From Minisyncoccota bacterium (lineage in GTDB: Bacteria > Patescibacteriota > Minisyncoccia > Phycocordibacterales > VMEP01): a stretch of DNA of 64,000 bases. Position numbers and translations under genes: made by a program. Positions 1 through 64,000 of this stretch are shown piece after piece. The stretch lies in NCBI GenBank assembly GCA_041661305.1, contig JBAZUR010000001.1, positions 313,986 through 377,985 of the forward strand, written 5' to 3'. Numbering within the stretch: the stretch's first letter is position 1; each line of letters opens with the position of its first letter. The notes below the pieces were generated by a model, which did not search any database, was not told the origin of the DNA, and worked only from the letters and a program-made list of their open reading frames with translations.

Positions 1-88
1 ACAAAAGAACTCCCAGAAACACCTGTGGCGGAACAAAGACTGAACCAATCCCGCCAACAGCTATTGCCACATCAGTTACCATTTTCAT
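1..88 (-). CDS. hypothetical protein, N-terminal fragment (gene continues beyond window start)
   Basis: ATG at 86-88 on the minus strand with an AGGGGA SD-like motif about 7 nt upstream. The frame MKMVTDVAIAVGGIGSVFVPPQVFLGVLL stays open to the left edge. Too short for the supplied ORF track. Confidence 0.3.
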   Translation of the reverse strand, partial: MKMVTDVAIAVGGIGSVFVPPQVFLGVLL

Positions 89-296
89 CAAAATCCCCTA
101 AACTTGAAACGACAAAATATCAATAATCGCTAGCGCAATTTATACCACTATTTAATACCCGCGTCAAATAAAATATTTTTTGCTTTTGCCCCTAAAAACG
201 CGCATAAAACTTTGCTAAGTTTTTGCTATGCTCGCGCCGTCGCGCTGCTCAATGTTTTTAACAGCAAAAGCTTTGGACTTAAAGAGAAGAAAAACT

Positions 297-911
297 TTAG
301 CTTTTCAGAAAACTTTGGCGGTGGATTTTGGTTGTTCCATATTTCTTGATAGCAAAATAGTGCGCTTTTGTACCATATCCCTTATGTGTTTGAAATCCAT
401 ATCGTGGGAATTTTTTAGCGTATCGCACCATCAACTTATCGCGAGTTACTTTGGCGACAACTGAAGCAATTGAAATAATCTGTATTAAATCGTCACCGTG
501 AATTATGGTTTTTTGATTTTTATATTCTTTCCCCGCCTTCAATCCCCCATCAAGAAATATGTGTGCTTGCTCTGGTTTAACCTTAAGATTTGAAAGAGAT
601 TTGTTTAAGGCGGTTTGTATAGAAAAAACTATTCCTTTTTTATCTATAATTGATGAGCTCACAAAAGAAACTGAAAATTTTATCTCGCCTTCCTTTTGTG
701 CTAGTTTTATTTTCTTAAACCATTCTTCCCTCTTTTTTTCTGAAAGTTTCTTAGAATCGCGAATTCCTTTAAATTCTTTTTTAAGTCTTAAACCATAAAT
801 TGCCGAATTAATGGCAACAGCACCGACAGCTACTGGTCCAGCCAACGGCCCTCGCCCCACCTCATCAACGCCGACAATCCATTTGTGCTTTTTAACCACG
901 ATTTTCTTCAT
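297..911 (-). CDS. rnhB: ribonuclease HII
   Basis: GVDEVGRGPLAGPV motif and overall RNase HII length and pattern. The ORF track extends to 1007, which would overlap the divergent dnaE start. The non-homologous N-terminal 32 aa suggest the real start is the internal Met (MKKIVVKKHKWIVGVDE) at 911. Confidence 0.8.
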   Translation of the reverse strand: MKKIVVKKHKWIVGVDEVGRGPLAGPVAVGAVAINSAIYGLRLKKEFKGIRDSKKLSEKKREEWFKKIKLAQKEGEIKFSVSFVSSSIIDKKGIVFSIQTALNKSLSNLKVKPEQAHIFLDGGLKAGKEYKNQKTIIHGDDLIQIISIASVVAKVTRDKLMVRYAKKFPRYGFQTHKGYGTKAHYFAIKKYGTTKIHRQSFLKS

Positions 912-968
912 ATCCACATGATAGCAGAGTCCCTGTTTGCCTCTGCTATAATAGGCGGAACATAAATC

Positions 969-3900
969 ATGGAGAAAAATTTCGTTCATCTTCATACGCA
1001 TTCCCACTACTCTCTCTTAGACGGGCTCACCAAAGTAGATGCCATGGTAAAACGGGCACAAGAGCTTAAAATGCCCGCCCTCGCTCTGACCGACCACGGC
1101 AATATGTATGGAGCAATAGAATTCTATAAACTCTGCAAAACACACGGAGTAAAACCCATTATTGGCGTTGAGGCATACATCGCCGAGCGAACACGTTTTG
1201 ATAAAGAGCCAAACGTTGATTCAAAGCGCTATCACCTCACCCTTCTCGCCAAAAACGTAACTGGTTATAAAAATCTTTTGAAACTTGTGAGTAAGGCAAA
1301 CCTTGAGGGTTATTACTACAAACCGAGAATGGACAAGGATTTGCTACGAGAACACAGCGAGGGAATCATTTGTCTTTCTGGTTGTTTTGGTGGTGAGCTT
1401 TCTCGTGCCCTCTCTGCACACAATGACGAAAAAGCACGTGCAATAATCGCCGAGTATCAAGATATTTTTGGTAAAGAAAATTATTTCCTTGAAATAATGG
1501 CTCACGTAAAAATGGATGGGGCGAAAGAAGTCCGCGATAAAATTGTTGCGCTTGGTCGTGAACTAAATATTCCTCTTGTTGCTACTCACGATTCGCACTA
1601 TTTAGACGAAGACGACCACAAAGCCCACGACACACTTCTTGCAGTACAAACCGGCTCAGATACCACCGACGCCAATCGCCTCACGTTCGGCAACGACAAC
1701 TTCTCTTTAATAGACGCAAAAAAAGCATATGAACTTTTTAAAGATATTCCCGATGCTGTAGAAAACACCCTCAAAATAGCCGATATGTGCGACATTGAAA
1801 TTGAACTTGGTAAGTGGGTTTTCCCTGACATTAAACTCCCCGAAAGAAGTGCTGACTACGACGAAGAATTAAAAAGTTTAACTTACGAAGGAATAGTTAG
1901 GCGTGAACTTGAAAAAACTACGGAAGTTGTTGAACGTATTGAGTACGAACTAAAAATTATTAAGGACAAAGGCTATGCTCCTTATTTCTTGGTTGTTGCA
2001 GATCTTCTGCGCTTTGCGGCGGAGAACAAAATCTTCACAAACATCAGAGGGTCTGTTGCAGGTTCCATTGTTACGTACCTGACTGGTATTACCAAGGTTA
2101 ATCCACTTGAATACAAACTCCCCTTTGAACGATTCTTAAACCCAGAACGTCCTTCTGCTCCCGATATCGATATGGACTTCGCCGACAATCGTCGCGACGA
2201 GATGATTGAGTATGTAAAACAAAAATATGGAGCTGATAAAGTTGCTCAAATTGGAACATTCGGAACAATGATGGCTCGTGGCGCTGTGCGTGATGTGGCA
2301 AGAGCGCTTGGGCATCCTTACGCAACGGGAGACCGTCTATCAAAACTAATCCCGATGGGTTCACAGGGTTTCCCAATGACAATTGAAAATGCTCTCAAGA
2401 TGACCCCAGAACTTAAGACTATTTATAAAAACGAAAAAGATTCAAAGGAAATTATAGACTTGGCAAAAAAACTTGAAGGGTGCGTGAGACACGTCTCTGT
2501 GCATGCCGCTGGTGTTGTTATTTCCCCTACCCCACTCACCGATTTTACTCCACTACAGTTTGACCCTAAGGGTGGAAAAATTATCACCCAGTACGATATG
2601 TATGTCGTTGAGGATGTTGGTCTTCTAAAGTTCGACTTTCTTGGAATTAGAAACCTTTCAATTCTAGGAAGAGCTGTCGACTTGGTAAAAAAACTCTACG
2701 ACGAAGACGTCGATATTGAACGCATTCCCTTAGATGACAAATTGACATTTGAACTTTTGGCACGAGGCGAGACCGAAGGCTTGTTTCAATTAAACGGCGA
2801 CGGAATGACCCGCTATTTGAAGGAACTTAAGCCAACAACAATTCACGACATTAATGCTATGGTCGCACTTTATCGCCCAGGGCCGATGATTTCTATCCCC
2901 GACTACATTGCCCGCAAACGTAACCCATCTTTAATCAAATACCCAGACCCACGACTAAAAGAGATATTGAAGGAATCCTATGGTGTTATAGCCTATCAAG
3001 ACGATGTTCTTCTAACCGCAATTACACTTGCTGGGTATTCTTGGCTTGAAGCCGACAAGCTCCGCAAGGCCATGGGTAAAAAAATTCCAAAAGAAATGGC
3101 TGCACAAGAAGAAAAGTTTATTTCTGGTTGTGTCGACAAAGGACTGAAGCCAGAGAAAGCTCTTGAAATTTGGAAGCTTATTGAGCCGTTCGCAGCGTAT
3201 GGGTTCAACAAAGCCCATGCAGCAAGCTATGGTCGTGTTTCCTATCAAACCGCATACATGAAGGCTCATTACCCTGCTCCTTATATGGCCGCTATTTTAT
3301 CCGCCGAATCTGGAGACGTTGATAAGGTTGCTGAAATAATTACTGAATGTAAGCACATGAACATAAACGTCTTACCTCCAGATGTAAATGAAAGTTTTGG
3401 CGATTTCACTGTTGTAAAAAACGAAGAAGGAAAAGAAGAAATTCGCTTTGGTTTGATTTCAACAAAAAATCTTGGTGTTGATATCGCAGAGGCAATCATT
3501 ACTGAACGTAAGCAAAACGGAAAATACACATCATTTGCAGATTTTCTAATGCGAGTTAAACACAAAAACTTAAACAAAAAATCTCTTGAAGCTCTAGTTA
3601 AATCTGGAAGTATGGATAAGCTCGGAGAACGTGGTCAATTGCTAGCAAACACGGAAGAAGCGTTAGAGTTTGCTCACGCGGCAAGCCACATAGACACCGC
3701 GCAAGATTCACTTTTTGGAGGAATGGCAGAAGCCCCGCTTGCAACAATCAATCTGAAGCCATCTGAGCCAGCAAAGAAAAGCGACATGTTGGCGTGGGAA
3801 AAAGAACTGCTTGGACTTTATGTTTCCGGACATCCACTTGATCCATGGAAAGAAAAATTAAATGGGCGTGAAATGACAGTAGAGAAATTAAAAGCCACAT

Positions 3901-4157
3901 ACAAAGAAGGAATGCTCGCCGTTGTTGCTGGAATCATTGAGGAATCAAAAGAAGTGATAACAAAAACAAACGACCGAATGGCATTCCTAAAAATATCAGA
4001 TTTTACTGGAACAATGGAAGCGGTTGTGTTCCCAAAACTATACAAAGATGTAAAAGATTTTTGTGTCTCAGATAAATGCGTAATTGCTCGCGGGCGTATA
4101 TCAAAAAGAAACGACGAAACGAGCTTAATCATAGAAGAGCTAAAAGAGCTCAAGTAG
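969..4157 (+). CDS. dnaE: DNA polymerase III alpha subunit (PHP-Pol3 core-OB)
   Basis: N-terminal PHP motif HLHTHSHYSLLDG and ALTDHGNMYG. 1062 aa with a C-terminal OB-fold region. Confidence 0.9.
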   Translation: MEKNFVHLHTHSHYSLLDGLTKVDAMVKRAQELKMPALALTDHGNMYGAIEFYKLCKTHGVKPIIGVEAYIAERTRFDKEPNVDSKRYHLTLLAKNVTGYKNLLKLVSKANLEGYYYKPRMDKDLLREHSEGIICLSGCFGGELSRALSAHNDEKARAIIAEYQDIFGKENYFLEIMAHVKMDGAKEVRDKIVALGRELNIPLVATHDSHYLDEDDHKAHDTLLAVQTGSDTTDANRLTFGNDNFSLIDAKKAYELFKDIPDAVENTLKIADMCDIEIELGKWVFPDIKLPERSADYDEELKSLTYEGIVRRELEKTTEVVERIEYELKIIKDKGYAPYFLVVADLLRFAAENKIFTNIRGSVAGSIVTYLTGITKVNPLEYKLPFERFLNPERPSAPDIDMDFADNRRDEMIEYVKQKYGADKVAQIGTFGTMMARGAVRDVARALGHPYATGDRLSKLIPMGSQGFPMTIENALKMTPELKTIYKNEKDSKEIIDLAKKLEGCVRHVSVHAAGVVISPTPLTDFTPLQFDPKGGKIITQYDMYVVEDVGLLKFDFLGIRNLSILGRAVDLVKKLYDEDVDIERIPLDDKLTFELLARGETEGLFQLNGDGMTRYLKELKPTTIHDINAMVALYRPGPMISIPDYIARKRNPSLIKYPDPRLKEILKESYGVIAYQDDVLLTAITLAGYSWLEADKLRKAMGKKIPKEMAAQEEKFISGCVDKGLKPEKALEIWKLIEPFAAYGFNKAHAASYGRVSYQTAYMKAHYPAPYMAAILSAESGDVDKVAEIITECKHMNINVLPPDVNESFGDFTVVKNEEGKEEIRFGLISTKNLGVDIAEAIITERKQNGKYTSFADFLMRVKHKNLNKKSLEALVKSGSMDKLGERGQLLANTEEALEFAHAASHIDTAQDSLFGGMAEAPLATINLKPSEPAKKSDMLAWEKELLGLYVSGHPLDPWKEKLNGREMTVEKLKATYKEGMLAVVAGIIEESKEVITKTNDRMAFLKISDFTGTMEAVVFPKLYKDVKDFCVSDKCVIARGRISKRNDETSLIIEELKELK

Positions 4158-4202
4158 AAGCCCCTGTTTGGTAAAATCAATAAAATTGCTATTATTGCCC
4201 TT

Positions 4203-5942
4203 ATGACAGAAGAACAATTACAAAGCCTAAGACATTCGCTCGCCCACCTTTTGGCAGCAGCAATTAAAGAGCTTTATCCTGACGCATTACCAGCAATCGG
4301 ACCTGCCATTGAAAATGGCTTCTATTATGACTTTGAGTTCAAAACTCCGATAAGCGACGCGGATCTTCCAAATATAGAAAATGAGATGCGCAAGATTTTA
4401 AAAGACTGGAGCGAGTTTTCTCCACACGAAGTTAGTAAAGACGAAGCACGTGAGGCTTTTTCGGGAAACCCATATAAACTTGAGTTGATCAATGAGATCG
4501 TAGAGCGTGGTGAAAAACTAACCCTTTACGCATCAGGTAATTTCACCGACCTTTGTCGTGGTGGACACGTTGATGATGCAAAAAAAATACACGCTGACGC
4601 ATTTGCTCTCACCCATACAGCTGGTGCCTATTGGCGTGGAAATGAAAAAAATAAAATGCTGACTCGTATCTATGGTCTCGCCTTTGCAAAAAAAGACGCA
4701 CTTGATTCATATCTTGTAATGCAAGAGGAGGCCAAAAAACGCGATCACCGTAAACTCGGTAAAGAACTTGAGCTCTTCACCTTGATTGAAGAAGTTGGTC
4801 AGGGCCTTCCTTTGTTTTACCCAAAAGGAGCAATCCTACGTCGGTTAATTGAAAACTACATAACCGAGGAACAAGAAAAACGTGGGTATTTGCCAATCTG
4901 GATTCCTCACATCACAAAAGGAAAGCTGTACGAAATATCAGGGCACTTGGACAAATACGACGCAATGTACAATCCAATGAAAGTTGATGATGTTGACTAC
5001 TATCTAAAGCCGATGAATTGCCCACACTTCATGATGCTCTACAAGTCGCTTCCTCATTCATACCGCGACTTACCTTTACGCTACACATCAACAACTACAA
5101 ACTACCGCTACGAAAAATCCGGTGAACTCTCCGGCCTCACAAGAGTGCGCTCCCTCACTCAAGACGATTGCCATGTCTTCTGCGAAAGCACCCAGATACA
5201 AGACGAAATAAGGACAATGGTTGAAATGATTGGCGAAACATATAAGGCTTTTGGTTTTAATGATTTTTGGGTTCGCATTTCACTTCGTGATTCTAAAAAT
5301 AAAGGAAAATATCTTGGGGACGATTCTGTTTGGGAAGAAGCAGAGAACGCACTACGTTCTGTCATTTCTAAAACAGGATGGAAATACAAAGAAGCAGAAA
5401 ACGAAGCCGCCTTTTATGGGCCTAAACTTGATTTTATGTTTAAGGATGTTCTAGGACGTGAATGGCAACTATCAACAATACAACTTGATTTTAATCTTCC
5501 TAAAAAATTTGAACTTGAATACACGGACAAGGAAGGTAAGAAATCCCAACCAGTCGTTATCCACCGCGCAATTTTGGGTTCAACCGAGCGTTTTATGGGA
5601 ATTTTAATCGAACACTACGGCGGTGCATTTCCAACGTGGCTCTCCCCTGTCCAAGCAATAATTGTCCCAATTGGAGAAAATCAAATTGACTACGCCAAAA
5701 ATATTGCGAGTTTAATGAGAGAATCCGGTATTAGAATCGAAATTGATTTAAGCAACGAAACACTCGGAAAGAAGATACGTAATGCCAAAACAAGCAAAAC
5801 CCCTTATTTCTTAGTGATTGGCGACAAAGAGGTGGCAAACAACACTGCAACACTTGAGAGCCGTGATGCTGGTCAGATAGGTGCATTTTCAGTTGAAGAA
5901 ATAATTCAAAAACTACAAGCCCAAATAAAGGATAAGAGTTAA
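4203..5942 (+). CDS. thrS: threonyl-tRNA synthetase (lacks N-terminal TGS domain)
   Basis: RHSLAHLLAAAIKELYP (N2 editing-domain start), class II core with HRKLGKELELF. 579 aa. Confidence 0.85.
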   Translation: MTEEQLQSLRHSLAHLLAAAIKELYPDALPAIGPAIENGFYYDFEFKTPISDADLPNIENEMRKILKDWSEFSPHEVSKDEAREAFSGNPYKLELINEIVERGEKLTLYASGNFTDLCRGGHVDDAKKIHADAFALTHTAGAYWRGNEKNKMLTRIYGLAFAKKDALDSYLVMQEEAKKRDHRKLGKELELFTLIEEVGQGLPLFYPKGAILRRLIENYITEEQEKRGYLPIWIPHITKGKLYEISGHLDKYDAMYNPMKVDDVDYYLKPMNCPHFMMLYKSLPHSYRDLPLRYTSTTTNYRYEKSGELSGLTRVRSLTQDDCHVFCESTQIQDEIRTMVEMIGETYKAFGFNDFWVRISLRDSKNKGKYLGDDSVWEEAENALRSVISKTGWKYKEAENEAAFYGPKLDFMFKDVLGREWQLSTIQLDFNLPKKFELEYTDKEGKKSQPVVIHRAILGSTERFMGILIEHYGGAFPTWLSPVQAIIVPIGENQIDYAKNIASLMRESGIRIEIDLSNETLGKKIRNAKTSKTPYFLVIGDKEVANNTATLESRDAGQIGAFSVEEIIQKLQAQIKDKS

Positions 5943-6031
5943 AATATTTTAAATTGGGTTTTATTTTTTCTTAAACTAACCCCATTTTATTTTTTAAAAT
6001 ATTACGGAGCGCGACGGCGTGAGTATAGAAA

Positions 6032-6060
6032 TCCGCCAGCAGGCGGATATTCGCGTTTTT
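6032..6060. terminator. candidate bidirectional terminator between convergent thrS and gyrB
   Basis: Hairpin CCGCC-AGCA-GGCGG followed by T-rich and preceded by A-rich tracts. Lies in the 139-nt convergent gap. Confidence 0.35.
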
Positions 6061-6081
6061 AAAAATAAAAAGAAAAAGAAG

Positions 6082-8130
6082 CTACACGTCCAAATTGGCC
6101 ATCTTAGCGTTCGACTGAATGAATGATTTTCGTGACGGCACATCAGAACCCATGAGAGTCACGAACACCTTCTCTGCATCCTCAGCATCATCAACGGTAA
6201 CTTGCTTTAAGACACGTTTTTCTGGATCCATTGTTGTCTCCCACAACTCCTCTGGGTTCATTTCTCCAAGACCTTTATATCTTTGAATGGAAACCTTCGC
6301 TTCGCGCTTCTTTGTTTTTTCTTCAACTTCTTCTTCGGTTTCTACGTCACCTTCTTCTGTAATTTCTTCAATCTCCTCTAGGGAAACATCTTTACCAACT
6401 ATCTTTATTTTCTCAGCATCAGAGTATGCGTATTTTATATCTTTCCCTTTCTTAATTTTATAAAGAGGTGGCTGAGCAATATACAAAAATCCACCATCAA
6501 TAACTGGCTTAAAGTATCTAAAGAAAAGAGTTAGCAAAAGTGTACGGATATGGGCACCGTCAACGTCGGCATCTGTTGCGATTATTATTTTGTGATAGCG
6601 AAGTTTTGATAAATCAAAAGTATCACCAATCGCTGTACCCATTGCTATAACAAGCGCCCTGATTTCATTTGAAGTGAGCATTTTGTCTATACGAGAACGC
6701 TCTACGTTCAAAATCTTTCCTTTAAGTGGCAAAATTGCTTGCGTGCGACGGTCACGGCCCTGTTTCGAAGAACCACCCGCCGAGTCTCCCTCAACGATAA
6801 ATATTTCTGCCTCCTCAGCATTTCTGGTCTGACAATCAGCGAGCTTACCAGGTAAAGTCATTCCCTCAAGAGCACCCTTACGAAGCACGCTGTCCTTTGC
6901 GGCTTTTGCAGCCTTACGAGCTTTAAGAGCGAGCAAAACTTTATTCAAAATATCGCGAGCGTCATCAGGATTCTCCTCTAGAAAATAGTTGAATGCCTCG
7001 CCAAAAACAGAAGCCACCGCACCTTGCGCCTCCACGCTACCCAATTTACCCTTTGTTTGCCCTTCAAACTGAATTTCACGCAACTTAACAGAGATAACAG
7101 CGGTTATTCCTTCCAAAACATCTTCACCAGTGAGATTTTCTTCTTTCTCTTTGATTATGTTGTTTTTTCGTCCGTATGTGTTTAATACGCGAGTAAGAGC
7201 GGTCTTAAAACCAGTGACGTGAGTTCCACCCTCTACGTTGTAAGTATTGTTTGCGTATGGAATTATTTTTGGAGTTATGTCATCAACATACTGAAGCGCC
7301 ACCTCAACTTGTACTCCGTCTGCCTCTTTCTCAACATAAAAAATATTCTTATGTATCGGCTTTTGTGTCTGGTTATGAAATTTGACCAAAGAGAGCAGTC
7401 CTCCCTCAAAGTAGAAACTCATTGATGGCACCTCAAGACCAAGTTCAGAAAAATAAAACACATTGCTGTCATCAATTTTCCCTTCATACATGCGAGCATC
7501 AATAACACCGATGCGAAGACCCTTCACTAAGTAGGCCTGACCGCGCATGTGATTAACAACCGTGTTCCATTCAAATTTTATTTCTTTAAAAATTTCTTGA
7601 TCAGGTTCAAATGTAACGATGGTTCCGTTTAGTTTTGATGTACCAAATTTTTTAACTGCAGCCTTTTTAACACCTTGTTTGTATTCCTGAAAATGTTTTG
7701 CTCCATCACGATGCACTTCAACTTTTGCATAAAGAGAAAGGGCGTTTACAACTGAGGCCCCAACACCGTGCAAACCTCCAGAAACTTTGTATCCTTCACC
7801 ACCAAACTTACCCCCAGCGTGAAGTGTGGTCATAACAGTCTCGAGCGCAGATACTTTTGTTTTCTTGTGAATCTCGACTGGAATACCGCGACCGTTATCT
7901 GCCACGCGGATACGGTTACCAGGGAGTAAAACAATTTCAATATGATCGGCAAAACCACCCATCGCTTCGTCGCGTGAGTTATCAAAAATTTCCCAAATTA
8001 GATGATGTAGTCCATCAATACCGGTCGTACCGATATACATTCCAGGGCGCTTTCGTACCGGTTCGAGCCCCTCTAAGACTGTAATATCTTGAGCGTCGTA
8101 GTGATGTCCGTTTCCTTTCTTTTCAGCCAT
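6082..8130 (-). CDS. gyrB: DNA gyrase subunit B (type IIA topoisomerase B subunit)
   Basis: HATPase N-terminus (GLHHLIWEIFDNSRDE), TOPRIM motif EGDSAGGSSKQGRDRRTQAILPLKGKILNVE, acidic C-terminal tail. ParE cannot be fully excluded. Confidence 0.8.
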   Translation of the reverse strand: MAEKKGNGHHYDAQDITVLEGLEPVRKRPGMYIGTTGIDGLHHLIWEIFDNSRDEAMGGFADHIEIVLLPGNRIRVADNGRGIPVEIHKKTKVSALETVMTTLHAGGKFGGEGYKVSGGLHGVGASVVNALSLYAKVEVHRDGAKHFQEYKQGVKKAAVKKFGTSKLNGTIVTFEPDQEIFKEIKFEWNTVVNHMRGQAYLVKGLRIGVIDARMYEGKIDDSNVFYFSELGLEVPSMSFYFEGGLLSLVKFHNQTQKPIHKNIFYVEKEADGVQVEVALQYVDDITPKIIPYANNTYNVEGGTHVTGFKTALTRVLNTYGRKNNIIKEKEENLTGEDVLEGITAVISVKLREIQFEGQTKGKLGSVEAQGAVASVFGEAFNYFLEENPDDARDILNKVLLALKARKAAKAAKDSVLRKGALEGMTLPGKLADCQTRNAEEAEIFIVEGDSAGGSSKQGRDRRTQAILPLKGKILNVERSRIDKMLTSNEIRALVIAMGTAIGDTFDLSKLRYHKIIIATDADVDGAHIRTLLLTLFFRYFKPVIDGGFLYIAQPPLYKIKKGKDIKYAYSDAEKIKIVGKDVSLEEIEEITEEGDVETEEEVEEKTKKREAKVSIQRYKGLGEMNPEELWETTMDPEKRVLKQVTVDDAEDAEKVFVTLMGSDVPSRKSFIQSNAKMANLDV

Positions 8131-8230
8131 ATTTTAAGGGTTAAATCAAAAAAGCGCCTTCGCTTTGTTAGAGAAAGTATAGCAGAAAACGACCCAAAAC
8201 GAAAGCTTTTTTACGAGAAAATATAGTGAA

Positions 8231-8788
8231 TTATGGCTTGAAAAATATAGCCATTCTGCGCCAATCATGCTTAAAGGATTTGATATCAACAAACAGGTCT
8301 TTACCTTGCTCTTTTGATAAAGATTCAGGCTCATTAAAGTAAAACCCCGTAAGTTGTCCTTTCCTCTCTGGAAACTCAATTCCATCATTTTCTTCGTAGC
8401 CAGTTAGGACAACCATGTGGAACTTTGTCTGACCAAGCGTATATTTCGAAACAGAAACAATCACGGGTCGCCCATCTTTGAGTTCATCGTGTATTTTTTG
8501 TAATCCCAAAATTTCTCCTATCTTCTCCCCCCTTTCAGAATTTAAACCATATTCCTTGGCGGTCTTCACAAAGTAATCATGGAACCAGCCAGATGGTCCA
8601 TACCCACCATCTTTCTTTCCCCTTTCACACATCTCTAAAAGTGGTGGAGTTTTTTTACTATCAACCTTCGAAGAAAGGTGATAATCAAGAACCATTTTCA
8701 AACACACCATTCCACAAGCCCGTGGCATCCAATAAGGATCGTTGTTTACATCCAGAAATTGTGAGTAATATGGAACGTTTAATTTCAT
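8231..8788 (-). CDS. Peptidase_C39_2-like cysteine peptidase (papain fold), cytoplasmic
   Basis: VPYYSQ...PRACGMVCLKMVL (Cys) and FHMVVLTGYEEND (His) match the C39_2 pattern. No signal peptide or TM segment. Confidence 0.6.
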   Translation of the reverse strand: MKLNVPYYSQFLDVNNDPYWMPRACGMVCLKMVLDYHLSSKVDSKKTPPLLEMCERGKKDGGYGPSGWFHDYFVKTAKEYGLNSERGEKIGEILGLQKIHDELKDGRPVIVSVSKYTLGQTKFHMVVLTGYEENDGIEFPERKGQLTGFYFNEPESLSKEQGKDLFVDIKSFKHDWRRMAIFFKP

Positions 8789-8804
8789 TAGAATATTATT
8801 TTTA

Positions 8805-11150
8805 TTAACGCACCGTCCAGTTATCTTTACTGTTTAGCACCCTTGTCACTCGATTCATAATTTCATCAAGCTCTACATCACTTAATGTTTTTTCTTCGGA
8901 AAGAAAGACGAGATGAAATGCATATGAAATCTTTCCATTTTTTTCAAATCTATCAAACAAATCTATTCGCACAAGCAATTCCCCTGCCTCTTTTTTAATA
9001 ACCCCTAGAACTTCCTCTTCGCTTACTCCGCCCCCCACAAACACAGCAATATCACGAAGCGCGAACGGATAAGGGGAAACATTTTTATAATTTACCGCCG
9101 GCAAAGAAATCTTTGTTGGAACATTATCGCTTGTTGGTTCAGATAATTTTGCAATAAACGCATCAAAGTCTAGCTCAACAATGCATGGCTTTTCGTTAAC
9201 TATGAAATTATCGACGATACTAACTCCGAGGGATTCTTCTATTTCTGCGATAATACTTTTTGCCTCACCAACAAAACTACTCTTCTTTATTCCATCATCA
9301 ATTGCAAAAGATAATTTCCTAACCTCTGTGTTCTTTGTAAACACATTGCCAAATTCAAAAATCTTAATTACTTTTTGCCCAAGAAGAGGAGCATTGTGAA
9401 TGTTTAATTTAAGAGATTCTTCAATCCCCGAAGCAATATTTGAACGTAGTTTTTCTTTATCATCGGCAAGCCCTTTTACGATTGCGACCTCACCTTTATT
9501 GCCAAAAGTGTAAGTCATTACCTCAGAAAACTCGCGAGCAAGTAGTATTTCGCGAATTTTGTTCTCATAATACATACGCTTATGAATTGCTCCGGTATGA
9601 GAAAGCTTTGGTAGGCTTGGCACAAGTTTGTCATAACCCAAAATACGCCCTATTTCTTCGGCCACGTCTTCTTTAATACGGATATCTAAACGTTCAGAAG
9701 GAACATTTATCACATATCGTTCTTCGCTTAAGTCGTCTACCACCCTTCCGTATCCAACTATTTTTCTTGTTGTCGAAAATTCTTCGATTGTTTCTATTAT
9801 AACTTTTCCATGTACTCTTGTAGAGTGAACAATCTTCCCGTCTCCAAGATACATACCAACATGATCAACTCCGCTAGGAACTTTCTCCCCTTTCAAGAAA
9901 TCCACTGATTCAAAATAAATTTTTCCCTCGCCTGAATTAGCAAACACTAAATCTCCGAACCTTAACTCTTCTAAAGTTACTTTTTTTGAAAAAACGTATT
10001 TATCGACAGAAATACTTGGCATCCAAATACCTTTGTATAAATAACTAATCAAGGAAGAGCAGTTAAAAGCAGAAGGTGCGTCTTCGCGCATAATTGAAGG
10101 ATTTTTGTATGGCACCCCGACAACAGCTTTATATGTTCCTGTTATGTAGTCCTGTGGAATTATTTTTTCAAAAGAAAAAGAAAGACGCTTCAATGTACTT
10201 TCTATATCACTATCAGTATATGTAGTTCCTAAAATCAGGTTGAGTTCCGGAAGCGAAATTCCGACATAATATTCTGTATCTTTGCGTGGATATACATCAA
10301 CGACTTCGCTTGCCATTACTTCACCACAAATTTCTTTAATTAAATTCGCTGTCATATAAAGACCTTCTTCCACAAGTGAGTTCGCAATACCGTTTTCAAA
10401 GCGCTTAGATGCATCAGTTCGAAGGTCATATTTTTGTGCTGTTTGGCGAATTAAACTTGGATTAAAGTTGGCACTCTCAAGAACAACACTAGTCGTGTCT
10501 TTGCTTATACCGCTATACTTACCGCCTTTTATGCCAGCAAGGCCGAGTACTTTTTCGTCATCAGCAATTACAAGAGTCTCTCCATCGAGGTTCAAGGTCT
10601 TTTCATCAAGCGTAGTAAACACCTCCCCGTTCTTAGCAAAACGAGTACAGAGCGCACCCTTAATACTTCGTGTGTCATACGCATGCATCGGCTTATTAAG
10701 CGCAAATTGCACGTAATTAGTGGCATCAACTATGTTGTTGATACTTCGCTGTCCAATCGCCTCAAGACGCGATTTTAGCCATTCTGGGCTGTCGCCAACA
10801 AACACACCGTCAATACGCATACTCATAAATCGTGTACAAAACTTTGCATCACCAATTGCGACAATGGGAGCAACTACTGAATCGCCCAAAAAATTATTGT
10901 CTTTTTGAACACGCTCGTCTTCTTTAAAAGTGAGGCTCAAGTCCGCACAGATTTCGCGTGCCAAACCACGATGCCCTAATGCGTCGTGCGCACGGTTTGG
11001 AAGAATTTTAATATCGTAAACTGTATCGTTCGGCAAAGAAATTACCTCCTCTACTTCAAACGACTTTTTGTTTAAAGTATCAGCAATAACAACATCACTT
11101 GGAAGAGTTTCAATAATATAATCTTGTAGCCATTGTTTAGAGAATTTCAT
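8805..11150 (-). CDS. pheT: phenylalanyl-tRNA synthetase beta subunit with an inserted NlpC/P60-like domain; lacks the B2 tRNA-binding domain
   Basis: B1 (ILPNRAHDALGHRGLAREI), B3/B4, B5 (LKRLSFSFEKI), B6/7 (ERLDIRIKEDVAEEIGRILGYDKL) and B8 are recognisable. About 140 aa between B5 and B6 carry an NlpC/P60 signature (FNCSSLISYLY ... FGDLVF ... VDHVGMYLGDGKIVHST). Confidence 0.85.
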   Translation of the reverse strand: MKFSKQWLQDYIIETLPSDVVIADTLNKKSFEVEEVISLPNDTVYDIKILPNRAHDALGHRGLAREICADLSLTFKEDERVQKDNNFLGDSVVAPIVAIGDAKFCTRFMSMRIDGVFVGDSPEWLKSRLEAIGQRSINNIVDATNYVQFALNKPMHAYDTRSIKGALCTRFAKNGEVFTTLDEKTLNLDGETLVIADDEKVLGLAGIKGGKYSGISKDTTSVVLESANFNPSLIRQTAQKYDLRTDASKRFENGIANSLVEEGLYMTANLIKEICGEVMASEVVDVYPRKDTEYYVGISLPELNLILGTTYTDSDIESTLKRLSFSFEKIIPQDYITGTYKAVVGVPYKNPSIMREDAPSAFNCSSLISYLYKGIWMPSISVDKYVFSKKVTLEELRFGDLVFANSGEGKIYFESVDFLKGEKVPSGVDHVGMYLGDGKIVHSTRVHGKVIIETIEEFSTTRKIVGYGRVVDDLSEERYVINVPSERLDIRIKEDVAEEIGRILGYDKLVPSLPKLSHTGAIHKRMYYENKIREILLAREFSEVMTYTFGNKGEVAIVKGLADDKEKLRSNIASGIEESLKLNIHNAPLLGQKVIKIFEFGNVFTKNTEVRKLSFAIDDGIKKSSFVGEAKSIIAEIEESLGVSIVDNFIVNEKPCIVELDFDAFIAKLSEPTSDNVPTKISLPAVNYKNVSPYPFALRDIAVFVGGGVSEEEVLGVIKKEAGELLVRIDLFDRFEKNGKISYAFHLVFLSEEKTLSDVELDEIMNRVTRVLNSKDNWTVR

Positions 11151-11152
11151 AT

Positions 11153-11929
11153 CTAAAATTGATTCACTACCCGAAGATCGCCATTGTATAAAAGTCTCAC
11201 ATCATCAATGCCATATTTGAGCATTACCATACGGTCGATACCACAACCGAAAGCAAAACCACGATATTCCCTCGGATTAATTCCACCCGCTTCAAGTACT
11301 CGTGGATGTACCATTCCTGCTCCACCTATTTCTATCCACCCTGTTTGCTTGCAAATATTGCATCCGCCCCCCTTACACTTAAAACATTGCATATCAAATT
11401 CGTTACCGGGCTCAACAAACGGAAAGTACGACGAGCGTAATCTAATTACGATATCTGTCTCAAAAAAATCTGAGAAAAGTTTTTGCATAACCCCCACCAT
11501 CATTGAAAGCGATGTGTCTTTGCCAACATAAAATCCTTCTATTTGAAAAAACTGAGCCTCGTGAGTCGCGTCTGTCGCCTCGTTGCGAAATACTTTTCCT
11601 GGACACCCGATAGCCAATGGAAACTCGCGACCTTCTGCGACATGTTTCTCCATCGCGCGAATCTGCATATTACTTGTGTGGGTACGCAAAACATAGCCAA
11701 CATCTTCGCCATACTTATTTACACCCCTTTTATCTTTAATCCAAAAAGTGTCCTGCATATCCCTAGCAGGATGATCTCCGGGGATATTTAAAGCATCAAA
11801 ATTATGCCATTCATCTTCAAGCTCTGGCCCATCAACAGTATCGAAGCCCATCCTCGAAAAAATGTCCGAAATACGCATAACAGCTAGCGTTATTGGATGA
11901 ATGTGGCCACTTTTTTCCGGAGACAACAT
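11153..11929 (-). CDS. pheS: phenylalanyl-tRNA synthetase alpha subunit (short form, no N-terminal coiled coil)
   Basis: Class II motifs: FRNEATDATHEAQFFQIEG, GAGMVHPRVLEAGGI, GFAFGCGIDRMVML. CxxC-x5-CxxC knuckle. Ends 3 nt before pheT. Confidence 0.9.
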   Translation of the reverse strand: MLSPEKSGHIHPITLAVMRISDIFSRMGFDTVDGPELEDEWHNFDALNIPGDHPARDMQDTFWIKDKRGVNKYGEDVGYVLRTHTSNMQIRAMEKHVAEGREFPLAIGCPGKVFRNEATDATHEAQFFQIEGFYVGKDTSLSMMVGVMQKLFSDFFETDIVIRLRSSYFPFVEPGNEFDMQCFKCKGGGCNICKQTGWIEIGGAGMVHPRVLEAGGINPREYRGFAFGCGIDRMVMLKYGIDDVRLLYNGDLRVVNQF

Positions 11930-11971
11930 AGTCCTCTGATTATAGCCAAATGAGGCCCTTAAACAAAGTTT

Positions 11972-12910
11972 TTATGGTAATTCTAGGCGATAAAATCTAC
12001 CGTCCACGCCTTTTATAAAATAAGCTCCATTTGAGGCAACGCGAATTTTTGAATCTCGCTCTTTAAAAACCGGGCGTAAATCTGCTTCCCTTGATCCAAT
12101 ATTAAGCTGTAAGGCAACAATCCCAGATGGCCTCTCTATTAAAACAACATCTGTTCGGTCTGGGTAAAATTCAATATTAGAAATTTTTTCCTCACTTTTA
12201 AAAATATCAGTTGTCGTTGCTACAGTACTAGTAGAAACACGGAAAAAATATGGGGCATCTAAAACGTTACCAATCCATAAAGCCGAGATTGTATTATTGT
12301 TTAAATAAACAGCACTCTTACCTGAAATTAAAATGTCGTCAGTTTCATCAAGATCAAATCTTTTATGAATATCGAGAGACTCTTCAAGCTCTTTTTTTTC
12401 TTCTGCTTTAGTTAATTTTCTTTTTTCAAATAAACTTTTAACGGCTAGATATTCTTCCGTACTTGTTGCCACCCTCACGACTTCTTTTGTTGTCGTAGAA
12501 GTGCCTTCTTTTAGCTTACCGAACTGCAACACTTCGTCCAATATAAATTTTTCTGGAGCAAGAAATGCGTAATTCTCAGTAACAATTTTGGGGTATACCA
12601 CAATATTTTTTGCCCAAGGATAATACCCTTCCTTTTTGACCTCAATAAAATAATTACCAATTTTTAAATCCTGAACAAAAAACGACCTAGATAAAAAGCC
12701 GAGCGTATCTCCGGCCCTATTGTTTATATATAAAGTAGAACCCGCTGGACTTAAATAAACAGAAACGCCACCTGTTTCAGAAACAATCCCCTCTCCAAAG
12801 CGATAGCCTGATGTGTATAAAACCAAAATTGGGGAGGCAATAAAAAACACAGCTATCAGCAAATAAAAAAATCTATTTCTGCTCTTAGTTGAAAGTGGTT
12901 TTATTGGCAT
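11972..12910 (-). CDS. PEGA-domain membrane-anchored protein
   Basis: N-terminal TM (FFYLLIAVFFIASPILVLY). PEGA-like segment GGVSVYLSPAGSTLYINNRAGDT...IEVKKEGYYPWAKNIVVYPK. Start taken at the internal Met (MPIKPL), which overlaps the stop of the upstream GT2 gene. The ORF track extends to 12973. Confidence 0.55.
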   Translation of the reverse strand: MPIKPLSTKSRNRFFYLLIAVFFIASPILVLYTSGYRFGEGIVSETGGVSVYLSPAGSTLYINNRAGDTLGFLSRSFFVQDLKIGNYFIEVKKEGYYPWAKNIVVYPKIVTENYAFLAPEKFILDEVLQFGKLKEGTSTTTKEVVRVATSTEEYLAVKSLFEKRKLTKAEEKKELEESLDIHKRFDLDETDDILISGKSAVYLNNNTISALWIGNVLDAPYFFRVSTSTVATTTDIFKSEEKISNIEFYPDRTDVVLIERPSGIVALQLNIGSREADLRPVFKERDSKIRVASNGAYFIKGVDGRFYRLELP

Positions 12911-12912
12911 AT

Positions 12913-14553
12913 TTAAATATTTTTCGTTTTGGCAAAAACTGTTGTTTCTCCTCTGTGTTTTGGTGTTACCCAAAAACCCATATAACGACCAAACATCAAT
13001 CTGGTCTGAGCATCAAGTCCTGGTATGGCACCAAAAATGGTGATAGTAACTGGAACCAAAACCCATTGAATAATCATAAAAAAATTATCTCGCCATGTTC
13101 TATTTGACGGACGCGGTGGCAAAAAAGAATAAGAAATCGCGGCGGTAAGAAAAAGACCAAGCATTGAGATAATCATCAAGTTCCTTGTCATGATTGGAAG
13201 ATTATAAGAAAGAACAGTTTGGTTAAAGATGCTCCCACCTATTATAACTGGTAACCAGCCAAGTAAAAATATAATTAGCGGGTTTGTTGAAAGAGACCAA
13301 TAGCCTTCAAGCTGGACCAAAGAAATTCTTATTTTTTGCAATAATGGAATTCTTTTATTTTTTAAAAAATTCATCAAAATATAAGGAACATTTTCTGATC
13401 CATATGCCCAACGTCTGTGTTGCTTGTACACATTCTTCATTGTTTGCCATAAACTTGAGTCGAGATTTGCATCCATCGAAACAGGATAAGCGATTGAAAC
13501 TATTTCATAGTTTCCATCGTGTGCCATTAAAAGATTCCAGAAAATTCTTGAATCTTCAGAAACCATATTCTTCTGCCAATACCCCACCTCATAAAGAGTT
13601 TTAAAAGAAACAGCGTGAGAAGAAAAAGTGACAAGCTTTTCTGGTCTTTCTTGTTGAATCATCTGCCAGAAAGTAGAAGACATGGCAGCGACGCGTGATG
13701 GCGCTGGGGCATCCCAAATATTGTTGTTATATAAAGGTACTGGCTGAAATGAAGATTGATATGGTTTTTCGCAAGTTAAAAAGTGCCAAGTAAGACAGGT
13801 AAAATAATCAGGATAAACTACCGTGTCACTATCAAAAGCAGAAACTAAAACATCTTCGTATGCAATATTTTTCGCATCCAAAATGAGCTTTCTGGCTTCT
13901 TCTGCCATATAAGAAATATTTGAACCTTTACCAGCCATCTCTCCGGGAATACCATCTCTATGTACAGTCAAAAGAACGTCAAAAAACTTTTCTTTATATT
14001 TTGAAAGTATTGCTTCTCCGCGTAGAATTGCATCTTCCCCGGCCCTTTTTTCTGCTCCTAATACAACGATTATTTTCTTCAAATCATATTTTGATTCAGC
14101 AAGTTTTTCGATTGTATTATTAAGCACGTGTTCGCTTTCGTCGTAGTACGGTAAAACAACCAAGTGGTAGATATGCTCATACTTAAGATTCTCAAGCATT
14201 GAAGACCAGTCTACTTTTAGATTATGCTTTATACGCTTCCAATTATGGCGAAGGTGATAAGAGAGATGTGCTGTTTTCAAAACCCAATACACATCAAAAG
14301 CAATTATGAACATTGCGGCAATAGTCGGAGCAAAAATAGACAATAATATTATTGTAATAATCGTCCCCCAAGCCATAAGGCCAGGAATCATTTCGAGAAA
14401 CCGGTACAAACGATAATCCCCCAAAGAAAGATCAGTGGCGCGGCCCACATGAAAATAAGGAGTACTTATTGACTCCTTATTCACCCAAGAAATATTATGT
14501 TTTTTATCTTCTCCTTCCATAAAGTTGTGCTGGTACAAAATACCGAATTTCAT
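12913..14553 (-). CDS. processive GT2-family glycosyltransferase (cellulose/chitin/hyaluronan synthase-like), multi-pass membrane
   Basis: QHRRWAYG matches the QxxRW motif of processive beta-glycosyltransferases. DSD-type motif (SAFDSDTVVYPDY). TM helices at both ends. Confidence 0.65.
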   Translation of the reverse strand: MKFGILYQHNFMEGEDKKHNISWVNKESISTPYFHVGRATDLSLGDYRLYRFLEMIPGLMAWGTIITIILLSIFAPTIAAMFIIAFDVYWVLKTAHLSYHLRHNWKRIKHNLKVDWSSMLENLKYEHIYHLVVLPYYDESEHVLNNTIEKLAESKYDLKKIIVVLGAEKRAGEDAILRGEAILSKYKEKFFDVLLTVHRDGIPGEMAGKGSNISYMAEEARKLILDAKNIAYEDVLVSAFDSDTVVYPDYFTCLTWHFLTCEKPYQSSFQPVPLYNNNIWDAPAPSRVAAMSSTFWQMIQQERPEKLVTFSSHAVSFKTLYEVGYWQKNMVSEDSRIFWNLLMAHDGNYEIVSIAYPVSMDANLDSSLWQTMKNVYKQHRRWAYGSENVPYILMNFLKNKRIPLLQKIRISLVQLEGYWSLSTNPLIIFLLGWLPVIIGGSIFNQTVLSYNLPIMTRNLMIISMLGLFLTAAISYSFLPPRPSNRTWRDNFFMIIQWVLVPVTITIFGAIPGLDAQTRLMFGRYMGFWVTPKHRGETTVFAKTKNI

Positions 14554-14659
14554 GCATCGGTTACGACACTGGGTGTCTCCTAGGCATTACTCGAGCCTAC
14601 TTTATCAAAAATTCACCACCAACGAAAGCCCCGGAAAACACTCCCCAAAAGGTCGGTAT

Positions 14660-15241
14660 TTAAACCTTATCAGCAAAAACAACAAGGCGATTGGAGTAGC
14701 TCTGCATCGTTTTATCCCATACGCCCTCGCAAGTAATCAGATTGAGATGCGCCTTTCCATCATTTGAACTAAATACATTTGGAGCAACTTCTTTCTCGTC
14801 GTATATCCGAATCTCACGCACCTCGAAAACAACACTGTTCCCCTTTCCATCCTCGACATAGATCTTGTCTCCCTTTTTTAGTCTGTTCAGATCGTCAAAG
14901 ACTGCAGGAATATTGTTTTTCCAACCAAAGTGTCCTGTAATAACCGCTGTTCCCTCTTCTCCCGGGCGTGGTCCAATTTTAAGCCACCCCGCGATGTCAG
15001 GCACTTTCGGTGTATCCATTACACCGTCTATAGCAATTCCTACTTCTTCAACAGACGCATCAACTTCAATGGCTGGAATGCGTAGGTTCATTGGCAACAA
15101 TTCTGGATATTCAATAAAAGATACCTTGCTGTCACCTGTTGAATTACGTGGTGTAAAGTAAGAATAAAGAACAGCCGAAACAATGAACCCTATAAGAAAT
15201 ACTATTGCGAGTGTTTGATTTGAAGAGATTTTTGATTTCAT
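14660..15241 (-). CDS. sortase (transpeptidase), N-terminally membrane-anchored
   Basis: N-terminal TM, conserved His (VITGHFGW), catalytic TLxTC-type motif LNLITCEG, conserved Arg near the C-terminus (YSNRLVVF). Confidence 0.8.
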   Translation of the reverse strand: MKSKISSNQTLAIVFLIGFIVSAVLYSYFTPRNSTGDSKVSFIEYPELLPMNLRIPAIEVDASVEEVGIAIDGVMDTPKVPDIAGWLKIGPRPGEEGTAVITGHFGWKNNIPAVFDDLNRLKKGDKIYVEDGKGNSVVFEVREIRIYDEKEVAPNVFSSNDGKAHLNLITCEGVWDKTMQSYSNRLVVFADKV

Positions 15242-15348
15242 AAACTTGAGAGGATTTAATCCTAAGGCGACATCCGTATCAAAACGGAACCATAAACATA
15301 AACTTCACAGTACACTTTTTAATCCTTCGCCAGAAATCTGGTGAGTAT

Positions 15349-17217
15349 TTAAACCGTGCGCTTTTTTAAGACCACCTTGAGTGTAGTTGAGACCAATGCG
15401 ATAACCCCTATCAATGTGGCAACAAACCATAAAGTATTTCCTCTTTCTGGTGGGAACCCTGCGTTAGGAAAACCAACGGTTGCTCCTAGAACTTCAGGTA
15501 CAACAACTGTAGCCGATGAAAAATCGACGGCTGTTAAGCCATTGGCGTAGCCCACGGCTGTGCCTATATTTGTCGTTGTTTGAGTAATATTTGTCTGACA
15601 AGTAAACGACCATGTTTCGTTACTCTCAAGCAAGTTATTACTGTTGATGTCTCCAGGGTGTCCCGTAACGCGTCCTGGTAGACCAGTACACTTGTCGTCG
15701 GTAATGCTGACGTTCGACAATGGCGCTGTTCCTGGATTAGTTACTGTATACGCATAAGTGACAGCTCCTCCGCCAATCGGCAAAACTGATACGCTTGGCT
15801 TTTTTACTAAATGTATTAATGGTGGTGTTACAGCCGAACCAACAACGACAGTTGCATTCGCAGTGTCATATGTGTCCCATCCGTTATAGAAACCACGAGC
15901 AGTTGCTGTGTTTGTTTCAGTTTGAGAAACTGTTTTAGTACAACGGTATATCCATGCTTCAGACAAGTCGAGCCACGAGTTATTATTTGTATCTCCCGAA
16001 ACAAAATTTACCTGACTACACTTGTTATCCTTAACCCATACATTACTCATCGCAACTGGACCTATATTTGTTGCTGTGTAAGTGTAGTTGACTACCCCAG
16101 CACCAAGAGGTAACGCAACAGGACTTGGTATTTTTGTAATGTTAATAAGTGGCAATGGAGAGAAGGTGCTACCGCCCGTAGATGATGGTGTTGGAGGTGG
16201 TGGTGTATCTGTGTTGGTAATAGTACAAGTTTTACTATCGCCCAAAGCAAGAGTCACGCTGCCACTTGAATTACAGTCTCCGCTAAAAATTGCTGTATAT
16301 GATGGGTTCACGTTTTCGCTCACCACATAAGTACCAGCTGAGAGTGAGTAGGCGGTCCCTGGTGTTACAGCTCCAAGCTGTGGACTACCAGAAACATCAA
16401 CACCCGCACTCTTCACATGTATTGTAAAGTCAGAAGAAACGGCCGTCCCTCCACTCGTGTTAATGACAGTCTTAATAACACGGAGAGTGGTTGGCACAGT
16501 AATTGTGTTTGAGTCAGTTGTAACGGTATGACCAAAAGCCAACACTCTTCCTAAGAGGTGTGCAAAATGCCCCAAAGTAACCCCTGTAGAGCCGAGAGTA
16601 TCGGCAATTATATTACCAACAAAGGTTGGTGTCGGTGATGTTGCAGAGTTCGCTCCAATTGAGGCAAGCCCTGTTGGTGTCCAAAACACATCTGAAGCGC
16701 TCGCACCATTTATCAAAACAACCTTGGAGTTAGCTCCTGTTGTAAGCGCACCACCTGATCTGAAAATATATGTCCCAGGACCATCGAGGGTCACAGTGGT
16801 ACTTAGTGCTATATCCATTGTCCCACTACTAGAGTAACAACCTGGAGTATATGTTCCAGACAAAACAACGTTGGCACCAAGAGATGTACACGCCTGACTA
16901 TTTAAATTTGCCAAAGCCGTTGATTGAGCCGCCCCATTTATACATGGCACAACAGCTTGGCTTAGTGGCGTAACGGTAATCCCATTAATTGATATCGGAG
17001 CTGTGTCTGGTGGTGTGGTATAACAAACATTTCCATTAATAGCTGTCTCAAGTCCAGCATTCAAGGAGTTTGTCCAAGTATCAGAAACAATACCGAATGT
17101 ACTGGCAGTACCAAGTGTTGGTGTAGATGCTGCGGAAACGACAACGGGATTGGCAAATCCTGCAACAAACGCGACTGCTACTGCGACTGCTATTAAATTG
17201 TTTTTGAGTTTTTTCAT
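15349..17217 (-). CDS. secreted DUF3494 (ice-binding-like) / DUF11-repeat surface protein with C-terminal TM-plus-basic-tail anchor (candidate sortase substrate)
   Basis: Signal peptide MKKLKNNLIAVAVAVAFVAGFANPVVVSAAS (the track ORF starts at an upstream GTG; the ATG at 17217 is preferred). DUF3494-like LGTASTFGIVS...GNV. Pro-rich linker TPPPPTPS. Two DUF11-like repeats (xxGxxVTYTYTxTNxGxxxxSNV). C-terminus GFPNAGFPPERGNTLWFVATLIGVIALVSTTLKVVLKKRTV. Confidence 0.65.
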   Translation of the reverse strand: MKKLKNNLIAVAVAVAFVAGFANPVVVSAASTPTLGTASTFGIVSDTWTNSLNAGLETAINGNVCYTTPPDTAPISINGITVTPLSQAVVPCINGAAQSTALANLNSQACTSLGANVVLSGTYTPGCYSSSGTMDIALSTTVTLDGPGTYIFRSGGALTTGANSKVVLINGASASDVFWTPTGLASIGANSATSPTPTFVGNIIADTLGSTGVTLGHFAHLLGRVLAFGHTVTTDSNTITVPTTLRVIKTVINTSGGTAVSSDFTIHVKSAGVDVSGSPQLGAVTPGTAYSLSAGTYVVSENVNPSYTAIFSGDCNSSGSVTLALGDSKTCTITNTDTPPPPTPSSTGGSTFSPLPLINITKIPSPVALPLGAGVVNYTYTATNIGPVAMSNVWVKDNKCSQVNFVSGDTNNNSWLDLSEAWIYRCTKTVSQTETNTATARGFYNGWDTYDTANATVVVGSAVTPPLIHLVKKPSVSVLPIGGGAVTYAYTVTNPGTAPLSNVSITDDKCTGLPGRVTGHPGDINSNNLLESNETWSFTCQTNITQTTTNIGTAVGYANGLTAVDFSSATVVVPEVLGATVGFPNAGFPPERGNTLWFVATLIGVIALVSTTLKVVLKKRTV

Positions 17218-17242
17218 TTTTTTATAATATTTAATTATTGCT

Positions 17243-18565
17243 TTAATAATGCTCACTTATAAATCCGCGTGTTATTGTTCCAAAATTTCCCAAAGCCGGA
17301 CTAATCCCTACCCTTGCTTGAAATTCAGCCAAAGCCTCACGAGTCAAGACTCCAAAGTAAGACGTGGCACCAACTCTAGACAGAGCCACAGCAGCCGAAC
17401 CTTTGTTTTCTGAAATCAAAAACTGTTGAAGAGCTAATACATCACTACCTCTACCACCCTCCCTAAGGTTGGCTGTAATTGCTCGGACTTCTTGTCCAAT
17501 GCCACGGGAAGAAGCTCCGGGGATACAGGCAGTGCCCGTTGTTATGCTGAATTTATTTCCCGAAAAACATCCTGAGTCATTCATAGTGGTCACACTTGAA
17601 GAAACGCAATTGCGACCAGTTGTTATGCTAAATTTATTTCCAGAAAAACATCCAGAGTCGGTTTCGTTAACTGAAGATTGAGTTGTATAGGTTGTAGTTA
17701 CAGATGAAGCTGGGGTTGCAGGCACAGCAGGTGTAGCAGAAACCGTAGGAGTCACTGTTGTAACAGCTGGAATTGCTGGTGTAGCGGGAGTAGTGGAAAT
17801 AGAAACCGAAGGAATATTAACGGAATTCGCATCAAGAGTAACCGCGGTCTGTGCAAGTGCTCTACCATTTAACGTTGCGCCAGTATTCAGCACAATCGCT
17901 GTCTGGTCCAAAATATTTCCATTAAAAACGGCTCCTGTGCCGATAGTTGTCTGACCTGCTACTACCCAGAAAATATTACTGGATTGCGCTCCTCCACTTA
18001 AAATAATTTTAACGTTTGAACTAATCTCAAGATTCTGTGCTATCTGAAAAATCCAGACATCATTCGCACCACCTGAAATGGTAACGTCAGATGGTATTGT
18101 TACGCCTGTACCCCATTTGTATAATCCGGGAACAAGTGTCATTCCGCCTATGTTTCCGGCACCTAATTCAGTCGCGGTAGGATTTGTTCTACCCGCACCG
18201 TCAGTGTAGGCAGTTTCCATATTACTGATTGAGGTAGTCATATTAGATGGTGTTGGAACAGCATAATCAGAGGCATACACTTTCCCGGTAACTTGTACTG
18301 ATGTAGAAAATGCTGATGCAGAAGGAAGAATCAACCCGAATCCGGTTATAAGTGTTGCGGCTGCTGGACTAACCCCAATATCACCAACAACTAAAGTGGT
18401 GCCTGTAGTCGATATTCCAGATTTTGCCAAAATAGCAAAATTTCCAGCTGACCCAAGATTAATCACTTCAGGTCCTGCTGCAAGCACAGCTATTGGCGCT
18501 GTTCCTACAAAAACAAGGGAGACAGCCAACGCTACTGCTGATAAGTTTTCATTAATTTTTTTCAT
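17243..18565 (-). CDS. secreted DUF3494 (ice-binding-like) protein with Cys-containing tandem repeats and C-terminal PG_binding_1 domain
   Basis: Signal peptide. AGNFAILAKSGISTTGTTLVVGDIGVSPAAATLITGF matches the DUF3494 start. Two copies of DSGCFSGNKFSITTG. C-terminal LQQFLISENKG...GVLTREALAEFQ peptidoglycan-binding fold. Its stop overlaps the upstream GTG-ORF of the next gene. Confidence 0.65.
   Translation of the reverse strand: MKKINENLSAVALAVSLVFVGTAPIAVLAAGPEVINLGSAGNFAILAKSGISTTGTTLVVGDIGVSPAAATLITGFGLILPSASAFSTSVQVTGKVYASDYAVPTPSNMTTSISNMETAYTDGAGRTNPTATELGAGNIGGMTLVPGLYKWGTGVTIPSDVTISGGANDVWIFQIAQNLEISSNVKIILSGGAQSSNIFWVVAGQTTIGTGAVFNGNILDQTAIVLNTGATLNGRALAQTAVTLDANSVNIPSVSISTTPATPAIPAVTTVTPTVSATPAVPATPASSVTTTYTTQSSVNETDSGCFSGNKFSITTGRNCVSSSVTTMNDSGCFSGNKFSITTGTACIPGASSRGIGQEVRAITANLREGGRGSDVLALQQFLISENKGSAAVALSRVGATSYFGVLTREALAEFQARVGISPALGNFGTITRGFISEHY
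17530..17660 (-). repeat. tandem ~72-nt coding repeat (2 copies) inside the DUF3494 gene
   Basis: gttgttatgct(g/a)aatttatttcc(c/a)gaaaaacatcc(t/a)gagtc seen at about 17540 and 17612. Encodes DSGCFSGNKFSITTG twice. Confidence 0.6.
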
Positions 18566-18771
18566 ATATTATTTTTAAAAAAATGCTTTATTGCTTATTA
18601 AATTTGCACCATTTTTTTATTTCTATTGTTTAAAATAGTTATCTTACGCAGTGATGCCGTTTTAAACGGAAAACCATTACAGTTAATTTTACAGTTGATT
18701 TTTCGTGGCCACATAGAAAAACAGACCTTGGGCTAGGCGTAAAATTAGCCCTTTAGCAAAAGGTTAATTTA

Positions 18772-19275
18772 TTACTTAAATGATTTTAGTAATAAATTTA
18801 TATCTTCAATGATTTCATCAAGACGATGGTTAGATTTAACGTAATACTTGCTTACACCGGAATCAATATATGACTTTATTGTTTTAGGACTTGCGGCATT
18901 AGAAACAACAAAAACGGGTATTTTATTCCACCTTCCACCGTTTGCTTTAAATTTTTTAACAAAAGCAAGACCATCTTCTTCTCCTAGGAGATGATGGTCG
19001 AGCCAAACCGCATCAACTCTCTCCAAGCTTTCGATATATTTAAGAGCTTGTTCAATACTGAGCACAGTAATCGCCTTAGGAGAATTTTTTTCGAGTTTTG
19101 CATTAAAAGCTTCTTCAACACTCCGAGCAGAGATAACTCCAAAACCGCTTTTCTCAAGTTTTGCGTTTATCACCTCGAGCAAAGGTCGATCATCTTCTAT
19201 AACCAAGATTGTTTTCTTTTTACTAGAAATATCTTTTTTTTTGCTGTTAATTTCTTTTAAAGCTTTTTTAATCAT
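18772..19275 (-). CDS. single-domain response regulator (CheY-like receiver)
   Basis: KKTILVIEDDRPLLEV ... VDAVWLDHHLLGEEDGLAFVKKFK ... IPVFVVSN. No output domain. Confidence 0.7.
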   Translation of the reverse strand: MIKKALKEINSKKKDISSKKKTILVIEDDRPLLEVINAKLEKSGFGVISARSVEEAFNAKLEKNSPKAITVLSIEQALKYIESLERVDAVWLDHHLLGEEDGLAFVKKFKANGGRWNKIPVFVVSNAASPKTIKSYIDSGVSKYYVKSNHRLDEIIEDINLLLKSFK

Positions 19276-19310
19276 GTGTTTTTGTATACTGAGTTATGAA
19301 TATTGATAAT

Positions 19311-21092
19311 TTATTTTGCATACCTATTCCCCCTTTTTTTAGCTCCTAGTAATGGTAGTGTTACATAAAAAGTAGTACCGCTATCTCCTACCCCTAAAGA
19401 TTTAAACCAAATCTTTCCTCCAGAATTTTCAACAATAGATTTTGCAATATAAAGACCGAGCCCTGTTCCATCAGTATCCTTATTTCTAACATTATCTGCC
19501 CTAAACAACTTGGTGAATATCTTGTCTTGTTGATTCTTTGGAATGCCATAACCTGTGTCGAGAATTTTTAAAAGAATATTTCCTTTCCCTGACCAAGAAA
19601 GAGACATTGCAATTTTTCCTCCATCTGGTGTGTACTTCACAGCGTTTGATAAAATATTTTGCACCACCATTCGCAAATGCTTTGGATCTGCCTGTATAAC
19701 TCCGACATTCTTCTCTGAAGAGAAAGAGAATGATATTTTTTTTATATTAATCTGTGGTTTTTGTTCATCTATGACACTTTGAGCAAGTTTACTTATATCT
19801 ACTGATTCTGGTTCGACGATAAACGTACCGAGTTCCAAAGAAGAAACGTCTAAGAGTGCATTTACCAACTCAACCATGCGTTGATTACTTTTATAAACCT
19901 CATCAAGATATTTTTTTTGTTTATCATTTAATTCTCCTACGTCACCCGCCAAAAGCATTTCAGCATACCAATTAACAGTAGATAACGGCGTGCGAAGCTG
20001 GTGACTAGCAAGAGAGACGAACTCCGTCTTAGCTTTATCTATTTCTCTCTCAGATGTTATGTCCCTAAAAATTTTAATTGCGCCTATCACCTTTCCTTTG
20101 AGAATAACGGGGGTCGCCATAACAGACATGGGAAATTTTGTTTTATCCTTTCTCCTATAATAATAAGTGGAAACGGAGGTAGTTGTGTTATCGTCCAAAA
20201 TTGTTTTTGCCTGATATTGCTCTAAAAAAACAAGAAATCCTTTTTCGTTCTCAAGGAGAATAGTATCGGAAAAAATTTTTCCAATAGTCTCCTCTCTCTT
20301 TTTGCCAAACAGCTTTTCGGCTGTTTTGTTCATTATTATAATAATTCCCTTCTCGTCGGTAACAAGAAGACCGTCACCAATTGACAGTAATATTGCTTCC
20401 TCTTTCACTCTAGCCATTTCTAAATCTTTAGTACGCTCGAGAACTTTATGTTCTAGTGTTTCGTGTGATTTTTTAAGCTTTTTAGCAATCACCGCGAGTT
20501 TACGTCTAGCGTCTTCTTTTTCCTTTGCTGTTACGGCGAGTTTACGTCTAACGCTTTCCCTCTCCTCAGCTGTTGCAGCAAGTTTAGTGGCTGTTACCAA
20601 AAGATTACGGCGAACGTCTTCTTTCTCTTCGGCGGTCACTGCGAGTTTACGGCGAACGTCTTCTTTCTCTTCGGCGGTCACTGCGAGCTTCCCTGCTGTT
20701 ATTGCTAACTTCGCCGCAGTTACTACTAGTTTTGCGGCTGTAACTTCTAGTTTTCTTCGAACAACCTCTTTTTCTTTTGCTGTTGCAGCGAGTTCTTTTG
20801 CTGTGACAGCTAATTTTTCTGCTGTTATTTCTAGTTTGCGCCGAACAACCTCTTTTTCCTTTGCTGTTGCAGCGAGTTTTTCTGCTGTTGCAGCGAGTTC
20901 TTTTGCTGTTATCTCTAGTTTACGTCGAACAATTTCCCTCTCCCTAGCTGTTGTGGCAAGTTTCTTGGCCGTCTCGGCGAGCTCCTTTGCCGTTATCTCC
21001 AGTTTACGTCGAACAACCTCTTTTTCCTTGGCTAGAACCTTAAGGTTTCGAATTATTTCATTGGATACTGAGGTTATAACTTTTTTTTTCAT
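19311..21092 (-). CDS. sensor histidine kinase (cytoplasmic), N-terminal repeat-rich coiled coil plus PAS, HisKA and HATPase_c
   Basis: About 200 aa of tandem KEKEVVRRKLEITAKELAATA-type repeats. PAS (ILLSIGDGLLVTDEKGIIIIMN). H-box VSLASHQLRTPLSTV. N and G boxes (QNILSNAVKYTPDGG, DTGYGI...GTGLGLYIAKSIVE). No TM segment. Confidence 0.8.
   Translation of the reverse strand: MKKKVITSVSNEIIRNLKVLAKEKEVVRRKLEITAKELAETAKKLATTAREREIVRRKLEITAKELAATAEKLAATAKEKEVVRRKLEITAEKLAVTAKELAATAKEKEVVRRKLEVTAAKLVVTAAKLAITAGKLAVTAEEKEDVRRKLAVTAEEKEDVRRNLLVTATKLAATAEERESVRRKLAVTAKEKEDARRKLAVIAKKLKKSHETLEHKVLERTKDLEMARVKEEAILLSIGDGLLVTDEKGIIIIMNKTAEKLFGKKREETIGKIFSDTILLENEKGFLVFLEQYQAKTILDDNTTTSVSTYYYRRKDKTKFPMSVMATPVILKGKVIGAIKIFRDITSEREIDKAKTEFVSLASHQLRTPLSTVNWYAEMLLAGDVGELNDKQKKYLDEVYKSNQRMVELVNALLDVSSLELGTFIVEPESVDISKLAQSVIDEQKPQINIKKISFSFSSEKNVGVIQADPKHLRMVVQNILSNAVKYTPDGGKIAMSLSWSGKGNILLKILDTGYGIPKNQQDKIFTKLFRADNVRNKDTDGTGLGLYIAKSIVENSGGKIWFKSLGVGDSGTTFYVTLPLLGAKKRGNRYAK
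20440..21060 (-). repeat. degenerate tandem coding repeat array in the HK gene, including a perfect 42-nt x2 duplication (20606-20689)
   Basis: ttacggcgaacgtcttctttctcttcggcggtcactgcgagt repeats exactly at 20606 and 20648. Surrounding units run at 80-90% identity. Confidence 0.7.
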
Positions 21093-21099
21093 AAAATTT

Positions 21100-21483
21100 T
21101 TAAATTTCCAGTATTTCTTCTATTTTCTTCACAATAGCATGGAGCTTCCAGTCAGATTTTATTAAATAATGTGTTAATTTATGAACTAGTAAATCGTCTA
21201 CAAACTGTTCGTTGGGGCCACTTAAATTGGTTAAAATAATAATTGGCACCTTCTCTCCCCATTTATCTTTTCTGATGTTCTTTAAGGCCGTTATGCCGTC
21301 CATTTCAGGCATAATAAGATCGAGTAAGATAAGGTCTGGGTGTTTTGAGAGCGCCAAAACCACACCTTCTTTTCCATTTCTAGCCTCAATTGATAGAAAA
21401 TTTTTAATATGAAGAATATCAACTATTGCGCTGCGGAGACTTTTTTCATCCTCGATTATTAGTATCGTTTTTTGTTTTTTCAT
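21100..21483 (-). CDS. single-domain response regulator (CheY-like receiver)
   Basis: MKKQKTILIIEDEKSLRS...LILLDLIMPEMDGITALKNIRK...VPIIILTN. Start taken at the internal Met. The ORF track extends to 21609 with a non-homologous leader. Confidence 0.7.
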   Translation of the reverse strand: MKKQKTILIIEDEKSLRSAIVDILHIKNFLSIEARNGKEGVVLALSKHPDLILLDLIMPEMDGITALKNIRKDKWGEKVPIIILTNLSGPNEQFVDDLLVHKLTHYLIKSDWKLHAIVKKIEEILEI

Positions 21484-21611
21484 AATATTTTCTCTATACA
21501 CATGAGCCGAACAAGAACGAAAACCATTACAACAAAACAAAGAGGGCGCAAAAAAACCTTTTTGGTAATTTTCCAAAAAGATTTTTTTGTTTAACCTAAA
21601 TCTCTCCAATA

Positions 21612-22301
21612 CTATTGATTAGTATAAAAAGAAGAAGGTGGGGTTATACTTGCGTTGTTTGACGAATCTAGTACTTCAACCAAGTAATAATACCTAGTAT
21701 TTGGACTAAGACCGTTTATGTTTACGTTATGATACGTTTTTGAGGCGCCATCATATTGTGCCAAGATACCACTTACACCAGGCTCAACAGAATGAATGCC
21801 GGTCTGGTCAAAGGTGTTACTTAGCATAATTGGTGAAGTGCTGTAGTAAACCTTCCCACGAGCCAGACTGTCGGTATTCCAACTGACAGAGGCACTTGTA
21901 TTAGTGGTGGTGATGTTTAAGCTGGTAATAAGTGGTGCAACTAAGTCTGCCCCAACACTTATACCACCAACCATCTGAGCATTAAGGACCGAAAGCGTTA
22001 TCGGACCAACTCTACCGACAGTATCAATGCCGTTACGCGCCTGGAAATTCGATACGGCAGACTTTGTTAGAGGACCAAAATACCCAGTCACGAGACCTTG
22101 GGGGTAAATAGTTTGATCCAAAGCCAAGAATGTCTGAAGGGCGGAAACATCCGACCCACTCATTCCAATTTCCAACTGACGGTTTAGCGTTTCTGCTTGC
22201 GCAAACAAAGGCGTGCTGATAATTACTGCTGCTGACAAAATTATTCCCGCCTCCAAAAGAAAGCGATTCAATATTTCTGTGTAATTTATAGTTTTAGACA
22301 T
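21612..22301 (-). CDS. secreted protein with PG_binding_1 and fibronectin-III-like domains
   Basis: Signal peptide. MSGSDVSALQTFLALDQ...GYFGPLTKSAVSNFQ (PG-binding). SVSWNTDSLARGKVYY...GLSPNTRYYYLVEV (FN3-like). Confidence 0.6.
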   Translation of the reverse strand: MSKTINYTEILNRFLLEAGIILSAAVIISTPLFAQAETLNRQLEIGMSGSDVSALQTFLALDQTIYPQGLVTGYFGPLTKSAVSNFQARNGIDTVGRVGPITLSVLNAQMVGGISVGADLVAPLITSLNITTTNTSASVSWNTDSLARGKVYYSTSPIMLSNTFDQTGIHSVEPGVSGILAQYDGASKTYHNVNINGLSPNTRYYYLVEVLDSSNNASITPPSSFYTNQ

Positions 22302-22444
22302 ATTTTTTTTATTATTGTTATTAATTTAAGCTTCTAAATAATCGTTCGACCTGAAAACTACCCTCACTACAATAATTGCCGTTTATATATCTAACCGATT
22401 ACAGGTTGTACTGATTAAAAAATAAATAAACTAGCAAATTAATG

Positions 22445-22789
22445 TTACAGATGCTTTTTAATATGGTTCCATGAACGCTTTGCCTCCTTAACAAGAATCT
22501 TTTCTTCTGCAATGGAAAGTTTTTTTGCTTTGGCATATTTCTTAACACTTTGATCAACAAGAGTGTTGTATTCTGACTCGCCAAGATTTTTTAACTTCTT
22601 CACTTGCGGTGCCATATAACGATAGAAATCTCCGGAAAGTTTCTTGATATCAGTTCCTATTTTCTTCCCTGCTTCTGACGTTATAAGTATTCCAGCCACA
22701 ACACCGAGCACTGCCCCTACCAAAGCCCCTTCTAAAAGTTTTCCACTATTTCCTTTTGTGTTTTTTTTATTAACTATTTTTTTGTTCAT
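22445..22789 (-). CDS. YtxH-like small membrane protein
   Basis: GALVGAVLGVVAGILITSEAGKKIGTDIKK glycine-zipper TM followed by a Lys-rich helix. YtxH/DUF948 pattern. Confidence 0.5.
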   Translation of the reverse strand: MNKKIVNKKNTKGNSGKLLEGALVGAVLGVVAGILITSEAGKKIGTDIKKLSGDFYRYMAPQVKKLKNLGESEYNTLVDQSVKKYAKAKKLSIAEEKILVKEAKRSWNHIKKHL

Positions 22790-22795
22790 TTTTTA

Positions 22796-23092
22796 TTATT
22801 TACTATATTTCTTATTAATTACTTTTACACGACCTTCCTTTACGTATTTTGACGGACGCTTCCTAAAAAAATATGAAAGTACTGGCAGTTCTGAAAGTCT
22901 TTCTAGGGCTTCGCTTATCCTCTCCCCCACTTCCGACGAAACATTAGTAATGTTGTCGGAAATCTTTTTAAGATCTTGGGCTACGCTTACTAGGTGATAC
23001 GCAATAACAGTCATCAAAACTCCAACTACCATTACGGCCAAAGAAATTGTTAGATTGAAAACTATTTCGGAGAAAATAAGTACTGTTTCCAT
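22796..23092 (-). CDS. hypothetical small membrane protein (DUF948-like)
   Basis: Single N-terminal TM (LTISLAVMVVGVLMTVIAYHL) followed by a coiled-coil-like segment. Adjacent to the YtxH-like gene. Confidence 0.4.
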   Translation of the reverse strand: METVLIFSEIVFNLTISLAVMVVGVLMTVIAYHLVSVAQDLKKISDNITNVSSEVGERISEALERLSELPVLSYFFRKRPSKYVKEGRVKVINKKYSK

Positions 23093-23327
23093 GTTAACAA
23101 TGCCGACCAAACCGCCTACTTGTTACACTTGATATAATCAACACAACGTGGTACTATTTGGGTAAGATATTCTATTCCACTGGGTGCCATGTAATGTCAC
23201 ACAGCTATCGTTTCCACAAAAAGAACTGGCCCGCAACCAAACACGACAACAAACTCAGTACCCGTCGTAATCTTGATGTAATGAAACAAACCAAGAAACG
23301 TCATAGGTTGTAACTACTTAAACTAAA

Positions 23328-23843
23328 ATGAATAAAAAGGAAACAGCCCAACAACAAAGAGCGCTAACTTTAGCGCATGGAGAATACGAGAAAGGTCTTA
23401 ACTCGCATGCGTTTTTTAAAACGCATAGCCATGAGATTGGCGAGGATTTAGTTCAAGACACCTTCATGAAGACGTGGGCGTATCTGGTTAAAGGGGGAAA
23501 AATTGATGTGATGAAGGCCTTCCTTTACCACGTCCTAAATAATCTAATAGTAGACGAGTATCGCAAACATAAAACAACTTCTCTTGATGTTCTCACGGAA
23601 AAAGGTTTTGACCCAGGAAACAATGACTCAGCAGAACTTCTTGCAAATGCACTAGACGGTAAGGCGGCGCTTTTACTAATACAACTACTCCCAGAAACAT
23701 ATCGAAAAGTTATGAACATGAGGTATGTGCAAGATCTTTCACTTGAAGAAATATCCATCCTAACCGGAAAAACGAAAAATGCTGTTGCTGTTCAGTTACA
23801 TCGTGGCCTTGAAAAATTTAAAATACTATATGGCCACGCCTAA
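23328..23843 (+). CDS. ECF-type sigma-70 family RNA polymerase sigma factor
   Basis: Region 2 (DLVQDTFMKTWAYL) and region 4 HTH (LSLEEISILTGKTKNAVAVQLHRGLEKFK). 171 aa. No obvious anti-sigma partner. Confidence 0.7.
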   Translation: MNKKETAQQQRALTLAHGEYEKGLNSHAFFKTHSHEIGEDLVQDTFMKTWAYLVKGGKIDVMKAFLYHVLNNLIVDEYRKHKTTSLDVLTEKGFDPGNNDSAELLANALDGKAALLLIQLLPETYRKVMNMRYVQDLSLEEISILTGKTKNAVAVQLHRGLEKFKILYGHA

Positions 23844-23920
23844 TTTATATTTTTACAAATATCGTGTAATGAATTAACTAGGGACACGTCATTAGTGTAT
23901 TACCGATAATTTTTTTAAAT

Positions 23921-24055
23921 ATGCTTCAAACAACTATAATCGTTTTACTCATTCTCTGGTTACTTGGCTTCAGTTTTAATCTAGGTGGCGACCTTATTCA
24001 CACACTCCTTGTCATCGCAATCATTGCTTTTATTGTTCGCTTACTTTCAAATTAA
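23921..24055 (+). CDS. lmo0937-family small hydrophobic membrane protein (44 aa)
   Basis: MLQTTIIVLLILWLLGFSFNLGGDLIHTLLVIAIIAFIVRLLSN. Two-TM mini-protein pattern (WLLG ... GGxLIHxLLViAii). Below the ORF-track size cut-off. Followed by a strong terminator. Confidence 0.5.
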   Translation: MLQTTIIVLLILWLLGFSFNLGGDLIHTLLVIAIIAFIVRLLSN

Positions 24056-24076
24056 ACTCTTCGTTAGAATTTCATT

Positions 24077-24116
24077 ACAACAAAAAACTAGCACAATTTG
24101 TGCTAGTTTTTTGTTG
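24077..24116. terminator. rho-independent (bidirectional) terminator
   Basis: A-tract, perfect stem CTAGCAC/GTGCTAG, then T-tract (acaacaaaaaaCTAGCACaatttGTGCTAGttttttgttgt). Confidence 0.6.
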
Positions 24117-24128
24117 TAAATTTATTGG

Positions 24129-24166
24129 AGCCGCCTCTCGGATTTGAACCGAGGACCCTCGCTTTA
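24129..24166 (-). repeat. partial duplicate of the tRNA-Thr 3' half (T-arm plus acceptor 3' strand, with encoded CCA)
   Basis: 38-nt identity with 24229-24266, exactly 100 bp away. No matching 5' half. Confidence 0.7.
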
Positions 24167-24228
24167 TCCCGGTAGTAAAAATTATTTACAACGGGACAAG
24201 CAAACGCTAATTCTGTTCACTCCATCAG

Positions 24229-24300
24229 AGCCGCCTCTCGGATTTGAACCGAGGACCCTCGCTTTACAAAAGCGACGCTCTACCACTGAGCTAAGGCGGC
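24229..24300 (-). tRNA. tRNA-Thr (anticodon UGU)
   Basis: Manual fold: GCCGCCT-TA-GCTC-AGTGGTA-GAGC-G-TCGCT-TTTGTAA-AGCGA-GGGTC-CTCGG-TTCAAAT-CCGAG-AGGCGGC-T. 72 nt. CCA not encoded. Confidence 0.85.
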
Positions 24301-24349
24301 TCTGATGGAACCAACTGCCTGCCCCGTAGCGAGTCTTCTCTGCTACTGG

Positions 24350-24363
24350 GGAGCTAAGGCGGC
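24350..24363 (-). repeat. partial duplicate of the tRNA-Thr 5' end (14 nt) followed by a 9-bp hairpin (24306-24346)
   Basis: gagctaaggcggct repeats the tRNA 5' end. Adjacent CCCCAGTAGC-loop-GCTACGGGG hairpin. Confidence 0.5.
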
Positions 24364-24435
24364 TAATGCAATCACTAGGCTTGTTTGCCCAAACATTTTT
24401 ACACACAAAATGTTTTAGAGCAATTGTCTAAAAAA

Positions 24436-24825
24436 CTACTTCAATTCTCCGTTACGGAAACTATCCCTATGATTGGATATATCCTTAAGAAAAAATGAAG
24501 CTGACCCCCTTTCTCCATCTTCTCCGCTAACTGGCGGAATAGACATCGAAAAGTGTTCTACTCTCTCTTCAATAAACTTTTTCGCTATGTGATAAAAGTT
24601 TATTGAAATTCGAGAAAAAGCAGATGACATCTTTTGTAACTTACCAAGGATAAATGCTGAAAAACTTTCCCAGGCTTTTTCCCATTCAAACACCGACAAA
24701 AGATCTTCAACTCTACATTCTTCACCACTTAATATTTTACCCCTCCTAATGCTCCACACCCTAAAAAGAACCATCCCCGAGATGGCGGAAGCAAAAACCA
24801 AAGAAAATATAGCCGGTAAAATCAT
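24436..24825 (-). CDS. hypothetical small membrane protein
   Basis: N-terminal TM (ILPAIFSLVFASAISGMVLF). No recognisable motifs. Confidence 0.35.
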   Translation of the reverse strand: MILPAIFSLVFASAISGMVLFRVWSIRRGKILSGEECRVEDLLSVFEWEKAWESFSAFILGKLQKMSSAFSRISINFYHIAKKFIEERVEHFSMSIPPVSGEDGERGSASFFLKDISNHRDSFRNGELK

Positions 24826-24845
24826 ATATACCTATGTCAATAATA

Positions 24846-25439
24846 CTACCTAACTGTGGAAAAACGTGCAAAGCGTGCAATTTCAATACGCTCCCCAAAT
24901 TTCTGAACTGCCTCATCCACCAATGCTCCAACAGTAACATCACCATTCTTTACAAAAGGCTGTTCAAGTAGAGCCCTCTCTGCAAAGTATGTATTTAATT
25001 TACCCAAAACAACCTTCTCCTTAACAACAGGATCATTCTTACCAGCAGCTAGAGCCTCTTCAGTAAATACTTTTTTTAAGTCTTCGATAACTTCCTCGGA
25101 GATATCCTCACGTCGAACAAACTCTGGATTTGCTGCCGCAACATGCATTGCAATGTCATAGGCAAGTTTCTTAAACTCTTCGTTTTTTGAAACGAAGTCA
25201 GTTTCAGAAGAAAGCTCAACCATTGAACCAACAGAACCACCTAAGTGAATGTATGACTGAACAGTGCCAGAACCCAAAGTCCTGTCACCTTTCTTTCCGG
25301 CAATATCTTTACTTTTTCTTTTTAAGATTTCAATTGCCTTTTCTTTGTCTCCCTCTGCTTCCTCGAGAGCTTTTTTACACTGCATAACGGAAACACCTGT
25401 TATGTCGCGCAATTCCTTAACTTGATCCATTGTTACCAT
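24846..25439 (-). CDS. tsf: translation elongation factor Ts (short form)
   Basis: VKELRDITGVSVMQCKKALEEAEGDKEKAIEILKRK N-terminal UBA-like signature. Directly downstream of rpsB. Confidence 0.9.
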   Translation of the reverse strand: MVTMDQVKELRDITGVSVMQCKKALEEAEGDKEKAIEILKRKSKDIAGKKGDRTLGSGTVQSYIHLGGSVGSMVELSSETDFVSKNEEFKKLAYDIAMHVAAANPEFVRREDISEEVIEDLKKVFTEEALAAGKNDPVVKEKVVLGKLNTYFAERALLEQPFVKNGDVTVGALVDEAVQKFGERIEIARFARFSTVR

Positions 25440-25466
25440 GGTTTTAAAAAAGAACTTATGAGTAAA

Positions 25467-26183
25467 TTATTTAGCAACCTCTTCGCGCATCGATACCCCT
25501 TCTTGGTATGCATTCACGATGCTTTCAACAAAAAGTTTAATACTTGAAGTTGAAGCGTCGTTACCAACAATAGGATATGTAACCACTGAAACATCACAGT
25601 CAGAGTTTGAGACACTGATAACTGGAACTTTAACGTTTTTGGCTTCGACGATTGCAATGGCTTCTTTTTTAGAATCAATAACAAACATTGCACCAGGCAT
25701 ACTCTTTAGAGAAATCAAACCAAAGAAATATCGGTTGAGTCTTCCGAGCTCTAAGTCGATAATAAGACGTTCCTTTTTTGTATAACGTGCAATTGTACCT
25801 TTTTCTTTTTCGTCATTAATTTGCAAAAGTCTTTCTACTCGCTTTCTAATTTCTGAAAGATTAGTCAAAGTTCCTCCAATCCAACGCTCTGTGACAAAAG
25901 GCATATCGATTGATTGTGCTGCTTCTTTAACAATATCGCGAGCTTCTGGCTTAGAACCAACAAAGATAATCTGCTTGCCTTGTTTTCCAAGCTCTCTGAC
26001 AAAATCACAAGCTATCTCAAGCATTTCACTTGTTTTATCAAGATCTATGATATCAGCGTGATTTTTTGAACCTAAAAGTGACTTTTTTATTGATGGGTGA
26101 CGTCTTGTGCGGGAATAGCCGAAATGAGCGCCTGCCTTAAGTAGCGCTTCCATGCTTGGTATTTCTTTAGTATTTTTCTGCAT
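25467..26183 (-). CDS. rpsB: 30S ribosomal protein S2
   Basis: LLKAGAHFGYSRTRRHPSIKK, IIDLDKT, FVGSK, TERWIGGTLTN motifs. Confidence 0.9.
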   Translation of the reverse strand: MQKNTKEIPSMEALLKAGAHFGYSRTRRHPSIKKSLLGSKNHADIIDLDKTSEMLEIACDFVRELGKQGKQIIFVGSKPEARDIVKEAAQSIDMPFVTERWIGGTLTNLSEIRKRVERLLQINDEKEKGTIARYTKKERLIIDLELGRLNRYFFGLISLKSMPGAMFVIDSKKEAIAIVEAKNVKVPVISVSNSDCDVSVVTYPIVGNDASTSSIKLFVESIVNAYQEGVSMREEVAK

Positions 26184-26234
26184 ATTTTAAAATTATTATC
26201 CCACCCCACCCATATATAGAGGGTTAGAAGTTCA

Positions 26235-26264
26235 TATACTAACAAAAAGGCTTATTCTAAGCAA
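26235..26264 (-). promoter_or_regulatory. candidate sigma70 promoter for rpsB-tsf (TTGCTT-17-TAGTAT)
   Basis: Minus-strand reading TTGCTTagaataagcctttttgtTAGTAT, about 50 nt upstream of the rpsB start. Confidence 0.3.
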
Positions 26265-26270
26265 CCCGTA

Positions 26271-27260
26271 TTAGTCTTCGTCTTGTTCTCCCTCCCCTCC
26301 ACTAGGAATCACCCCGTTAAACCCCTCAAACGTCCTAATTATCGGATCTAAGCCCCCAGCGAGTATTCCCTCGATATTGTGCCATGTCTGCTTGATACGA
26401 TGGTCGGTGACACGATCTTGAAGAACATTATACGTGCGAATTTTTTCTGAACGGTCGCGAGTTCCAATCTGGCTCTTTTTTTCAGCAGAAAGCTTATTAA
26501 ACTCTTCTTCTTCTTTGAGCATTGAGAGGCGCGCGGAAAGCATTTCAAAAGCCTTCTCGCGATTTTTCAACTGACTTCTCTCGCTCTGGCAACGCACCGC
26601 AACCCCTGTTGGTTTGTGAATAAGGCGTACAGCCGTTTCAACTTTATTAACGTTTTGCCCACCAGCACCACCGGAACGAGAAAGTTCCATCTCCACATCA
26701 GCCGGAGATATTGTGTATGAAAAACGAGTACGAATCGGTAAAACCGAAACAGATGCTGTTGACGTGTGCACTCTACCTGATTTTTCCGTTGCAGGAATTC
26801 TCTGCACTCGATGAACCCCGGTTTCAAACTGAAGCGCTTCATAAGCTCCCTTTCCTTTTACTTCAAACGAAACTTCTTTATATCCACCAAGTTCACTTCG
26901 CGATTCATCAAGTCTAGTCACAGACCAATTACGAGATTCAGCATATCGCTGATACATAATAGAAAGCTCTTCCGCAAAAAGTGCAGCTTCTTCTCCCCCT
27001 ACACCCGCATACACTTCTAAAATGGCACCGGTTGGTTTTGCCACCTCCTCCTTCTCTGATTCAAAGATTGTCTCAATCTGCTTTTCGATTATTTCTTTTT
27101 GCTCAGAAATTCTTTTTAACTCCTCCTCTGCAATTTCGCCCATGGAAGAATCGCTCTCAACCATAGAGTTTATCTCTTCCTCTTCTTTCAGTAATTGCTC
27201 AAACTGAGTCGCCAGATAAGCGGTCTTTGAGTTCTTCTTCCAGTTTTCAAGATCCTGCAT
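26271..27260 (-). CDS. prfA: peptide chain release factor 1
   Basis: PAT tripeptide ([14 protein letters not shown]) is the RF1-type PxT. GGQ motif [18 protein letters not shown]. Confidence 0.8.
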
Positions 27261-27314
27261 AGTGGTAGAAAAAGAAAAAACAGCAATTGCATCGCTGTTT
27301 TTCCGTTTTATTAT

Positions 27315-27548
27315 CTAAGACTTTTTAACTGCTTTCTTAGTAGGTTCTGCGGCTGCCTTGCGCTTTTTGAAACGCTCAACACGTCCGGCGGTGTCGATAA
27401 CCTTTTCGTTGCCAGTATAGAATGGGTGGCAAGCACTACAGATTTCCACCTTAATTTCAGGCAAACCAGAAGAAACGACGTAAGTCGCTCCACAGGCGCA
27501 GGTAGCCTTAATTTCGTCGTTATATTTTGGGTGAATCTCTTTCTTCAT
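27315..27548 (-). CDS. rpmE: 50S ribosomal protein L31
   Basis: MKKEIHPKYNDEIKATCACGATYVV...CSACHPFYTG. Start taken at the internal Met. The ORF track extends to 27617. Confidence 0.85.
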   Translation of the reverse strand: MKKEIHPKYNDEIKATCACGATYVVSSGLPEIKVEICSACHPFYTGNEKVIDTAGRVERFKKRKAAAEPTKKAVKKS

Positions 27549-27713
27549 AAGCCTGTACTTTACTAGAAAGTGTTGAAATTTGCAAATGTTCATTTCTTCT
27601 CTATTTTTAAAATGCACGCCTAATTTTCTGCTGAAAATTGGCTATACTCACGCCGGTCGCGTTCCGTAATGCATTTTAAAAATAGATAAAGGGGGTATTT
27701 ATTCAAAAGCAAA

Positions 27714-29102
27714 TCAAACCCCTTTCAAAAACTCAATATTAGCTTGGATAGTTTCTGCTTTTTGTAAAACCTGCGTGCCATAAAAAGTGTTAACTGGTTT
27801 TCTGTTGTCACAACTTCTACCAGAATAATACCTACACGCCGCATTTCTTTCCGCGGTATAACTTCCACTCACGGCTCCAAGATCAGAGAGATATATCGCT
27901 GTTGCTATAAACGAATGTTCTGGATTCCAAGGATTTGCTTCATTTTGAGAAACACCAACCGAGCTCGCTATTCGTTTTTTAAAAATTTCCCAAGTTGATG
28001 GAATAAATTGTGAAGGTCCCATTCCCCCACCATAACCACGCGATGATGACCACTTCGCTGCTGGTGGACACGAAATGGGAGTAACCTTCCAGTCCATTCC
28101 GAGTCTATTGGTAATATCTTTAAATGGCTCTGTGTCTCTAGGGGACTTCATGACTTTCTCGAAAATCGTTCCAGTATTTTTTCCAACACCATCACCTGTA
28201 TCAATACTAGACAAAATACATGATCCAACATTTTTACCTAAGTCAGATTCCTGAGTAAGAATCGCCAAAATAAGCGCAGGTCGTATACCAGTTTTACTTC
28301 CAGCCAAAGTTGCGTATTCAAGTGCTTTCGCGAAAGAGATTCCATCTGTGTCACGAAGCTTAAACAACGCAGCCCTGATTTGAGCTGCCCTAGCTTGCCT
28401 TTCACTTAGCACAGCTTGATAACCGCTTGCTTCACTTTTTGTAGCCGCTAAAAGCTTCTTTTTTTCTGCTTCCGTTTGCGCAATGGTCTTCTTTTTTACC
28501 TCAACAACATATTTAGCGTCTGCTTCCTCATTTTTCTTTTGGTCCAATCTTTTACGCTCTTCCTCTGTTGTTGCCTTAACCTCTCTAACAAGAGTGAAGT
28601 GCTGTCTCATTTCATTTTTTATTGAACTAAACGAATCAATGTCCTGAAAGAACTCGGAAAGGTTCCTGTTGGACAACATAACTTCAACCACAGACTCTTC
28701 GTCTATCTCGTTTGTTTTTCTGATAATTTGCGCCAACGACTGACGCCCGTCGTCAAGTTTAACCTCAAGGTCTTTTATTTTTTTACTCTTCTCGTTAATC
28801 TGTTTTCCGAGCTGAGAAATAGCTAGATTTTTTTGCCTGATCATTAATTCTGCCTCTCTTATTTTAGCCGTGAGGATAGTGACGTCTCCCTGAATAGTAT
28901 TCGCCTTTTTACGCGTCTCGTCTAAAACCATCTGCCATGTATTAATTTCTTTTTGAAGTGCGTCGTATTCCGCTTGAAGCTTTGCTTCTTGCTGATTGAT
29001 AACATCTGCTGTTTGAGCATTAGCGCCCAGAGAAAAAAGTACCGAAAAAGATGTCGCCAAAAATACGACTAGGAATATTTTAAAAGGATGGCGAAGTATC
29101 AT
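27714..29102 (-). CDS. secreted coiled-coil protein with C-terminal lytic transglycosylase / lysozyme-like domain
   Basis: Signal peptide (MILRHPFKIFLVVFLATSFSVLFSLGANA, internal Met; track ORF extends to 29183). About 250 aa of coiled coil. C-terminal ILAILTQESDLG ... resembles an SLT/GEWL fold. Confidence 0.55.
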   Translation of the reverse strand: MILRHPFKIFLVVFLATSFSVLFSLGANAQTADVINQQEAKLQAEYDALQKEINTWQMVLDETRKKANTIQGDVTILTAKIREAELMIRQKNLAISQLGKQINEKSKKIKDLEVKLDDGRQSLAQIIRKTNEIDEESVVEVMLSNRNLSEFFQDIDSFSSIKNEMRQHFTLVREVKATTEEERKRLDQKKNEEADAKYVVEVKKKTIAQTEAEKKKLLAATKSEASGYQAVLSERQARAAQIRAALFKLRDTDGISFAKALEYATLAGSKTGIRPALILAILTQESDLGKNVGSCILSSIDTGDGVGKNTGTIFEKVMKSPRDTEPFKDITNRLGMDWKVTPISCPPAAKWSSSRGYGGGMGPSQFIPSTWEIFKKRIASSVGVSQNEANPWNPEHSFIATAIYLSDLGAVSGSYTAERNAACRYYSGRSCDNRKPVNTFYGTQVLQKAETIQANIEFLKGV

Positions 29103-29255
29103 AATAGCTAAAAAGAAAAACTGGTGTATTGATTTCAGGAAAATTACACCATCTATATATTCTATCTTACTGAATACTTTCAAGCCACACGACGAAAAAA
29201 TTAAAAAACAGAATGATTTGGCATTCTGTTTTTTGTGTTTACTTTGTAGATTGTC

Positions 29256-29900
29256 CTATTTTTCCTCTTCTTCTGCTCCGGACTCTTCTTTCTTACCTTT
29301 CTTTTCAACTTCAATTGCAGAAAGGTCAATTGCTGCAACCGGTGCCTCTTCTTCTTTGGCTGCTTCTGATACCAAAGCAACGATTTCGTCACCTTTTGTT
29401 AAGACGGTAACACCTTTTGGCATTTTAATGTCACTAACGGTAACGTGTCCGTCAATCGCAACAATAGAGGAAACATCAACAACAATGTTGTGTGGTAAAT
29501 CTTGTGGTAGAGCTTCAACCTCAATTTCGTGAAGAACCTTAACCAATATTCCACCAAAATCTTTAACTGCTGGAGAAACCCCTTCAAACTCTAGAGGAAC
29601 TTCAATCTGGGTCTTTTTATCTTTTTCAACAACATAAAAATCAACATGAATAGGCTCGTGGCGGATTGGGTCATACTGCACTTCGTGAACCAAAACATCA
29701 GTATTGCCATTTGATCCAGTTAGACGCACAAGTGATGATTCCCCTGCTTCTTTTAGTACTTTTTTAAACTGAACAGTATCAACAGAAAATGAAGTTGATT
29801 TTGCTTTTGGTCCGTAAAATACAGCGGGAATACGCCCGTTTTTTCGTACGGTGGCAAGATTTGCCTTCATGTCTCGTTCTTCTATTGCTAGTTCAAACAT
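29256..29900 (-). CDS. rplY: 50S ribosomal protein L25 / general stress protein Ctc (long form)
   Basis: KANLATVRKNGRIPAVFYG ... HVDFYVV. C-terminal beta-barrel domain and acidic tail. Confidence 0.8.
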   Translation of the reverse strand: MFELAIEERDMKANLATVRKNGRIPAVFYGPKAKSTSFSVDTVQFKKVLKEAGESSLVRLTGSNGNTDVLVHEVQYDPIRHEPIHVDFYVVEKDKKTQIEVPLEFEGVSPAVKDFGGILVKVLHEIEVEALPQDLPHNIVVDVSSIVAIDGHVTVSDIKMPKGVTVLTKGDEIVALVSEAAKEEEAPVAAIDLSAIEVEKKGKKEESGAEEEEK

Positions 29901-29966
29901 GGCGGACATTATACACAACCAAATAAAATTGTGAAGTCTTTGTAAGACAACACTTTTTTAAAGATA

Positions 29967-30833
29967 TTAAACACCACTAAACATTAAAATATATCTTTTT
30001 ACAAAATCCTTTAGGTCGTCAACCACAGCAGAGTCGTATTTATATGGAGCAACCTGATTCTCCTCAATACTTTTATCAACAGCCTCTTTGGTTGATTTTT
30101 GATACAGCACTCTCATCTCTGTACTTATATGGACAATTCTTATACCGGCACGAATAGCCTCCTTAAAATCTTCTTCTGAAATACCAGAACCACCGTGTAA
30201 GACTAGCGGTGTGTTAATTTTATTTTTTATATCTCTAATAGAAGAGATACTAAGAGCTGGGTTGCCAATACCTTTAATAAAACCGTGAATGTTGCCGACT
30301 GACGGTGCAAATAAATCAATTCCCGTGGAGTTTACAAAACTCTCTGCTTCCTCTGGCTTTGTAAAATTCTTAAGGTCAATTCCTTCTGGAACTGTATCAA
30401 TAACCTGTGAGGACATTCCGATATATCCAATCTCTGCTTCAATAAGAACATCTTTACCGCTCGCCTTAGCGTAATCAACACACTGCTTAGTAATTTGAGT
30501 ATTATCTCCAAGTAAAAGTTTTGCTCCGTCAAAAATAACAGCGTCAAAACCAGCATCGATTGCTTCTTTAACGCGCTCAAATGAATAGGAGTGGTCTGCA
30601 TTTAAAAAGATTGGAAAATCATGTTCTTCGCGCAAACTACGCACTAAAGCGACAATTTGCTCCACTCCAATATAATCCCTCTCCCCCTCAGAAACACCAA
30701 CAATAACCGGCTGATTTAGCTCTTTTGCGGCCTCAAAAACGCCTTTTAGCATCTCCAGATTTGAGACATTGAAGTGCCCAATCGCAACACCCTTCTCGTC
30801 AGCCTCCTTAATAACCTCTCTTAATGATTTCAT
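29967..30833 (-). CDS. fba: fructose-bisphosphate aldolase, class II
   Basis: VAIGHFNVSNLE, LNADHSYS, LVLHGGSGISEEDFKEAIRAGIRIVHISTE. Confidence 0.85.
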   Translation of the reverse strand: MKSLREVIKEADEKGVAIGHFNVSNLEMLKGVFEAAKELNQPVIVGVSEGERDYIGVEQIVALVRSLREEHDFPIFLNADHSYSFERVKEAIDAGFDAVIFDGAKLLLGDNTQITKQCVDYAKASGKDVLIEAEIGYIGMSSQVIDTVPEGIDLKNFTKPEEAESFVNSTGIDLFAPSVGNIHGFIKGIGNPALSISSIRDIKNKINTPLVLHGGSGISEEDFKEAIRAGIRIVHISTEMRVLYQKSTKEAVDKSIEENQVAPYKYDSAVVDDLKDFVKRYILMFSGV

Positions 30834-30882
30834 TTGAAAATATTATACCACGTGCTTCGAAAGCGTGTTAAAATATGTTTGT

Positions 30883-31869
30883 ATGAGTTTTGACATCATT
30901 GCAATTGGAGATACGGTCATCGACGATTTCATTCGCCTCGACGATTCTTCTGGCGGTTCTGTTAACGAAGAAAAAAATCTTCTTTGTATACCATTTCGAA
31001 ATAAGGTTCCTTTTGAGTTTTCAAAACTAGTCTCTGCTGTTGGCAATAGTCCAAACGCGGCCGTTGCCGCATCTAGACTCGGATTGAAGTCGGCCATAGT
31101 GACAAACGTTGGACATGATGCCAACGGAAAATTGTGTATTGATACACTTCGAAAAGAATTGGTCTCAACAGATTTTGTGCGTCAACATGATGGTAAAAAA
31201 ACAAACTATCACTACGTTTTGTGGTTTCAAAATGATCGCACCATTTTAATAAAACACGAAAATTTCCCATACGAACTACCTCACTTTGAAAACCCAAAAT
31301 GGCTTTATCTAAGTTCTCTTGGGGAACACTCTCTGTCTTTCCATGAAACTATAGCTGAATATTGTGCCGAGAACCCGCGCGTTAAACTCGCCTTTCAGCC
31401 AGGCACATATCAAATGAAATTTGGACGCGAATCACTTCGTCATATATATGCACGAACAGATTTTTTTATCTGTAACATAGAAGAAGCACAGCTCATACTA
31501 AACACTAACGAAAAAGACCCGAAGAAATTACTTGGAATGATGCGTGCGCTCGGACCAAAAATTGTTGTCCTAACAGATGGACCAAATGGCGCATATCTGT
31601 CGCACGCCGAAGACAATTGGTTTATTCCGCTTTATCCCGATCATCGTCCTGCTTACGAACGCACTGGCGCAGGAGATGCTTTCGCTTCTACGTTTGTTTC
31701 CGCACTCGCTTTAGGTAAAAGCCCTGTTGAAGCATTCACGTGGGCACCGGTAAATTCCATGTCTGTTGTACAAAAAATCGGCGCGCAAGAAGGACTTCTT
31801 TCTCGCGAAAAGCTTGAGGAATTATTAAAAGCTGCCTCCCCGGCAGAATATCTTCCCAAAAAAATCTAG
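30883..31869 (+). CDS. PfkB-family carbohydrate kinase (ribokinase / possible 6-phosphofructokinase)
   Basis: N-terminal GG-type motif IIAIGDTVIDDF. C-terminal anion hole GAGDAF. Embedded in the glycolysis/PPP cluster. Start at the internal Met MSFDII. Confidence 0.65.
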   Translation: MSFDIIAIGDTVIDDFIRLDDSSGGSVNEEKNLLCIPFRNKVPFEFSKLVSAVGNSPNAAVAASRLGLKSAIVTNVGHDANGKLCIDTLRKELVSTDFVRQHDGKKTNYHYVLWFQNDRTILIKHENFPYELPHFENPKWLYLSSLGEHSLSFHETIAEYCAENPRVKLAFQPGTYQMKFGRESLRHIYARTDFFICNIEEAQLILNTNEKDPKKLLGMMRALGPKIVVLTDGPNGAYLSHAEDNWFIPLYPDHRPAYERTGAGDAFASTFVSALALGKSPVEAFTWAPVNSMSVVQKIGAQEGLLSREKLEELLKAASPAEYLPKKI

Positions 31870-31877
31870 TTTTAAAA

Positions 31878-32891
31878 TTACGATTTCAAAAGACGAGCGA
31901 GCGAAAGAACCTCGTTGGCCGCTTTTTTGATTGAACCAACTCCCATTTCGTAATGTTCTATAAGCTCTTCTGGCTTACCAGATTGTCCAAATAAGTCTTT
32001 AACGCCAACGAATTTTATGGGTGTCGGCAATTCCGAAGACAAAAGTTCTGAAATAACACTTCCCATTCCTCCCGCAATTTGGTGTTCCTCTACTGTAACA
32101 ATTGCGTGATATTTGCGAGCAAAATTTAACACAGCTTCTTTATCGAGAGGTTTTATTGTCGCAAGATTCATAACCCCAACAGAAATTCCTTCTGTCTCAA
32201 GTTCACGCGCAGAAACAAGAGCTTTGTGAACAAGTGCTCCCGTAGCAATGATTCCAACTTTTTTATCATAAGAATTTTCCGTCTCGTAAAACACCTGCGC
32301 TTTACCAATTTCAAACGGAGTATCATCTCCCGTAATGATTGGAGTTTTTTCTCTTGCAAGACGAATATAAACTGGACCATTAAATTTTGCAGCAGCAATT
32401 GTCGCTTTCTTCGCTTCAATAGAATCACACGGAACAAGTACTGTCATTCTTGGAATAACACGAGTCAAAGCAATATCCTCAACAGCCTGATGAGTTCCAC
32501 CATCTGGACCAACAGAAATTCCCGCATGAGAGCCAACTATTTTGGCATTAACATTGTTATAGCAAATAGTCGTGCGAATCTGCTCCCAATTTCTTCCAGG
32601 AGAAAACATCGCGTATGACGTAAAGAACGGAATCTTTCCCATTACTGCCATTCCCGAGGCAACTGCCGCCAAATTTTGCTCAGCTACACCCATTTCAATA
32701 AATCGTGCAGGAAATCTCTCTTTAAACAGATGCATTTGTGTTGATTCTGTAAGATCAGCGCACAATCCAACAACTCTGTCATCTTGTGTTCCAGCAATTA
32801 ACAATCCTTCACCAAAACCCTTTCGTATTGGTAGCTGTTCAACGTCAACATCGAAAAGTTTTGGATTTAATTTTATATCTTTGTTTAACAT
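31878..32891 (-). CDS. transketolase, C-terminal subunit (pyrimidine-binding plus C-terminal domains)
   Basis: RKGFGEGLLIAG...GVAEQNLAAVASGMA... pyrimidine-binding pattern. Directly follows the N-terminal subunit gene with a 3-nt gap. Confidence 0.85.
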   Translation of the reverse strand: MLNKDIKLNPKLFDVDVEQLPIRKGFGEGLLIAGTQDDRVVGLCADLTESTQMHLFKERFPARFIEMGVAEQNLAAVASGMAVMGKIPFFTSYAMFSPGRNWEQIRTTICYNNVNAKIVGSHAGISVGPDGGTHQAVEDIALTRVIPRMTVLVPCDSIEAKKATIAAAKFNGPVYIRLAREKTPIITGDDTPFEIGKAQVFYETENSYDKKVGIIATGALVHKALVSARELETEGISVGVMNLATIKPLDKEAVLNFARKYHAIVTVEEHQIAGGMGSVISELLSSELPTPIKFVGVKDLFGQSGKPEELIEHYEMGVGSIKKAANEVLSLARLLKS

Positions 32892-32894
32892 ATT

Positions 32895-33758
32895 CTAATG
32901 TGCTTCACTTTCAATTTGTCCGTGTAAAGTGCGGAGTTCTTTTAAAGCCTGTGCTCCTTGCTCTTTATTTGGGGTAACGCCATGCCACCTAAAATCACGC
33001 TCAAACTCTGGTACTCCTTTTCCTGGAATTGTGTGCGCAATAATAACTGATGGTTTTTCAAAAATCGCACGAGCCTGTTCTACCGCCTCAATAATTCCCT
33101 GAAAATTATGTCCGTCTATTTCTTGCACGTGCCAACCAAATGATTCCCATTTTTCGTGAAGTGGTTCAAGGGGCATAATGTCTTCCGTAAATCCGTCTAT
33201 TTGAATGTTATTTCTATCTATAATTGCTATAACATTACGGAGTTTTTCTTTACCAGCAAGCATTATAGCCTCCCAGTTTTCACCAGCATCAAGCTCCCCA
33301 TCGCCCAATAAGCAGTAAAAAAAGTGTGGAGTGGAACGACCATGGTCTATTCTATCGGCAAGAGCCATACCGACCGTTTGTGAAAGTCCTGAACCAAGCG
33401 GTCCAGATGACGTTTCTACAAATGGAAGCCATTCACGGTGTGGATGACCCTGCAGTCGAGACCCAAACTTTCGAAGTGTTTTTAATTCCTCCACTGGAAA
33501 GTATCCAGCGTGAGCGAGTGTCGCATAAAGTACAGGACAAATGTGTCCGTTTGAAAGTATTAACCTATCGCGTTCATCCCAGTTGGGTCGCTTCGGGTCG
33601 TGCTGTAAAAAATGAAAATAGGCAGCAGTAAAAATGTCTGTCATACCAAGCGGTCCAGCTGTATGACCAGAACCAGCCTCCATAAGCATACCAATAATAG
33701 ACTGGCGAATTTCATTCGCCTTAAGTTCTAAAAATTTAATTTCTTTGTCAGATAGCAT
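32895..33758 (-). CDS. transketolase, N-terminal subunit (TPP-binding)
   Basis: GSGHTAGPLGMTDIF ... LSNGH ... CLLGDGELDAG. Confidence 0.85.
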   Translation of the reverse strand: MLSDKEIKFLELKANEIRQSIIGMLMEAGSGHTAGPLGMTDIFTAAYFHFLQHDPKRPNWDERDRLILSNGHICPVLYATLAHAGYFPVEELKTLRKFGSRLQGHPHREWLPFVETSSGPLGSGLSQTVGMALADRIDHGRSTPHFFYCLLGDGELDAGENWEAIMLAGKEKLRNVIAIIDRNNIQIDGFTEDIMPLEPLHEKWESFGWHVQEIDGHNFQGIIEAVEQARAIFEKPSVIIAHTIPGKGVPEFERDFRWHGVTPNKEQGAQALKELRTLHGQIESEAH

Positions 33759-34425
33759 TGTTTGCTGTGTTATAAAGATCTCCTATTGCACCGTGAGTAT
33801 TTTCATTTTTAAATATCGCAGATCCAGCAACCAAACGATTAGCGCCCGCGTTTACAAGATCTGAAACATTACTCATTCCCACTCCACCATCAACACTTAT
33901 TATAACATCAGGAAATTTTTTTCTAAATGAGGATATCTTTTCAATAACCCTTTTATCAAATGGTTCACCTTGAAGACCTATTGTCGCAATACCCATAAAC
34001 TGAACAAAATCTATATCGGTAATAAATTTTTCCAAAACTTCATTGGGTGTATCAATATTTAAAGCTAAACCAACTTCTAAATCTTTTTCTTTCGCAAGTG
34101 CAATCGCTTCACTTATTAATTCTGTACTTTCAACATGGAGTATTATTCTCGAAGCACCAATCATTACAAACCGGTCAATTTCTTTTTCGGGATTTTTAAT
34201 CATCAAATCAAATTCGTAATCAATTTCTTCCCAGTTTGGTAATCCTTCGAATTCAAACTCAAACGCTTTGGCATCAAAAGAAATATACGGCCATGTTTTA
34301 CCACGAACAAAAATTCCATCCATCACATCAATTTGCACCCATGGAGCAGAACCAACAACACGCGAAATGTGTTCTTCTAAATCGTTTAAACTTCGTGGCA
34401 TTACCGCCGGAATAATTTCAATCAT
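33748..34425 (-). CDS. rpe: ribulose-phosphate 3-epimerase family protein
   Basis: IDVMDGIFV, ILHVEST, VDGGVG...AGANRLVAGSAIF TIM-barrel motifs. Overlaps the tkt-N start by 11 nt. Confidence 0.7.
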   Translation of the reverse strand: MIEIIPAVMPRSLNDLEEHISRVVGSAPWVQIDVMDGIFVRGKTWPYISFDAKAFEFEFEGLPNWEEIDYEFDLMIKNPEKEIDRFVMIGASRIILHVESTELISEAIALAKEKDLEVGLALNIDTPNEVLEKFITDIDFVQFMGIATIGLQGEPFDKRVIEKISSFRKKFPDVIISVDGGVGMSNVSDLVNAGANRLVAGSAIFKNENTHGAIGDLYNTANNAI

Positions 34426-34438
34426 AGTGGATTAGCGA

Positions 34439-34810
34439 TTAGGCTTTAGGTGTTAGCTTATTAATACTAGAGATTAAACCATTCAACATTTTCATAACTT
34501 CATTGAGTAACTGCTCTACATCAGAATAATCTAGATTGGATGTTTTAGGAAGTTTCTTAGCCAGCTCAACTTGAGTTTCTAGTTCCCCACCAGAACCAAA
34601 AGCAATCAATAAAAAATGTCTAAATTCTTTACTACCGCCCCTAAGTTTTCCTTCAGCAATATTTGAAGGGATAGACACGACTGCCCGCCTCATTTGCGAA
34701 GTAAGCCCGTAAATCTCCTCTTTAGGAAAATTCTCCGTTAAACAGTACACCTTTACAGCCAAGTCCATCGCCTTGCTCCAAACTAATAAATCCTTGTACG
34801 TTTTACTCAT
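34439..34810 (-). CDS. four-helix-bundle protein (TIGR02436 / 23S rRNA-intervening-sequence protein family, Avd-like)
   Basis: DLLVWSKAMDLAVKVYCLTENFPKEEIYGLTSQMRRAVVSIPSNIAEG matches the family signature. Confidence 0.7.
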   Translation of the reverse strand: MSKTYKDLLVWSKAMDLAVKVYCLTENFPKEEIYGLTSQMRRAVVSIPSNIAEGKLRGGSKEFRHFLLIAFGSGGELETQVELAKKLPKTSNLDYSDVEQLLNEVMKMLNGLISSINKLTPKA

Positions 34811-34841
34811 AATTACTAGTGCCTAGAGCCTAACTGACCAA

Positions 34842-35294
34842 CTAATTATCTAGTTGGTCTAATTTGGCTATTCGCCTTTTGTGTCGTTCCTCACCAGAAA
34901 ATTCGGTCTCAAGCCACATTTTAACAGCCTGTTTAGCTTCTTCTTCGCTGACAAAGCGCGCGCCGATAGAAAGAACGTTTGCGTCGTTATGTTCACGAGA
35001 AAGACGCACGATAGTGCCCGCACCACCATAATAAACAACTGCGCGAACCCCCTTAAAACGGTTGGCAACGATTGCCTCCCCTTGTCCAGAACCACCAAGG
35101 ACAATCCCTTTAACTTCTCCTCCGCCATCCGCAACTTCTTTAGCTACTTCTGATACATGGTCGGGGTAATCGTCTTCTGGATCAAAAGAAAACGGTCCTT
35201 CGTCTGTTACTTCATACCCAAGGTCAATCAAAAACTGTAAAAGTTTTTCTTTCAAATCGTACCCTGCGTGATCAGAACCAATGAATATCTTCAT
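34842..35294 (-). CDS. rpiB: ribose-5-phosphate isomerase B (RpiB/LacAB family)
   Basis: MKIFIGSDHAGYDLKEKL ... GIVLGGSGQGEAIVANRFKGVRAVVYY. Confidence 0.85.
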   Translation of the reverse strand: MKIFIGSDHAGYDLKEKLLQFLIDLGYEVTDEGPFSFDPEDDYPDHVSEVAKEVADGGGEVKGIVLGGSGQGEAIVANRFKGVRAVVYYGGAGTIVRLSREHNDANVLSIGARFVSEEEAKQAVKMWLETEFSGEERHKRRIAKLDQLDN

Positions 35295-35343
35295 AGAAAA
35301 TTATAAATATTTAATTTCAAATTTTTAAATAATGTCATAATGT

Positions 35344-35691
35344 TTAATTTTTATCAGAACTGCTAAAAATTTTAGAAAAAATAAGCAATAATTCGTGGGA
35401 TTCTTTCCAAAGATTCTTACACTCATTAATCTTATCACTATTAGCTTTAGATATCATTCTAATCCAATATTTTGTCTCGTTAGCTTCTTTCCTGCAAATA
35501 CCCACCTTATTCCTAAAATCTTTTTTGGAACTTGCTTGATTTGCTTCCATGTAGTTGGCACCAATACTTGTAGCAGACCTAACAATCTGGTTAACAAATA
35601 TCTTGTTTACTTCATTCTTTGTTAAAGAATTAACGAAATCTATAATTTTTTCTCCAAATTTCGCAGTTCTCTCCTCAAGATCGTAATTCAT
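35344..35691 (-). CDS. four-helix-bundle protein (TIGR02436 / 23S-IVS protein family, Avd-like), second copy
   Basis: YDLEERTAKFGEKIIDF ... VNQIVRSATSIGANYMEANQASSKKDFRNKVGICRKEANETKYWIRM matches the family signature. Confidence 0.7.
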   Translation of the reverse strand: MNYDLEERTAKFGEKIIDFVNSLTKNEVNKIFVNQIVRSATSIGANYMEANQASSKKDFRNKVGICRKEANETKYWIRMISKANSDKINECKNLWKESHELLLIFSKIFSSSDKN

Positions 35692-35740
35692 TTCGTTACC
35701 TTAATACATTATTTTGAAATTAAAAATTTGAAATTTAAAA

Positions 35741-36784
35741 TTATACTATGTATGACGCCGCTTTAATTACGTGCTCAATAAGTGTTTTGGTATATCCCAT
35801 CTCGTTGTCATACCAAGCAAGAACCTTCACTAAATTTCCATCAACAACTTTAGTAAACGACAAATCAGCAATTGATGCGCGGGTATCGCCAATAATGTCA
35901 GCGGAAACAAGTGGCTCTTCTGTTATTGCGAAAATTCCTTTCCATCTCAACTCTTGCGCACCCTTTTTTAGTACTTCGTTTACCTCTTCAACAGTTGTCT
36001 CTCGTTTTGAGATAAAAGTAATATCAACTAAAGAACCCGCAACCACAGGGACTCTGATAGCAATACCATCAAATTTTCCACTTAAACCTTTAATCGCTTT
36101 TGTCACCGCAACAGCCGCGCCGGTCGTTGAAGGAATAATATTTTGCGCGCCAGCGCGACCACGACGAAAATCTTTTACATCTGGTAAATCAACAATACTT
36201 TGTGTTGCCGTGTAAGCATGCACTGTGTTTAAAACTGCTTTTTCTATTCCGATTGCATCATCTAAAATTTGCATAACCGGACCACCGGCGTTTGTGGTGC
36301 ATGAAGCATTTGAACTTACTTTGCAGGTTGATAACTCAACTTCGTTTACCCCCATAAGTACCGTTGCTCCATTTGGACCATTCTCTTCGCCATCTTTTGC
36401 TGGAGCAGAAATAACAACGCGCTTCGCGCCAGCATCAATATGCATTTTCGCTTTATCAAAGCTTTCAAATACTCCAGTTGATTCAACAACAACATCTATA
36501 TTTAAATTTCCCCACGGAAGTTTGGCTGGTTCACGCTCTGCGAGTAATAGAATTTCTTTGCTTCCAATCTTTAAATATTTCTCACTTCCTTTTTCTACGA
36601 TTTCAATCAATGTTCGCCCGCGACCATAAACAGTATCGTAACGCAAAAGATATGCGAGATTTTCCGCATCCCCTAAATCATTTATCGCAACAATAGTCAT
36701 CCGCGAGTCATTAAGTGCCAACTTCAAAAAGGCTCGCCCAATTCTCCCAAAACCATTTATCGCTACTCGTACATTTTTATCCAT
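35741..36784 (-). CDS. gap: glyceraldehyde-3-phosphate dehydrogenase, type I
   Basis: VAINGFGRIGR. Catalytic SNASCTTN. 347 aa. Confidence 0.9.
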   Translation of the reverse strand: MDKNVRVAINGFGRIGRAFLKLALNDSRMTIVAINDLGDAENLAYLLRYDTVYGRGRTLIEIVEKGSEKYLKIGSKEILLLAEREPAKLPWGNLNIDVVVESTGVFESFDKAKMHIDAGAKRVVISAPAKDGEENGPNGATVLMGVNEVELSTCKVSSNASCTTNAGGPVMQILDDAIGIEKAVLNTVHAYTATQSIVDLPDVKDFRRGRAGAQNIIPSTTGAAVAVTKAIKGLSGKFDGIAIRVPVVAGSLVDITFISKRETTVEEVNEVLKKGAQELRWKGIFAITEEPLVSADIIGDTRASIADLSFTKVVDGNLVKVLAWYDNEMGYTKTLIEHVIKAASYIV

Positions 36785-36794
36785 ATTGTTCTAT

Positions 36795-36802
36795 ATTATA
36801 CA
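36795..36802 (-). promoter_or_regulatory. extended -10 element (TGTATAAT) immediately upstream of gap; implies a leaderless or very short-leader transcript
   Basis: Minus-strand TTTTGTATAATATAGAACAATATG, with the -10 only about 10 nt from the ATG. Confidence 0.3.
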
Positions 36803-36895
36803 AAATTGCACACAAAATAAGAAGCAAATAAGGTGAATTTACTAGGTTTAATTTTACCTAAACAATATTCCATTTAATCTGTTATTTTTATTTAC

Positions 36896-36947
36896 CCCAT
36901 ACGTACACTATAATCTTGCTATAGCAAGATTATAGTGTACGTATGGG
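36896..36947. promoter_or_regulatory. perfect 52-nt palindrome (candidate operator; contains divergent TATAAT boxes)
   Basis: CCCATACGTACACTATAATCTTGCTATAGCAAGATTATAGTGTACGTATGGG is its own reverse complement. Lies between the PaaX-like gene 3' end and the gap operon start. Confidence 0.6.
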
Positions 36948-37010
36948 TCTGTATTTAATTTATTTAACTTACTCAATTATCATTGACTACTTATCTGATT
37001 AACTAAAAAG

Positions 37011-37589
37011 TTAGCTTAATCCAAATTTTTCTTTCAAACTTTCGTCTTGTTCAATCTTGTCTACTATCATATAGAGCACTTCCCTACCTATCTTAAAATC
37101 GGCTTTCATTAAAACTATTAAATCTTCACAATCATACGGATACACCCAAACACTATCTTGAAGTTTAGTGAATCCAAAACCAATCAAAGTAAGTCGTAGT
37201 TTTTCACGTAAGGATTTTTTATTTTCTTTTAGATCGTAAATTATTACGCGCCATTTGCCATCCCATCGCTTTGGTTTAACAATCAAACCTTTGTCGTATT
37301 GTTTGTATAAATGATGTTCCCCTGCTGGTGTTAAACAAACAAAAGTTCCTCTATCTGTTTTTTCAAAACGAACCAAACCGCCCTTAATTAGACTGTCTAT
37401 TGTTCTATTAACACGGTAATTTGTATTCTTTTTAATAACACCTAATTTATAGAGAGTGCCAACCGCGTTTGGTGCAAGTAAGGCCACACTTAATAACCCA
37501 GCACCTTTTATTGTATTTAAGACAATTTTTTGTATATTTTCTTTGCGACTTCTTTTCTTTGATTTTTCTTCAAGTTTTCCCATATACAA
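37011..37589 (-). CDS. PaaX-like transcriptional regulator (N-terminal winged helix plus Cas2-like C-terminal domain)
   Basis: N-terminus AGLLSVALLAPNAVGTLYKLGV...NYRVNRTIDSLIKGGLVRFEKTDRGTFVCLTPAG resembles PaaX_N. C-terminus RVIIYDLKENKKSLREKLRLTLIGFGFTKLQDSVWVY resembles the PaaX_C/Cas2-like fold. Confidence 0.5.
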   Translation of the reverse strand: MYMGKLEEKSKKRSRKENIQKIVLNTIKGAGLLSVALLAPNAVGTLYKLGVIKKNTNYRVNRTIDSLIKGGLVRFEKTDRGTFVCLTPAGEHHLYKQYDKGLIVKPKRWDGKWRVIIYDLKENKKSLREKLRLTLIGFGFTKLQDSVWVYPYDCEDLIVLMKADFKIGREVLYMIVDKIEQDESLKEKFGLS

Positions 37590-37631
37590 CTTTCTTTTCT
37601 ATAAGTATTTAAAAATTTACAGATAAATTAT

Positions 37632-37667
37632 TACACTATAATATTGCTATAGCAAGATTATAGTGTA
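37632..37667. promoter_or_regulatory. second, shorter copy of the same palindrome (1 mismatch) upstream of the PaaX-like gene
   Basis: TACACTATAATATTGCTATAGCAAGATTATAGTGTA, 43 nt upstream of the regulator start codon. Contains TATAAT. Confidence 0.55.
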
Positions 37668-37722
37668 CGTGTAGGAAAAGAAATATTGCAACTTTCCTTT
37701 TGGAGGCTTCGCCTCCAAGTGA

Positions 37723-39807
37723 CTAACGGCCCATATTGTAGAGTTGCTTAACTTCTGTGTCAGATAACACTCTATTGTAAAGTCTATAATCATCCATTAC
37801 CCCATCAAACCACCCTGGAGAATCCATCTGACAACAATCAGCAACAAATCTACCAAGTGTAAATTTATGAGAACCACCACTTGGGCTATATCCAGTGGTT
37901 GTTGTTTTTACCAATACTCCATTTTCATATAACTTATTCACCCCAGTTACTCCATCTCTAGTAAAAGATACGAGCAACCACCTACCGGCAACTGCGGTAT
38001 TGGGAGAATCCGCAAACCCGTTTGCGTAAATGTTATAACTTAATTTACCAAGATGAAAACCTATTAATCCTGTGCTCCACCCAACACTCTCGTTCATATT
38101 ATGAATAATTGTTCCACCAACCACTCTTGGTTTTACCCACACTGAAACCGAAAATGTGGCTGAGGCTTGCCCCAAAAAAGCCATTGCTGGAGTATTTAAA
38201 TATGTACTAACACCATTAAACTTAAGTCCTTGTCCGAGCTTTCCAGTGGCAGGACTAGACGTAGTACTGAAAGAAACTAAAGTAGCGTTGTTCCCCTGCC
38301 CACTCCTGTCGTAAGCAGTGTTTGAGCCCCAACTTATATCACCTCCGTTTAAACTAAAAACATAAACCAATCCATTATTTAAAAAATTATTAGTTGAAGC
38401 ATTTACTTGAGTCGCGTTTTGTTTATATAGTTGCTGAATTTCAGTTGCCGAAAGAGCGCGGTTGTATACACGTAATTCGTCAACTAAACCGTTGAAAAAT
38501 TCACTTGTTGCTGCGTTATACGCACGAGTTCCTATTGCCCAATTATTATTAGCACAAGTTGTCGTGGTGTTTACAGAAGTACCAACAGAAACACCGTTTA
38601 CAAAACCCTCCATTCCAGACGCACTATAAACCACGGCTACGTGTTGCCATTGATTAGCGACAATTGTTCCACCTAACGCATGATCATTTGTGGAATTTCG
38701 CCCACGTAACCCTGAACCAAAAATAACTATCCCATAATTAAAGCAACTACCACTTGCCCCCTTAGAGAAGATTGTGCCTTGTCCAACAACAGTATTTGGT
38801 TTTATCCACGCACTTAATGTCACATTGCCAGCCGTGCCAACATTAGGCAAAGCCGAGCCATTACCACTAAGATAAGTAGCGCCATTTAAGTTGACAGCCT
38901 TACCATTCTTACCCGCTACCCAAACCAAACTACTGGACGTTGTTGCCGCAGTATTTCCACTTCCACTCATATCATTTGCTTTAGAACCAGCGCCGTCGTT
39001 AAAAGGCCAATAACCAACCAATCCACTATTGCTTACAACTTTTGTTTGGGCCGAGCCAAATTGATAAAGAGTTTTTATTTCTGATGCAGATAAGGCTCGA
39101 CTGTAAATTCTGACGTCATCAATAGAGCCGTTAAAATATCTTGACAAGCCTGCGTCTTTCCCAATGTTAAGCTCATTAGTATCAGTGGTATTAATAATTC
39201 CACCGGGAACAGCGGTATTACACTGAGTACCGTTAATGTATGCTGTTAAATTTGTGCCATTCCATGTAAGTGTGTACAAATTCCAGTTAGTTATTGGAAC
39301 TGAGGGTGTGCAGGTTACTGCCACCCAGCCAGTAGTGTATATATAAAAATTAACAGAGGTAAGATTTTGAGCCGGATGTATTATGTACACATTTCTTTTA
39401 CTTACAATAAAACCATAATCATTCCAAGTACCAGTGGCGCTTTTTGCCCATGCGGATACTGTTAAATTAATCGGATTTAGCGAGCTACTGTTGGCAACCC
39501 TTATATATGAACTGGAACCGTTAAAACTGAGGGCTTTACCGATTTTACCAGACGTCCATAATGGAGTACTCATAAACGTTCCCGTATTTCCATTCCCACT
39601 CATATCGTTAGCTTTTGTTCCAGCTCCATCATTAAGTGGCCAGTACCCGACAAGGCCACTATTACCTACAGATTTAACAGTTGCTGCAGAAGTGATAGAA
39701 AAATAAAAAGAAAAAAATAAAAACGCAAACACAAAAAATATCCCCTTTTTGGAGGTTGAGCCTCCAAAATTACAGTTTTTGTTTTTTTGTATGGAAAGAT
39801 TTTTCAT
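37723..39807 (-). CDS. secreted multi-domain LamG (Laminin_G_3 / concanavalin-like lectin) protein, paralog 1 (694 aa)
   Basis: N-terminal NFGGSTSKK motif plus TM/signal. Repeated units GLVGYWPLNDGAGTKANDMSGNGNT...SAW...DDVRIYSRALSASEI. Ends QLYNMGR. Confidence 0.75.
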   Translation of the reverse strand: MKNLSIQKNKNCNFGGSTSKKGIFFVFAFLFFSFYFSITSAATVKSVGNSGLVGYWPLNDGAGTKANDMSGNGNTGTFMSTPLWTSGKIGKALSFNGSSSYIRVANSSSLNPINLTVSAWAKSATGTWNDYGFIVSKRNVYIIHPAQNLTSVNFYIYTTGWVAVTCTPSVPITNWNLYTLTWNGTNLTAYINGTQCNTAVPGGIINTTDTNELNIGKDAGLSRYFNGSIDDVRIYSRALSASEIKTLYQFGSAQTKVVSNSGLVGYWPFNDGAGSKANDMSGSGNTAATTSSSLVWVAGKNGKAVNLNGATYLSGNGSALPNVGTAGNVTLSAWIKPNTVVGQGTIFSKGASGSCFNYGIVIFGSGLRGRNSTNDHALGGTIVANQWQHVAVVYSASGMEGFVNGVSVGTSVNTTTTCANNNWAIGTRAYNAATSEFFNGLVDELRVYNRALSATEIQQLYKQNATQVNASTNNFLNNGLVYVFSLNGGDISWGSNTAYDRSGQGNNATLVSFSTTSSPATGKLGQGLKFNGVSTYLNTPAMAFLGQASATFSVSVWVKPRVVGGTIIHNMNESVGWSTGLIGFHLGKLSYNIYANGFADSPNTAVAGRWLLVSFTRDGVTGVNKLYENGVLVKTTTTGYSPSGGSHKFTLGRFVADCCQMDSPGWFDGVMDDYRLYNRVLSDTEVKQLYNMGR

Positions 39808-39815
39808 AAAATTTT

Positions 39816-41906
39816 CTAACGGCCCATGTTGTAGAGCTGTTTAAGTTCTGTTGCCGACAGCGCACGATTGTAAATTCGAACATCGTCAATTAAGCCAGAA
39901 AAATAATCTGGAAGATCCCACCTTTTGCCAATATTAATACCCGTACCGCTTGACTGTGGTGTTATCGGAGCATAAACAGATGTGGTGCTCGCGCCGTTTA
40001 TGTATAGGGTTAATATATTGTTATCAAAAGTAATAGAAACGTGAGTCCACTTATTTATTGGCAGTGTTGATGCTCCTGTCTGATACCATCCGGCATTATA
40101 TATACCTCCATAGACATTAGTTGTACCTGAGGTAAATGCAATTACGTAATTTACATAACTAGGATATTGGTCAGAAACAACGGCTGAATAACCTGTTTGA
40201 TTCCCACTTGGGTTTACCCACGCCGCCACTGTAAATTTCGGAAGACTTATTGGAGCTGTTGTAATATATTGACCATTTCCATTGAACTTCATCCCTTGCC
40301 CAATTTTTCCAATAACAGGAGATGATGTGGTGCTCATACCAACTAAAGTCCCATCATTTCCATTTCCGCTTCTATCAAGAGCCTTGTTGGTTCTCCAATT
40401 CATATCCTTACCATCAAAAGACCACAACCCTACAAGCCCGCGAGTAAGCACATTATTTCTAGACGCATTTAAAATACTCTGACCGCCAGATTTATATAAA
40501 TCTAAAATTTCAGAGACAGCTAAAGCACGGTTATAAATACGAAAATCATCCAACTTCCCAGCAAACGGGTATTGCACTCCACCACGCATCCCCATATAAA
40601 AAGCGTCATTACCAAAATTATTCGTATTATTGTTGTTGTGTACTGCGTATGTTGCCGGCGTTTGTAAAACTCCGTCTATATAAAAACTAACTTCGTTGGT
40701 TGCCTTACTTTTATCTAAAATCGCGACATAATGATGCCAAACCCCAGCCGACGGGCGATTGTAGTATGGAATTGAATAGCCAACATTTCCCCTTAACCCA
40801 ACTGCAAAGTATCCAGTATTATCATCTGGTCCAATAACCCACCCCGTGGTACTAACATTAAAATTTGGACTAGTTTCAGCGACAATACTAATACTATTAT
40901 GGAACGAACTTTTATACATCCACCAAGAAACCGAGACAACATTTGTTCCACTTGAGTCGATTGATGGAACACTTACATAATTATTTGTCCCATTAAAATT
41001 TAGTGCATTTCCCAATTTACCAGTCGCCCATGTGAAGCTATTTACAAGAGAACCGTTATTTTTATTTCCAGAAGAATCCCCCATTTGAGTTCCTGTTCCT
41101 TCGTTCATCGGCCAATATCCCACCAAGCCACTTTTCCCAGAAACAGCGGACTTAATTAACACAGCCCCCCCTGCTTTATATAAATCTGAAATTTCAGAGG
41201 CCGATAATGCGCGATTATAGATACGTACTTCGTCAATCACCCCTTTAAATGGGTATCCAGTAGAAGAAAAACTTCCGATTTCAATACCACCACCAGAAAT
41301 ATTTATACTTCCTGTTGCCGCACAAGTTTGTTTCAAAACCCCATCGACATACACTCTCATATTTGTTCCGTCGTATGTTGATACCGCATGATGCCATACA
41401 CCTTCAGACGGTTCTGTTGTCGCACAATCTTGCATAGCAGGATGTTCTATTCTCATCTTTAACCCGCCTTCAATAAACATCGAATAAGAGGTGTTCACTG
41501 TTGCTTTGTGAACCAGCCATTTGTTTGTACCACTGCCAACATCTTTTTTATACCAAGCAGAGAGTGTAATACTACTAGTAATATCAAAAATTGGTTTGTT
41601 GGGAACAGACACAGAACTATTTACACCGCCGAAATAAAGAGCCTTACCAAAACGTCCTTGTGTCCATGTTGCGTTCGAGACGGTTCCTGTATTTCCATTG
41701 CCTGAAATATCGCCTGTTTTAGTCCCTACACCATCATTAAAATTCCAATACCCCACCAATCCACTTTTACCAACATTTTTTATTGATGCAGAAAAAGTTA
41801 CAAGTGGCACAGATATAAAAAACAAAACCAAACACGCAACCAGAATTTTGGAGGCTTCGCCTCCAAAATTCTGGTTTATGTTTTTTTGTGTATAAGTGTT
41901 TTTCAT
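39816..41906 (-). CDS. secreted multi-domain LamG (Laminin_G_3) protein, paralog 2 (696 aa)
   Basis: Same architecture: NFGGEASKI N-terminus, three GLVGYW...RIYNRALS units, QLYNMGR end. 8-nt gap to paralog 1. Confidence 0.75.
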   Translation of the reverse strand: MKNTYTQKNINQNFGGEASKILVACLVLFFISVPLVTFSASIKNVGKSGLVGYWNFNDGVGTKTGDISGNGNTGTVSNATWTQGRFGKALYFGGVNSSVSVPNKPIFDITSSITLSAWYKKDVGSGTNKWLVHKATVNTSYSMFIEGGLKMRIEHPAMQDCATTEPSEGVWHHAVSTYDGTNMRVYVDGVLKQTCAATGSINISGGGIEIGSFSSTGYPFKGVIDEVRIYNRALSASEISDLYKAGGAVLIKSAVSGKSGLVGYWPMNEGTGTQMGDSSGNKNNGSLVNSFTWATGKLGNALNFNGTNNYVSVPSIDSSGTNVVSVSWWMYKSSFHNSISIVAETSPNFNVSTTGWVIGPDDNTGYFAVGLRGNVGYSIPYYNRPSAGVWHHYVAILDKSKATNEVSFYIDGVLQTPATYAVHNNNNTNNFGNDAFYMGMRGGVQYPFAGKLDDFRIYNRALAVSEILDLYKSGGQSILNASRNNVLTRGLVGLWSFDGKDMNWRTNKALDRSGNGNDGTLVGMSTTSSPVIGKIGQGMKFNGNGQYITTAPISLPKFTVAAWVNPSGNQTGYSAVVSDQYPSYVNYVIAFTSGTTNVYGGIYNAGWYQTGASTLPINKWTHVSITFDNNILTLYINGASTTSVYAPITPQSSGTGINIGKRWDLPDYFSGLIDDVRIYNRALSATELKQLYNMGR

Positions 41907-41914
41907 AAAATTTT

Positions 41915-44900
41915 CTAACGTCCTGAATTATACAATTGTTTTACTTCTGTCGCTGAAAGAGCCCGATTGTAATCACGAACGTCATCAATCTTCCCTTTAA
42001 ACAATCTGAAATTGTTAGCACCGCCAATACTAAAGCCCCCGCCAGAGCCCATAACGCCAGGCACGTTTGCGGTGCCGATTTGTACACCATCCAAGTACAC
42101 CCGGAGTGTAGTTTGGTCATATGTAAAGCCGAGGTGCATCCATGTATTTATTTTAATCCCCGCATTTGAGATGCTCACCCATTGTGGAGTATTAAATAAA
42201 TATCCATAGATGTTCACTGTGCCGTTACCAATCTCGAATAAGAAATTCCCAGCAATCATTGCTATCTCACACGTGTTCGGAGACGACCCAGGACACGTCC
42301 CTAGAAAATACGGGTTGACCCAAGCGAAAACGCTGGCTGAACCGTTTGCAGGAGATCCGCTGATCGAGACGTAGCTATCACCGTTTAAATTAAGCCCTTG
42401 TCCAATCTTCCCAACGACAGGAGAAGAACTAGTGCTCATCCCGACAAGTGTTCCATCATTTCCATTTCCACTCCTATCAAGTGCTTTATTGGTGCCCCAA
42501 TTCACATCTTTGCCATTAAAAGACCAAAGTCCAACAAGACCGTTTGTTAAAAAATTATTTTGAGACGTGTTTACTTGCGTTGCATTTTGTTTATACAGTT
42601 GTTGGATTTCAGCTACAGAAAGTGCACGGTTATAGATACGCAAATCATCCATTATTCCGTTAAAATAGCTACCAGAATAAAGCCCAATATTAAGTGCGTT
42701 GCCAGCCACTATTGAATTGCTTTGAGTAGAGCTGTCGTGTAATACACCATTAACGTAAATTTTAAAGTTGTTTGCCCCAGCATTTTTATCATAAGTTCCA
42801 ACAACGTGATACCACTGATTTGTGTTAAGTACACCTGAGTCCACAGTAACAATTCCTGTCGTGGCTAAAACAAGTTGAAATCTCAAAATATTGGAGCTTG
42901 GCCAAACATAAATCCCATATGAACTTTTATCCACGATTGCACGCCAAGAAGCTGTTGGGTGCCAATCGGGAGATTTTACCCAAACAGAAATAGTAATTGT
43001 GTCGCTAAGATTTAAACTTGAACTAGATCCTGCTGTTGCATAATTAGTGGACCCATTAAAATTTAGCGCCTTTCCTAATTTTCCTGTTATCCACGAAGGG
43101 CTTCCTACAAGTGTCGCGGTATTTCCATTACCAGAAATATCTCCCGCTTTAGCTCCAGCCCCATCATTGAAATTCCAGTAGCCGACGAGACCTGATTTAG
43201 GTGGTGTTTTTATTGTCGTCTTCGGTGCGATTGATTGTAGAGAAAAATATTCTGTATTTTTTGTCATACCAGTAAGCTGTGCGTCGGTCAAAGCCCTAGG
43301 CCATATTTTTACATTTTTAACATTAATACTTTGATTAGCGTCTACTGTGCCGGAATTGGCAATATAAATATAAGATGGAGAACCAGCCCAATTTAAAGTT
43401 TTAGCATTTCCGGAAACAGCATCGGCACTCTTTGCCCCATTTTTAAAAGAAGAAAATGTTGTAAGATTATTCGCCAGACGCAACGCAATTTTTGTTGGAG
43501 TATTGTATGTAATTGAAAATGGGTTTGATGCCACATCCCAAACTGTCCCAAAATCAACAAGAAGCGAGAGGTTTGTTCCGCTATATCCACCAAAATTTAT
43601 CATTGAATTGCTAGCATATGAACCAATTTGAATCGGCGACTTGCTTGGGTAAGAATCCCCATTGTTATTTTTTCTATTCATTTCTAAATAAAGAGAAAAC
43701 GCTCGTTCTCCTATATTTCCAGACGTAGGATATGCAAGTAAGTCTCCCGACCTAGCTACTGAAGCTGACGTCGTTGGAATATAAGATGATTCAAATGGAG
43801 CAGATTCAATTTGAGCACCCCATACATAAATTCCAGAAGAACCATCGCCTAAATATGCGTCGGTGCTTACGTGAGTATCATCAACAGGACCAAAAACAAC
43901 TGAAGTACTGTGAGAAGAAGGAATATCAAAACTACATCTATACCAACCATTACCAACACTTTGTATTGTTGGATTTAAATTTCCTGTCGCAGTAACAGTT
44001 GAAAGATTAAATGTTTGTTGTCCAGTATCGCCTCCGGCCCAAGACCAACCGCGTGCCTTCGTCCTACCAGCAGATTTCACATACACGGAAAAACGACGCA
44101 AAGTCCCAGCCGACGAAGCAATACTTTGCCCGCGACGATGTAGTGTTGTGTCTGCTGTTTCTACTAATTTTTCTGCCGTCATTGTTCCATTTGGCGCAAC
44201 AACATTGTCTACAGAAACTGTTAACCCTTCAGCGTTATTACTCCACGCCGCGTTATCAAACTGTTCAGAATACAAAGCTAAATTTGTTCGCGCACCTTCT
44301 GCTAAATAACCACGCAAAGTATTTGTAGAAATTTTTGCACCAGTATTAGCGGTCACAACATTAGACAAAACTGTATTTCCATTTTGTCTATCAAAATATT
44401 TCACGCCATCAACATTTGCTCCATGGTATGGCGAGGAAAGCACTCCTTTAGAAACATAATCGGACGGATTTTGGTTTGATTGCCCAGTAACATTTTCGGC
44501 TTGAGCTCCCCACACATACGCCGTGGCACCGGCACCATTAGCTACATTCTCATCAATATAGATATAAAAATAATGATTATTACCAGAAACCAGGTTCGTA
44601 GCTGTTACAGAAAAACGTTGCCACGACGTGGACAGTGTCACTTGCTGACCAATGCGGGTGGCGCCAGCGCTGGTATCATAGATAAGAAGCTTCGCGTTTG
44701 TCGCAGTTCCCCCTTTAATCCACACGCTATATGTTACTGCTGTGCCATTAACAGCACCAGCATTCTGCACAACGCGCTGTCCACCAACCCCGGATGTAGT
44801 AAATAAATCTGCGGTATTTGTTCCAATAGGAGATGTTGTTTGATTTGCGGTAACAGTGAGCGATACAGGAGTCCAGGAAGTACTAAAATCTTCCGTAGAA

Positions 44901-45190
44901 GATAGTAAATTTTCAACTCTTCTCGCTCCCTCAAAACGCACTTCCCCGCTTTTCGCTTGCCTAAACAAATTTTCCCAATCTTGCACATACGCCGTGGAAG
45001 CTCTTGAAAATACTGGATTTCCTCTACCTGTCTGAAGAATTATAGAATTCGTTAGATTAGCCTCAAAACTTGGTTGAAGAGAAGCTTGAACTGTCGCGGC
45101 AGCAGACACAGCGACGGGTGAGGTAATAAAAATTAAAAACAAAAAACAATTAGTAATTAATTTTATTTTATTTTTAAAATTTATTTTCAT
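41915..45190 (-). CDS. secreted multi-domain LamG (Laminin_G_3) protein, paralog 3 (1091 aa) with extra N-terminal beta-rich region
   Basis: Signal peptide MKINFKNKIKLITNCFLFLIFITSPVAVSAA. C-terminal two LamG units about 85% identical at the DNA level to paralog 2. QLYNSGR end. Confidence 0.75.
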   Translation of the reverse strand: MKINFKNKIKLITNCFLFLIFITSPVAVSAAATVQASLQPSFEANLTNSIILQTGRGNPVFSRASTAYVQDWENLFRQAKSGEVRFEGARRVENLLSSTEDFSTSWTPVSLTVTANQTTSPIGTNTADLFTTSGVGGQRVVQNAGAVNGTAVTYSVWIKGGTATNAKLLIYDTSAGATRIGQQVTLSTSWQRFSVTATNLVSGNNHYFYIYIDENVANGAGATAYVWGAQAENVTGQSNQNPSDYVSKGVLSSPYHGANVDGVKYFDRQNGNTVLSNVVTANTGAKISTNTLRGYLAEGARTNLALYSEQFDNAAWSNNAEGLTVSVDNVVAPNGTMTAEKLVETADTTLHRRGQSIASSAGTLRRFSVYVKSAGRTKARGWSWAGGDTGQQTFNLSTVTATGNLNPTIQSVGNGWYRCSFDIPSSHSTSVVFGPVDDTHVSTDAYLGDGSSGIYVWGAQIESAPFESSYIPTTSASVARSGDLLAYPTSGNIGERAFSLYLEMNRKNNNGDSYPSKSPIQIGSYASNSMINFGGYSGTNLSLLVDFGTVWDVASNPFSITYNTPTKIALRLANNLTTFSSFKNGAKSADAVSGNAKTLNWAGSPSYIYIANSGTVDANQSINVKNVKIWPRALTDAQLTGMTKNTEYFSLQSIAPKTTIKTPPKSGLVGYWNFNDGAGAKAGDISGNGNTATLVGSPSWITGKLGKALNFNGSTNYATAGSSSSLNLSDTITISVWVKSPDWHPTASWRAIVDKSSYGIYVWPSSNILRFQLVLATTGIVTVDSGVLNTNQWYHVVGTYDKNAGANNFKIYVNGVLHDSSTQSNSIVAGNALNIGLYSGSYFNGIMDDLRIYNRALSVAEIQQLYKQNATQVNTSQNNFLTNGLVGLWSFNGKDVNWGTNKALDRSGNGNDGTLVGMSTSSSPVVGKIGQGLNLNGDSYVSISGSPANGSASVFAWVNPYFLGTCPGSSPNTCEIAMIAGNFLFEIGNGTVNIYGYLFNTPQWVSISNAGIKINTWMHLGFTYDQTTLRVYLDGVQIGTANVPGVMGSGGGFSIGGANNFRLFKGKIDDVRDYNRALSATEVKQLYNSGR

Positions 45191-45204
45191 GAATTTAAAA
45201 TATT

Positions 45205-48200
45205 TTAAATAGCCGGAGTACTTGTTGCAACCGTATCTGTTGTTGTCGCTGTTTCTGTTGTAGTTGGTGCGACTGTTTCCACTGGTGTTGTGGTTGTTGT
45301 ATCAACGACAGGAGTCGTCGTTGTATCTGTCGTTGTCGTGGTGGTCTCTGTAGTTGGTGCGGTGTAGGTCGCAGTTGGTTCAGTGAGAGCATTCACACTT
45401 CCAGAAATCGCATCAACAATCGCTCCGACAACCGACGAGCTTGAAGTTTGTGTTGCTGTTGTTGCTCCACCGACCAAACACTCCCCTGACGTTGTTTTTG
45501 GAAGACCGCCGGAGATTGTTAGACAGTATGGCGTTCCAAACTCTTCGTCGTACATTGTAATTCCAGAACGTCTCTCTGGTGAACCAACCTTGATTCCACC
45601 ACGCACCTCAATATTGTCAGCCAATAATTTACCGCTTGCGTCGATGCTCCATGTGCCGGAGGACGAAGTGATTGCGCTAACATTTTCAACAGCAAATCCG
45701 GCCATATCAAGAACTCCTTGTGACAAAACTCGACCAGATACTGAATCAACGGCAAGTGTCGCAGAAGTTGATGTCGCGCTTGTCAAAGCCCCATCAAGTC
45801 GTGTCCAACCAACTGAAACAGCGACAGCAACCGAGCCCTGATAAACAAACGTGCCATCAACATTCACCGAGGTCACGGTCGAAGTTGCCGACTGAGTTCC
45901 GTCAAACAAACCAAGTGCTATACCTATTGTCTGTGATGATGTTGTCGCCTTCATACCAACACCAGGAACTGAAGATAGTGTGATGCGATCGCCCGGCTTG
46001 ATTACACCGCCCTCAGTTGAAACCTTAACGACAGTCTTTCCAGAAAATACGACTGATGGTGAAGTGCTTGTACTCGAGAACGTTAGTCCGGCAACGTTCG
46101 CGATTCCAACTATTGATGTTGCGTTTGTCTTGTCTGCGCGAACCAAAACGGCGGATGTTGTTGTTGCACCCATCTCACTTGGCGGTTCGACCGCCAAGTT
46201 GGTGGCTTGGGTTGTTGTGGCGCTCATTGCGACGATATCACCGGCCTCAACATCACTTGAGGAAAGGTCGGCAAAATGTTCTGCGATTCCTGATTCTGCG
46301 AGAGCAACTTTATCTGACGAGATTGTGCGTGAACCAAATGAGTCACAGAAAGATGCGACACAGATGCTGTCTGAAATAATTGCCTTGGCGGAAATAATAT
46401 TTGCTTTAATATCGCCAGCAAAAGTTAATACCGGTGTGCTTGTTGCGGAAATTGAAAGGTAGATATTTTCAGTAGAGCTTGAAGAATTATCAGAAGAACT
46501 AGAAACTTCACCGATTGAGAAGGTGCCATTTCTTGATTCAACAAACCAATCTTTTGTTGTTGTTCCGACCCCAACATTTCCACCACTAATTGAGTCGATA
46601 ACAGAAGCTGTGTCGGTGAGAGTCAAACGAGGAGAAGGAGCTGAAATTGATAGTGCTGATTTTGGTGCCGATGTGCCGATTCCAACACGACCATCGCCTG
46701 TAATTGCAAACGAAGTGTTACCAACAGCGTCAAGTGCGACGAAAGTCATCGTTTCTCCAATTTTGGAGGTTGAGCCTCCAAAATTGTTTTGGACGGTGAG
46801 GCGGGCGGTTGCGGTTGGTGCGATTCCTATCGCGCCGGTTGTTGAGCCGGTTGTTGCGATGCCGATGCCAACGTTGCCACTGAATACGGCGTCCGCGCCG
46901 ACGTTCAAATCTTTTGCAACGTAAATATCTTCTGTGTTTATTTTTTTAACCTCCACCGTGTCGCCAACAAATTTTCCATTCTCATCAACAGACCACTTTC
47001 CGTCAACACCGAGGATACTAGAAACTTCTTTTATAGAGCTACCTTTCAAATTAAGAACTGTCGTTGTTGAAAGGGTTGTTGCGCCTGTCGTCTTATCTAT
47101 GACCCAAGCATTTGTTGCAATTGTTGAAGTTGCCAAAGCGAGAGATGCGCTAATCTGAGTATCAAAATCTTTCATTGAATCAACTTTTGAAGCCAAGGTT
47201 TGTACGCCAGAGAGTGTGAAAGTTGCAAGTTTATACAAATCAACACCTTTTCCATCTGGGGAAAGAATTTCAGGGGCAACAACTTGCGCATCTTCAGCGA
47301 TAAAACCAAGACGAAGCGGTTCACTATTTTCCTCTGCGTTGTAACGATATGTCGCAGTCTTCAAATTAATGAGTTGATTAAACATGTCTTCCGCTGAAGA
47401 AGCAGTCGTGTAAGAAATATCTTTTTTCGCAGTCTTTGTTGATGTGTTCACGAAAGCGGTAGCGCCAACGTCTCCTGCAACAGAAAGCGCGCGATTTGGC
47501 GTCGTCGTGCCGATGCCGACGTTGCCGTTTACATCAACGGTTAGCACAGATGTTGTCGTGGCACTTGAAATAAAACTTGTGCGGGTGTTGAGTTCTTTCA
47601 CACCCTGCAATGCTAAGGCTCCTAACTTGCTGTAACTCACACCCCAAGCACCGCTATCTGTATCTTTTAGATTAGGGTCATCGTTATCGCTTCCTTTAAT
47701 TACAACCTCTGGAAATATTGGATACAATTCTTGAGCTATAACCCCAATATCATGTTTACCTGTTCCTTTCCAATCAAATGCTACGGCACGATAATTATCT
47801 AAACGATTAAGAACGGACAAACTTTCTATGTTTTTCTTAAGGCGAACATCTGATCCCGACACCCAGTCAACACCCTGATCTGCCACATACGGCCCTGCGG
47901 TAAATGTGATTGCATTTCCCGCCGTTCCAGATGGTGCGGTCATAACTCTTACGCCTATACCACCACCAGCACCATATCTAATTTGTGAAGCCTTATCACT
48001 AACATCGTAAAGATAAGAATCTGTGGTATCTGTGGTGCGGAAGTTGTAACCCGTAGACCCGTAGTTACCACCAGAATTTCCTATAGCCACCACTCCAACA
48101 CGCAACCCCGAACCAGCAGACCCAGATGGAATATTCAAAGAGTAATTTGCTGATGGAGTTGTCCCGATGCCAGTTTTTCCGTTAGTATCAATGGTCATTT

Positions 48201-51200
48201 GGCGATTCCCACCGTTAGTAGCGAATGTAATTGACCCTTGTGAGCGTAGGCCAAACAGAGAACTGTCGGCGGTGCCGAATAGAGTGGCGCCATAACCAAC
48301 ATATCCTCGAGCCCCATTAGCTGTACTATCATAAAACGTAGTGTAAGCTCCTGTTGATACATTAGACTCGAAGCGAGCTGTTTCACTTGTACCAGAATAA
48401 ACGTTCAAAACTGCTGATGGTGTTGTGGTACCAATACCGACGTTGCCACCAGTTGCTATCGTTATCCCATTACCACTACTGCCGAAAGTAGTTGTCGTAA
48501 TTCTAATTTTCCCAGTTGCTGAATGAGTACCAATGTAAGCCGTACCACTGGTTCTCAAGTACATTCCTGTATCATTTCCAAAGGTGTTTACATCGCCAAC
48601 TATGAATGCAGCAGAATTAGACCCTGAGTGACTAATATGTAGAGGGCCCGCCGGATTCGCCAGCCCAATACCCACACCTCCACCGTTCGTCACAATGAAG
48701 TCTGTCTTTGTTGATGAACCAATGACAAATGCAGGGCCGGTGATACCGTTTGGATTTACAGAAAGTTGACCCCAAGGTGTTGATGTACCAACTCCAAAAT
48801 TTCCACCATTGAAATATGAGTTTCCACTATTGTTGATTAAAATATTTCCGTTTGATGAACTGATACCTCCATCATTCATATACATCGAACCGGTGCCTGT
48901 GCGGAGTGTTCCTTTCACCCACAAGTTTGAAGCGAAGGTCGAGGTGGCATTTGTACCCGTGCCGTTCACGTCGATGAAGCCAGCGAAGGTTGAGGTGGCT
49001 GTTCCGCTAACAGTGAGGTTACCTGCGTTTGATACTGAGAATAGAGTTGATGTTGCGTATGCGGATGTTGAACTTCCTATTGAGAACAGTGTTGTGTTTG
49101 TCTCTCCTGCGTTTGCGTGAATAGAAAGTTTTGCATATGGCGAGGTGGTGCCGATGCCAACCTTATCAGCATAATCAGCCAAGAAAGATTGAACTCCGTC
49201 GTTTTGCCAACCACCAGCTGTTGCGTTGACTGGAGCAATGAGGGCGCCGGTGAAGGTTGAATTATTACCGAGTGTATGGTCACCACCACATGTATTATTA
49301 ATAATAAGGCTAAAATAATCAGTTGTTCCATTAGCATCTGCAACCACACTAAGCGAAGGTACTCCCACCACATACGAACCGTTACCAAGAAGAGCTGAAC
49401 TTGTTAATCCACCTCCATTCTTTGTGATATATACAGTAACACCATTTCCCACAGTACAAGTTGCAAAGGTATCTGTTGTGAGGTTTACAGTTAAAATGTA
49501 CTTGCCTGCTACCGTCGGCGTGAACCGTTCAGTAGTGAGGTCGAAGTTATTGTTGGTGTCAAACCTCTCCGCATCAAACGTAACGGTAGTATTACCTCCT
49601 CCTGCAGTAATGACCTGACTCGTCCCATTCTTATACACACTGAACGAAGGCCCAGTCGTCGCTGTATTCATTCCTTGCCATGTTCCATTTAGATTTTTGA
49701 ATTCAAGAGTGCCGGCATTGTCACGAAGACCGTAACCACCTGTGCCTGTTGATGTGCCGAAGTTTAGATAACGGCTCGTTCCATTGAGAAGTGTGTCGCC
49801 GTAGACAGTTAATTTAGCCGATGGGGTGGTGGTGCCAAAACCAACGTTGCCAGTTGAGTCAATACGTATACGTTCTGTGCCAGAAATAGTTATTCCGATA
49901 GCATTTGCAGAAGGTCTAAAGAAACCAGTGGTGGTATCATTTCCGACCGTAAGTGTCGGAATACTAGCCGACCCTGAAATCTGAATGGTTAATTGCGTGG
50001 GGTTCACTCTAGCTACTTCGATGCCATTAGCAACTAACCCTACGGTGTTGCCTGCGACCCTCGCAATACCAGTGTTTGTTGAATCGGCAAATGCAATAGA
50101 AGGTGCCGCCGTACTTCCATCAGGTATTATTATTTGTCCACTCCCAATAGTAAGTGCTGCGGTTGGGTTACTTGTGCCAATTCCAACCTTACCCCCATTC
50201 GTCACGATAAATTTAGTAGCAGTTGACGAACCAATTACAAACGCTGGGCCAGTGATACCGTTTGGGTTTACAGAAAGTTGACCCCATGGCGTCGTTGTAC
50301 CGATGCCGAGATAACCGTTATCATCAAGCCGCATCTTCTCAGAGAGCGAGTACCCGTTCAATGTGGAGAAGGTTAATGCAGAGGTGGTGGCAGTACCGCC
50401 AGCGTTAGTGAAAATAGCGCTGATACGACCGATGTTGGTGGTAGTGGCTGAGGTGTTACCGGCGGCAAAGAGGAGGCTGGTACTGATGCCGTTGGCTCCT
50501 GGAGTGGTAGTTGCCCACCCACCGTGAGTAATGGTAAGCACATCAGCATTAGATGAGGTGTTGCTGTCGAAGGTGCCCGCATAGAGCGCCGGGGAGAGTA
50601 CGAGGGAGGTGGAGGTAGATTGCATAAACGTTCCCGAACCATTACTGAAAAGACCCCCTTGACCGAGATTCAAACCACCTCTGACATAGAGGTTGTTTCC
50701 TATATCCATATTATCCCAAACCGTAACCGATGATGACTGCAAATTCCCCGTAAGGACTGTTGGTATTTCTATACCTGCAAGATTAACTACCGTAAGACGA
50801 CTCGTACCATAAGCTGTCACGTACGCATAACGACCGGAAACATAAACTGCGGCAGCGGAAGATAAGTTTGTGCTGTCTTTTAATGAACCGACGACGAATG
50901 GGTTAGTTGGAGTTGAAATATCAACCACAGTTAGGCGGTTACTACCGCTTAGTGTAGTTACGTACGCATAGCTCCCAGAAACAAACATCGACTGGGGAGC
51001 AGATAAATTATCTGCGTCAAATACAGACCCGACAACAACAGGGGTTGATGGGTTAGAAACATCAACTATAGTAAGACGGCTTGTACCGTTTGCGCCAACA
51101 TAAACATACCTACCGGAAGCATAAACGGAGATTGCACTGCCTAAATTTACAGCATCATTTACAGACCCTACAACAATAGGGGTTGTGGGGTTAGATATAT

Positions 51201-54200
51201 CAACTACAGTTAGGCGACTACTACCAGCCGCCGCTACGTATGCGTAACGACCAGAAACAGACAGACCAATTGCAATACTTAAATTTGTGGCATCATTTAC
51301 AGACCCAATAACAACAGGATTTGTTGGGTTAGATATATCAACCACAGTTAAGCGGGCACCGCCAGACGACGTTACATATGCGTAACGACCAGATACAGAT
51401 ACGGCTCGAGGAGCGTTTAATTTAGTGTTGTCTTTTACAGACCCCACAACAACAGGGGTTGTGGGATTTGATATGTCAACCACTGCTAAACCATTATTAT
51501 CTTGTGCCCCTACATAAGCATATCGCCCAGATACAGAAATAGAACGAGGAGCGTTTAAATTAATACTGTCTTTTACAGACCCGACAACAACAGGGGTTGA
51601 TGGGTTTGTAACATCAACAACAGTAAGTCTATCTCCACTATCTGATGTAACATAAGCGTAACGGCCAGAAACAGAGAGAGCCATAGCCCCAGGGAGATTA
51701 GTAGTGTCTGCAACACTACCCTTAACTGTCATGTGAAAATCACGAATGGATCCGAATTCAATCGGCGAAGCAGCGGGACCAGATGAAGTGGCAAAACCGT
51801 TAAGAAATGACATTAATGGTCCAGTTGCAGTTGTAGAGGTTGATTGCACAATCGCAAACGCCGGTAAAGTAGAAGAAGCGGAGATAGATAGTTTTGCGTA
51901 TGGAGAAGTGGTACCAACGCCGACGTTGCCGGTGGAGAGTGTGGAGCCTGTTCCGGTGATTCCCGTACCAAATATTATGTTTCCGATGTTGAGTTGACCG
52001 GAAGCGGTGGCTGATGGAAGTGAAATGTTATTACCGATAAGTATGTTTTGGCTACCAGTGGTGAGGTTTGCAATTGCAGTGGAGGAAGTTGCTGTTCCTA
52101 TCCAAATATTATTGGAACCAGTGGTGACACCATAACCAGACTGATAGCCGAGGAAGGTGTTGTAGTCGGAGTTGTTGCCAGCAGAGTAGCCAGACTGGTA
52201 GCCGACATAGGTGCCTCCTTGGTTGTAGTAAGAAGAAGGACCTCGAGCTGCGGAATAACCAACTGCAGTGGAGGAAGTGGCTGAGGTATTGTTGAAGAGA
52301 GCGTTCATGCCATTTGCTGTATTGTTGGTGCCGGTGATGTTGTTGTAGAGGGCTTGCGTGCCATTTGCGGTGTTTTGATAACCTGTGGTGTTTAAATAGA
52401 GTGCCTGTACTCCGCTTGCGACATTGTTATAACCGGTGGTGTTAAAATAGAGAGAATTAACACCACTAGCGGTGTTGTTATAACCAGTAGTATTCGCTAC
52501 AAGAGCTGCTGTACCACTTACGGTGTTGTAATAACCAGTAGTGTTAGCTAAAAGAGAATTCATGCCGATTGCAGTGTTGTAATAGCCAGTGGTGTTGGCT
52601 GTAAGTGCTTTTCCACCGACTGCAGTATTGTTAACACCGGTGGTGTTGGCGTAAAGAGCTTGATAACCATTTGCGGTGTTGTAATAACCTACTGTATTTG
52701 CTGTAAGGGCGTTATACCCAACAGCTGTATTATATTGTGCCGTAGAAATTGTCGGTGTCGTTGCGAGAGCGCCTTGACCAACGGCGACAGAATACCAAGG
52801 TGTTGATGATGCGCTCATCCATCCTGCGGCACTTGATGCTCCGACGGCGAGGGCATTGTTGGTGGTGCTTGCATAAAGGACGGTATTTCCATCTTGCTTG
52901 TATCCGCCGAACTGATCGGTGTTGATGAACCCAGCGACGTCTAGTTTGTATGATGGAGTTGCGTCGCCGATGCCAATATTTCCTGTTGAAAGAGTCGAGC
53001 CTGTGCCGTTGAGATTAACACCATAAATTAAATTTCCAATATTGAGCTGATTTGAAGCTGTTGCTGATGCGACTGCGACATCATTACCGATAGAAATGTT
53101 GTTTGAACCTGTGGTGACTTGGTTGTATGAAGCGGAGATAGTTGAGTTACCAAGGAAGACATTCCTTGCACCAGTGGTGACACCGTAGCCGGAGTTATAA
53201 CCGACGAATGTGTTGTAGTCGGAGCCAGTGGCGGCGCTAAAGCCAGCTGAATAACCAAGATACACGCCACCTTGATTTGAGTAGGAAGCGTTGCCTTCTG
53301 CGGCCGAATATCCAATCGCTATGGAGGAGGTAGCGGAAGCGTTGTTGTGGAGAGCACTGCGACCGATGGCGATGTTAGTATTACCGGTGGTATTGGAGTA
53401 GAGGGCATTCGCACCAATAGCGGTGTTGGAGGCGCCGGTGGTGTTGGAGTAGAGAGCATTCAAGCCATTAGCTGTGTTGGAGGAACCGGTGGTGTTGAAG
53501 TAGAGGGTGCTCATACCGTTAGCAGTGTTGAAAGAGCCGGTGGTGTTGGAGTAAAGGGCATCCACACCGATGGCGGTGTTTTTCTTGCTGGTAGTGTTAG
53601 AAGTAAGGGCGTTATACCCAACAGCTGTATTGTATTGTGCTGTGGCATTAGTAGGTGTCGTTGCAAGGGCGCCTTGACCAACGGCGACAGAATACCAAGG
53701 TGTTGATGATGCGCTCATCCATGAAGATGCTGAGGATGCGCCGACAGCTAATGAAGTATTAGTCGTGCTTGCGTACAATACTGTGTTCCCATCTTGCTTG
53801 TATCCAGAATATTTATCGGTATTGATAAAGCCTGCGACATCAAGTTTGTATGAAGGAGAGGTTGTGCCAACTCCAACATTTCCAGTTGGAGTAATTTTTA
53901 ATCTTTCAGTACCAGCACCAGATGTTCCTGTATAAAAAGACATTCCTCCTGTTGCTGACCCTGAAGACTGTAGATAAAGTTCTCCGGCGTTTAATCCTAT
54001 TGTTGACTTATAACCACCGTTATCCCAAAGCATTAACTTCTCGCCAGCGCCAACAACGCTAGGCGCAGCTGGGGCGGCATATCCAGAATTATTAAAAGTA
54101 ATTAAGGTGCCAGGACTTGCGGCAGCTCCTGTGTTTGCTCCAAGTTTTATATTTCCTAATACATCTAACGCAACGCTTGGATTACTTGTTCCAATTCCAA

Positions 54201-57200
54201 CATATCCATTACTTGCGACATGGAATGCGGTTGATGTTCCCGCACCGCTTGTTGATGATGCGATTGTGAATAAAGGAGTTGAACCACCTGCTGTTGCTTG
54301 GACTGAGAGTTTTGCGTATGGTGAAGTGGTGCCGATGCCGAGGTTGGTGCCAGTGCTGAGGTACGTGCTCGCACCAGAGTTGGTGAAGAAGTTGGTACCG
54401 CTGGATGAGCCCACACATACGCCATTTACTGCGAAACATCCGGTAGCGAGGTTGATACCATAGCCAAATGTCGAAGTTGCCGTGTTTGAGATATTGATTG
54501 TATTCGCGCCGGTGTTGCCAAGAGAGAGGAGTGTTCCTGGAGTTGTGGTGCCGATGCCGACATTACCACCACTTAATACTGTTAGGTATGTTGTCTGTGT
54601 TCCACCACCAGTATGTGTTCCGTAATTTAATGTGCCTCCAGAATAACTAAACTGACCAGCACTACTTCCGTCGTGCCACAATTCAAACTGTGGATTTGAT
54701 GCATCAATAACACGAGTTTTACCAAATGCTGCAGTGTAGCTGTTGGCAAATGAGTTGACGCTTGTTTGGTTACGAATATTTCCACTCACATCCAATCTCG
54801 CACCTGGTGAATTTGTCCCTATTCCAACATTTCCACCAACAAACAAATTAGTTGTTGACGCTGTGGTTGAATAGAAGTTTGTTGTTGTTGCACTTGTTCC
54901 AGTTGCATTTACGAATGTGAAGTTTTGGAATGATACTGTGCCGGTTGCTGTGATGTTTGTTGCTGTGAGTGTGCCGGCAAAGTATCCTGAACCGTTTACA
55001 GAAAGCATAGCGAATGGAGAGGTGGTGCCGATACCAACATTTCCAGAATTGTTTATTACAAACAATGTTGATGAAGCGGAGTTAACCGCTTGGAATACGT
55101 TTTCTGCTGTTGTGGTTGCTGACCATACTGTTAGTTTTGCGTATGGTGTTGATGTACCAATGCCGACGCGAGTGTTTGCCATACTGCCTGTGCCGTCTGC
55201 TTGGCCGTAGATTGTGAGGACGGGGTCACCGTTTAGTTGAGCAACATATCCTTCAACTGTACCCTGTGCGACGTTTGAACTCACGAGCATATCTGTCCAT
55301 GTGACCAAACCTGCATCAGCATCAAAATTGGTTGCACCTAGATTAAGATTTGAAATTGAAGTTATTCCACTTGTATAGTCGTATGCAAAATCACCGTTGT
55401 TCACATTCAAACTTCCAGCAAACGTGGAGGTACTTGTGTTGGTGACAATAAGATTTGTGAGTGTTGTTGTGCCGGCAGATACTGTGCCTGTCGCCGTGAA
55501 GTTGCCCCCAATATATGTATCACCCGCTACAGATAGTTTTGCGAATGGTGAGGTTGTGCCGATGCCGACGTTGCCTGTATTATCAATTCTCATTCGCTCA
55601 ACATTTGTTGCTGAAGTACCAGTGTAGAAAAACATCCCACCAGTAGAGTTAAGAATGCGGTTATATACCGAGGTTCCATTGTAAGAGGTGAAGTCCATGC
55701 CACCAGCCCAATTGTTATCACTAGAAGAACCAAGGATTCTAATTCCAGAGACTGATTGTGCGAGGGTCCCACCAGAATTAGCAGTTAAAAGCCCGGTCAT
55801 ACTTCCTGTGCCGTGAACACTAAGTGTTGTTGCCGGACTCGTCGTGCCGATGCCGACGTTGCCGGTGCTTGTAATTCTCATCGCTTCTACAGCAGATGCG
55901 TTTCGGAATATATTGTTTCCCGCATCAAAGTAATTGTTGGAGGTATTATTATATCCGATGATTAAATTAGCGACTCCACTATTTAACACATATAATTTTG
56001 AATTAACTGGATCCGTCGTCCCAATACCAACGTTGCCTTCTACCATAAGACCGTTTGTTGGGGCAGCGATATTGTAATTTGCACCGATGGATGCGCCGCC
56101 CGAAACTGCGAGTTTACTTGCCGGACTCGTCGTCCCGATGCCGACGTTGCCCCCGTTCGGTTGCAACACCAAATCCCCTGACGCGTGTATATCCAAATCG
56201 TTTGCTCGCGTAGAGTGAGTCGAATTGTATCGAATAAGATAAGCGGGTGTCGCGGACTGTCCCGTATCCTCTCCAAATGTCAAAATACTCTGTGCGCCCG
56301 TGCCGGTGCTAATGTTCGCAATTTTTATTCCCGCGATACCATTCCGAGATCCCGATAAGACACTGTAAAACGCCTGAGACACTACCCCAGCATCAAGAGT
56401 AAGAAGAGCACTCGGACTCGTTGTACCAATACCAACATTGCCGTTAGCCATTATTCTCATCTTCTCTCCAATAGTGCCACCAGTATGAAATGCTAGGTCA
56501 TATGAACCTGCGGAGACGACAGACTGAACACGTCCAACGGTAGTACCACCAACTCCGCTAGTAAATGCAAGTGATGCACCGTCGGCCACCGAACCACCGT
56601 GACCAGCAGAGTTTATTCTAATGAAATCAACATTTGCTCCAGCACTTCGTGCTCCATAAACATCGAGTAGCGACGTCGGTGTCGTTGTTCCAATACCAAC
56701 GAAACCTGTTTCGGCAATACGTGCAACTTCAACAGCTCCTGGTTTAAAAATTATGTCGTTATTATTCGCCGCAGAATTCCCTGTTTGAATTGTAAGAGGA
56801 GAACTATCCTGACTTGCAAGATTTTGAATTGTCACCCCACCAGAAGCATTTAATGTTAGTTGATTGTTACTTAGAACGGTCAAAGATGCGCCGAAATTAA
56901 CGATTGAACCAGAGCTTCCAAGGTCTAATTTATTTGAAGGAGAAAGTGTCCCCAAACCAACGCGACCCGTTGAATAATCGACAACGAATGAGTTCGTATC
57001 AACTATCATTCCTCCTGCAAACGTACTCGTCGCAGTGGTTGAAGTAGCAAAGATAGCAGAGACTTGTGGAGTTGATGATGCGACAAGAGCACCTGAACCG
57101 TCGGTTGTGATGACCATGTGTTTACCTAAAGATGAGAATGTTGGTGATGTAGAAGAAAAAATATTTGTAGCATAAATATTTTGCCACCTCATTGTTGGGC

Positions 57201-60200
57201 TACCTAAGTCATATGTATTATCAGCATCTGGGCCAACATTTCCCAACACTTGAAGTTTAAATGTTCCTGGTGTCGTAGTGCCTATTCCTACATACCCTGA
57301 ATTGTTTATTACAAACAATGTTGATGAAGCGGAGTTAACAACTTGAAATACATTTTCTGCTGTTGTGGTTGCAGACCATACTGTGAGTTTTGCATATGGA
57401 GTGCTTGTGCCTACACCAACACGTGTGTTTGCCATACTGCCTGTGCCGTCTGCTTGGCCGTAGATTGTGAGGACAGGATTGCTGTCTAATTGAGCGGTGT
57501 AACTTTGAACTGTTCCGTTTGCAGAAGAAGATGTGACTGGCATATCAACCCATGAGAGTATTCCCCCGTCGGTATCAAAATTCATTGAACCAAAATTAAG
57601 ATTTGAAATCGATGTTGAAGTGGTGGAAGCTTCGTAGAAAATATCGTAACCACCAATATTCATATCTCCATTGTCTGTGACTTGCAAGAGTGTTGTTGAG
57701 GCACTATTCACCAACGCAAATGTCTGCCCTGTTGTTGTGCCTGTCCCCCACACTGTTAGTTTTGAATATGGTGTTGATGTGCCGATGCCGACATTGCCTG
57801 CACTGGTAAGTCTCATTGCCTCAACGGAACTACCAGGACTCAACACAATCGCACCATTAGCGTTCATTGAAAGGAGTGAGAGAAGTGGGCTGCCAGAGTT
57901 GTAACTGTATTGTATCTGAGCACCAGCGTCATCAGCTGGAGTGCCAAATAAGATACGGGCAGGATTCGCATCTGGGCTGATGAAATGCATTCCTACATCA
58001 GAAGAATTCTCTATCACAAGGTCGTCAGCCGCTGTGTTAGCAATAATGGTTCCCGCACTTCCTGAGAATATGTTCAGCTTCCCTTCCGGCCCCGTCGTTC
58101 CGATACCGACGTTGCCACTTGTTTTTATTCTTACTTGTTCCGATGCTGTCCCTGCAGAATACGGCCTAAATACAATGTCGCCAGAATTATCCGCTCCATT
58201 TCTTACCGCACCTATATCTGCTATCGGATTTGATACTCCTGCAATATCTTGAATTGAAAAAGTTACGGCTGAGCCAAAACCATTTATCATATCACCTGTT
58301 GTTTTGTGTCTTACCATTAAACCTCGTGCAATAGAATCAATTGCGGCAGATGTTCTTTCTGAGGTGATCGTATAATCACTCCCGCTAGTCACATCTAACT
58401 TAACCCCTGGTGTTGATGTGCCAATGCCAACGTTGCCCGTCATAAACGCAAAGAGTGACGCATTAAATTCCATTGGCAAATAAACATTACCGGCATCGTT
58501 AAATGAACGAACTGAGGCCCCGGCCCCGGCAGTTAGTGCGCCGATAACGTCGACATTAACGTTAGTCCCCGCATGAGTACGAAATGTTCCCCAATTATCC
58601 AATTTATATGCTGGTGTTGCTGTCCCAATACCGACGTTGCTGCCGACAGGGTTCAAAAGCAACGGATATGTCTGATCACCGCTTCGCGCCGCCTGAATAA
58701 CACCGCGATTGTTCGTTGTGTCAATCATGAAAGAAAGTCGTTTGAGCGGATCTGTCGCACCGCTTATCGCCAATTGTGCACCGCCGTTGTTGTCGTAAGG
58801 ATAGGGCCCCGTTCCATCTGCTACGATTTGTGTCTTGAATCCAGGTGTCGTTGTCCCAATACCGACGTTGCCGGTTGTATCGATTGTAACGCGAGCAGAG
58901 TTATTAGTCGTAAGCGTAAGTGGGTCTGAAGTATACGTACCCATGAAAAGATCATCATTATTATCAACATATATACGCGAACGGAGACCAGCGAGACCCG
59001 TGCCTTTCGTAATCGCGAAACCAGCGTATCCAGTTAGGGCATCGTTATTAACCGCGGAGAGAGGGTAAGTGCCATAAGAACCGCTTGTGGTATTGCGTGA
59101 TACAACGAGTGCATTATCAGGGCTCGTTGTTCCAATACCGACATTGCCTCCAGATGGTTCTAAGACTAATGCGTCGTGTGTCACCCCCTCTGTAATTGCT
59201 CCAATATATCCGTATTTATTGGTTGTGTTGTAGCCAACATATACACCCTGTGTGTTTGCCGCGTAAAACTTTGCAATGGAATTTGCATATATAGTTCCAC
59301 TGCTACCAAGTACGTTCAGTTTCGCGTTCGGTGTCGTCGTGCCGATGCCGACGTTGCCGGAAGATAATAATGTCATCACATCAGTATCTGCATCACTACC
59401 ACTTGCATAGTTAAGAGAAATTGTTAGTGCTGTACGTGAATTGTTTGTTGCGTCCTGCCACCTTCCCATCCAAAAATCAGCCACCTGCTCGTAGGTTGAT
59501 TCTTGTGGAAGCATTAGACTAAACAATTTCTGATTTTTGATAACAGTTGAACCAGCAGAAACTGCGGTCCCGATAACATTCAACTTACCAGAAGGATTAG
59601 TAAACGAATCGTTTGTGCCAACATTCAAGTATCCTGCGAAAGTTGATGTTGCTGTTGTTGATGTAGCAAAGATAGCAGCGACTTGTGGAGTTGATGATGC
59701 AACAAGAGTACCTGAGCCATCAGTTGTGATAACCATGTGCTTACCTAGTGATGAGTAGACAGGAGCAGTGGTTCCATAGATTGTGCCGTCTACTTCTAGG
59801 TCACCTGCTATATATGCAGAGTTGTAGTAGTTAGTTGAAGCTATGCTGTCTGGTGTTGATGAACCGACTGTGAGTAATACTGTTGGTGAGGTGGTGCCGA
59901 TGCCGACTTTGCCATCGTAGCTCACTGTTAATATTGAAGCGTTGGTTGAACTTGAAACCTGGAATATAGGGCGAGTGGAACCGGATGTTCCCATTACAGA
60001 AAGTTTTGCAAATGGAGTTGATGAGCCGATACCAACGCCATAATTTTGAATACCACCTACCCCATCAGACTCACCATAAACAGTGAGCATTGAGTTGCCA
60101 TCAAGATGTGCTGTGTAGCTTTCCACTGTTCCGATTGCTGAATCAGAAGTAACAGGCATATCAATCCAAGAAAGTGCGCCTGCGTCAGAATCAAAACTTG

Positions 60201-63200
60201 TTGCACCAAGATTTAGATTTGAAACAGAAGTTATGCCGGATGAAAAATCATAAGTTAAATCACCCGAACCAACGTTCAAGCCTCCGGCGAATGTTGATGT
60301 TGCTGTTGTTGATGTTGCGTAGAAATAATCTGCGACAACAGGGCCGGCGACAGAAAGTTTTGCATATGGAGAAGTGGTGCCTATGCCGACGTTGCCAGTG
60401 CTTGTTATCCTCATCTTTTCTGTACCGCCTGTGATGAAGTTAATATCAGCGGAACCTGTTCCTGAAGTGTTGTTGTAAGCACGAATAGAACCAATATTAG
60501 AAGCGTAACTTATACCAAGACCTTGTCCTGTGCCCCAATATGAAGGCGAGCCAACAGCTTGAACAGATTGAGCGGTAACCCCCCCACCTTCTACGTGGAG
60601 TTTATCTGCCGGACTCGTCGTGCCGATGCCAACATTGCCGGCGTTGGTAATAATAAATTTAGTCGTTGTGTTATCGCCGACTTCAAGGATAGAATCCGAA
60701 ACATTGAAGTTACGACCAAGGAATGTTTCGTAGGTGCCTTGTTGGTTGACCCAACGTATCGTCGAGTTAGAGATATCGGCGTTCGTCGTCTTTAATATCA
60801 TCGCAACAGCCCCATAAAGATTAGAACCGGAATTCACACTCTCTGTGGCTACTGTAAGTGCTGACCCAGAAACAAGAGCCGTAGACGTCCCTACTACTGT
60901 GTTACCAAAGACACTGAGCTTTGCCGTTGGCGTCGTCGTTCCCACCCCGATATTTCCACCAAGTCTTTGCAAAATCAAGGGAAGTGATGTTTGGGCATAC
61001 TGAGTCACACCAATCTCACCAAATCCATTCGTGGTATCAACACCAATATGCATAAAACGATTACCAGCGATACTGTTTGTTTGTCCTATTCTTAATGTGT
61101 CGCTCACCGTACTCTCCACAGAAAGTTTTGCTTGCAAATCTGTAGTTCCAATACCAACCCTACTTGTTGAATAATCAACAACCAAAGAATTCGTATCAAC
61201 CGTTAAACCTCCAGCAAAAGTTGAAGTTGCGGTGGTTGATGTAGCAAAGATAGCAGAAACTTGTGGAGATGATGATGCGACAAGTGTGCCTGAGCCATCA
61301 GTGGTGATAACCATATGCTTACCAAGAGATGAGTAGACAGGAGCTGTTGTTCCATAGATTGTTCCATCTACTTCTAGATCACCTGATATGTATGCAGAGT
61401 TGTAGTAGTTTGTTGAAGCTATGCTGTCTGGTGTTGATGAGCCGACTGTGAGTAAGACTGTTGGTGTGGTGGTGCCGATGCCGACGAGGCCGTTTCCTTT
61501 CACGTTAAATAATACACTTGAACTTGAGTTCTGAACTTGAAAAATATCTGCAGTTTGTGATGATGCTCCTTGGAATACTGCTAGCGTTCTTGTGGGGGTG
61601 CTGGCATCTTGCGTAAACAACATTGCTTGTGGTGCTGAGTCATAGGCACTGTTCGAGACAGAGAACTTAAGTGTTCTGTTTGCTGAATAAATTTGATTTT
61701 GGACACCTGTTAGTTGCCCAATGGCCATCGTCCCCCCACCAGCATAAGACAAGTTGATACCTACTGTCCCTGCCCCAAGATTCTCCAGTGAAAGTGCATA
61801 CTTGTTTGTTATGTTTCCCTGATTGATTACGAATTTTGAGCTTGGATTTTCCGTACCAACTCCGACATTTCCGCTTGCAAGCACAGTCATTAAAGTAGTA
61901 GTGGAATTTCCAGCTGTTGTTGAAGCAATAGTGAATAGCGGTGTGTTTACAGCTGTGGTCGCAGAGTTTGAAATTGAAAGAACGGAATTCGGTGTCGTTG
62001 TGCCGATACCGACCAAACCATTACTATCTATTCTCATTCTTTCTACTATATTAGTGCCATTAGAAGTACCAAAACCAAGAGTTCTTTCTGCGATAGTAAC
62101 TACAGAAACCCCGTTGGTTTCCAAAGTACCAGTGCTTGACATCTTCATTGTCAAACCATTTACCATAGAAGGAGAACCACCGTTATATAACTGATAACGT
62201 GGACTTGCTTCACTGCTATAGTAATACGCAAACGTTCGGCCAGTCCCAATTCTCCAATTATCAGAAAGACTAGAGGTGATATGTAGTGGGGATTGCGGAT
62301 TACTTGTCCCAATTCCTACATTTCCACCGACAAACAAATTTGTCGTTGACGCTGTAGTTGAGTAGAAGTTTGTTGTTGTTGCACTTGTTCCTGTCGCATT
62401 TACGAATGTGAAGTTTTGAAGAGTTGATGAACCTGTTGCTAATAGATTTGCAAATGAAAGTGTGCCTGTCGCGGTAATGTTTGTTGCTGTGAGTGTGCCA
62501 CCAAAGAATCCTGAGCCGTTAACGGAGAGTGTGGTGAACGGTGATGAGGTCCCGATGCCGACATTACCGTCGTAACCAACAGTTAACATAGATGCGTTTG
62601 TTGAACTTGAAACTAGGAACACAGGACGAGTGGAACCAGATGTTCCCATTACGGAAAGTTTTGCCCAAGGAGTTGATGATCCGATTCCAACGCCATAATT
62701 TTGAATACCACCTACCCCATCAGACTCACTATAAACAGTGAGCAGAGCGTTGCCGTCTAGGTGTGCAGTGTAGCTTTCAACTGTTCCGATTGCTGAATCA
62801 GATGTCACTGGCATATCAATCCAAGAAAGAGCACCTGAGTCGGCATCAAAACTTGTTGCTCCAAGATTTAAACTTGAAATAGATGTGACTCCAGATGAAA
62901 AATCATAAACCAAACTATCTGAACCAACATTCAACCCGCCAGCAAACGTTGATGTTGCGGTGGTTGATGTTGCGTGGAAATAATCTGCGACAACAGCTCC
63001 GGCAACTGAAAGTTTTGCGTAAGGTGATGTGGTGCCGATGCCGACGTTGCCACCAAATATTGCGGTATCTGTTCCTCCTATTTGAGTCGTACCTCCAGAG
63101 AATGAACCAAATGCGACATTGTTCCCCTGGAAGCTCATCACCGGTGTTCCACTGGTAGTAAAATTGTAAGAAGTATATGCACCTCCTCCAGCACTAAGAC

Positions 63201-64000
63201 TCAAGTAGGTACCACCACCAATTCGTGCAATACGAAAATCACTTGATACACCAGACCCTGTGATGATTGTTGAACTAGCTGCAAGTGTGCCATTCACCCA
63301 CATTTGATATCCAGGATTCACCCCTGCTCCGACACTGACATTGCCACCAGCAGTTGCAAAGTATGCAGAACCAGATGAAGTGATAGCTGTGGTTGATGCG
63401 TATGGGAATGTTGAAGCTTGAGTGAGAGATGTCGCAGTGAAATATGGAGCTGTGATGGCACCTGTTACTGTGAGTGTGCCTGTTGCTGTGAGGTTTCCTC
63501 CGATATATGCATCACCTGCTACAGAGAGTTTGGCGAATGGTGAGGTTGTGCCGATGCCGACGTTGCCAGTTGAATCAATTCTTATTCTTTCAACTCCAGC
63601 TGTATTAAGTCCGATATTACTTGCCGATGGAGCATACATACCGCTTGCCAAGTCCGCGACAAATGCAAAACCAGGTGCACCAACGGATCCGTTACTTACG
63701 GCCCACCTTGCATCAGTTCCCATGGTGTTGGTCGTTACCTTGTAAACTCTGTCCACGTCATTGACTGCTGAGTTTGCAAAATATATTCCGTCATTGTCAG
63801 CCCCATGAATATATGTCCCCCCTACTATGGATAATTTGTAATTACCATTTGGGGTACTTGTACCTATACCTATTCTGCCACCATTATCAACAACGAAACT
63901 TGTCGCAGTTGAACTTCCGACAACGAAAGCAGGACCAGTGATGCCATTTGGGTTTACAGAAAGGAGTCCCCATGGGCTAGTGGTGCCGACACCAACATTG
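45205..64000 (-). CDS. giant repetitive surface/adhesin-like protein (more than 6,260 aa, 5' end beyond window) with tail-fibre-like repeats, LVIVD repeats, Hep_Hag-like modules and two Peptidase_S74 chaperone domains
   Basis: The track ORF starts at a GTG at 63756, but the same frame stays open with no stop through 64000 (...NVGVGTTSPWGLLSVNPNGITGPAFVVGSS...). Hundreds of GNVGIGTTSP-x-AKL(S/H)V units. Thr/Pro-rich C-terminal tail. Confidence 0.8.
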   Translation of the reverse strand, partial: NVGVGTTSPWGLLSVNPNGITGPAFVVGSSTATSFVVDNGGRIGIGTSTPNGNYKLSIVGGTYIHGADNDGIYFANSAVNDVDRVYKVTTNTMGTDARWAVSNGSVGAPGFAFVADLASGMYAPSASNIGLNTAGVERIRIDSTGNVGIGTTSPFAKLSVAGDAYIGGNLTATGTLTVTGAITAPYFTATSLTQASTFPYASTTAITSSGSAYFATAGGNVSVGAGVNPGYQMWVNGTLAASSTIITGSGVSSDFRIARIGGGTYLSLSAGGGAYTSYNFTTSGTPVMSFQGNNVAFGSFSGGTTQIGGTDTAIFGGNVGIGTTSPYAKLSVAGAVVADYFHATSTTATSTFAGGLNVGSDSLVYDFSSGVTSISSLNLGATSFDADSGALSWIDMPVTSDSAIGTVESYTAHLDGNALLTVYSESDGVGGIQNYGVGIGSSTPWAKLSVMGTSGSTRPVFLVSSSTNASMLTVGYDGNVGIGTSSPFTTLSVNGSGFFGGTLTATNITATGTLSFANLLATGSSTLQNFTFVNATGTSATTTNFYSTTASTTNLFVGGNVGIGTSNPQSPLHITSSLSDNWRIGTGRTFAYYYSSEASPRYQLYNGGSPSMVNGLTMKMSSTGTLETNGVSVVTIAERTLGFGTSNGTNIVERMRIDSNGLVGIGTTTPNSVLSISNSATTAVNTPLFTIASTTAGNSTTTLMTVLASGNVGVGTENPSSKFVINQGNITNKYALSLENLGAGTVGINLSYAGGGTMAIGQLTGVQNQIYSANRTLKFSVSNSAYDSAPQAMLFTQDASTPTRTLAVFQGASSQTADIFQVQNSSSSVLFNVKGNGLVGIGTTTPTVLLTVGSSTPDSIASTNYYNSAYISGDLEVDGTIYGTTAPVYSSLGKHMVITTDGSGTLVASSSPQVSAIFATSTTATSTFAGGLTVDTNSLVVDYSTSRVGIGTTDLQAKLSVESTVSDTLRIGQTNSIAGNRFMHIGVDTTNGFGEIGVTQYAQTSLPLILQRLGGNIGVGTTTPTAKLSVFGNTVVGTSTALVSGSALTVATESVNSGSNLYGAVAMILKTTNADISNSTIRWVNQQGTYETFLGRNFNVSDSILEVGDNTTTKFIITNAGNVGIGTTSPADKLHVEGGGVTAQSVQAVGSPSYWGTGQGLGISYASNIGSIRAYNNTSGTGSADINFITGGTEKMRITSTGNVGIGTTSPYAKLSVAGPVVADYFYATSTTATSTFAGGLNVGSGDLTYDFSSGITSVSNLNLGATSFDSDAGALSWIDMPVTSDSAIGTVESYTAHLDGNSMLTVYGESDGVGGIQNYGVGIGSSTPFAKLSVMGTSGSTRPIFQVSSSTNASILTVSYDGKVGIGTTSPTVLLTVGSSTPDSIASTNYYNSAYIAGDLEVDGTIYGTTAPVYSSLGKHMVITTDGSGTLVASSTPQVAAIFATSTTATSTFAGYLNVGTNDSFTNPSGKLNVIGTAVSAGSTVIKNQKLFSLMLPQESTYEQVADFWMGRWQDATNNSRTALTISLNYASGSDADTDVMTLLSSGNVGIGTTTPNAKLNVLGSSGTIYANSIAKFYAANTQGVYVGYNTTNKYGYIGAITEGVTHDALVLEPSGGNVGIGTTSPDNALVVSRNTTSGSYGTYPLSAVNNDALTGYAGFAITKGTGLAGLRSRIYVDNNDDLFMGTYTSDPLTLTTNNSARVTIDTTGNVGIGTTTPGFKTQIVADGTGPYPYDNNGGAQLAISGATDPLKRLSFMIDTTNNRGVIQAARSGDQTYPLLLNPVGSNVGIGTATPAYKLDNWGTFRTHAGTNVNVDVIGALTAGAGASVRSFNDAGNVYLPMEFNASLFAFMTGNVGIGTSTPGVKLDVTSGSDYTITSERTSAAIDSIARGLMVRHKTTGDMINGFGSAVTFSIQDIAGVSNPIADIGAVRNGADNSGDIVFRPYSAGTASEQVRIKTSGNVGIGTTGPEGKLNIFSGSAGTIIANTAADDLVIENSSDVGMHFISPDANPARILFGTPADDAGAQIQYSYNSGSPLLSLLSMNANGAIVLSPGSSVEAMRLTSAGNVGIGTSTPYSKLTVWGTGTTTGQTFALVNSASTTLLQVTDNGDMNIGGYDIFYEASTTSTSISNLNFGSMNFDTDGGILSWVDMPVTSSSANGTVQSYTAQLDSNPVLTIYGQADGTGSMANTRVGVGTSTPYAKLTVWSATTTAENVFQVVNSASSTLFVINNSGYVGIGTTTPGTFKLQVLGNVGPDADNTYDLGSPTMRWQNIYATNIFSSTSPTFSSLGKHMVITTDGSGALVASSTPQVSAIFATSTTATSTFAGGMIVDTNSFVVDYSTGRVGLGTLSPSNKLDLGSSGSIVNFGASLTVLSNNQLTLNASGGVTIQNLASQDSSPLTIQTGNSAANNNDIIFKPGAVEVARIAETGFVGIGTTTPTSLLDVYGARSAGANVDFIRINSAGHGGSVADGASLAFTSGVGGTTVGRVQSVVSAGSYDLAFHTGGTIGEKMRIMANGNVGIGTTSPSALLTLDAGVVSQAFYSVLSGSRNGIAGIKIANISTGTGAQSILTFGEDTGQSATPAYLIRYNSTHSTRANDLDIHASGDLVLQPNGGNVGIGTTSPASKLAVSGGASIGANYNIAAPTNGLMVEGNVGIGTTDPVNSKLYVLNSGVANLIIGYNNTSNNYFDAGNNIFRNASAVEAMRITSTGNVGIGTTSPATTLSVHGTGSMTGLLTANSGGTLAQSVSGIRILGSSSDNNWAGGMDFTSYNGTSVYNRILNSTGGMFFYTGTSATNVERMRIDNTGNVGIGTTSPFAKLSVAGDTYIGGNFTATGTVSAGTTTLTNLIVTNTSTSTFAGSLNVNNGDFAYDYTSGITSISNLNLGATNFDADAGLVTWTDMLVSSNVAQGTVEGYVAQLNGDPVLTIYGQADGTGSMANTRVGIGTSTPYAKLTVWSATTTAENVFQAVNSASSTLFVINNSGNVGIGTTSPFAMLSVNGSGYFAGTLTATNITATGTVSFQNFTFVNATGTSATTTNFYSTTASTTNLFVGGNVGIGTNSPGARLDVSGNIRNQTSVNSFANSYTAAFGKTRVIDASNPQFELWHDGSSAGQFSYSGGTLNYGTHTGGGTQTTYLTVLSGGNVGIGTTTPGTLLSLGNTGANTINISNTATSTFGYGINLATGCFAVNGVCVGSSSGTNFFTNSGASTYLSTGTNLGIGTTSPYAKLSVQATAGGSTPLFTIASSTSGAGTSTAFHVASNGYVGIGTSNPSVALDVLGNIKLGANTGAAASPGTLITFNNSGYAAPAAPSVVGAGEKLMLWDNGGYKSTIGLNAGELYLQSSGSATGGMSFYTGTSGAGTERLKITPTGNVGVGTTSPSYKLDVAGFINTDKYSGYKQDGNTVLYASTTNTSLAVGASSASSWMSASSTPWYSVAVGQGALATTPTNATAQYNTAVGYNALTSNTTSKKNTAIGVDALYSNTTGSFNTANGMSTLYFNTTGSSNTANGLNALYSNTTGASNTAIGANALYSNTTGNTNIAIGRSALHNNASATSSIAIGYSAAEGNASYSNQGGVYLGYSAGFSAATGSDYNTFVGYNSGYGVTTGARNVFLGNSTISASYNQVTTGSNNISIGNDVAVASATASNQLNIGNLIYGVNLNGTGSTLSTGNIGIGDATPSYKLDVAGFINTDQFGGYKQDGNTVLYASTTNNALAVGASSAAGWMSASSTPWYSVAVGQGALATTPTISTAQYNTAVGYNALTANTVGYYNTANGYQALYANTTGVNNTAVGGKALTANTTGYYNTAIGMNSLLANTTGYYNTVSGTAALVANTTGYNNTASGVNSLYFNTTGYNNVASGVQALYLNTTGYQNTANGTQALYNNITGTNNTANGMNALFNNTSATSSTAVGYSAARGPSSYYNQGGTYVGYQSGYSAGNNSDYNTFLGYQSGYGVTTGSNNIWIGTATSSTAIANLTTGSQNILIGNNISLPSATASGQLNIGNIIFGTGITGTGSTLSTGNVGVGTTSPYAKLSISASSTLPAFAIVQSTSTTATGPLMSFLNGFATSSGPAASPIEFGSIRDFHMTVKGSVADTTNLPGAMALSVSGRYAYVTSDSGDRLTVVDVTNPSTPVVVGSVKDSINLNAPRSISVSGRYAYVGAQDNNGLAVVDISNPTTPVVVGSVKDNTKLNAPRAVSVSGRYAYVTSSGGARLTVVDISNPTNPVVIGSVNDATNLSIAIGLSVSGRYAYVAAAGSSRLTVVDISNPTTPIVVGSVNDAVNLGSAISVYASGRYVYVGANGTSRLTIVDVSNPSTPVVVGSVFDADNLSAPQSMFVSGSYAYVTTLSGSNRLTVVDISTPTNPFVVGSLKDSTNLSSAAAVYVSGRYAYVTAYGTSRLTVVNLAGIEIPTVLTGNLQSSSVTVWDNMDIGNNLYVRGGLNLGQGGLFSNGSGTFMQSTSTSLVLSPALYAGTFDSNTSSNADVLTITHGGWATTTPGANGISTSLLFAAGNTSATTTNIGRISAIFTNAGGTATTSALTFSTLNGYSLSEKMRLDDNGYLGIGTTTPWGQLSVNPNGITGPAFVIGSSTATKFIVTNGGKVGIGTSNPTAALTIGSGQIIIPDGSTAAPSIAFADSTNTGIARVAGNTVGLVANGIEVARVNPTQLTIQISGSASIPTLTVGNDTTTGFFRPSANAIGITISGTERIRIDSTGNVGFGTTTPSAKLTVYGDTLLNGTSRYLNFGTSTGTGGYGLRDNAGTLEFKNLNGTWQGMNTATTGPSFSVYKNGTSQVITAGGGNTTVTFDAERFDTNNNFDLTTERFTPTVAGKYILTVNLTTDTFATCTVGNGVTVYITKNGGGLTSSALLGNGSYVVGVPSLSVVADANGTTDYFSLIINNTCGGDHTLGNNSTFTGALIAPVNATAGGWQNDGVQSFLADYADKVGIGTTSPYAKLSIHANAGETNTTLFSIGSSTSAYATSTLFSVSNAGNLTVSGTATSTFAGFIDVNGTGTNATSTFASNLWVKGTLRTGTGSMYMNDGGISSSNGNILINNSGNSYFNGGNFGVGTSTPWGQLSVNPNGITGPAFVIGSSTKTDFIVTNGGGVGIGLANPAGPLHISHSGSNSAAFIVGDVNTFGNDTGMYLRTSGTAYIGTHSATGKIRITTTTFGSSGNGITIATGGNVGIGTTTPSAVLNVYSGTSETARFESNVSTGAYTTFYDSTANGARGYVGYGATLFGTADSSLFGLRSQGSITFATNGGNRQMTIDTNGKTGIGTTPSANYSLNIPSGSAGSGLRVGVVAIGNSGGNYGSTGYNFRTTDTTDSYLYDVSDKASQIRYGAGGGIGVRVMTAPSGTAGNAITFTAGPYVADQGVDWVSGSDVRLKKNIESLSVLNRLDNYRAVAFDWKGTGKHDIGVIAQELYPIFPEVVIKGSDNDDPNLKDTDSGAWGVSYSKLGALALQGVKELNTRTSFISSATTTSVLTVDVNGNVGIGTTTPNRALSVAGDVGATAFVNTSTKTAKKDISYTTASSAEDMFNQLINLKTATYRYNAEENSEPLRLGFIAEDAQVVAPEILSPDGKGVDLYKLATFTLSGVQTLASKVDSMKDFDTQISASLALATSTIATNAWVIDKTTGATTLSTTTVLNLKGSSIKEVSSILGVDGKWSVDENGKFVGDTVEVKKINTEDIYVAKDLNVGADAVFSGNVGIGIATTGSTTGAIGIAPTATARLTVQNNFGGSTSKIGETMTFVALDAVGNTSFAITGDGRVGIGTSAPKSALSISAPSPRLTLTDTASVIDSISGGNVGVGTTTKDWFVESRNGTFSIGEVSSSSDNSSSSTENIYLSISATSTPVLTFAGDIKANIISAKAIISDSICVASFCDSFGSRTISSDKVALAESGIAEHFADLSSSDVEAGDIVAMSATTTQATNLAVEPPSEMGATTTSAVLVRADKTNATSIVGIANVAGLTFSSTSTSPSVVFSGKTVVKVSTEGGVIKPGDRITLSSVPGVGMKATTSSQTIGIALGLFDGTQSATSTVTSVNVDGTFVYQGSVAVAVSVGWTRLDGALTSATSTSATLAVDSVSGRVLSQGVLDMAGFAVENVSAITSSSGTWSIDASGKLLADNIEVRGGIKVGSPERRSGITMYDEEFGTPYCLTISGGLPKTTSGECLVGGATTATQTSSSSVVGAIVDAISGSVNALTEPTATYTAPTTETTTTTTDTTTTPVVDTTTTTPVETVAPTTTETATTTDTVATSTPAI
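47170..47880 (-). other. two tandem Peptidase_S74 (endosialidase-chaperone-like, autoproteolytic intramolecular chaperone) domains inside the giant ORF
   Basis: SDVRLKKNIESLSVLNRLDNYRAVAFDWKGTGKHDIGVIAQELYPIFPEVV...ALQGVKEL and TAKKDISYTTASSAEDMFNQLINLKTATYRYNAEENSEPLRLGFIAEDAQVVAPEIL...LSGVQTL. Confidence 0.7.
50775..51700 (-). repeat. eight tandem LVIVD-type repeats (beta-propeller blades) inside the giant ORF
   Basis: SGRYAYVTSDSGDRLTVVDVTNPSTPVVVGSVKD ... repeated 8 times with about 40-aa period. DNA units of about 120 nt are visible. Confidence 0.7.
52030..53960 (-). repeat. two tandem ~330-aa modules of NTAxG / ALxSNTTG deca-peptide repeats (Hep_Hag / YadA-head-like or tail-fibre-like)
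   Basis: YKLDVAGFINTD(K/Q)...NTAIGVDALYSNTTGSFNTANG... then a second copy ...YNTANGYQALYANTTGVNNTAVG... Confidence 0.6.

Follow-up and report, generated by a model that had tools for sequence, protein, structure and literature searches.

Aminoacyl-tRNA synthetases (aaRSs) often acquire extra domains, usually editing, RNA-binding or protein-interaction modules. CP1 of Leu/Ile/ValRS, INS of ProRS and B3/4 of PheRS are hydrolases nested in the synthetase that act on aminoacyl-tRNA, and they have free-standing relatives in AlaX, YbaK and CtdA. The canonical PheRS beta subunit (T. thermophilus 1pys/2iy5, S. haemolyticus 2rhq, E. coli 3pco) presents the order B1, B3/4, B5, B6/7 and B8, together with the OB-fold tRNA_bind domain B2, and is encoded in a pheS-pheT operon. 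The NlpC/P60 (C40) cysteine peptidases include secreted DL-endopeptidases, such as C. difficile Acd24020 (7cfl), E. coli MepS/Spr, B. subtilis LytE/CwlO and M. tuberculosis RipA/B, and the cytosolic murein-peptide peptidases YkfC (B. subtilis, Chlamydia trachomatis) and DPP VI (B. sphaericus), where Asp256 and a Tyr of the SH3b domain bind the free L-Ala amine. Cytosolic enzymes of this family degrade murein tri- and tetrapeptides in B. subtilis (PMC2954226) and in the genome-reduced Chlamydia (PMC9928106). In BcYkfC, Tyr226 stabilises the transition state and, with Asp237, Ser239, a small residue at 257 and Arg255, takes part in the recognition of gamma-D-Glu (PMC2954226).

In the window, that is, the whole stretch of 64,000 nucleotides analysed here, both families meet in one polypeptide: the PheRS beta subunit carries a 139-residue NlpC/P60 enzyme domain inside B5, and a gene for a second papain-fold protein follows (Table 1). 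No description of such a module had been known beforehand, which holds for the literature searched, where no description of an aaRS with an NlpC/P60 module was found and nothing relevant came up on insertions in PheRS B5, on the PheRS beta of Patescibacteria, on monomeric PheRS of bacteria or on SrmL. It does not hold for the databases, since the Pfam matches are precomputed and NCBI names some of these proteins "C40 family peptidase".

Table 1. Features of the pheS-pheT locus, with positions in the window.
Feature	Position	Strand	Details
pheS, PheRS alpha subunit	11153..11929	(-)	258 aa; short, without N-terminal coiled coil
pheT, PheRS beta subunit with nested peptidase domain	8805..11150	(-)	781 aa + stop
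N-terminal B1-like region of PheT	10839..11150	(-)	aa 1-104
B3/4 editing domain of PheT	10323..10838	(-)	aa 105-276; Pfam B3_4 197 bits
B5 domain, N-terminal half	10158..10298	(-)	aa 285-331: beta1, alpha1, alpha2, beta2
NlpC/P60 (C40) cysteine-peptidase domain	9741..10157	(-)	aa 332-470, within beta2-beta3 hairpin of B5
Tyr348	10107..10109	(-)	equivalent of the transition-state-stabilising Tyr226 of BcYkfC
Cys364, predicted catalytic nucleophile	10059..10061	(-)	motif F-N-C-S-S
His430, predicted catalytic base	9861..9863	(-)	motif V-D-H-V-G
His442, third residue of the predicted triad	9825..9827	(-)	motif I-V-H-S
B5 domain, C-terminal half	9621..9740	(-)	aa 471-510: beta3, alpha3, motif R-x-D...E...EE..R..GY
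B6/7 catalytic-like module	9081..9620	(-)	aa 511-690; Pfam tRNA_synthFbeta 32 bits
B8, FDX-ACB anticodon-binding domain	8808..9077	(-)	aa 692-781; Pfam FDX-ACB 62.7 bits
C39_2-like papain-fold peptidase	8231..8788	(-)	185 aa; 16 nt downstream of pheT stop

The two subunits are encoded in a pheS-pheT operon, with the pheT ATG starting 2 nt after the pheS stop codon. PheS matched Pfam tRNA-synt_2d (299 bits) and TIGR00468 (273.7 bits, cut-off 237); it lacks the coiled coil of canonical alpha subunits. As predicted, pheT is one continuous reading frame. Its product is a bacterial PheRS beta subunit by its TIGR00472 (pheT_bact) score of 409.5 bits (cut-off 402.65), its B3_4, B5, B6/7 and FDX-ACB domains and the adjoining pheS, and Foldseek aligned it with solved bacterial PheT chains (E 4e-47; about 1e-45 to 1e-47 for the canonical structures above). 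In contrast to these, B2 is absent: PF01588 gave no match in PheT and the TIGR00472 match begins at model position 157. The B3/4 domain is the most conserved part of PheT among 120 homologues. The original prediction placed the insert between B5 and B6/7, but it is nested inside B5, whose two halves flank it. Positions 33-67 of the Pfam B5 model match aa 472-506, behind the insert, and R487, D489, E494, E498, E499, R502 and G505 of this half are invariant.

The assignment of the insert to NlpC/P60 was confirmed by PF00877, which scored 41.5 bits on the full PheT and 48.1 bits on the excised segment (cut-off 23). The papain-like alpha+beta fold was likewise as predicted, and the domain folds independently. 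Its nearest relatives, by structure and by sequence, are all DL-endopeptidases. Unlike the secreted members of that group, it is nested in a cytosolic aaRS subunit, carries neither a signal peptide nor a wall-binding domain (LysM, SH3b) and has a longer segment, with D-A-P at its end, instead of the W-G-G of P-Y-x-W-G-G. It also carries an extra conserved beta-hairpin of about 14 residues (aa ~406-427) beside the active site, behind the G-D-L-V-F motif and ahead of the catalytic His, which solved DL-endopeptidases lack. Membership in the YkfC subfamily was ruled out: the position equivalent to Asp256 of BcYkfC (380) is occupied by Ile, Met, Val or Leu in 110 of 119 representatives, and an SH3b domain is absent from PheT and from the free-standing forms described below. 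Regarding the hydrolytic domains of aaRSs, the insert resembles them in being nested and in having free-standing forms, whereas it presents a papain-like fold, a peptide-type pocket and a peptidase partner, and no fold or sequence similarity to B3/4, CP1, INS/YbaK, AlaX or DTD was found. An RNA-binding role is disfavoured, since a median pI of 5.8 makes the insert slightly acidic, which would not be expected of an RNA-binding module.

By alignment, the insert holds the catalytic Cys, His and third polar residue in non-permuted order, with a Tyr in place of the papain Gln. This agrees with the ordered and complete Cys-His-His triad that had been predicted, as Cys364 aligns with the catalytic Cys of 7cfl, 2hbw and 4xcm, and His430 with the catalytic His of the solved enzymes. 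None of Y348, C364, H430 and H442 varies among 58 aligned homologues, which reach down to 50% identity, and the four are 94-98% conserved among 119 diverse representatives of 50%-identity clusters. Position 348 is Tyr in 115 of these, 364 is Cys in 117 (Ser in the other two), 430 is His in 117, and 442 is His in 112, five of the seven exceptions being other polar residues (Gln, Asn or Asp). Clearly inactivating substitutions appear in only about 3 of the 119, and the conservation of the insert equals or exceeds that of B6/7 and B8. The predicted Tyr/Cys/His/His machinery is kept under purifying selection.

The S1 pocket residues with which NlpC/P60 enzymes bind gamma-D-glutamate are also retained family-wide. 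Tyr226, Asp237, Ser239, the small residue 257 and Arg255 of BcYkfC correspond to Y348, D363, S365, S/T/A381 and R379 of the insert, found in 97%, 85%, 92%, 95% and 84% of the representatives, respectively. However, the window's PheT keeps only the Tyr, Ser365 and Ser381 of this set, with N350 at the position of hydrophobic residue 228, N363 for Asp237, S379 for Arg255, and Lys at 384. Three pocket residues are remodelled throughout its clade (D363 to N/S, R379 to S and Q384 to K), and the coupled D/R/Q to S(N)/S/K change was observed in 109 of 120 close homologues. The exact substrate of this clade may therefore not be the one that the other family members use.

Concerning distribution, the same architecture with the same insertion site was found in no fewer than 120 protein clusters (90% identity; NCBI, JGI, ENA and Logan assemblies), in 114 of 148 representatives at 50% identity and in 40 species-level genomes of Parcubacteria. 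It recurs across hundreds of independent assemblies; none of the 120 closest homologues lacks the insert, and insert and host protein have diverged together. The unusual architecture and the slightly lower GC of the insert (0.33-0.34 versus about 0.40) could suggest chimeric assembly, an intein or a mobile insert of recent date, but there is practically no chance of such an artefact or selfish element, given this lineage-wide conservation and co-divergence and the absence of any match in PheT to Hint, intein or LAGLIDADG/HNH families at E<=0.1. The survey of orthologues hence excludes a chimera and supports the earlier view of a domain fusion.

The downstream gene had been proposed to encode a second, cytoplasmic papain-fold peptidase, and the data sustain this: the protein has no signal peptide, matches PF13529 with 51.2 bits (cut-off 24) and conserves a papain-like Gln/Cys/His set (Gln10 in 115, Cys25 in 120 and His124 in all of 123 sequences). 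The PF13529 match and the Gln/Cys/His set are shared with Peptidase_C39_2/YvpB-like proteins. Nevertheless, its family of small proteins (about 170-200 aa) without signal is restricted to Patescibacteria (179 matches) and has no characterised member or significant solved relative; the profile search of the PDB gave no significant match, the IdeS-type papain-like protease reaching E 0.28. A C39_2 gene lies directly downstream of pheT in 27 of 35 fused loci and within 3.4 kb in two more. The PADLOC search for defence systems returned no match for PheT, C39_2 or a protein (P0129) in which both enzymes are fused.

The B5-NlpC/P60 unit also occurs as a separate protein of 200-235 aa (B5a-NlpC/P60-B5b). 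In a neighbour-joining tree these forms branch from within the PheT-fused clade at several points, so they appear to have arisen several times, and every one of them retains both halves of B5. Some are far from any PheRS gene (L050, L045). Others adjoin a gene for a single-chain PheS+FDX-ACB enzyme, in five loci from at least four species-level genomes (L020, L021, L025, L038 and L047/48), the two genes overlapping by 4 nt in L038. This enzyme has no B3/4 editing domain, and its identity with the local pheS and pheT products is only 29% and 25%, which rules out a recent origin from them. AARS Online gives PheRS-M only as mitochondrial-like (PMC11580382). The free-standing gene is often still followed by C39_2: in overlapping frames in L050 and in the P0159 contig, and after a 54-nt gap in L049, while in P0129 and P0131 both enzymes are joined in one polypeptide. 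Since the B5-NlpC/P60 unit splits off, leaves PheRS and keeps or even fuses with C39_2, the conserved partner of the insert is C39_2 and not PheRS. This speaks against a link of the activity with translation, or with editing-type chemistry, as had been proposed.

The explanation that we favour, in which belief and doubt are evenly balanced, is an active cytosolic gamma-D-Glu-type amidase that works with C39_2 and for which PheT is merely a scaffold; activity and substrate are taken from homology. According to it, an ancestor of many Parcubacteria (Patescibacteria/CPR) would have gained a classical, non-permuted NlpC/P60 cysteine amidase in the beta2-beta3 hairpin of B5. The predicted enzyme would cut the gamma-D-Glu-X-type (murein-peptide-like) amide bond of small soluble peptides through the usual acyl-thioester chemistry and, with the co-transcribed C39_2-like cysteine peptidase, could form a two-step module for peptide degradation or salvage. 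PheRS beta would be only a constitutively expressed scaffold, its aminoacylation and B3/4 editing being unchanged and not mechanistically coupled to the peptidase. In line with this reading, the host has a wall, as the sortase and PG_binding_1 proteins encoded in the window show, and one fusion gene adjoins murG, mraY and a Peptidase_S11 gene. The partner gene differs from the YkfA/YkfB of YkfC systems. The altered S1 residues of the window's PheT (N350, N363, S379), the lack of the YkfC-specific Asp256 and SH3b, and the absence around pheT of genes for murein recycling (permease, amidase, LD-carboxypeptidase) count against the amidase, and a mere scaffold does not account for the retention of both B5 halves or for the five loci where the free-standing gene abuts a PheS-type gene.

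The same evidence for catalysis and for the C39_2 partnership applies to a cysteine peptidase or amidase whose substrate is unrelated to peptidoglycan, which might process proteins or peptides, act on other gamma-glutamyl compounds or obtain amino acids from imported peptides in auxotrophic symbionts. The rebuilt pocket of the window's clade, the extra hairpin by the active site and the missing recycling genes are all in line with such a function, but about 85% of the family keeps the residues that define gamma-D-Glu recognition and the closest relatives are DL-endopeptidases, so we consider it rather unlikely. More doubtful is a non-catalytic role, as a tRNA- or subunit-binding module making up for the missing alpha coiled coil and B2. 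The short PheS and the lack of B2 would fit it; however, the deep conservation of the predicted triad and oxyanion Tyr, the rarity of inactivating substitutions, the acidic character of the domain and its persistence as a separate gene away from PheRS make it very improbable.

The NlpC/P60 superfamily also includes LRAT-family acyltransferases, which work via acyl-thioesters from ester donors. There is a weak LRAT match (E 0.08), and C39_2 resembles an acyltransferase fold in being distantly BtrH_N-like (a sub-threshold match of 22.4 bits versus 29.7). It could be imagined that Cys364 takes as its target the Phe-AMP, or the aminoacyl ester of (mis)charged tRNAPhe, made by the same enzyme, leading to hydrolysis as extra editing or to a Phe-thioester passed to an acceptor, with C39_2 as a possible transferase. 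The location within an aaRS, the retained B5 halves and the adjacency to a PheS-type enzyme without B3/4 would agree with this tRNA- or adenylate-coupled chemistry, which is improbable and disfavoured against the amidase riding on PheT. Its specific form, in which Phe or a near-cognate amino acid would be taken over from Phe-tRNAPhe or Phe-AMP, bound to the synthetase by Cys364 as a thioester and then hydrolysed or transferred with help from the BtrH-like C39_2, is quite improbable. If true, it would be a new kind of editing site or a ribosome-independent aminoacyl-transfer pathway within PheRS, and B5 retention and the adjacency to the editing-less enzyme would reflect continued docking onto the synthetase.

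A complete and apparently active peptidoglycan-type cysteine amidase sits within a structural domain of an essential synthetase and has been kept across a large, genome-reduced and uncultured radiation. The lineage-specific pair of cytosolic papain-fold enzymes (NlpC/P60 and C39_2) occurs in three architectures, namely nested in PheT, free-standing and fused together, and it provides a concrete way into the turnover of peptides or cell wall in CPR bacteria, of whose physiology little is known. Moreover, it is a natural case of domain insertion, fission and refusion that is open to biochemistry with recombinant protein.

The fused pheT belongs to a housekeeping region of a genome with low GC, where the minus strand carries, in order, a GT2 glycosyltransferase, a PEGA-domain protein, pheS, pheT, a C39_2-like gene and gyrB, with thrS and dnaE next on the strand opposite to pheS-pheT. 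A protein identical to this PheT is recorded in a MAG named Candidatus Paceibacterota. This is a reduced PheRS: its alpha subunit has no N-terminal coiled coil, with which T. thermophilus PheRS binds tRNA, and its beta subunit has no B2 (OB-fold tRNA_bind) domain in its N-terminus (10839-11150). At positions 14660-18565, a sortase gene precedes genes for two large surface proteins of the Ice_binding-like type (PF11999); PG_binding_1 is present in one and DUF7507/DUF11 repeats in the other. The group resembles a cluster for sortase-anchored adhesins or ice binding.

Features of the pheT locus, its product and related loci
Feature	Position	Strand	Remark
pheS	11153..11929	-	PheRS alpha
pheT	8805..11150	-	single unbroken ORF, 781 aa
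C39_2-like gene	8231..8788	-	between pheT and gyrB
B3_4	PheT aa 105-276		Pfam 197 bits
B5 N-half	PheT aa 285-331		beta1-alpha1-alpha2-beta2
Peptidase	PheT aa 332-470		inserted within B5
NLPC_P60	PheT aa 359-466		Pfam 41.5 bits, cut-off 23
B5 C-half	PheT aa 471-510		beta3-alpha3, invariant R-x-D...E...EE..R..GY motif
B5 (Pfam)	PheT aa 472-506		model positions 33-67 only
tRNA_synthFbeta	PheT aa 512-616		Pfam
FDX-ACB	PheT aa 692-781		Pfam
Codon 363	10062-10064
Codon 379	10014-10016
Codon 384	9999-10001
Y348			BcYkfC Tyr226; 97% of representatives
D363			BcYkfC Asp237; 85%
S365			BcYkfC Ser239; 92%
R379			BcYkfC Arg255; 84%
S/T/A381			BcYkfC small residue 257; 95%
P0129, B5-NlpC/P60-C39_2 fusion	L045 6001-7194
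P0131, B5-NlpC/P60-C39_2 fusion	L046 370-1548
Single-chain protein	L020 3627-4796	-
Single-chain protein	L038 3760-4908	+
Single-chain protein	L047 2794-3963	-

The NlpC/P60 domain in the continuous pheT frame, as originally predicted, is real and well above chance, since the match in the full protein is joined by that of the excised 141-aa insert to PF00877 (48.1 bits), to the NCBIfam RipB, p60 and RipD models and to 36 solved NlpC/P60 chains. The insert had been placed between B5 and B6/7, which is incorrect because B5 itself is split: the peptidase is an independently folded domain nested in B5. An additional conserved beta-hairpin (aa ~406-427, window ~9870-9935), located after the G-D-L-V-F motif and before the catalytic His, is missing from the solved DL-endopeptidases compared. 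At this site, a protein of another locus (L038, 4905-5567) and P0225 carry ~19 further residues.

PF00877 is found in the same place in all of the best 120 database relatives (51-100% identity), whose assemblies come from NCBI, JGI, ENA and Logan. When 1.84 billion cluster representatives were searched with only the insert, 168 matched at E<=1e-10, and full PheT makes up 114 of the best 148, matched at ~aa 340-480. Among GTDB species representatives, the fused pheT is directly 3' of pheS in 40/44 loci. Given this shared architecture, there is virtually no chance that the feature is an assembly chimera. An intein or selfish element was also rejected, in line with the original prediction, since Hint or intein families have zero matches in the window PheT and the divergence of the insert keeps pace with the rest of the protein; conservation is higher in the insert than in B6/7 or B8. 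The named organisms belong to Paceibacterota, Campbell-, Yonath-, Lloyd-, Nomurabacteria and similar groups, Campbellbacteria being placed by a taxonomy check in the Parcubacteria group of Patescibacteria. Many TPA_asm MAGs that bear the title 'uncultured Candidatus Saccharibacteria bacterium' (L001, L003, L004, L008, others) share the window synteny and have PheT inserts 40-86% identical to the one described here; this label is probably a generic mis-assignment, and the Gracilibacteria label at L010 may likewise be wrong.

Regarding catalysis, an alignment of 58 homologues shows no variation at Tyr348, Cys364, His430 or His442, and these residues are kept in 115, 117, 117 and 112 of 119 diverse representatives, respectively, so the complete Cys/His/His set that had been predicted is present; His442 is replaced mostly by Gln, Asn or Asp. 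The gamma-D-Glu-binding pocket residues of B. cereus YkfC (BcYkfC; PMC2954226), mapped onto the same 119 representatives, are kept in 84-97% of them, for which reason the family at large looks like a working gamma-D-Glu-X amidase. Both the catalytic and, family-wide, the S1-pocket residues are under selection. Membership of the YkfC subfamily was discarded: that subfamily has an Asp and an SH3b domain, whereas the PheT insert has a hydrophobic residue at position 380 and no SH3b. In the window clade, D363/R379/Q384 change in a tightly coupled manner to S(N)/S/K (109/120 close homologues), while D/R/Q is retained in 98/119 diverse representatives, with few intermediates. The corresponding Asp-Arg pair is highly conserved across NlpC/P60 enzymes generally (PMC2954226). 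This change, together with Asn at position 350, may indicate a shifted specificity in the window clade.

The downstream neighbour is C39_2-like, as predicted, and lies directly 3' of the fused pheT in 27 of the 35 loci whose flanks are long enough; in 2 others it is at most 3.4 kb away. Its family (179 matches) is restricted to Patescibacteria and retains Gln10, Cys25 and His124. Moreover, the NlpC/P60 unit repeatedly survives as a separate gene, encoding 200-235 aa proteins made of the B5 N-half, NlpC/P60 and the B5 C-half. These fall at several places within the PheT-fused clade in a rough NJ tree, which suggests repeated fission. P0127 (1183 aa), used as an outgroup, contains NlpC/P60 nine times in tandem (Pfam 707 bits over 9 stretches). 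C39_2 is again 3' of the free-standing gene in L049 (54-nt gap), L050 and the P0159 contig (overlapping frames in both), and L050 has no PheRS gene nearby. P0129 and P0131 (397 and 392 aa) join both units in one polypeptide; the P0129 gene lies close to murG, mraY, scpAB and genes for a Peptidase_S11 carboxypeptidase and a CAP-domain protein, and its neighbourhood lacks PheRS genes. C39_2, a second protein of papain fold, is a conserved genetic partner of the NlpC/P60 unit, and the adjacency, the free-standing pairs and the fusions point to it, not PheRS, as the functional partner.

The peptidase is cytosolic, as it has no signal peptide and is part of an aaRS. It could hydrolyse, through a thioester, a gamma-D-Glu-X-type amide in soluble peptides, forming a two-step module with C39_2 for which PheT would be a mere scaffold; we give this joint explanation an even chance. 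Cytosolic NlpC/P60 enzymes of B. subtilis (PMC2954226) and Chlamydia (PMC9928106) degrade murein tri- and tetrapeptides and leave precursors untouched, and the host has a cell wall, with sortase and PG-binding proteins encoded in the window. The peptidase may instead be active on some other substrate, at clearly lower probability. A purely structural role is very improbable, given that only ~3 of the 119 representatives look inactivated. The component families are already known and databases annotate the domain ('C40 family peptidase' at NCBI for some members). The literature searched held no description of a papain-fold peptidase inside an aaRS, in agreement with the original prediction, or of the NlpC/P60-C39_2 pair of Parcubacteria; the case, with a function that we infer, is of interest for aaRS and CPR specialists.

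A link to PheRS remains in five loci (L020, L021, L025, L038, L047/48) of some Parcubacteria, e.g. Zambryskibacteria, which keep the GT2...gyrB-thrS-dnaE synteny and have no pheT. The pheS position is occupied by a 382-389 aa single-chain tRNA-synt_2d + FDX-ACB protein, a mitochondrial-type PheRS architecture, with 29% identity to the window PheS and 25% to its B8. It scores 220-234 against TIGR00469 pheS_mito (cut-off 258) and 234-257 against NF051887 'PheS-related mystery ligase SrmL' (cut-off 300), under the cut-off in both cases; no papers on bacterial single-chain PheRS or SrmL were found in the literature searched. The free-standing B5-NlpC/P60 gene adjoins this gene in all five (4-nt overlap in L038), which favours tRNA- or adenylate-coupled chemistry, akin to the editing originally suggested, although we consider this improbable. 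All free-standing forms retain both B5 halves, and the PheT-specific EE..R..GY motif decays in them. They might keep B5 to dock to the synthetase still, but retention for folding is the simplest explanation.

Follow-up and report, generated by a model that had tools for sequence, protein, structure and literature searches.

The 64-kb stretch of DNA analysed here (the window) belongs to the Paceibacteria genome of an uncultured, ultra-small bacterium of the Patescibacteria/CPR and encodes a three-gene surface-protein module that is ordinary in kind, yet conserved group-wide. We consider it probable that the module combines a class-F-like sortase, a dedicated substrate with an LPXTG-type sorting signal and a distant paralogue of this substrate that binds the wall non-covalently; 'dedicated' refers here to gene order and not to a genome-wide census. 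The module is ordinary in kind because FPNAG, the sorting pentapeptide of the substrate, differs from the standard LPXTG signal in just two letters. A check of the open reading frames confirmed the three genes, all on the minus strand as are all features below, for the sortase (14,660–15,241), the substrate (protein 2; 15,349–17,256) and the upstream paralogue (protein 3; 17,243–18,565).

The sortase consists of 193 aa, with a putative N-terminal hydrophobic anchor read directly from the sequence (aa 10–30, TLAIVFLIGFIVSAVLYSYFT; 15,152–15,214) and a catalytic domain (aa 47–193). The Pfam Sortase model (PF04203) matches over the full length (E = 2.9e-26). Among the NCBIfam models, class_F_sortase scores best with 128 bits, below its curated cut-off of 166 bits, against at most 41 bits for classes C, D, E and GN (class C 41, class E 30, class D 23–24). 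Homologues scoring 119–128 bits carry the NCBI name 'class F sortase'. All three catalytic residues are kept and invariant in the homologue alignments. His104 (TGH; 14,930–14,932) aligns to the catalytic His of solved sortases and to His120 of S. aureus SrtA, and is invariant in 43 homologues. Cys171 matches the TLxTC Cys in alignments with solved sortases and belongs to the motif NLITC (14,729–14,743), a loose fit to TLxTC that is at least 90% conserved among 68 cassette sortases. Arg185 (YSNRLVVF; 14,687–14,689), 14 residues past the Cys, is invariant in 43 homologues and at least 90% conserved in the 68 cassette sortases; the local PDB alignments stop short of it, and its position is consistent with that of the sortase beta8 Arg.

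Protein 2 comprises 635 aa from a GTG start (622 aa in the NCBI record, from the ATG at 17,217), and its AF2 model has a mean pLDDT of 82. A signal peptide is predicted at aa 14–42 (MKKLKNN...PVVVSA/AS; 17,131–17,217), featuring the n-region KKLK, a hydrophobic core, a VSA site and an N-terminal helix in the AF2 model. It is followed by a DUF3494/ice-binding-like beta-solenoid head (aa 45–253; 16,498–17,124; partial match to Pfam Ice_binding, E = 3.2e-19), for which the top Foldseek hits are the DUF3494 ice-binding proteins 6eio and 7bwx (target-normalised TM-scores 0.75–0.80). The next region is a SpaA_2 prealbumin-like domain (aa 257–346; 16,219–16,488; PF19403, 35.3 bits with a cut-off of 25), which folds as a beta-sandwich in the AF2 model and whose K262 and E314, as well as N348 just beyond, are invariant or almost so in the homologue alignment. 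Two further beta-sandwiches are supported by both the AF2 model and family matches, one of DUF7507/DUF11 type (aa 371–472; 15,841–16,146; Pfam DUF11 and DUF7507, NCBIfam TIGR01451) and one of DUF7507 type (aa 479–585; 15,502–15,822; PF24346, E = 2.8e-15). Protein 2, whose stalk of three Ig-like domains carries the DUF3494 head, is most likely an adhesin.

The C-terminus of protein 2 is tripartite. The pentapeptide FPNAG (aa 596–600; 15,457–15,471), LPXTG-equivalent in the homologue alignment, is located in a segment that is disordered in the AF2 model (aa 590–607), between the last beta-sandwich and the C-terminal helix. A hydrophobic membrane-spanning segment (aa 609–630; 15,367–15,432; AF2 helix aa 608–634) and the basic tail KKRTV (aa 631–635; 15,352–15,366) complete the signal. 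The DNA (...GGT TTT CCT AAC GCA GGG TTC CCA CCA GAA AGA GGA...) thus reads G-FPNAG-FPPERG, followed by LWFVATLIGVIALVSTTLKVVL and then by KKRTV and the stop codon.

The linkage between substrate and sortase is conserved in both search directions. In 64 of the 80 substrate-seeded loci from Patescibacteria including SR1, a same-strand sortase gene follows downstream at no more than 1.5 kb, mostly with gaps below 100 bp, while 53 of the 71 sortase-seeded metagenome loci have a DUF3494/DUF7507 homologue with a signal immediately upstream. In the window, protein 2 is the only product with a hydrophobic-plus-basic C-terminal tail among 93 ORFs of at least 80 aa, and its gene adjoins the only sortase seen in the 64 kb. 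The first-pass annotation had paired protein 2, as a substrate, with the adjacent sortase, and these data support that pairing. More than half of CPR genomes have a sortase family (PMC6744442).

Natural fusions, at least eight of them, outside the window unite passenger, LPXTG motif and sortase domain in one polypeptide. They keep LP[NK]TG immediately in front of the sortase domain and have lost both transmembrane segments, indicating that the pentapeptide, and not the linker or the helix, is the element tied to the enzyme. Eight related loci contain a second, longer sortase (about 360–380 aa) after a small DUF7507 protein of ~300 aa with LP[ND][TA]G.

Protein 3 (440 aa) is composed of a signal peptide, a DUF3494 head (aa 45–250; 17,816–18,433; full-length match to PF11999, E = 1.2e-75), a Pro/Thr linker, two Cys-loop repeats and a C-terminal PG_binding_1 domain (aa 372–440; 17,246–17,452). 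The Pfam match of the latter is marginal (21.1 bits for the whole protein and 23.3 bits for the C-terminal part alone, with a cut-off of 23); orthologues with near-identical tails carry PF01471 in precomputed annotation. Protein 3 ends, as had been noted before, in a peptidoglycan-binding domain instead of a sorting signal. The earlier description of both DUF3494 proteins as paralogues stands as well, but they are only distant ones, with 26% identity across signal peptide and beta-solenoid. An equivalent of protein 3 is encoded directly upstream in 22 of the 80 substrate-seeded loci. The suggestion that the pair represents covalently and non-covalently attached versions fits the finding that PG_binding_1 takes the place of the sorting signal in five protein 2 homologues whose stalk is the same.

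In the mechanism we propose, protein 2 would be exported by Sec and retained in the membrane by its C-terminal signal, composed of FPNAG, a 9-residue linker, the hydrophobic helix and KKR. The adjacent membrane-anchored class-F-like sortase (His104/Cys171/Arg185) would then cut FPNAG between Ala599 and Gly600, the scissile bond predicted by analogy with the known sortase mechanism, hold protein 2 as a thioester on Cys171 and transfer it to the amino group of a wall precursor. The product would be a covalently linked protein 2 exposing its DUF3494 head on three Ig-like domains, and protein 3 would bring the same kind of head to the wall non-covalently via PG_binding_1. The window has no peptidoglycan-synthesis gene; PG_binding_1 together with the NlpC/P60 and weak SLT domains found among its ORFs, and general knowledge of Paceibacteria, suggest that the host possesses a wall acceptor.

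Alternatively, the sortase may join protein 2 to another protein, in a pilus-like fibre or with the PG_binding_1 paralogue, or may release it by hydrolysis. Such a role would suit the SpaA-type domain in the stalk, typical of Gram-positive pilins and adhesins, the pilus-operon-like loci with a second sortase, the co-location of the paralogue in part of the loci and the fusion proteins that lack any C-terminal membrane segment. Yet we regard it as unlikely, since the window encodes one sortase and one substrate, most loci are devoid of the paralogue, and the enzyme is class-F-like and not class C, the sole characterised class F member being a housekeeping enzyme (PMC8225981). In addition, the invariant K262, K375 and K485, each on the first strand of a beta-sandwich and paired with invariant E and N, probably resemble intramolecular isopeptide triads and not a pilin motif.

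Under the preferred reading, in which protein 2 is anchored to the wall by an LPXTG-type signal, FPNAG can be explained, with good probability and judging from the alignments, as a form that has drifted from the family consensus LPNTG and not as a new signal class. The tripartite tail is retained in 163 of 190 homologue C-termini, with the consensus P-[GK]-LPNTG-[FL]-x-P, a transmembrane helix and then K/R. The motif positions in these 163 tails are L 88%/F 12%, P 100%, N 72%, T 87%/A 12% and G 100%, and at least two K/R are found in the last eight residues in 161 of them; the tails of 120 homologues follow the pattern ...PGLPNTG[FL]PP... TM ...KKR. An open xPxxG search returned 83 signals with a similar composition (position 1 L72/F10, 2 P83, 3 N53, 4 T67/A12, 5 G83), and in a 45-sequence alignment P597 and G600 never vary, with N598 almost invariant. 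The motif had previously been called non-canonical or divergent, a view that we abandon: the same column reads LPNTG in most homologues, F and A recur as minority states, and L to F and T to A take one nucleotide change each.

The window variant departs from the consensus at three positions of one short motif (V instead of P at -2, where P occurs in 95%, F at 1 and A at 4), as would a decaying, non-functional signal whose helix keeps protein 2 anchored in the membrane. This is improbable: FPNAG is unchanged in relatives at 96, 93 and 72% identity, with FPNTG at 83% and LPNTG at 70%; P, N and G are intact; F and A turn up independently in numerous lineages beside an intact sortase (FPNAG, LPNAG, LPKAG, LPSAG, LPDAG, LPAAG); and the catalytic residues of the window sortase are preserved. 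Less probable still, and largely refuted, is a signal of the exosortase/archaeosortase type (PEP-, PGF- or PEF-CTERM-like), as the first-pass annotation had also considered, with GFPPE as the recognised element and a sortase adjacent by chance: DUF3494 proteins with PEP-CTERM tails do occur in Arctic metagenomes (pfam11999_pfam07589; PMC9957290) and the residues past the pentapeptide show partial conservation ([FLI]-[PAG]-P(71%)-[ED] in the 163 tails), but the PEP/PGF/PEF-CTERM models do not match protein 2 at E <= 1, a scan of the 35 largest window ORFs revealed neither an exosortase nor an archaeosortase, the invariant columns are xPNxG with a downstream linker variable in sequence and length, the sortase is tightly linked, and the fusions retain LPXTG and drop the helix. 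FPPERG was likewise rejected as a recognition element, being part of this linker past the predicted cleavage site.

The known systems place the module as follows. With class F sortases (NCBIfam NF033748) the window enzyme shares its best score, the single N-terminal anchor and the His-Cys-Arg triad. The characterised housekeeping enzyme of Cutibacterium/Propionibacterium acnes uses LPXTG (PMC8225981), whereas the window sortase originates from Patescibacteria and not Actinomycetota and appears dedicated, being encoded directly after one substrate family. Like Gram-positive LPXTG proteins, protein 2 has a pentapeptide, hydrophobic segment, basic tail and N-terminal signal peptide, and two LPxAG proteins among the S. 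aureus surface proteins offer a precedent for Ala instead of Thr at position 4 (PMC3436756). In protein 2, by contrast, position 1 is Phe, the spacer before the helix is longer (about 9–12 residues in the family) and the family has flanks of its own (Pro at -2, Asn at 3, [FLI]-x-P past the Gly); the generic LPXTG-anchor models TIGR01167 and PF00746 give the protein 2 tail no match at the thresholds used.

Sortase genes beside their own substrates are known from SrtB with IsdC (NPQTN) and from the class GN 'marine' sortase with its MSEP-CTERM target. The window module shares with both the direct adjacency of enzyme and substrate genes and a family-specific flavour of the signal, but its pentapeptide stays within LPXTG, and the substrate family (DUF3494 head and DUF7507 stalk) and host lineage are different. 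The PEP-CTERM/exosortase and PGF-/PEF-CTERM/archaeosortase systems likewise have proteins ending in a short motif, a helix and a basic tail, yet protein 2 is not a member, its conserved residues being those of LPXTG. Shewanella frigidimarina SfIBP_1, in which tandem beta-sandwich domains carry a DUF3494 head, has been proposed as an ice adhesin (Vance et al., 2018, as cited in PMC9957290), and its structure (PDB 6bg8) is among the top matches of the protein 2 head. Ice binding is not implied for protein 2, since its relatives stem from many Patescibacteria assemblies that are not obviously ice-associated (record titles include Lake Baikal deep water, lake, palsa and fen); the two DUF3494 proteins of the window score 20 and 240 bits with the NCBIfam ice-binding equivalog, far under its cut-off of 400. 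In both SfIBP_1 and protein 2, a cell-tethered stalk of Ig-like domains displays a DUF3494 beta-solenoid, but the order is reversed in protein 2, with the head N-terminal and the anchor C-terminal, and its anchoring would be accomplished by a sortase.

We propose that the sorting signal in the window is a normal LPXTG-type signal and that the adjacent sortase is a normal class-F-like enzyme, which together would form a widely conserved sortase-substrate pair for Patescibacteria, a group whose envelope biology is poorly known. The module, from an uncultured Candidatus Paceibacterota (Patescibacteria/CPR), comprises three co-directional genes on the minus strand, located exactly where the first-pass annotation had placed them. 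The sortase gene (14660-15241, minus strand) encodes a 193-aa protein with a hydrophobic anchor at its N-terminus (aa 10-30) and a PF04203 match across the whole profile (E 2.9e-26). The gene of its putative substrate (15349-17256, minus strand) encodes 635 aa, or 622 aa if begun at the ATG of the NCBI record, in which Pfam recognizes an Ice_binding/DUF3494 domain, two DUF7507/DUF11 domains and a prealbumin-like SpaA_2 domain. The third gene (17243-18565, minus strand) encodes a 440-aa protein in which a DUF3494 domain of full length (E 1.2e-75) is followed by a linker rich in Pro and Thr and by a C-terminal PG_binding_1 domain. The two DUF3494 proteins are distant paralogues, sharing 26% identity across the signal peptide and solenoid, with a PF11999 match of 254 bits over the full length in the third protein and a partial match of 69.8 bits in the substrate. 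The PG_binding_1 domain scores at threshold: with a Pfam cut-off of 23, the whole protein reaches 21.1 bits and its C-terminal part, scanned by itself, 23.3 bits. The near-identical tails of orthologues are annotated as PF01471. Between its DUF3494 and PG_binding_1 domains the same protein carries two copies of a Cys-bounded 15-residue loop, C-x2-G-N-x-F-S-x2-T-G-x2-C, at 17525-17569 (aa 306-320; CFSGNKFSITTGRNC) and 17606-17650 (aa 333-347; CFSGNKFSITTGTAC), both on the minus strand. This loop has no match to any Pfam family and is present in one to three copies in the orthologues at loci L004, L031, L074, L076 and L079. When 14300-19000 was scanned for promoters and terminators, the counts matched those of shuffled sequence and none of the intergenic stretches of the module held a convincing terminator, a result that is compatible with an operon without being evidence for one.

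The sortase assignment is supported by profile scores. PF04203 reaches 92.1 bits (threshold 26.6) and covers profile positions 1-125 of 125, while TIGR01076 scores 43.1 with a cut-off of 39.35. Residues H104 (in TGH) and C171 (in NLITC) occupy the catalytic positions in alignments with solved sortases, and they also line up with His120 and Cys184 of S. aureus SrtA. Together with R185 they show no variation among 43 homologues, and their conservation is 90% or higher in 68 substrate-adjacent sortases. The PDB profile search with the sortase alignment produced alignments ending at the Cys, short of the Arg, and R185 is thus predicted as the catalytic Arg from conservation and spacing, not from structural alignment. 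Among the NCBIfam class models, class F is nearest by a wide margin (128.1 bits, compared to 40.9 for class C, 31.1 for GN, 29.6 for E and 23-24.5 for D), although this score lies under the curated cut-off of 166 of the class F model NF033748. We label the enzyme class-F-like because homologues that NCBI names "class F sortase" likewise score 119-128 bits; it would belong to a branch that the class F HMM reaches only under its cut-off. Sortases are common in CPR genomes (PMC6744442), and for the class F enzyme of P. acnes the signal is LPXTG (PMC8225981).

The association of substrate and sortase extends far beyond the window. A substrate-seeded set of 79 loci from species-representative genomes, completed with the window to 80, covers loci labelled as Paceibacteria lineages, Komeilibacteria, Doudnabacteria, Liptonbacteria, Peribacteria and the complete SR1 genome RAAC1. 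A sortase is present in 74 of the 80, and in 64 a signal-bearing DUF3494/DUF7507 protein is followed within 1.5 kb by a sortase on the same strand, mostly with a gap below 100 bp; in 22 the PG_binding_1 paralogue is located directly upstream as well. The reverse search, in which the sortase alignment was run against metagenome contigs, yielded 71 loci with sufficient upstream DNA, and 53 of these have a DUF3494/DUF7507 substrate immediately upstream, with a related LPNTG protein at several further loci. Since the linkage holds in both seeding directions, the pairing is probably a conserved and dedicated module rather than a chance adjacency. In the SR1 bacterium RAAC1_SR1_1 (L021 6010-8578, CP006913.1) the pair is intact under genetic code 25, with an FPKTG signal and an NLITC sortase 8 bp downstream of the substrate. 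At some Peribacteria-labelled loci (L016, L032) the substrate is split into several ORFs under code 11.

Variation on this organization concerns both the anchor and the number of pairs. In homologues with the same DUF3494 and DUF7507 stalk, PG_binding_1 takes the place of the C-terminal LPXTG signal (P0014, P0027, P0039, P0061 and P0072; L007 8260-11250; L017 4480-7311), and it appears on this basis that covalent and non-covalent anchor modules have been swapped on one scaffold within the family. In some related loci a second pair lies downstream of the first sortase, consisting of a small DUF7507 protein (~210-340 aa) with an LP[ND][TA]G-like motif and helix, and a longer sortase (~357-383 aa) that has a hydrophobic segment of its own at the C-terminus. 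Such pairs occur at L007 11269-13326, L017 7334-9360, L036 4842-6622, L055 1858-3662, L057 4867-6893, L058 9380-11551 (here as one 723-aa ORF), L062 8213-10355 and L064 7541-9564, and none is present in the window. Their arrangement resembles that of pilus operons and, in combination with the SpaA-type domain of the window's substrate, lends some plausibility to the idea that the sortase ligates proteins to each other or assembles a pilus; the window itself, however, encodes one sortase, of a non-pilus class, and attachment of the substrate to the wall is the reading we follow here. A preprint from 2026 that describes a novel type of pilus in CPR bacteria proved not relevant, as it deals with donor-strand-exchange Pam pilins and mentions sortase in passing.

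The substrate is the sole ORF with a hydrophobic-plus-basic C-terminal tail among the 93 window ORFs of at least 80 aa. Its C-terminus reads ...ATVG-FPNAG-FPPERGNT-LWFVATLIGVIALVSTTLKVVL-KKRTV-stop, and the tripartite tail initially described is borne out by a hydrophobic segment at aa 609-630 and KKRTV at the extreme C-terminus. In the best 120 homologues nearly all complete C-termini follow the pattern ...P-G-LPNTG-[FL]-P-P-..., with about 20 hydrophobic residues and a [KR]-rich end. An open search for xPxxG before a helix, applied to 83 signals from 80 loci, gave L (72) or F (10) at position 1, P (83) at position 2, N (53) at position 3, T (67) or A (12) at position 4 and G (83) at position 5. 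The extended consensus of 163 tails is V-[AV]-x-P(95%)-[GK]-L(88%)/F(12%)-P(100%)-N(72%)-T(87%)/A(12%)-G(100%)-[FLI]-[PAG]-P(71%)-[ED], followed by a spacer of about 11 residues, the helix and a final stretch that typically contains three K/R. Across 45 aligned sequences P597 and G600 never vary, and N598 hardly does. FPNAG thus keeps the P, N and G of LPNTG (counted as three of four fixed positions), while F and A are recurrent minority states, each one nucleotide change away from the consensus (TTT vs CTT/TTR; GCA vs ACA).

Because the tails of relatives place LPNTG in the same register, we read FPNAG as the LPXTG-equivalent pentapeptide carrying two minority substitutions, and the "FPPERG" that follows as a semi-conserved spacer past the scissile bond and not a second motif. 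The divergent recognition motif suggested by the first-pass annotation consequently gives way to a family signal with F and A as minority states. The generic anchor HMMs TIGR01167 (NCBIfam, E<=1) and PF00746 (Pfam, E<=0.01) have no match on the substrate; both are short models tuned to Firmicutes-type signals. Variants with A are found beside intact sortases in many unrelated lineages (LPNAG, LPKAG, LPSAG, LPDAG and LPAAG), and LPxAG substrates have been described in S. aureus (PMC3436756). Mutual information revealed no association between the motif state (T/A at position 4, L/F at position 1) and the columns of the 68 sortases paired with these signals, and the highest-ranking columns lie without exception in the variable N-terminal region; this is consistent with a sortase tolerating both T/A and L/F.

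A decayed signal is unlikely given the retention of FPNAG across relatives: it is kept at 96, 93 and 72% identity, with FPNTG in one relative at 83% and LPNTG in one at 70%, a distribution pointing to a stable variant rather than a decaying one. The other option raised at first, an exosortase- or archaeosortase-type signal (PEP-, PGF- or PEF-CTERM), can draw on DUF3494 proteins with PEP-CTERM known elsewhere (PMC9957290, which also lists DUF3494 + DUF11 architectures in metagenomes), but can be excluded within the limits of the data, since the substrate has no LPXTG, PEP-CTERM, PGF-CTERM or other CTERM match in NCBIfam at E<=1, no exosortase or archaeosortase was found among 35 window ORFs scanned against Pfam, and the stretch that precedes the helix varies as a linker would, whereas the conserved residues are those of LPXTG.

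The AF2 model of the substrate (mean pLDDT 82) places the LPXTG-type signal at the end of an extended molecule. An N-terminal helix (signal peptide) is followed by a beta-solenoid with flanking helix (aa 49-253), three beta-sandwiches (aa 257-350, 371-472 and 482-585), a disordered stretch containing FPNAG (aa 590-607) and the C-terminal helix (aa 608-634). The top 26 Foldseek matches in the PDB are DUF3494 ice-binding proteins (6eio, 7bwx) with target-normalised TM-scores of 0.75-0.80, in line with the domain as first assigned. In every sandwich the first strand carries an invariant Lys, accompanied by Glu and Asn residues that vary little or not at all (K262/E314/N348, K375/E433/N449 and K485/E547/N563), and conserved Cys pairs occur as well (C413-C439 and C523-C553), which suggests stabilising isopeptide bonds and disulfides. 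Ice binding is not implied for the DUF3494 proteins, because the scores with the NCBIfam ice-binding equivalog IBP_CFB (240 and 20 bits) are far under its cut-off of 400 and the sources named for the relatives' assemblies (among them Lake Baikal deep water, lake, palsa and fen) give no pointer to ice.

According to the established sortase mechanism, by analogy with which the chemistry and the acceptor are assigned here to observed and conserved parts, the substrate would be exported by Sec and retained via its C-terminal helix and basic tail. C171 would then attack the Ala599-Gly600 bond, and resolution of the thioester by an amino group of a wall precursor would leave the protein covalently linked to the wall. 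The presence of peptidoglycan in the host has only indirect support, from window proteins: two secreted ones have PG_binding_1, and an NlpC/P60 domain and an SLT match of low score occur besides.

The surroundings of the module in the window include housekeeping genes. Just upstream, a PAS/HisKA histidine kinase (19311-21092, minus strand) starts with about 200 residues of near-perfect repeats (KEKEVVRRKLEITAKELA...), which on the opposite strand give rise to a spurious 287-aa ORF (20302-21165, plus strand); a response-regulator gene lies on either side of the kinase (18772-19275 and 21100-21609). The phenylalanyl-tRNA synthetase beta chain (8805-11150, minus strand, 781 aa) has an inserted NlpC/P60 domain (Pfam E 1.4e-10, aa 359-466) between B3_4 and B5, an unexpected combination. 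A giant ORF of 6183 aa (45205-63756, minus strand) shows Peptidase_S74 (endosialidase chaperone) matches within the C-terminal 1200 residues and lacks a sorting signal at its end. Immediately downstream of it lie three large Laminin_G_3 (concanavalin-like) proteins (37723-45190, minus strand), and together they look like a block of large putative surface proteins.

In relatives of the pair, enzyme and substrate are also found as one polypeptide. At three loci (L008 6934-9261, L012 6906-9197 and L070 6043-8523) a passenger continues through LP[NK][TA]G and a short linker into a sortase domain, with the helix and tail of the substrate and the anchor of the sortase both deleted. Since the fusions keep the pentapeptide while losing these other elements, it is the pentapeptide that is tied to the enzyme. 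An exhaustive HMMER search of 1.84 billion representatives, with one of these fusions, P0081, as query, revealed at least eight proteins of this kind, each the representative of a 50% identity cluster (P0242, P0245, P0249, P0250, P0345, P0372, P0341 and P0371). Their layout comprises a DUF3494/DUF7507 passenger, [LFPT]P[NK][TA]G, a linker of ~7-90 aa without transmembrane segment and the sortase catalytic domain. In the AF2 model of P0081 (mixed alignment A2) the passenger is confident, whereas the linker and first sortase half (aa 595-696) have a pLDDT below 50; the model thus says nothing on in-cis docking of LPNTG into the active site. In the searchable literature we found no description of natural substrate-sortase fusions of this kind and no paper linking DUF3494 to sortase. 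The fusions lie outside the window and leave our reading of its signal and sortase unaffected.

In summary, we tentatively suggest, at somewhat less than an even chance, that [DUF3494-PG_binding_1]-[DUF3494-SpaA-DUF7507x2-LPNTG]-[class-F-like sortase] is a Patescibacteria-wide single-substrate system that builds the main wall-linked adhesin, with an enzyme tolerating Thr or Ala at the scissile position and a coupling that has repeatedly collapsed into self- or mutually processing fusions. The consensus P-[GK]-[LF]-P-N-[TA]-G-[FLI]-x-P could serve to annotate substrates and to test for covalent wall attachment in Patescibacteria. For these bacteria, whose cells are thought to live on those of other organisms, the DUF3494-headed, Ig-stalked surface protein is a candidate attachment factor, and it has the same head-on-a-stalk layout as Gram-positive wall-anchored adhesins. 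The fusions in relatives, of potential interest to protein engineers and to researchers of the sortase mechanism, would be the natural counterpart of engineered sortase-fusion ligation constructs.

Follow-up and report, generated by a model that had tools for sequence, protein, structure and literature searches.

A mini-PaaX gene between two palindromic, putatively autoregulatory operator copies in Patescibacteria

The window, by which we mean the whole 64-kb stretch of DNA analysed here, carries on its minus strand a gene for a 190-aa protein (37011..37583), which we call mini-PaaX. Its neighbours in the window are a Laminin_G_3 gene, upstream, and the gap, rpiB, rpe and tkt genes, and there are no paa genes nearby. 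The start codon, the ATG at 37583, was set by the family alignment and by an identical database protein (P0001, 190 aa). Two related palindromes flank the gene. The downstream copy, D (36896..36947, without strand), is a perfect 52-nt palindrome with 26-nt arms, 100% complementarity and no spacer, and its dyad lies between 36921 and 36922. The upstream copy, U (37631..37675, minus strand), has its core at 37632-37667 and its dyad between 37649 and 37650, and likely overlaps the promoter of the mini-PaaX gene. An earlier note on this DNA had described a perfect 52-nt palindrome and a 36-nt copy with one mismatch, with TATAAT in each arm and bracketing a regulator reading frame, all of which is borne out by the sequence and the coordinates. 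It had put the long copy about 110 nt from gap, and the distance to the gap ATG (36784) is 111 nt. The 43 nt that it gave between the short copy and the regulator start are correct for a mechanically called TTG start at 37589 and become 48 nt from the real ATG.

A 34-nt core, ACACTATAATCTTGCTATAGCAAGATTATAGTGT, occurs twice in the 64 kb, at 36905-36938 (0 mismatches) and at 37633-37666 (1 mismatch), and was matched in 0/100 dinucleotide shuffles. When every position of the window was scanned for 20+20 dyad symmetry, D scored 20/20 and U 17/20, and all other positions scored 15 or less, the level attained by shuffles. On one side the likeness of the two copies runs on to about 37675 (ACGTGTAGG against ACGTATGGG). 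The intergenic region containing U is bounded at its upstream edge by a GC-rich hairpin, TTGGAGGC-TTCG-GCCTCCAA (37700..37718, minus strand), which was read from the sequence just past the stop of the Laminin_G_3 gene; the consensus scan made no terminator call for it.

Mini-PaaX is a truncated relative of PaaX, the E. coli repressor of phenylacetate catabolism (PDB 8a39; TIGR02277), whose effector is phenylacetyl-CoA. An N-terminal basic helix and predicted winged helix (residues ~1-100) are followed by a PaaX_M domain that is Cas2-like and carries an alpha/beta extension (~105-190), and the C-terminal ligand domain is missing. The PaaX_M family PF20803 matches residues 107-182 with 67.2 bits (cut-off 24; E=1.4e-18). 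Aligned to the E. coli protein (E=4e-4), the family profile places its positions 58-147 on PaaX 56-142, a span that includes the recognition helix, the wing and the Cas2-like core. With the AlphaFold model as query, Foldseek returned PaaX 8a39 as the best PDB match, followed by MarR-type winged helices and Cas2/VapD, and it also matched PadR and F93 winged helices. These three results uphold the earlier assignment to PaaX/Cas2-like regulators, and the last supplies the predicted fold that the note had asked for. The HMM search that it had proposed gave a divided answer: a Cas2 model scored just above its cut-off, but PF07848, the N-terminal winged helix, had no match in the 190-aa protein at E<=1, and PF08223, the helical effector domain at the PaaX C-terminus, had none in a protein that stops at residue 190. 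The N-terminal domain has no Pfam match; its AF2 model is a helix-helix-helix-hairpin of low confidence (pLDDT 50-70), and in a second structure model the C-terminal domain reached a pLDDT of ~90. The PaaX equivalog TIGR02277 scored 36.4 bits against a cut-off of 264.55.

The Cas2-like half is strongly conserved. It retains the Cas2 beta-1 Asp (D117), which PaaX lacks, together with invariant E, S, Y, C, K and D residues, and to judge from this pattern the half looks like more than a dimerisation scaffold. Its fold is shared with Cas2 and VapD, ferredoxin-fold nucleases of CRISPR adaptation and toxin-antitoxin systems, as are the beta-1 motif (I/V)(I/F)(Y/F)D(L/I) and a beta-strand motif LQxSVW. 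NCBI names many members of the family as CRISPR-associated Cas2, a reading that is almost certainly wrong. TIGR01573 (cas2) does match residues 114-151 with 27.9 bits (cut-off 24.5), PADLOC Cas2 models give partial matches only at E=2e-6, and Cas2 structures are among the fold matches. The Cas2 match, however, covers about 40 residues of a 190-aa, two-domain protein with a predicted N-terminal winged helix, and PF20803 scores far better; Cas2 itself is a stand-alone protein of ~90-100 aa with a full-length model match. In mini-PaaX the Cas2-like part is fused to a predicted DNA-binding domain and, unlike in the Cas2/VapD proteins, there is no partner antitoxin. No CRISPR-like array was found in the window or in 118 related loci, and no Cas1 among the neighbour families listed (25/45 and 25/111). 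The "Cas2" name is a misannotation, and the "orphan Cas2" genes in many Patescibacteria genomes are PaaX-type regulators, a point that bears on CRISPR surveys in CPR.

The family comprises 1628 clusters at 90% identity, and 532 clusters at 50% identity score at E<=1e-30. Nearly all of the best 150 representatives are 185-200 aa long, as compared with ~310 aa for PaaX, from which they also differ in lacking the PaaX_C effector domain. All 80 genome loci come from Patescibacteria MAGs, a few of which have discordant automated labels. So far the family has been seen only in this phylum, where, unlike PaaX, it forms multi-paralogue expansions, with two or more paralogues in at least 7 genomes. No relatives were found on viral contigs, and our search for literature on PaaX-like or Cas2-like proteins in CPR found nothing on the mini-PaaX family.

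In a comparison of 80 homologous loci, almost all of the genes stood between two copies of a 36-52-bp palindrome particular to the gene. Long palindromes lie within 100 nt upstream of the gene in 22 cases and within 100 nt past the stop in 26, as against about one per 100-nt bin elsewhere, and a relationship between U and D could be demonstrated in 58 loci. The centre of the palindrome is conserved family-wide, and the outer boxes are locus-specific: at any one locus, positions 3-4 and 11-18 are shared by the four half-sites, which differ at 5-10. Outer-box distance is correlated with recognition-helix distance when the Cas2-like domain is controlled for (partial Mantel r=0.32, p=3e-4), and the reverse control gave r=0.04 (p=0.31). 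Each copy keeps its internal symmetry even where U and D differ, with 59 compensated positions, which a simple model of one protein and four half-sites does not predict. This large family of putative DNA-binding proteins, with a cognate site that can be read at each locus, appears to offer dozens of orthogonal protein-operator pairs that could serve in EMSA or DAP-seq or as synthetic parts.

In many members the operator seems to contain a leaderless promoter. The distance from dyad to ATG is exactly 17 nt in 33 of 74 loci, and the hexamer at -12..-7 is TATAAT-like (T29 A29 T19 A24 A22 T27 out of 35); together the spacing and the hexamer imply such a promoter. A good -10 is present in the gene-proximal half-site of U in 20/27 cases, and in the other three half-sites in 6-9/27. 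The idea that the upstream copy is an autoregulatory operator over a -10 box, already put forward in the earlier note, is strengthened by the 17-nt spacing and these half-site counts. To our knowledge almost nothing is known of transcription control in CPR/Patescibacteria, and the arrangement TATAAT, 6 nt, A of ATG provides comparative evidence for leaderless promoters in the phylum.

The gene in the window belongs to the leadered members of the family, and there is ambiguity over its exact promoter. A -10-like hexamer, TATTAT (37638..37643, minus strand), lies in the gene-proximal arm of U and arises from the single "mismatch" of this copy, a plus-strand A at 37643 in place of the C of the long copy. 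A 69% identical cassette (L109) has the same difference, with GCAATATTAT in U and GCAAGATTAT in D. A sigma-70 consensus scan proposed an alternative promoter, TTGCTA at the dyad, a 17-nt spacer and AATAAT at 37632-37627, which did not score above shuffles. As the operator overlaps the gene's likely promoter, we read the gene as a probable autorepressor acting through U.

PaaX binds TGATTC-N27-GAATCA and represses its own gene by steric hindrance (PMC9493321). Mini-PaaX resembles it in its Cas2-like central domain and, probably, in a homologous winged helix, and in having a long operator with distant half-sites, here 8-bp boxes ~20 bp apart; occlusion of its own promoter would be a further likeness. 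The candidate site has the features expected of a PaaX-like operator, a 36-52-bp dyad with conserved outer boxes at 11-18 that lies over the -10 and the start. It differs from that of PaaX in being present in two copies around the gene and, in many members, in containing the putative leaderless promoter. Drawing on the sequence architecture, family-wide conservation, covariation and presence/absence reported here, we propose the following binding, dimer geometry and repression. A dimer would sit on the 36-52-bp palindrome, with its Cas2-like part astride the conserved, GC-rich dyad, which in the window is GCTA|TAGC, and its two winged helices reading the 8-bp outer boxes that are specific to each locus, at positions 11-18 of either side. 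U would cover the gene's own -10 box and transcription start, and binding there should therefore shut the gene off by occlusion of RNA polymerase. For roughly half of the members the palindrome has the start codon itself as its outer border, and their mRNA would be leaderless. D would be a second binding site, generally neither promoter nor intrinsic terminator, where looping, roadblock or insulation are possible; a test of helical phasing between the two copies, which bears on looping, gave no signal for periods from 9.5 to 12 bp. We thus somewhat favour a self-regulating mini-PaaX cassette, bracketed by its own palindromic operators and only incidentally next to gap. It is not obvious what a cell would gain from an autorepressor that controls nothing but itself.

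The C (controller) proteins of restriction-modification systems and antitoxin-type autoregulators are small dimeric DNA-binders with a palindrome over their own promoter in an accessory cassette, and mini-PaaX would work in a similar way. The transcripts of C.PvuII are leaderless. These proteins have an Xre-type helix-turn-helix of unrelated fold, however, their operators are shorter and only upstream, and they regulate partner genes (a nuclease or toxin), whereas mini-PaaX has no conserved partner gene.

The palindromes could also be mainly nucleic-acid hairpins, serving as terminators, insulators or mRNA-end stabilisers, with the protein adjoining them incidentally. Folded as single strands, the long copy reaches -26.7 kcal/mol (z=-14) and the short copy -10.3 kcal/mol (z=-6); the long copy was called terminator-like, on the plus strand only; the copies of one lineage have A5/T5-6 flanks and lie between convergent genes like bidirectional terminators; and compensated arm changes within copies count in its favour too. 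At the variable positions 5-10, however, single-arm, uncompensated differences exceed compensated ones by 104 to 23, and the covariation of the outer boxes is specifically with the recognition helix. Only 3/63 downstream copies have a T-run after them (at least 6 T within 10 nt) on the gene strand. In the leaderless loci transcription would start at +18, so that U would not be transcribed as a hairpin. Rfam gave no family match, with generic hairpins below threshold only. We regard the hairpin explanation as very unlikely. As for D as an intrinsic terminator, this candidate was rejected, there being no T-run after the long copy on the minus (gene) strand.

The earlier note had proposed that the regulator controls itself through the short copy and the gap-rpiB-rpe-tkt operon through the long copy. 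The long copy does lie between regulator and gap, which are on the same strand. At the ends of its arms D reads ...TATAGT-GTACGT-ATG-GGG, a mirror of the leaderless start seen in canonical members of the family, so that the gap-facing arm, with TATAGT, 6 nt and ATG, has the geometry of the family's leaderless promoters. On the minus strand there is no U-tract terminator from regulator to gap, and read-through from the autoregulated promoter is possible. Against this, the ATG of the D arm continues GGG TAA, and downstream copies are generally without a -10. The region upstream of gap (36785..36835, minus strand), which is context outside the cassette, contains TGTATAAT at 36802-36795, before the gap ATG. 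By eye, the edge of the palindrome is ~90 nt upstream of this element, and binding would therefore not occlude it. Also by eye, the ~50 nt just upstream of gap look conserved with two sister genomes (L115 and L113) that lack the cassette; BLAST against these genomes stopped at 36791-36798, with only the last 7-14 nt before the gap ATG aligned. Both sister genomes have a colinear gap operon at ~80% nucleotide identity and neither the gene nor the palindrome. Downstream neighbours of 76 homologues are co-directional in 39 cases and convergent in 37, and the homologues show no conserved association with gap or with a pathway of any kind. With neighbours at random, D mostly lacking a -10 and sister genomes lacking the cassette, control of the central-carbon operon is unlikely. 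The position of the cassette beside gap is incidental, and for the source genome these results correct an attractive but unsupported model. D as an outward promoter was also tried and rejected, its -10 being of no better quality than those of the mirror half-sites.

Operator, gene and operator together form an accessory insertion, gained and lost among the housekeeping genes of Paceibacteria. Neighbour genes of the homologues are functionally unrelated housekeeping genes in either orientation. The window's cassette is one of hundreds in ultra-small CPR/Paceibacteria, which some genomes have and their close relatives lack. In two genomes (L049 and L070) the cassette occupies different sites, and the matching empty sites hold no palindrome; a homologue of 69% identity (P0004) has a different gene context, and some lineages keep it at a single syntenic site. 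The boundaries of the insertions are found 25-440 nt beyond the palindromes. Diverged target duplications of 21-69 nt flank some cassettes only, and exceed the 99th percentile of a cross-locus null at 12/62 loci; none was found flanking the cassette in the window. Solo palindromes exist between convergent genes, and a search with the family HMM of six-frame translations found no gene remnants within 1.5 kb of them. A metagenome scan with a 20-nt core returned 28 stretches, mostly palindromes with other arms, with few solo sites per lineage. Like the 23S-IVP four-helix-bundle genes, mini-PaaX is a small accessory cassette of the kind that comes and goes in the housekeeping operons of streamlined genomes.

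The earlier note's alternative, that the palindromes are terminal repeats of a small MITE-like cassette carrying the regulator, was right in that the cassette is a discrete presence/absence insertion. It is not MITE-like, because its copies are few, it is protein-coding and the insertion ends lie beyond the palindromes. The further palindrome copies that a MITE predicts did not appear, the window having only the two. The MITE was rejected as a candidate: many near-identical dispersed copies, terminal inverted repeats at the exact ends and a short target duplication are all absent. RAYT/REP systems (a REP-associated tyrosine transposase with its REP palindromes) also have a single gene between two palindromic repeat copies, with extra solo copies in 3' intergenic regions. 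Mini-PaaX differs from them in lacking the HUH/Y1 fold, its Pfam, NCBIfam and fold matches being PaaX, Cas2 and winged-helix only, and its palindromes are few per genome, as compared with tens to hundreds of REPs, are paralogue-specific and overlap promoter and start codon.

A self-mobilising element, in which the wHTH-Cas2-like protein treats the palindromes as element ends or as sites for recombination, with possible cutting at the dyad, is quite unlikely. Presence/absence and differing insertion sites in related genomes are consistent with it, as are the unusually long direct target duplications at some cassettes, insertions directly after stop codons or terminators, solo palindromes without a gene remnant, arm-to-arm symmetry kept where the copies differ, and the retained Cas2 beta-1 Asp with its dense invariant polar residues. 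On such a reading, a long shot, the protein would be the active part of a selfish cassette, performing Cas2-fold chemistry without Cas1. Beyond recognising both palindromes, it would act at the conserved dyad through a catalytically competent Cas2-like domain; this activity, to which we give little credence, would homogenise the arms, excise the cassette so that solo palindromes stay behind, or insert it with long target duplications. We know of no case of Cas2 integrating DNA without Cas1, and mini-PaaX has neither the fold of a transposase or recombinase nor a HUH, DDE, serine- or tyrosine-recombinase motif. No recombinase was among the neighbour families listed as common to at least two loci (25/45 and 25/111). 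The ends outside the palindromes, the empty sites without a palindrome, the very low copy number (2 in 64 kb), the one syntenic site kept in some lineages and the lack of viral-contig members also argue against mobilisation. An unrelated 208-aa gene has a like duplication, so these duplications could be the mark of a general way in which genes are gained. That gene is inserted beside a solo palindrome (L106 compared with L082), is not bounded by palindromes, and has a duplication of the same long type.

The perfect 52-nt palindrome at 36896-36947 has 26-nt arms and no spacer. The 34-nt core of this palindrome occurs again, with one mismatch, at 37633-37666, and shuffles of the window contained no match to it. 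A dyad scan for 20+20 symmetry at each position of the 64-kb window gave two sites, at 20/20 and 17/20; all other positions scored within the range of shuffled sequence. As the earlier note had described, the pair brackets a minus-strand regulator ORF (37011-37583), with the 52-nt copy on one side and the one-mismatch core copy on the other. The mechanical start of this ORF is TTG 37589 (minus strand); the alignment of the family (MGKLE...) and a database protein of identical sequence (P0001, 190 aa) led us to place the start at ATG 37583. Directly downstream on the minus strand come gap, rpiB, rpe, and a split tkt, in that order. Four independent metagenome assemblies of this cassette of gene and palindromes (L110, L096, L111, and L112) are interrupted at the palindromes or close to them, one contig stopping 93 nt past the gene and three being only about 1.8 kb long, which suggests that long palindromes disrupt assembly. 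Imperfect tandem repeats of two to four copies each occur in the window at 20494-21033, 51152-51675, and 52367-53580, with periods of 42/84, 138, and 51/102 nt; none is CRISPR-like, and we assume that they are situated inside coding sequence.

The window protein matches the Pfam family of the PaaX central Cas2-like domain (PF20803, E=1.4e-18) but not those of the PaaX N- and C-terminal domains. The NCBIfam PaaX model gives a weak partial match (36 bits against a cut-off of 264 bits), and the NCBIfam Cas2 model (TIGR01573) a 40-residue match barely over its cut-off. A profile of 32 family members matched E. coli PaaX (8a39) with E=4e-4, in an alignment spanning the recognition helix, the wing, the WDGKW motif, beta-1, and alpha-1. 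AlphaFold models (overall pLDDT 67 and 73, C-terminal domain about 90) predict a helix-helix-helix-beta-hairpin followed by a ferredoxin-like beta-alpha-beta-beta-alpha-beta unit, for which PaaX was the best PDB match, followed by MarR/PadR winged helices and then Cas2/VapD. These sequence and fold matches identify the protein as a truncated PaaX relative, here called mini-PaaX, so that the PaaX/Cas2-like assignment of the earlier note is in substance correct. Mini-PaaX is not a PaaX orthologue, nor is it a CRISPR Cas2, and neither the window nor any of the 118 related loci contains a CRISPR-like array. Family members are often named "CRISPR-associated endonuclease Cas2" in NCBI records, because of the short TIGR01573 match; JGI records use "DNA-binding transcriptional regulator PaaX". 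The NCBI naming likely inflates the counts of orphan Cas2 in CPR genomes. Mini-PaaX has kept the beta-1 Asp of Cas2, which is missing from PaaX, and also has a set of invariant polar residues, suggesting a ligand pocket or catalytic site in the Cas2-like half.

The family comprises 1628 clusters at 90% identity and, with E<=1e-30, 532 clusters at 50% identity, with nearly all lengths between 185 and 200 aa. All 80 genome loci fetched were from Patescibacteria MAGs, a few of which carry discordant automated organism labels, and no relatives were found in viral contigs. Several genomes have at least two paralogues; the window's own genome probably also contains P0005, a paralogue 66% identical to P0001. 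We found no description of the cassette family in the searchable literature.

The flanking palindrome pair is a property of the family. Among the 80 genome loci, long palindromes lie within 100 nt of the homologue in 22 cases upstream and 26 downstream, and every other 100-nt bin contains about one, chiefly GC-rich terminators. Almost all loci have a segment of about 36 nt common to the upstream and downstream intergenic regions, and the two copies are demonstrably related in 58. The arm sequences vary across loci and between paralogues of the same genome, while the architecture is constant. The dyad is conserved as GCTA|TAGC, GCGR|YCGC, or CGA|TCG, with an almost invariant G at +3; positions 5-10 vary even between the four half-sites of one locus; and positions 11-18 form an outer box that is the same in all four half-sites of a locus and different between loci. 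Outer-box distance correlates with recognition-helix distance when divergence of the Cas2-like half is controlled (partial Mantel r=0.32, p=3e-4), whereas the reverse control shows no correlation (r=0.04, p=0.31). Boxes ending in ACGTA, for example, accompany an SSSASK helix, and boxes ending in GTGTA accompany helices of the xRxRDRL type. Evolution is far faster in the winged-helix half (mean p-distance 0.60) than in the Cas2-like half (0.37). Such covariation is the pattern that would be expected of a dimeric repressor reading two distant half-sites. The PaaX operator, TGATTC-N27-GAATCA (PMC9493321), has distant half-sites of the same design, and this geometry would account for the length of the palindromes.

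In 33 of 74 loci, the dyad is exactly 17 nt upstream of the first base of the ATG. Relative to that A, positions -12 to -7 form a hexamer with the consensus TATAAT (T29 A29 T19 A24 A22 T27, n=35), which is the standard spacing of a -10 box from the transcription start, and from this spacing the 17-nt-spaced genes are predicted to be leaderless. In loci of this type the outer edge of the palindrome is ATG-GGN (Met-Gly), GTGTATGGG, with the mirror image CCCATACAC. In the upstream copy, the half-site nearest the gene has a TAnnnT -10 element in 20 of 27 loci, as against 6-9 of 27 for each of the other three half-sites. The window gene belongs to the leadered minority, its dyad being 66 nt from the ATG. 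The one mismatch of its upstream copy changes GATTAT to TATTAT in the gene-proximal half-site, and the identical difference between copies is found in L109, a cassette with a 69%-identical protein. Protein bound to the upstream copy would cover the -10 element and the transcription start. PaaX represses its own promoter by occlusion (PMC9493321), and by analogy we infer autorepression through occlusion. The autoregulatory position proposed in the earlier note for the upstream copy is thus well supported, as a prediction, by comparison across loci.

Nearly all members have kept the downstream copy, 10-100 nt past the stop codon. It is usually neither a promoter, given the scarcity of good -10 elements in its half-sites, nor a U-tract terminator, and it has no helical phasing with the upstream copy. 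Arm symmetry within each copy tends to hold even where the two copies differ, with 59 compensated positions against one or two expected, by a rough estimate, under independent changes; uncompensated single-arm differences are commoner still (187 vs 59). The retained second copy, the within-copy symmetry, and the conserved Cas2-like half leave room for a reading that seems to us improbable, in which the protein acts enzymatically on its own palindromes. The closest known system is PaaX with its long operator, from which mini-PaaX differs in being truncated, expanded into paralogues, and so far confined to one phylum, and in having a gene flanked by two operators, often predicted to be leaderless, and present or absent between close relatives.

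Two related genomes have homologous cassettes at different intergenic sites, as A-[cassette]-B-C in locus L049 and A-B-[cassette]-C in L070. The corresponding empty sites are contiguous and have no palindrome, and on either side of each filled site lies a 30-40-nt direct target duplication of the upstream gene's stop-codon or terminator region. The L049 insertion (3620-4056) also has, past the downstream palindrome, a convergent ORF of about 75-80 aa (by eye) with its own Shine-Dalgarno sequence. In 12 of 62 loci, flanking duplications score above the 99th percentile of a cross-locus null, and six are long (21-69 nt); none was found at the window cassette. In other lineages, such as the L005/L015/L019/L036 group, the cassette is stably syntenic. 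It behaves as an accessory insertion, present in some genomes and absent from close relatives such as the sister genomes L115 and L113, and the earlier suggestion of a MITE-like cassette is partly right. Comparison of L106 (5100-5900) with L082 (1300-1400) revealed an insertion at the 3' end of an SDR gene: a 208-aa gene whose function is unknown, accompanied by a direct target duplication of about 40 nt, ATACCCTTTGGTGATAGAA...ATCCACGAT. Because this unrelated gene has the same kind of duplication, the long duplications may be the product of a gene-gain route common to these genomes rather than of mini-PaaX activity; single-crossover integration of a circle with flanking DNA would be one example.

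A metagenome scan with the 20-nt core returned 28 stretches, 10 of which adjoin a homologue. The remainder include true solo palindromes with the family architecture and no mini-PaaX gene remnant within 1.5 kb. Those in L082, L095, L085, and L090/L103 are 36-52 nt long and are located between genes that converge or between a pair of canonical terminators; several are placed where a promoter is not needed. The L090/L103 copy has the same 34-nt core as the window's, and the copies in L082, L095, L088, and L106 share the palindromic core found on both sides of the homologue in L081 and L108. The solo copies may have been left behind by recombination between the upstream and downstream copies, or may be extra binding sites.

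The proposal that the regulator controls gap-rpiB-rpe-tkt was not borne out, given the varied neighbours of the homologues and the sister operons that have neither gene nor palindrome. The downstream neighbours of 76 homologues include 39 co-directional and 37 convergent genes. Neighbour families are varied housekeeping ones, among them M16 peptidase, NUDIX, ThyA, RNase H, ribosomal proteins L3 and S8, phosphoketolase, GyrB, LepA, topoisomerase I, tRNA synthetases, PGK, and ParB. There is no recurrent functional theme among the families listed, and no recombinase among those common to at least two loci. At 69% identity, the nearest homologue outside the species lies between NUDIX and a gene of unknown function. 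In two sister genomes, L115 and L113, GAPDH is 88-89% identical to that of the window, and the gene order gap-rpiB-rpe-tktN-tktC-pfkB-fba-L25 is colinear with the window, at about 72-82% nucleotide identity. Their pre-gap spacers (88 and 123 nt) contain neither the mini-PaaX gene nor a palindrome, and in one of the two genomes a Laminin_G_3 gene is immediately upstream of gap. About 50 nt immediately 5' of gap appear alike by eye in all three genomes, the BLAST alignment covering only the last 7-14 nt. In the window a TGTATAAT box precedes gap at 36802-36795 (minus strand), with the palindrome end about 90 nt upstream. In the window genome, transcription might start at the long copy or run through it into gap, but this has no comparative support.

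Two genes of the PF05635 (23S_rRNA_IVP/bAvd-like four-helix-bundle) family are present on the minus strand, at 35344-35691 between gap and rpiB and at 34439-34810 between rpiB and rpe. Neither occurs in the colinear operons of L115 and L113, so both are additional small accessory insertions within a housekeeping operon. At 37723-45190 (minus strand) the window has a tandem array of three Laminin_G_3 (concanavalin-like) paralogues, which are 694, 696, and 1091 aa long. All have a signal-like segment at the N terminus and share a C-terminal motif, ...RIYNRALSxxExxQLYxxGR; L115 has fewer copies than the window genome.
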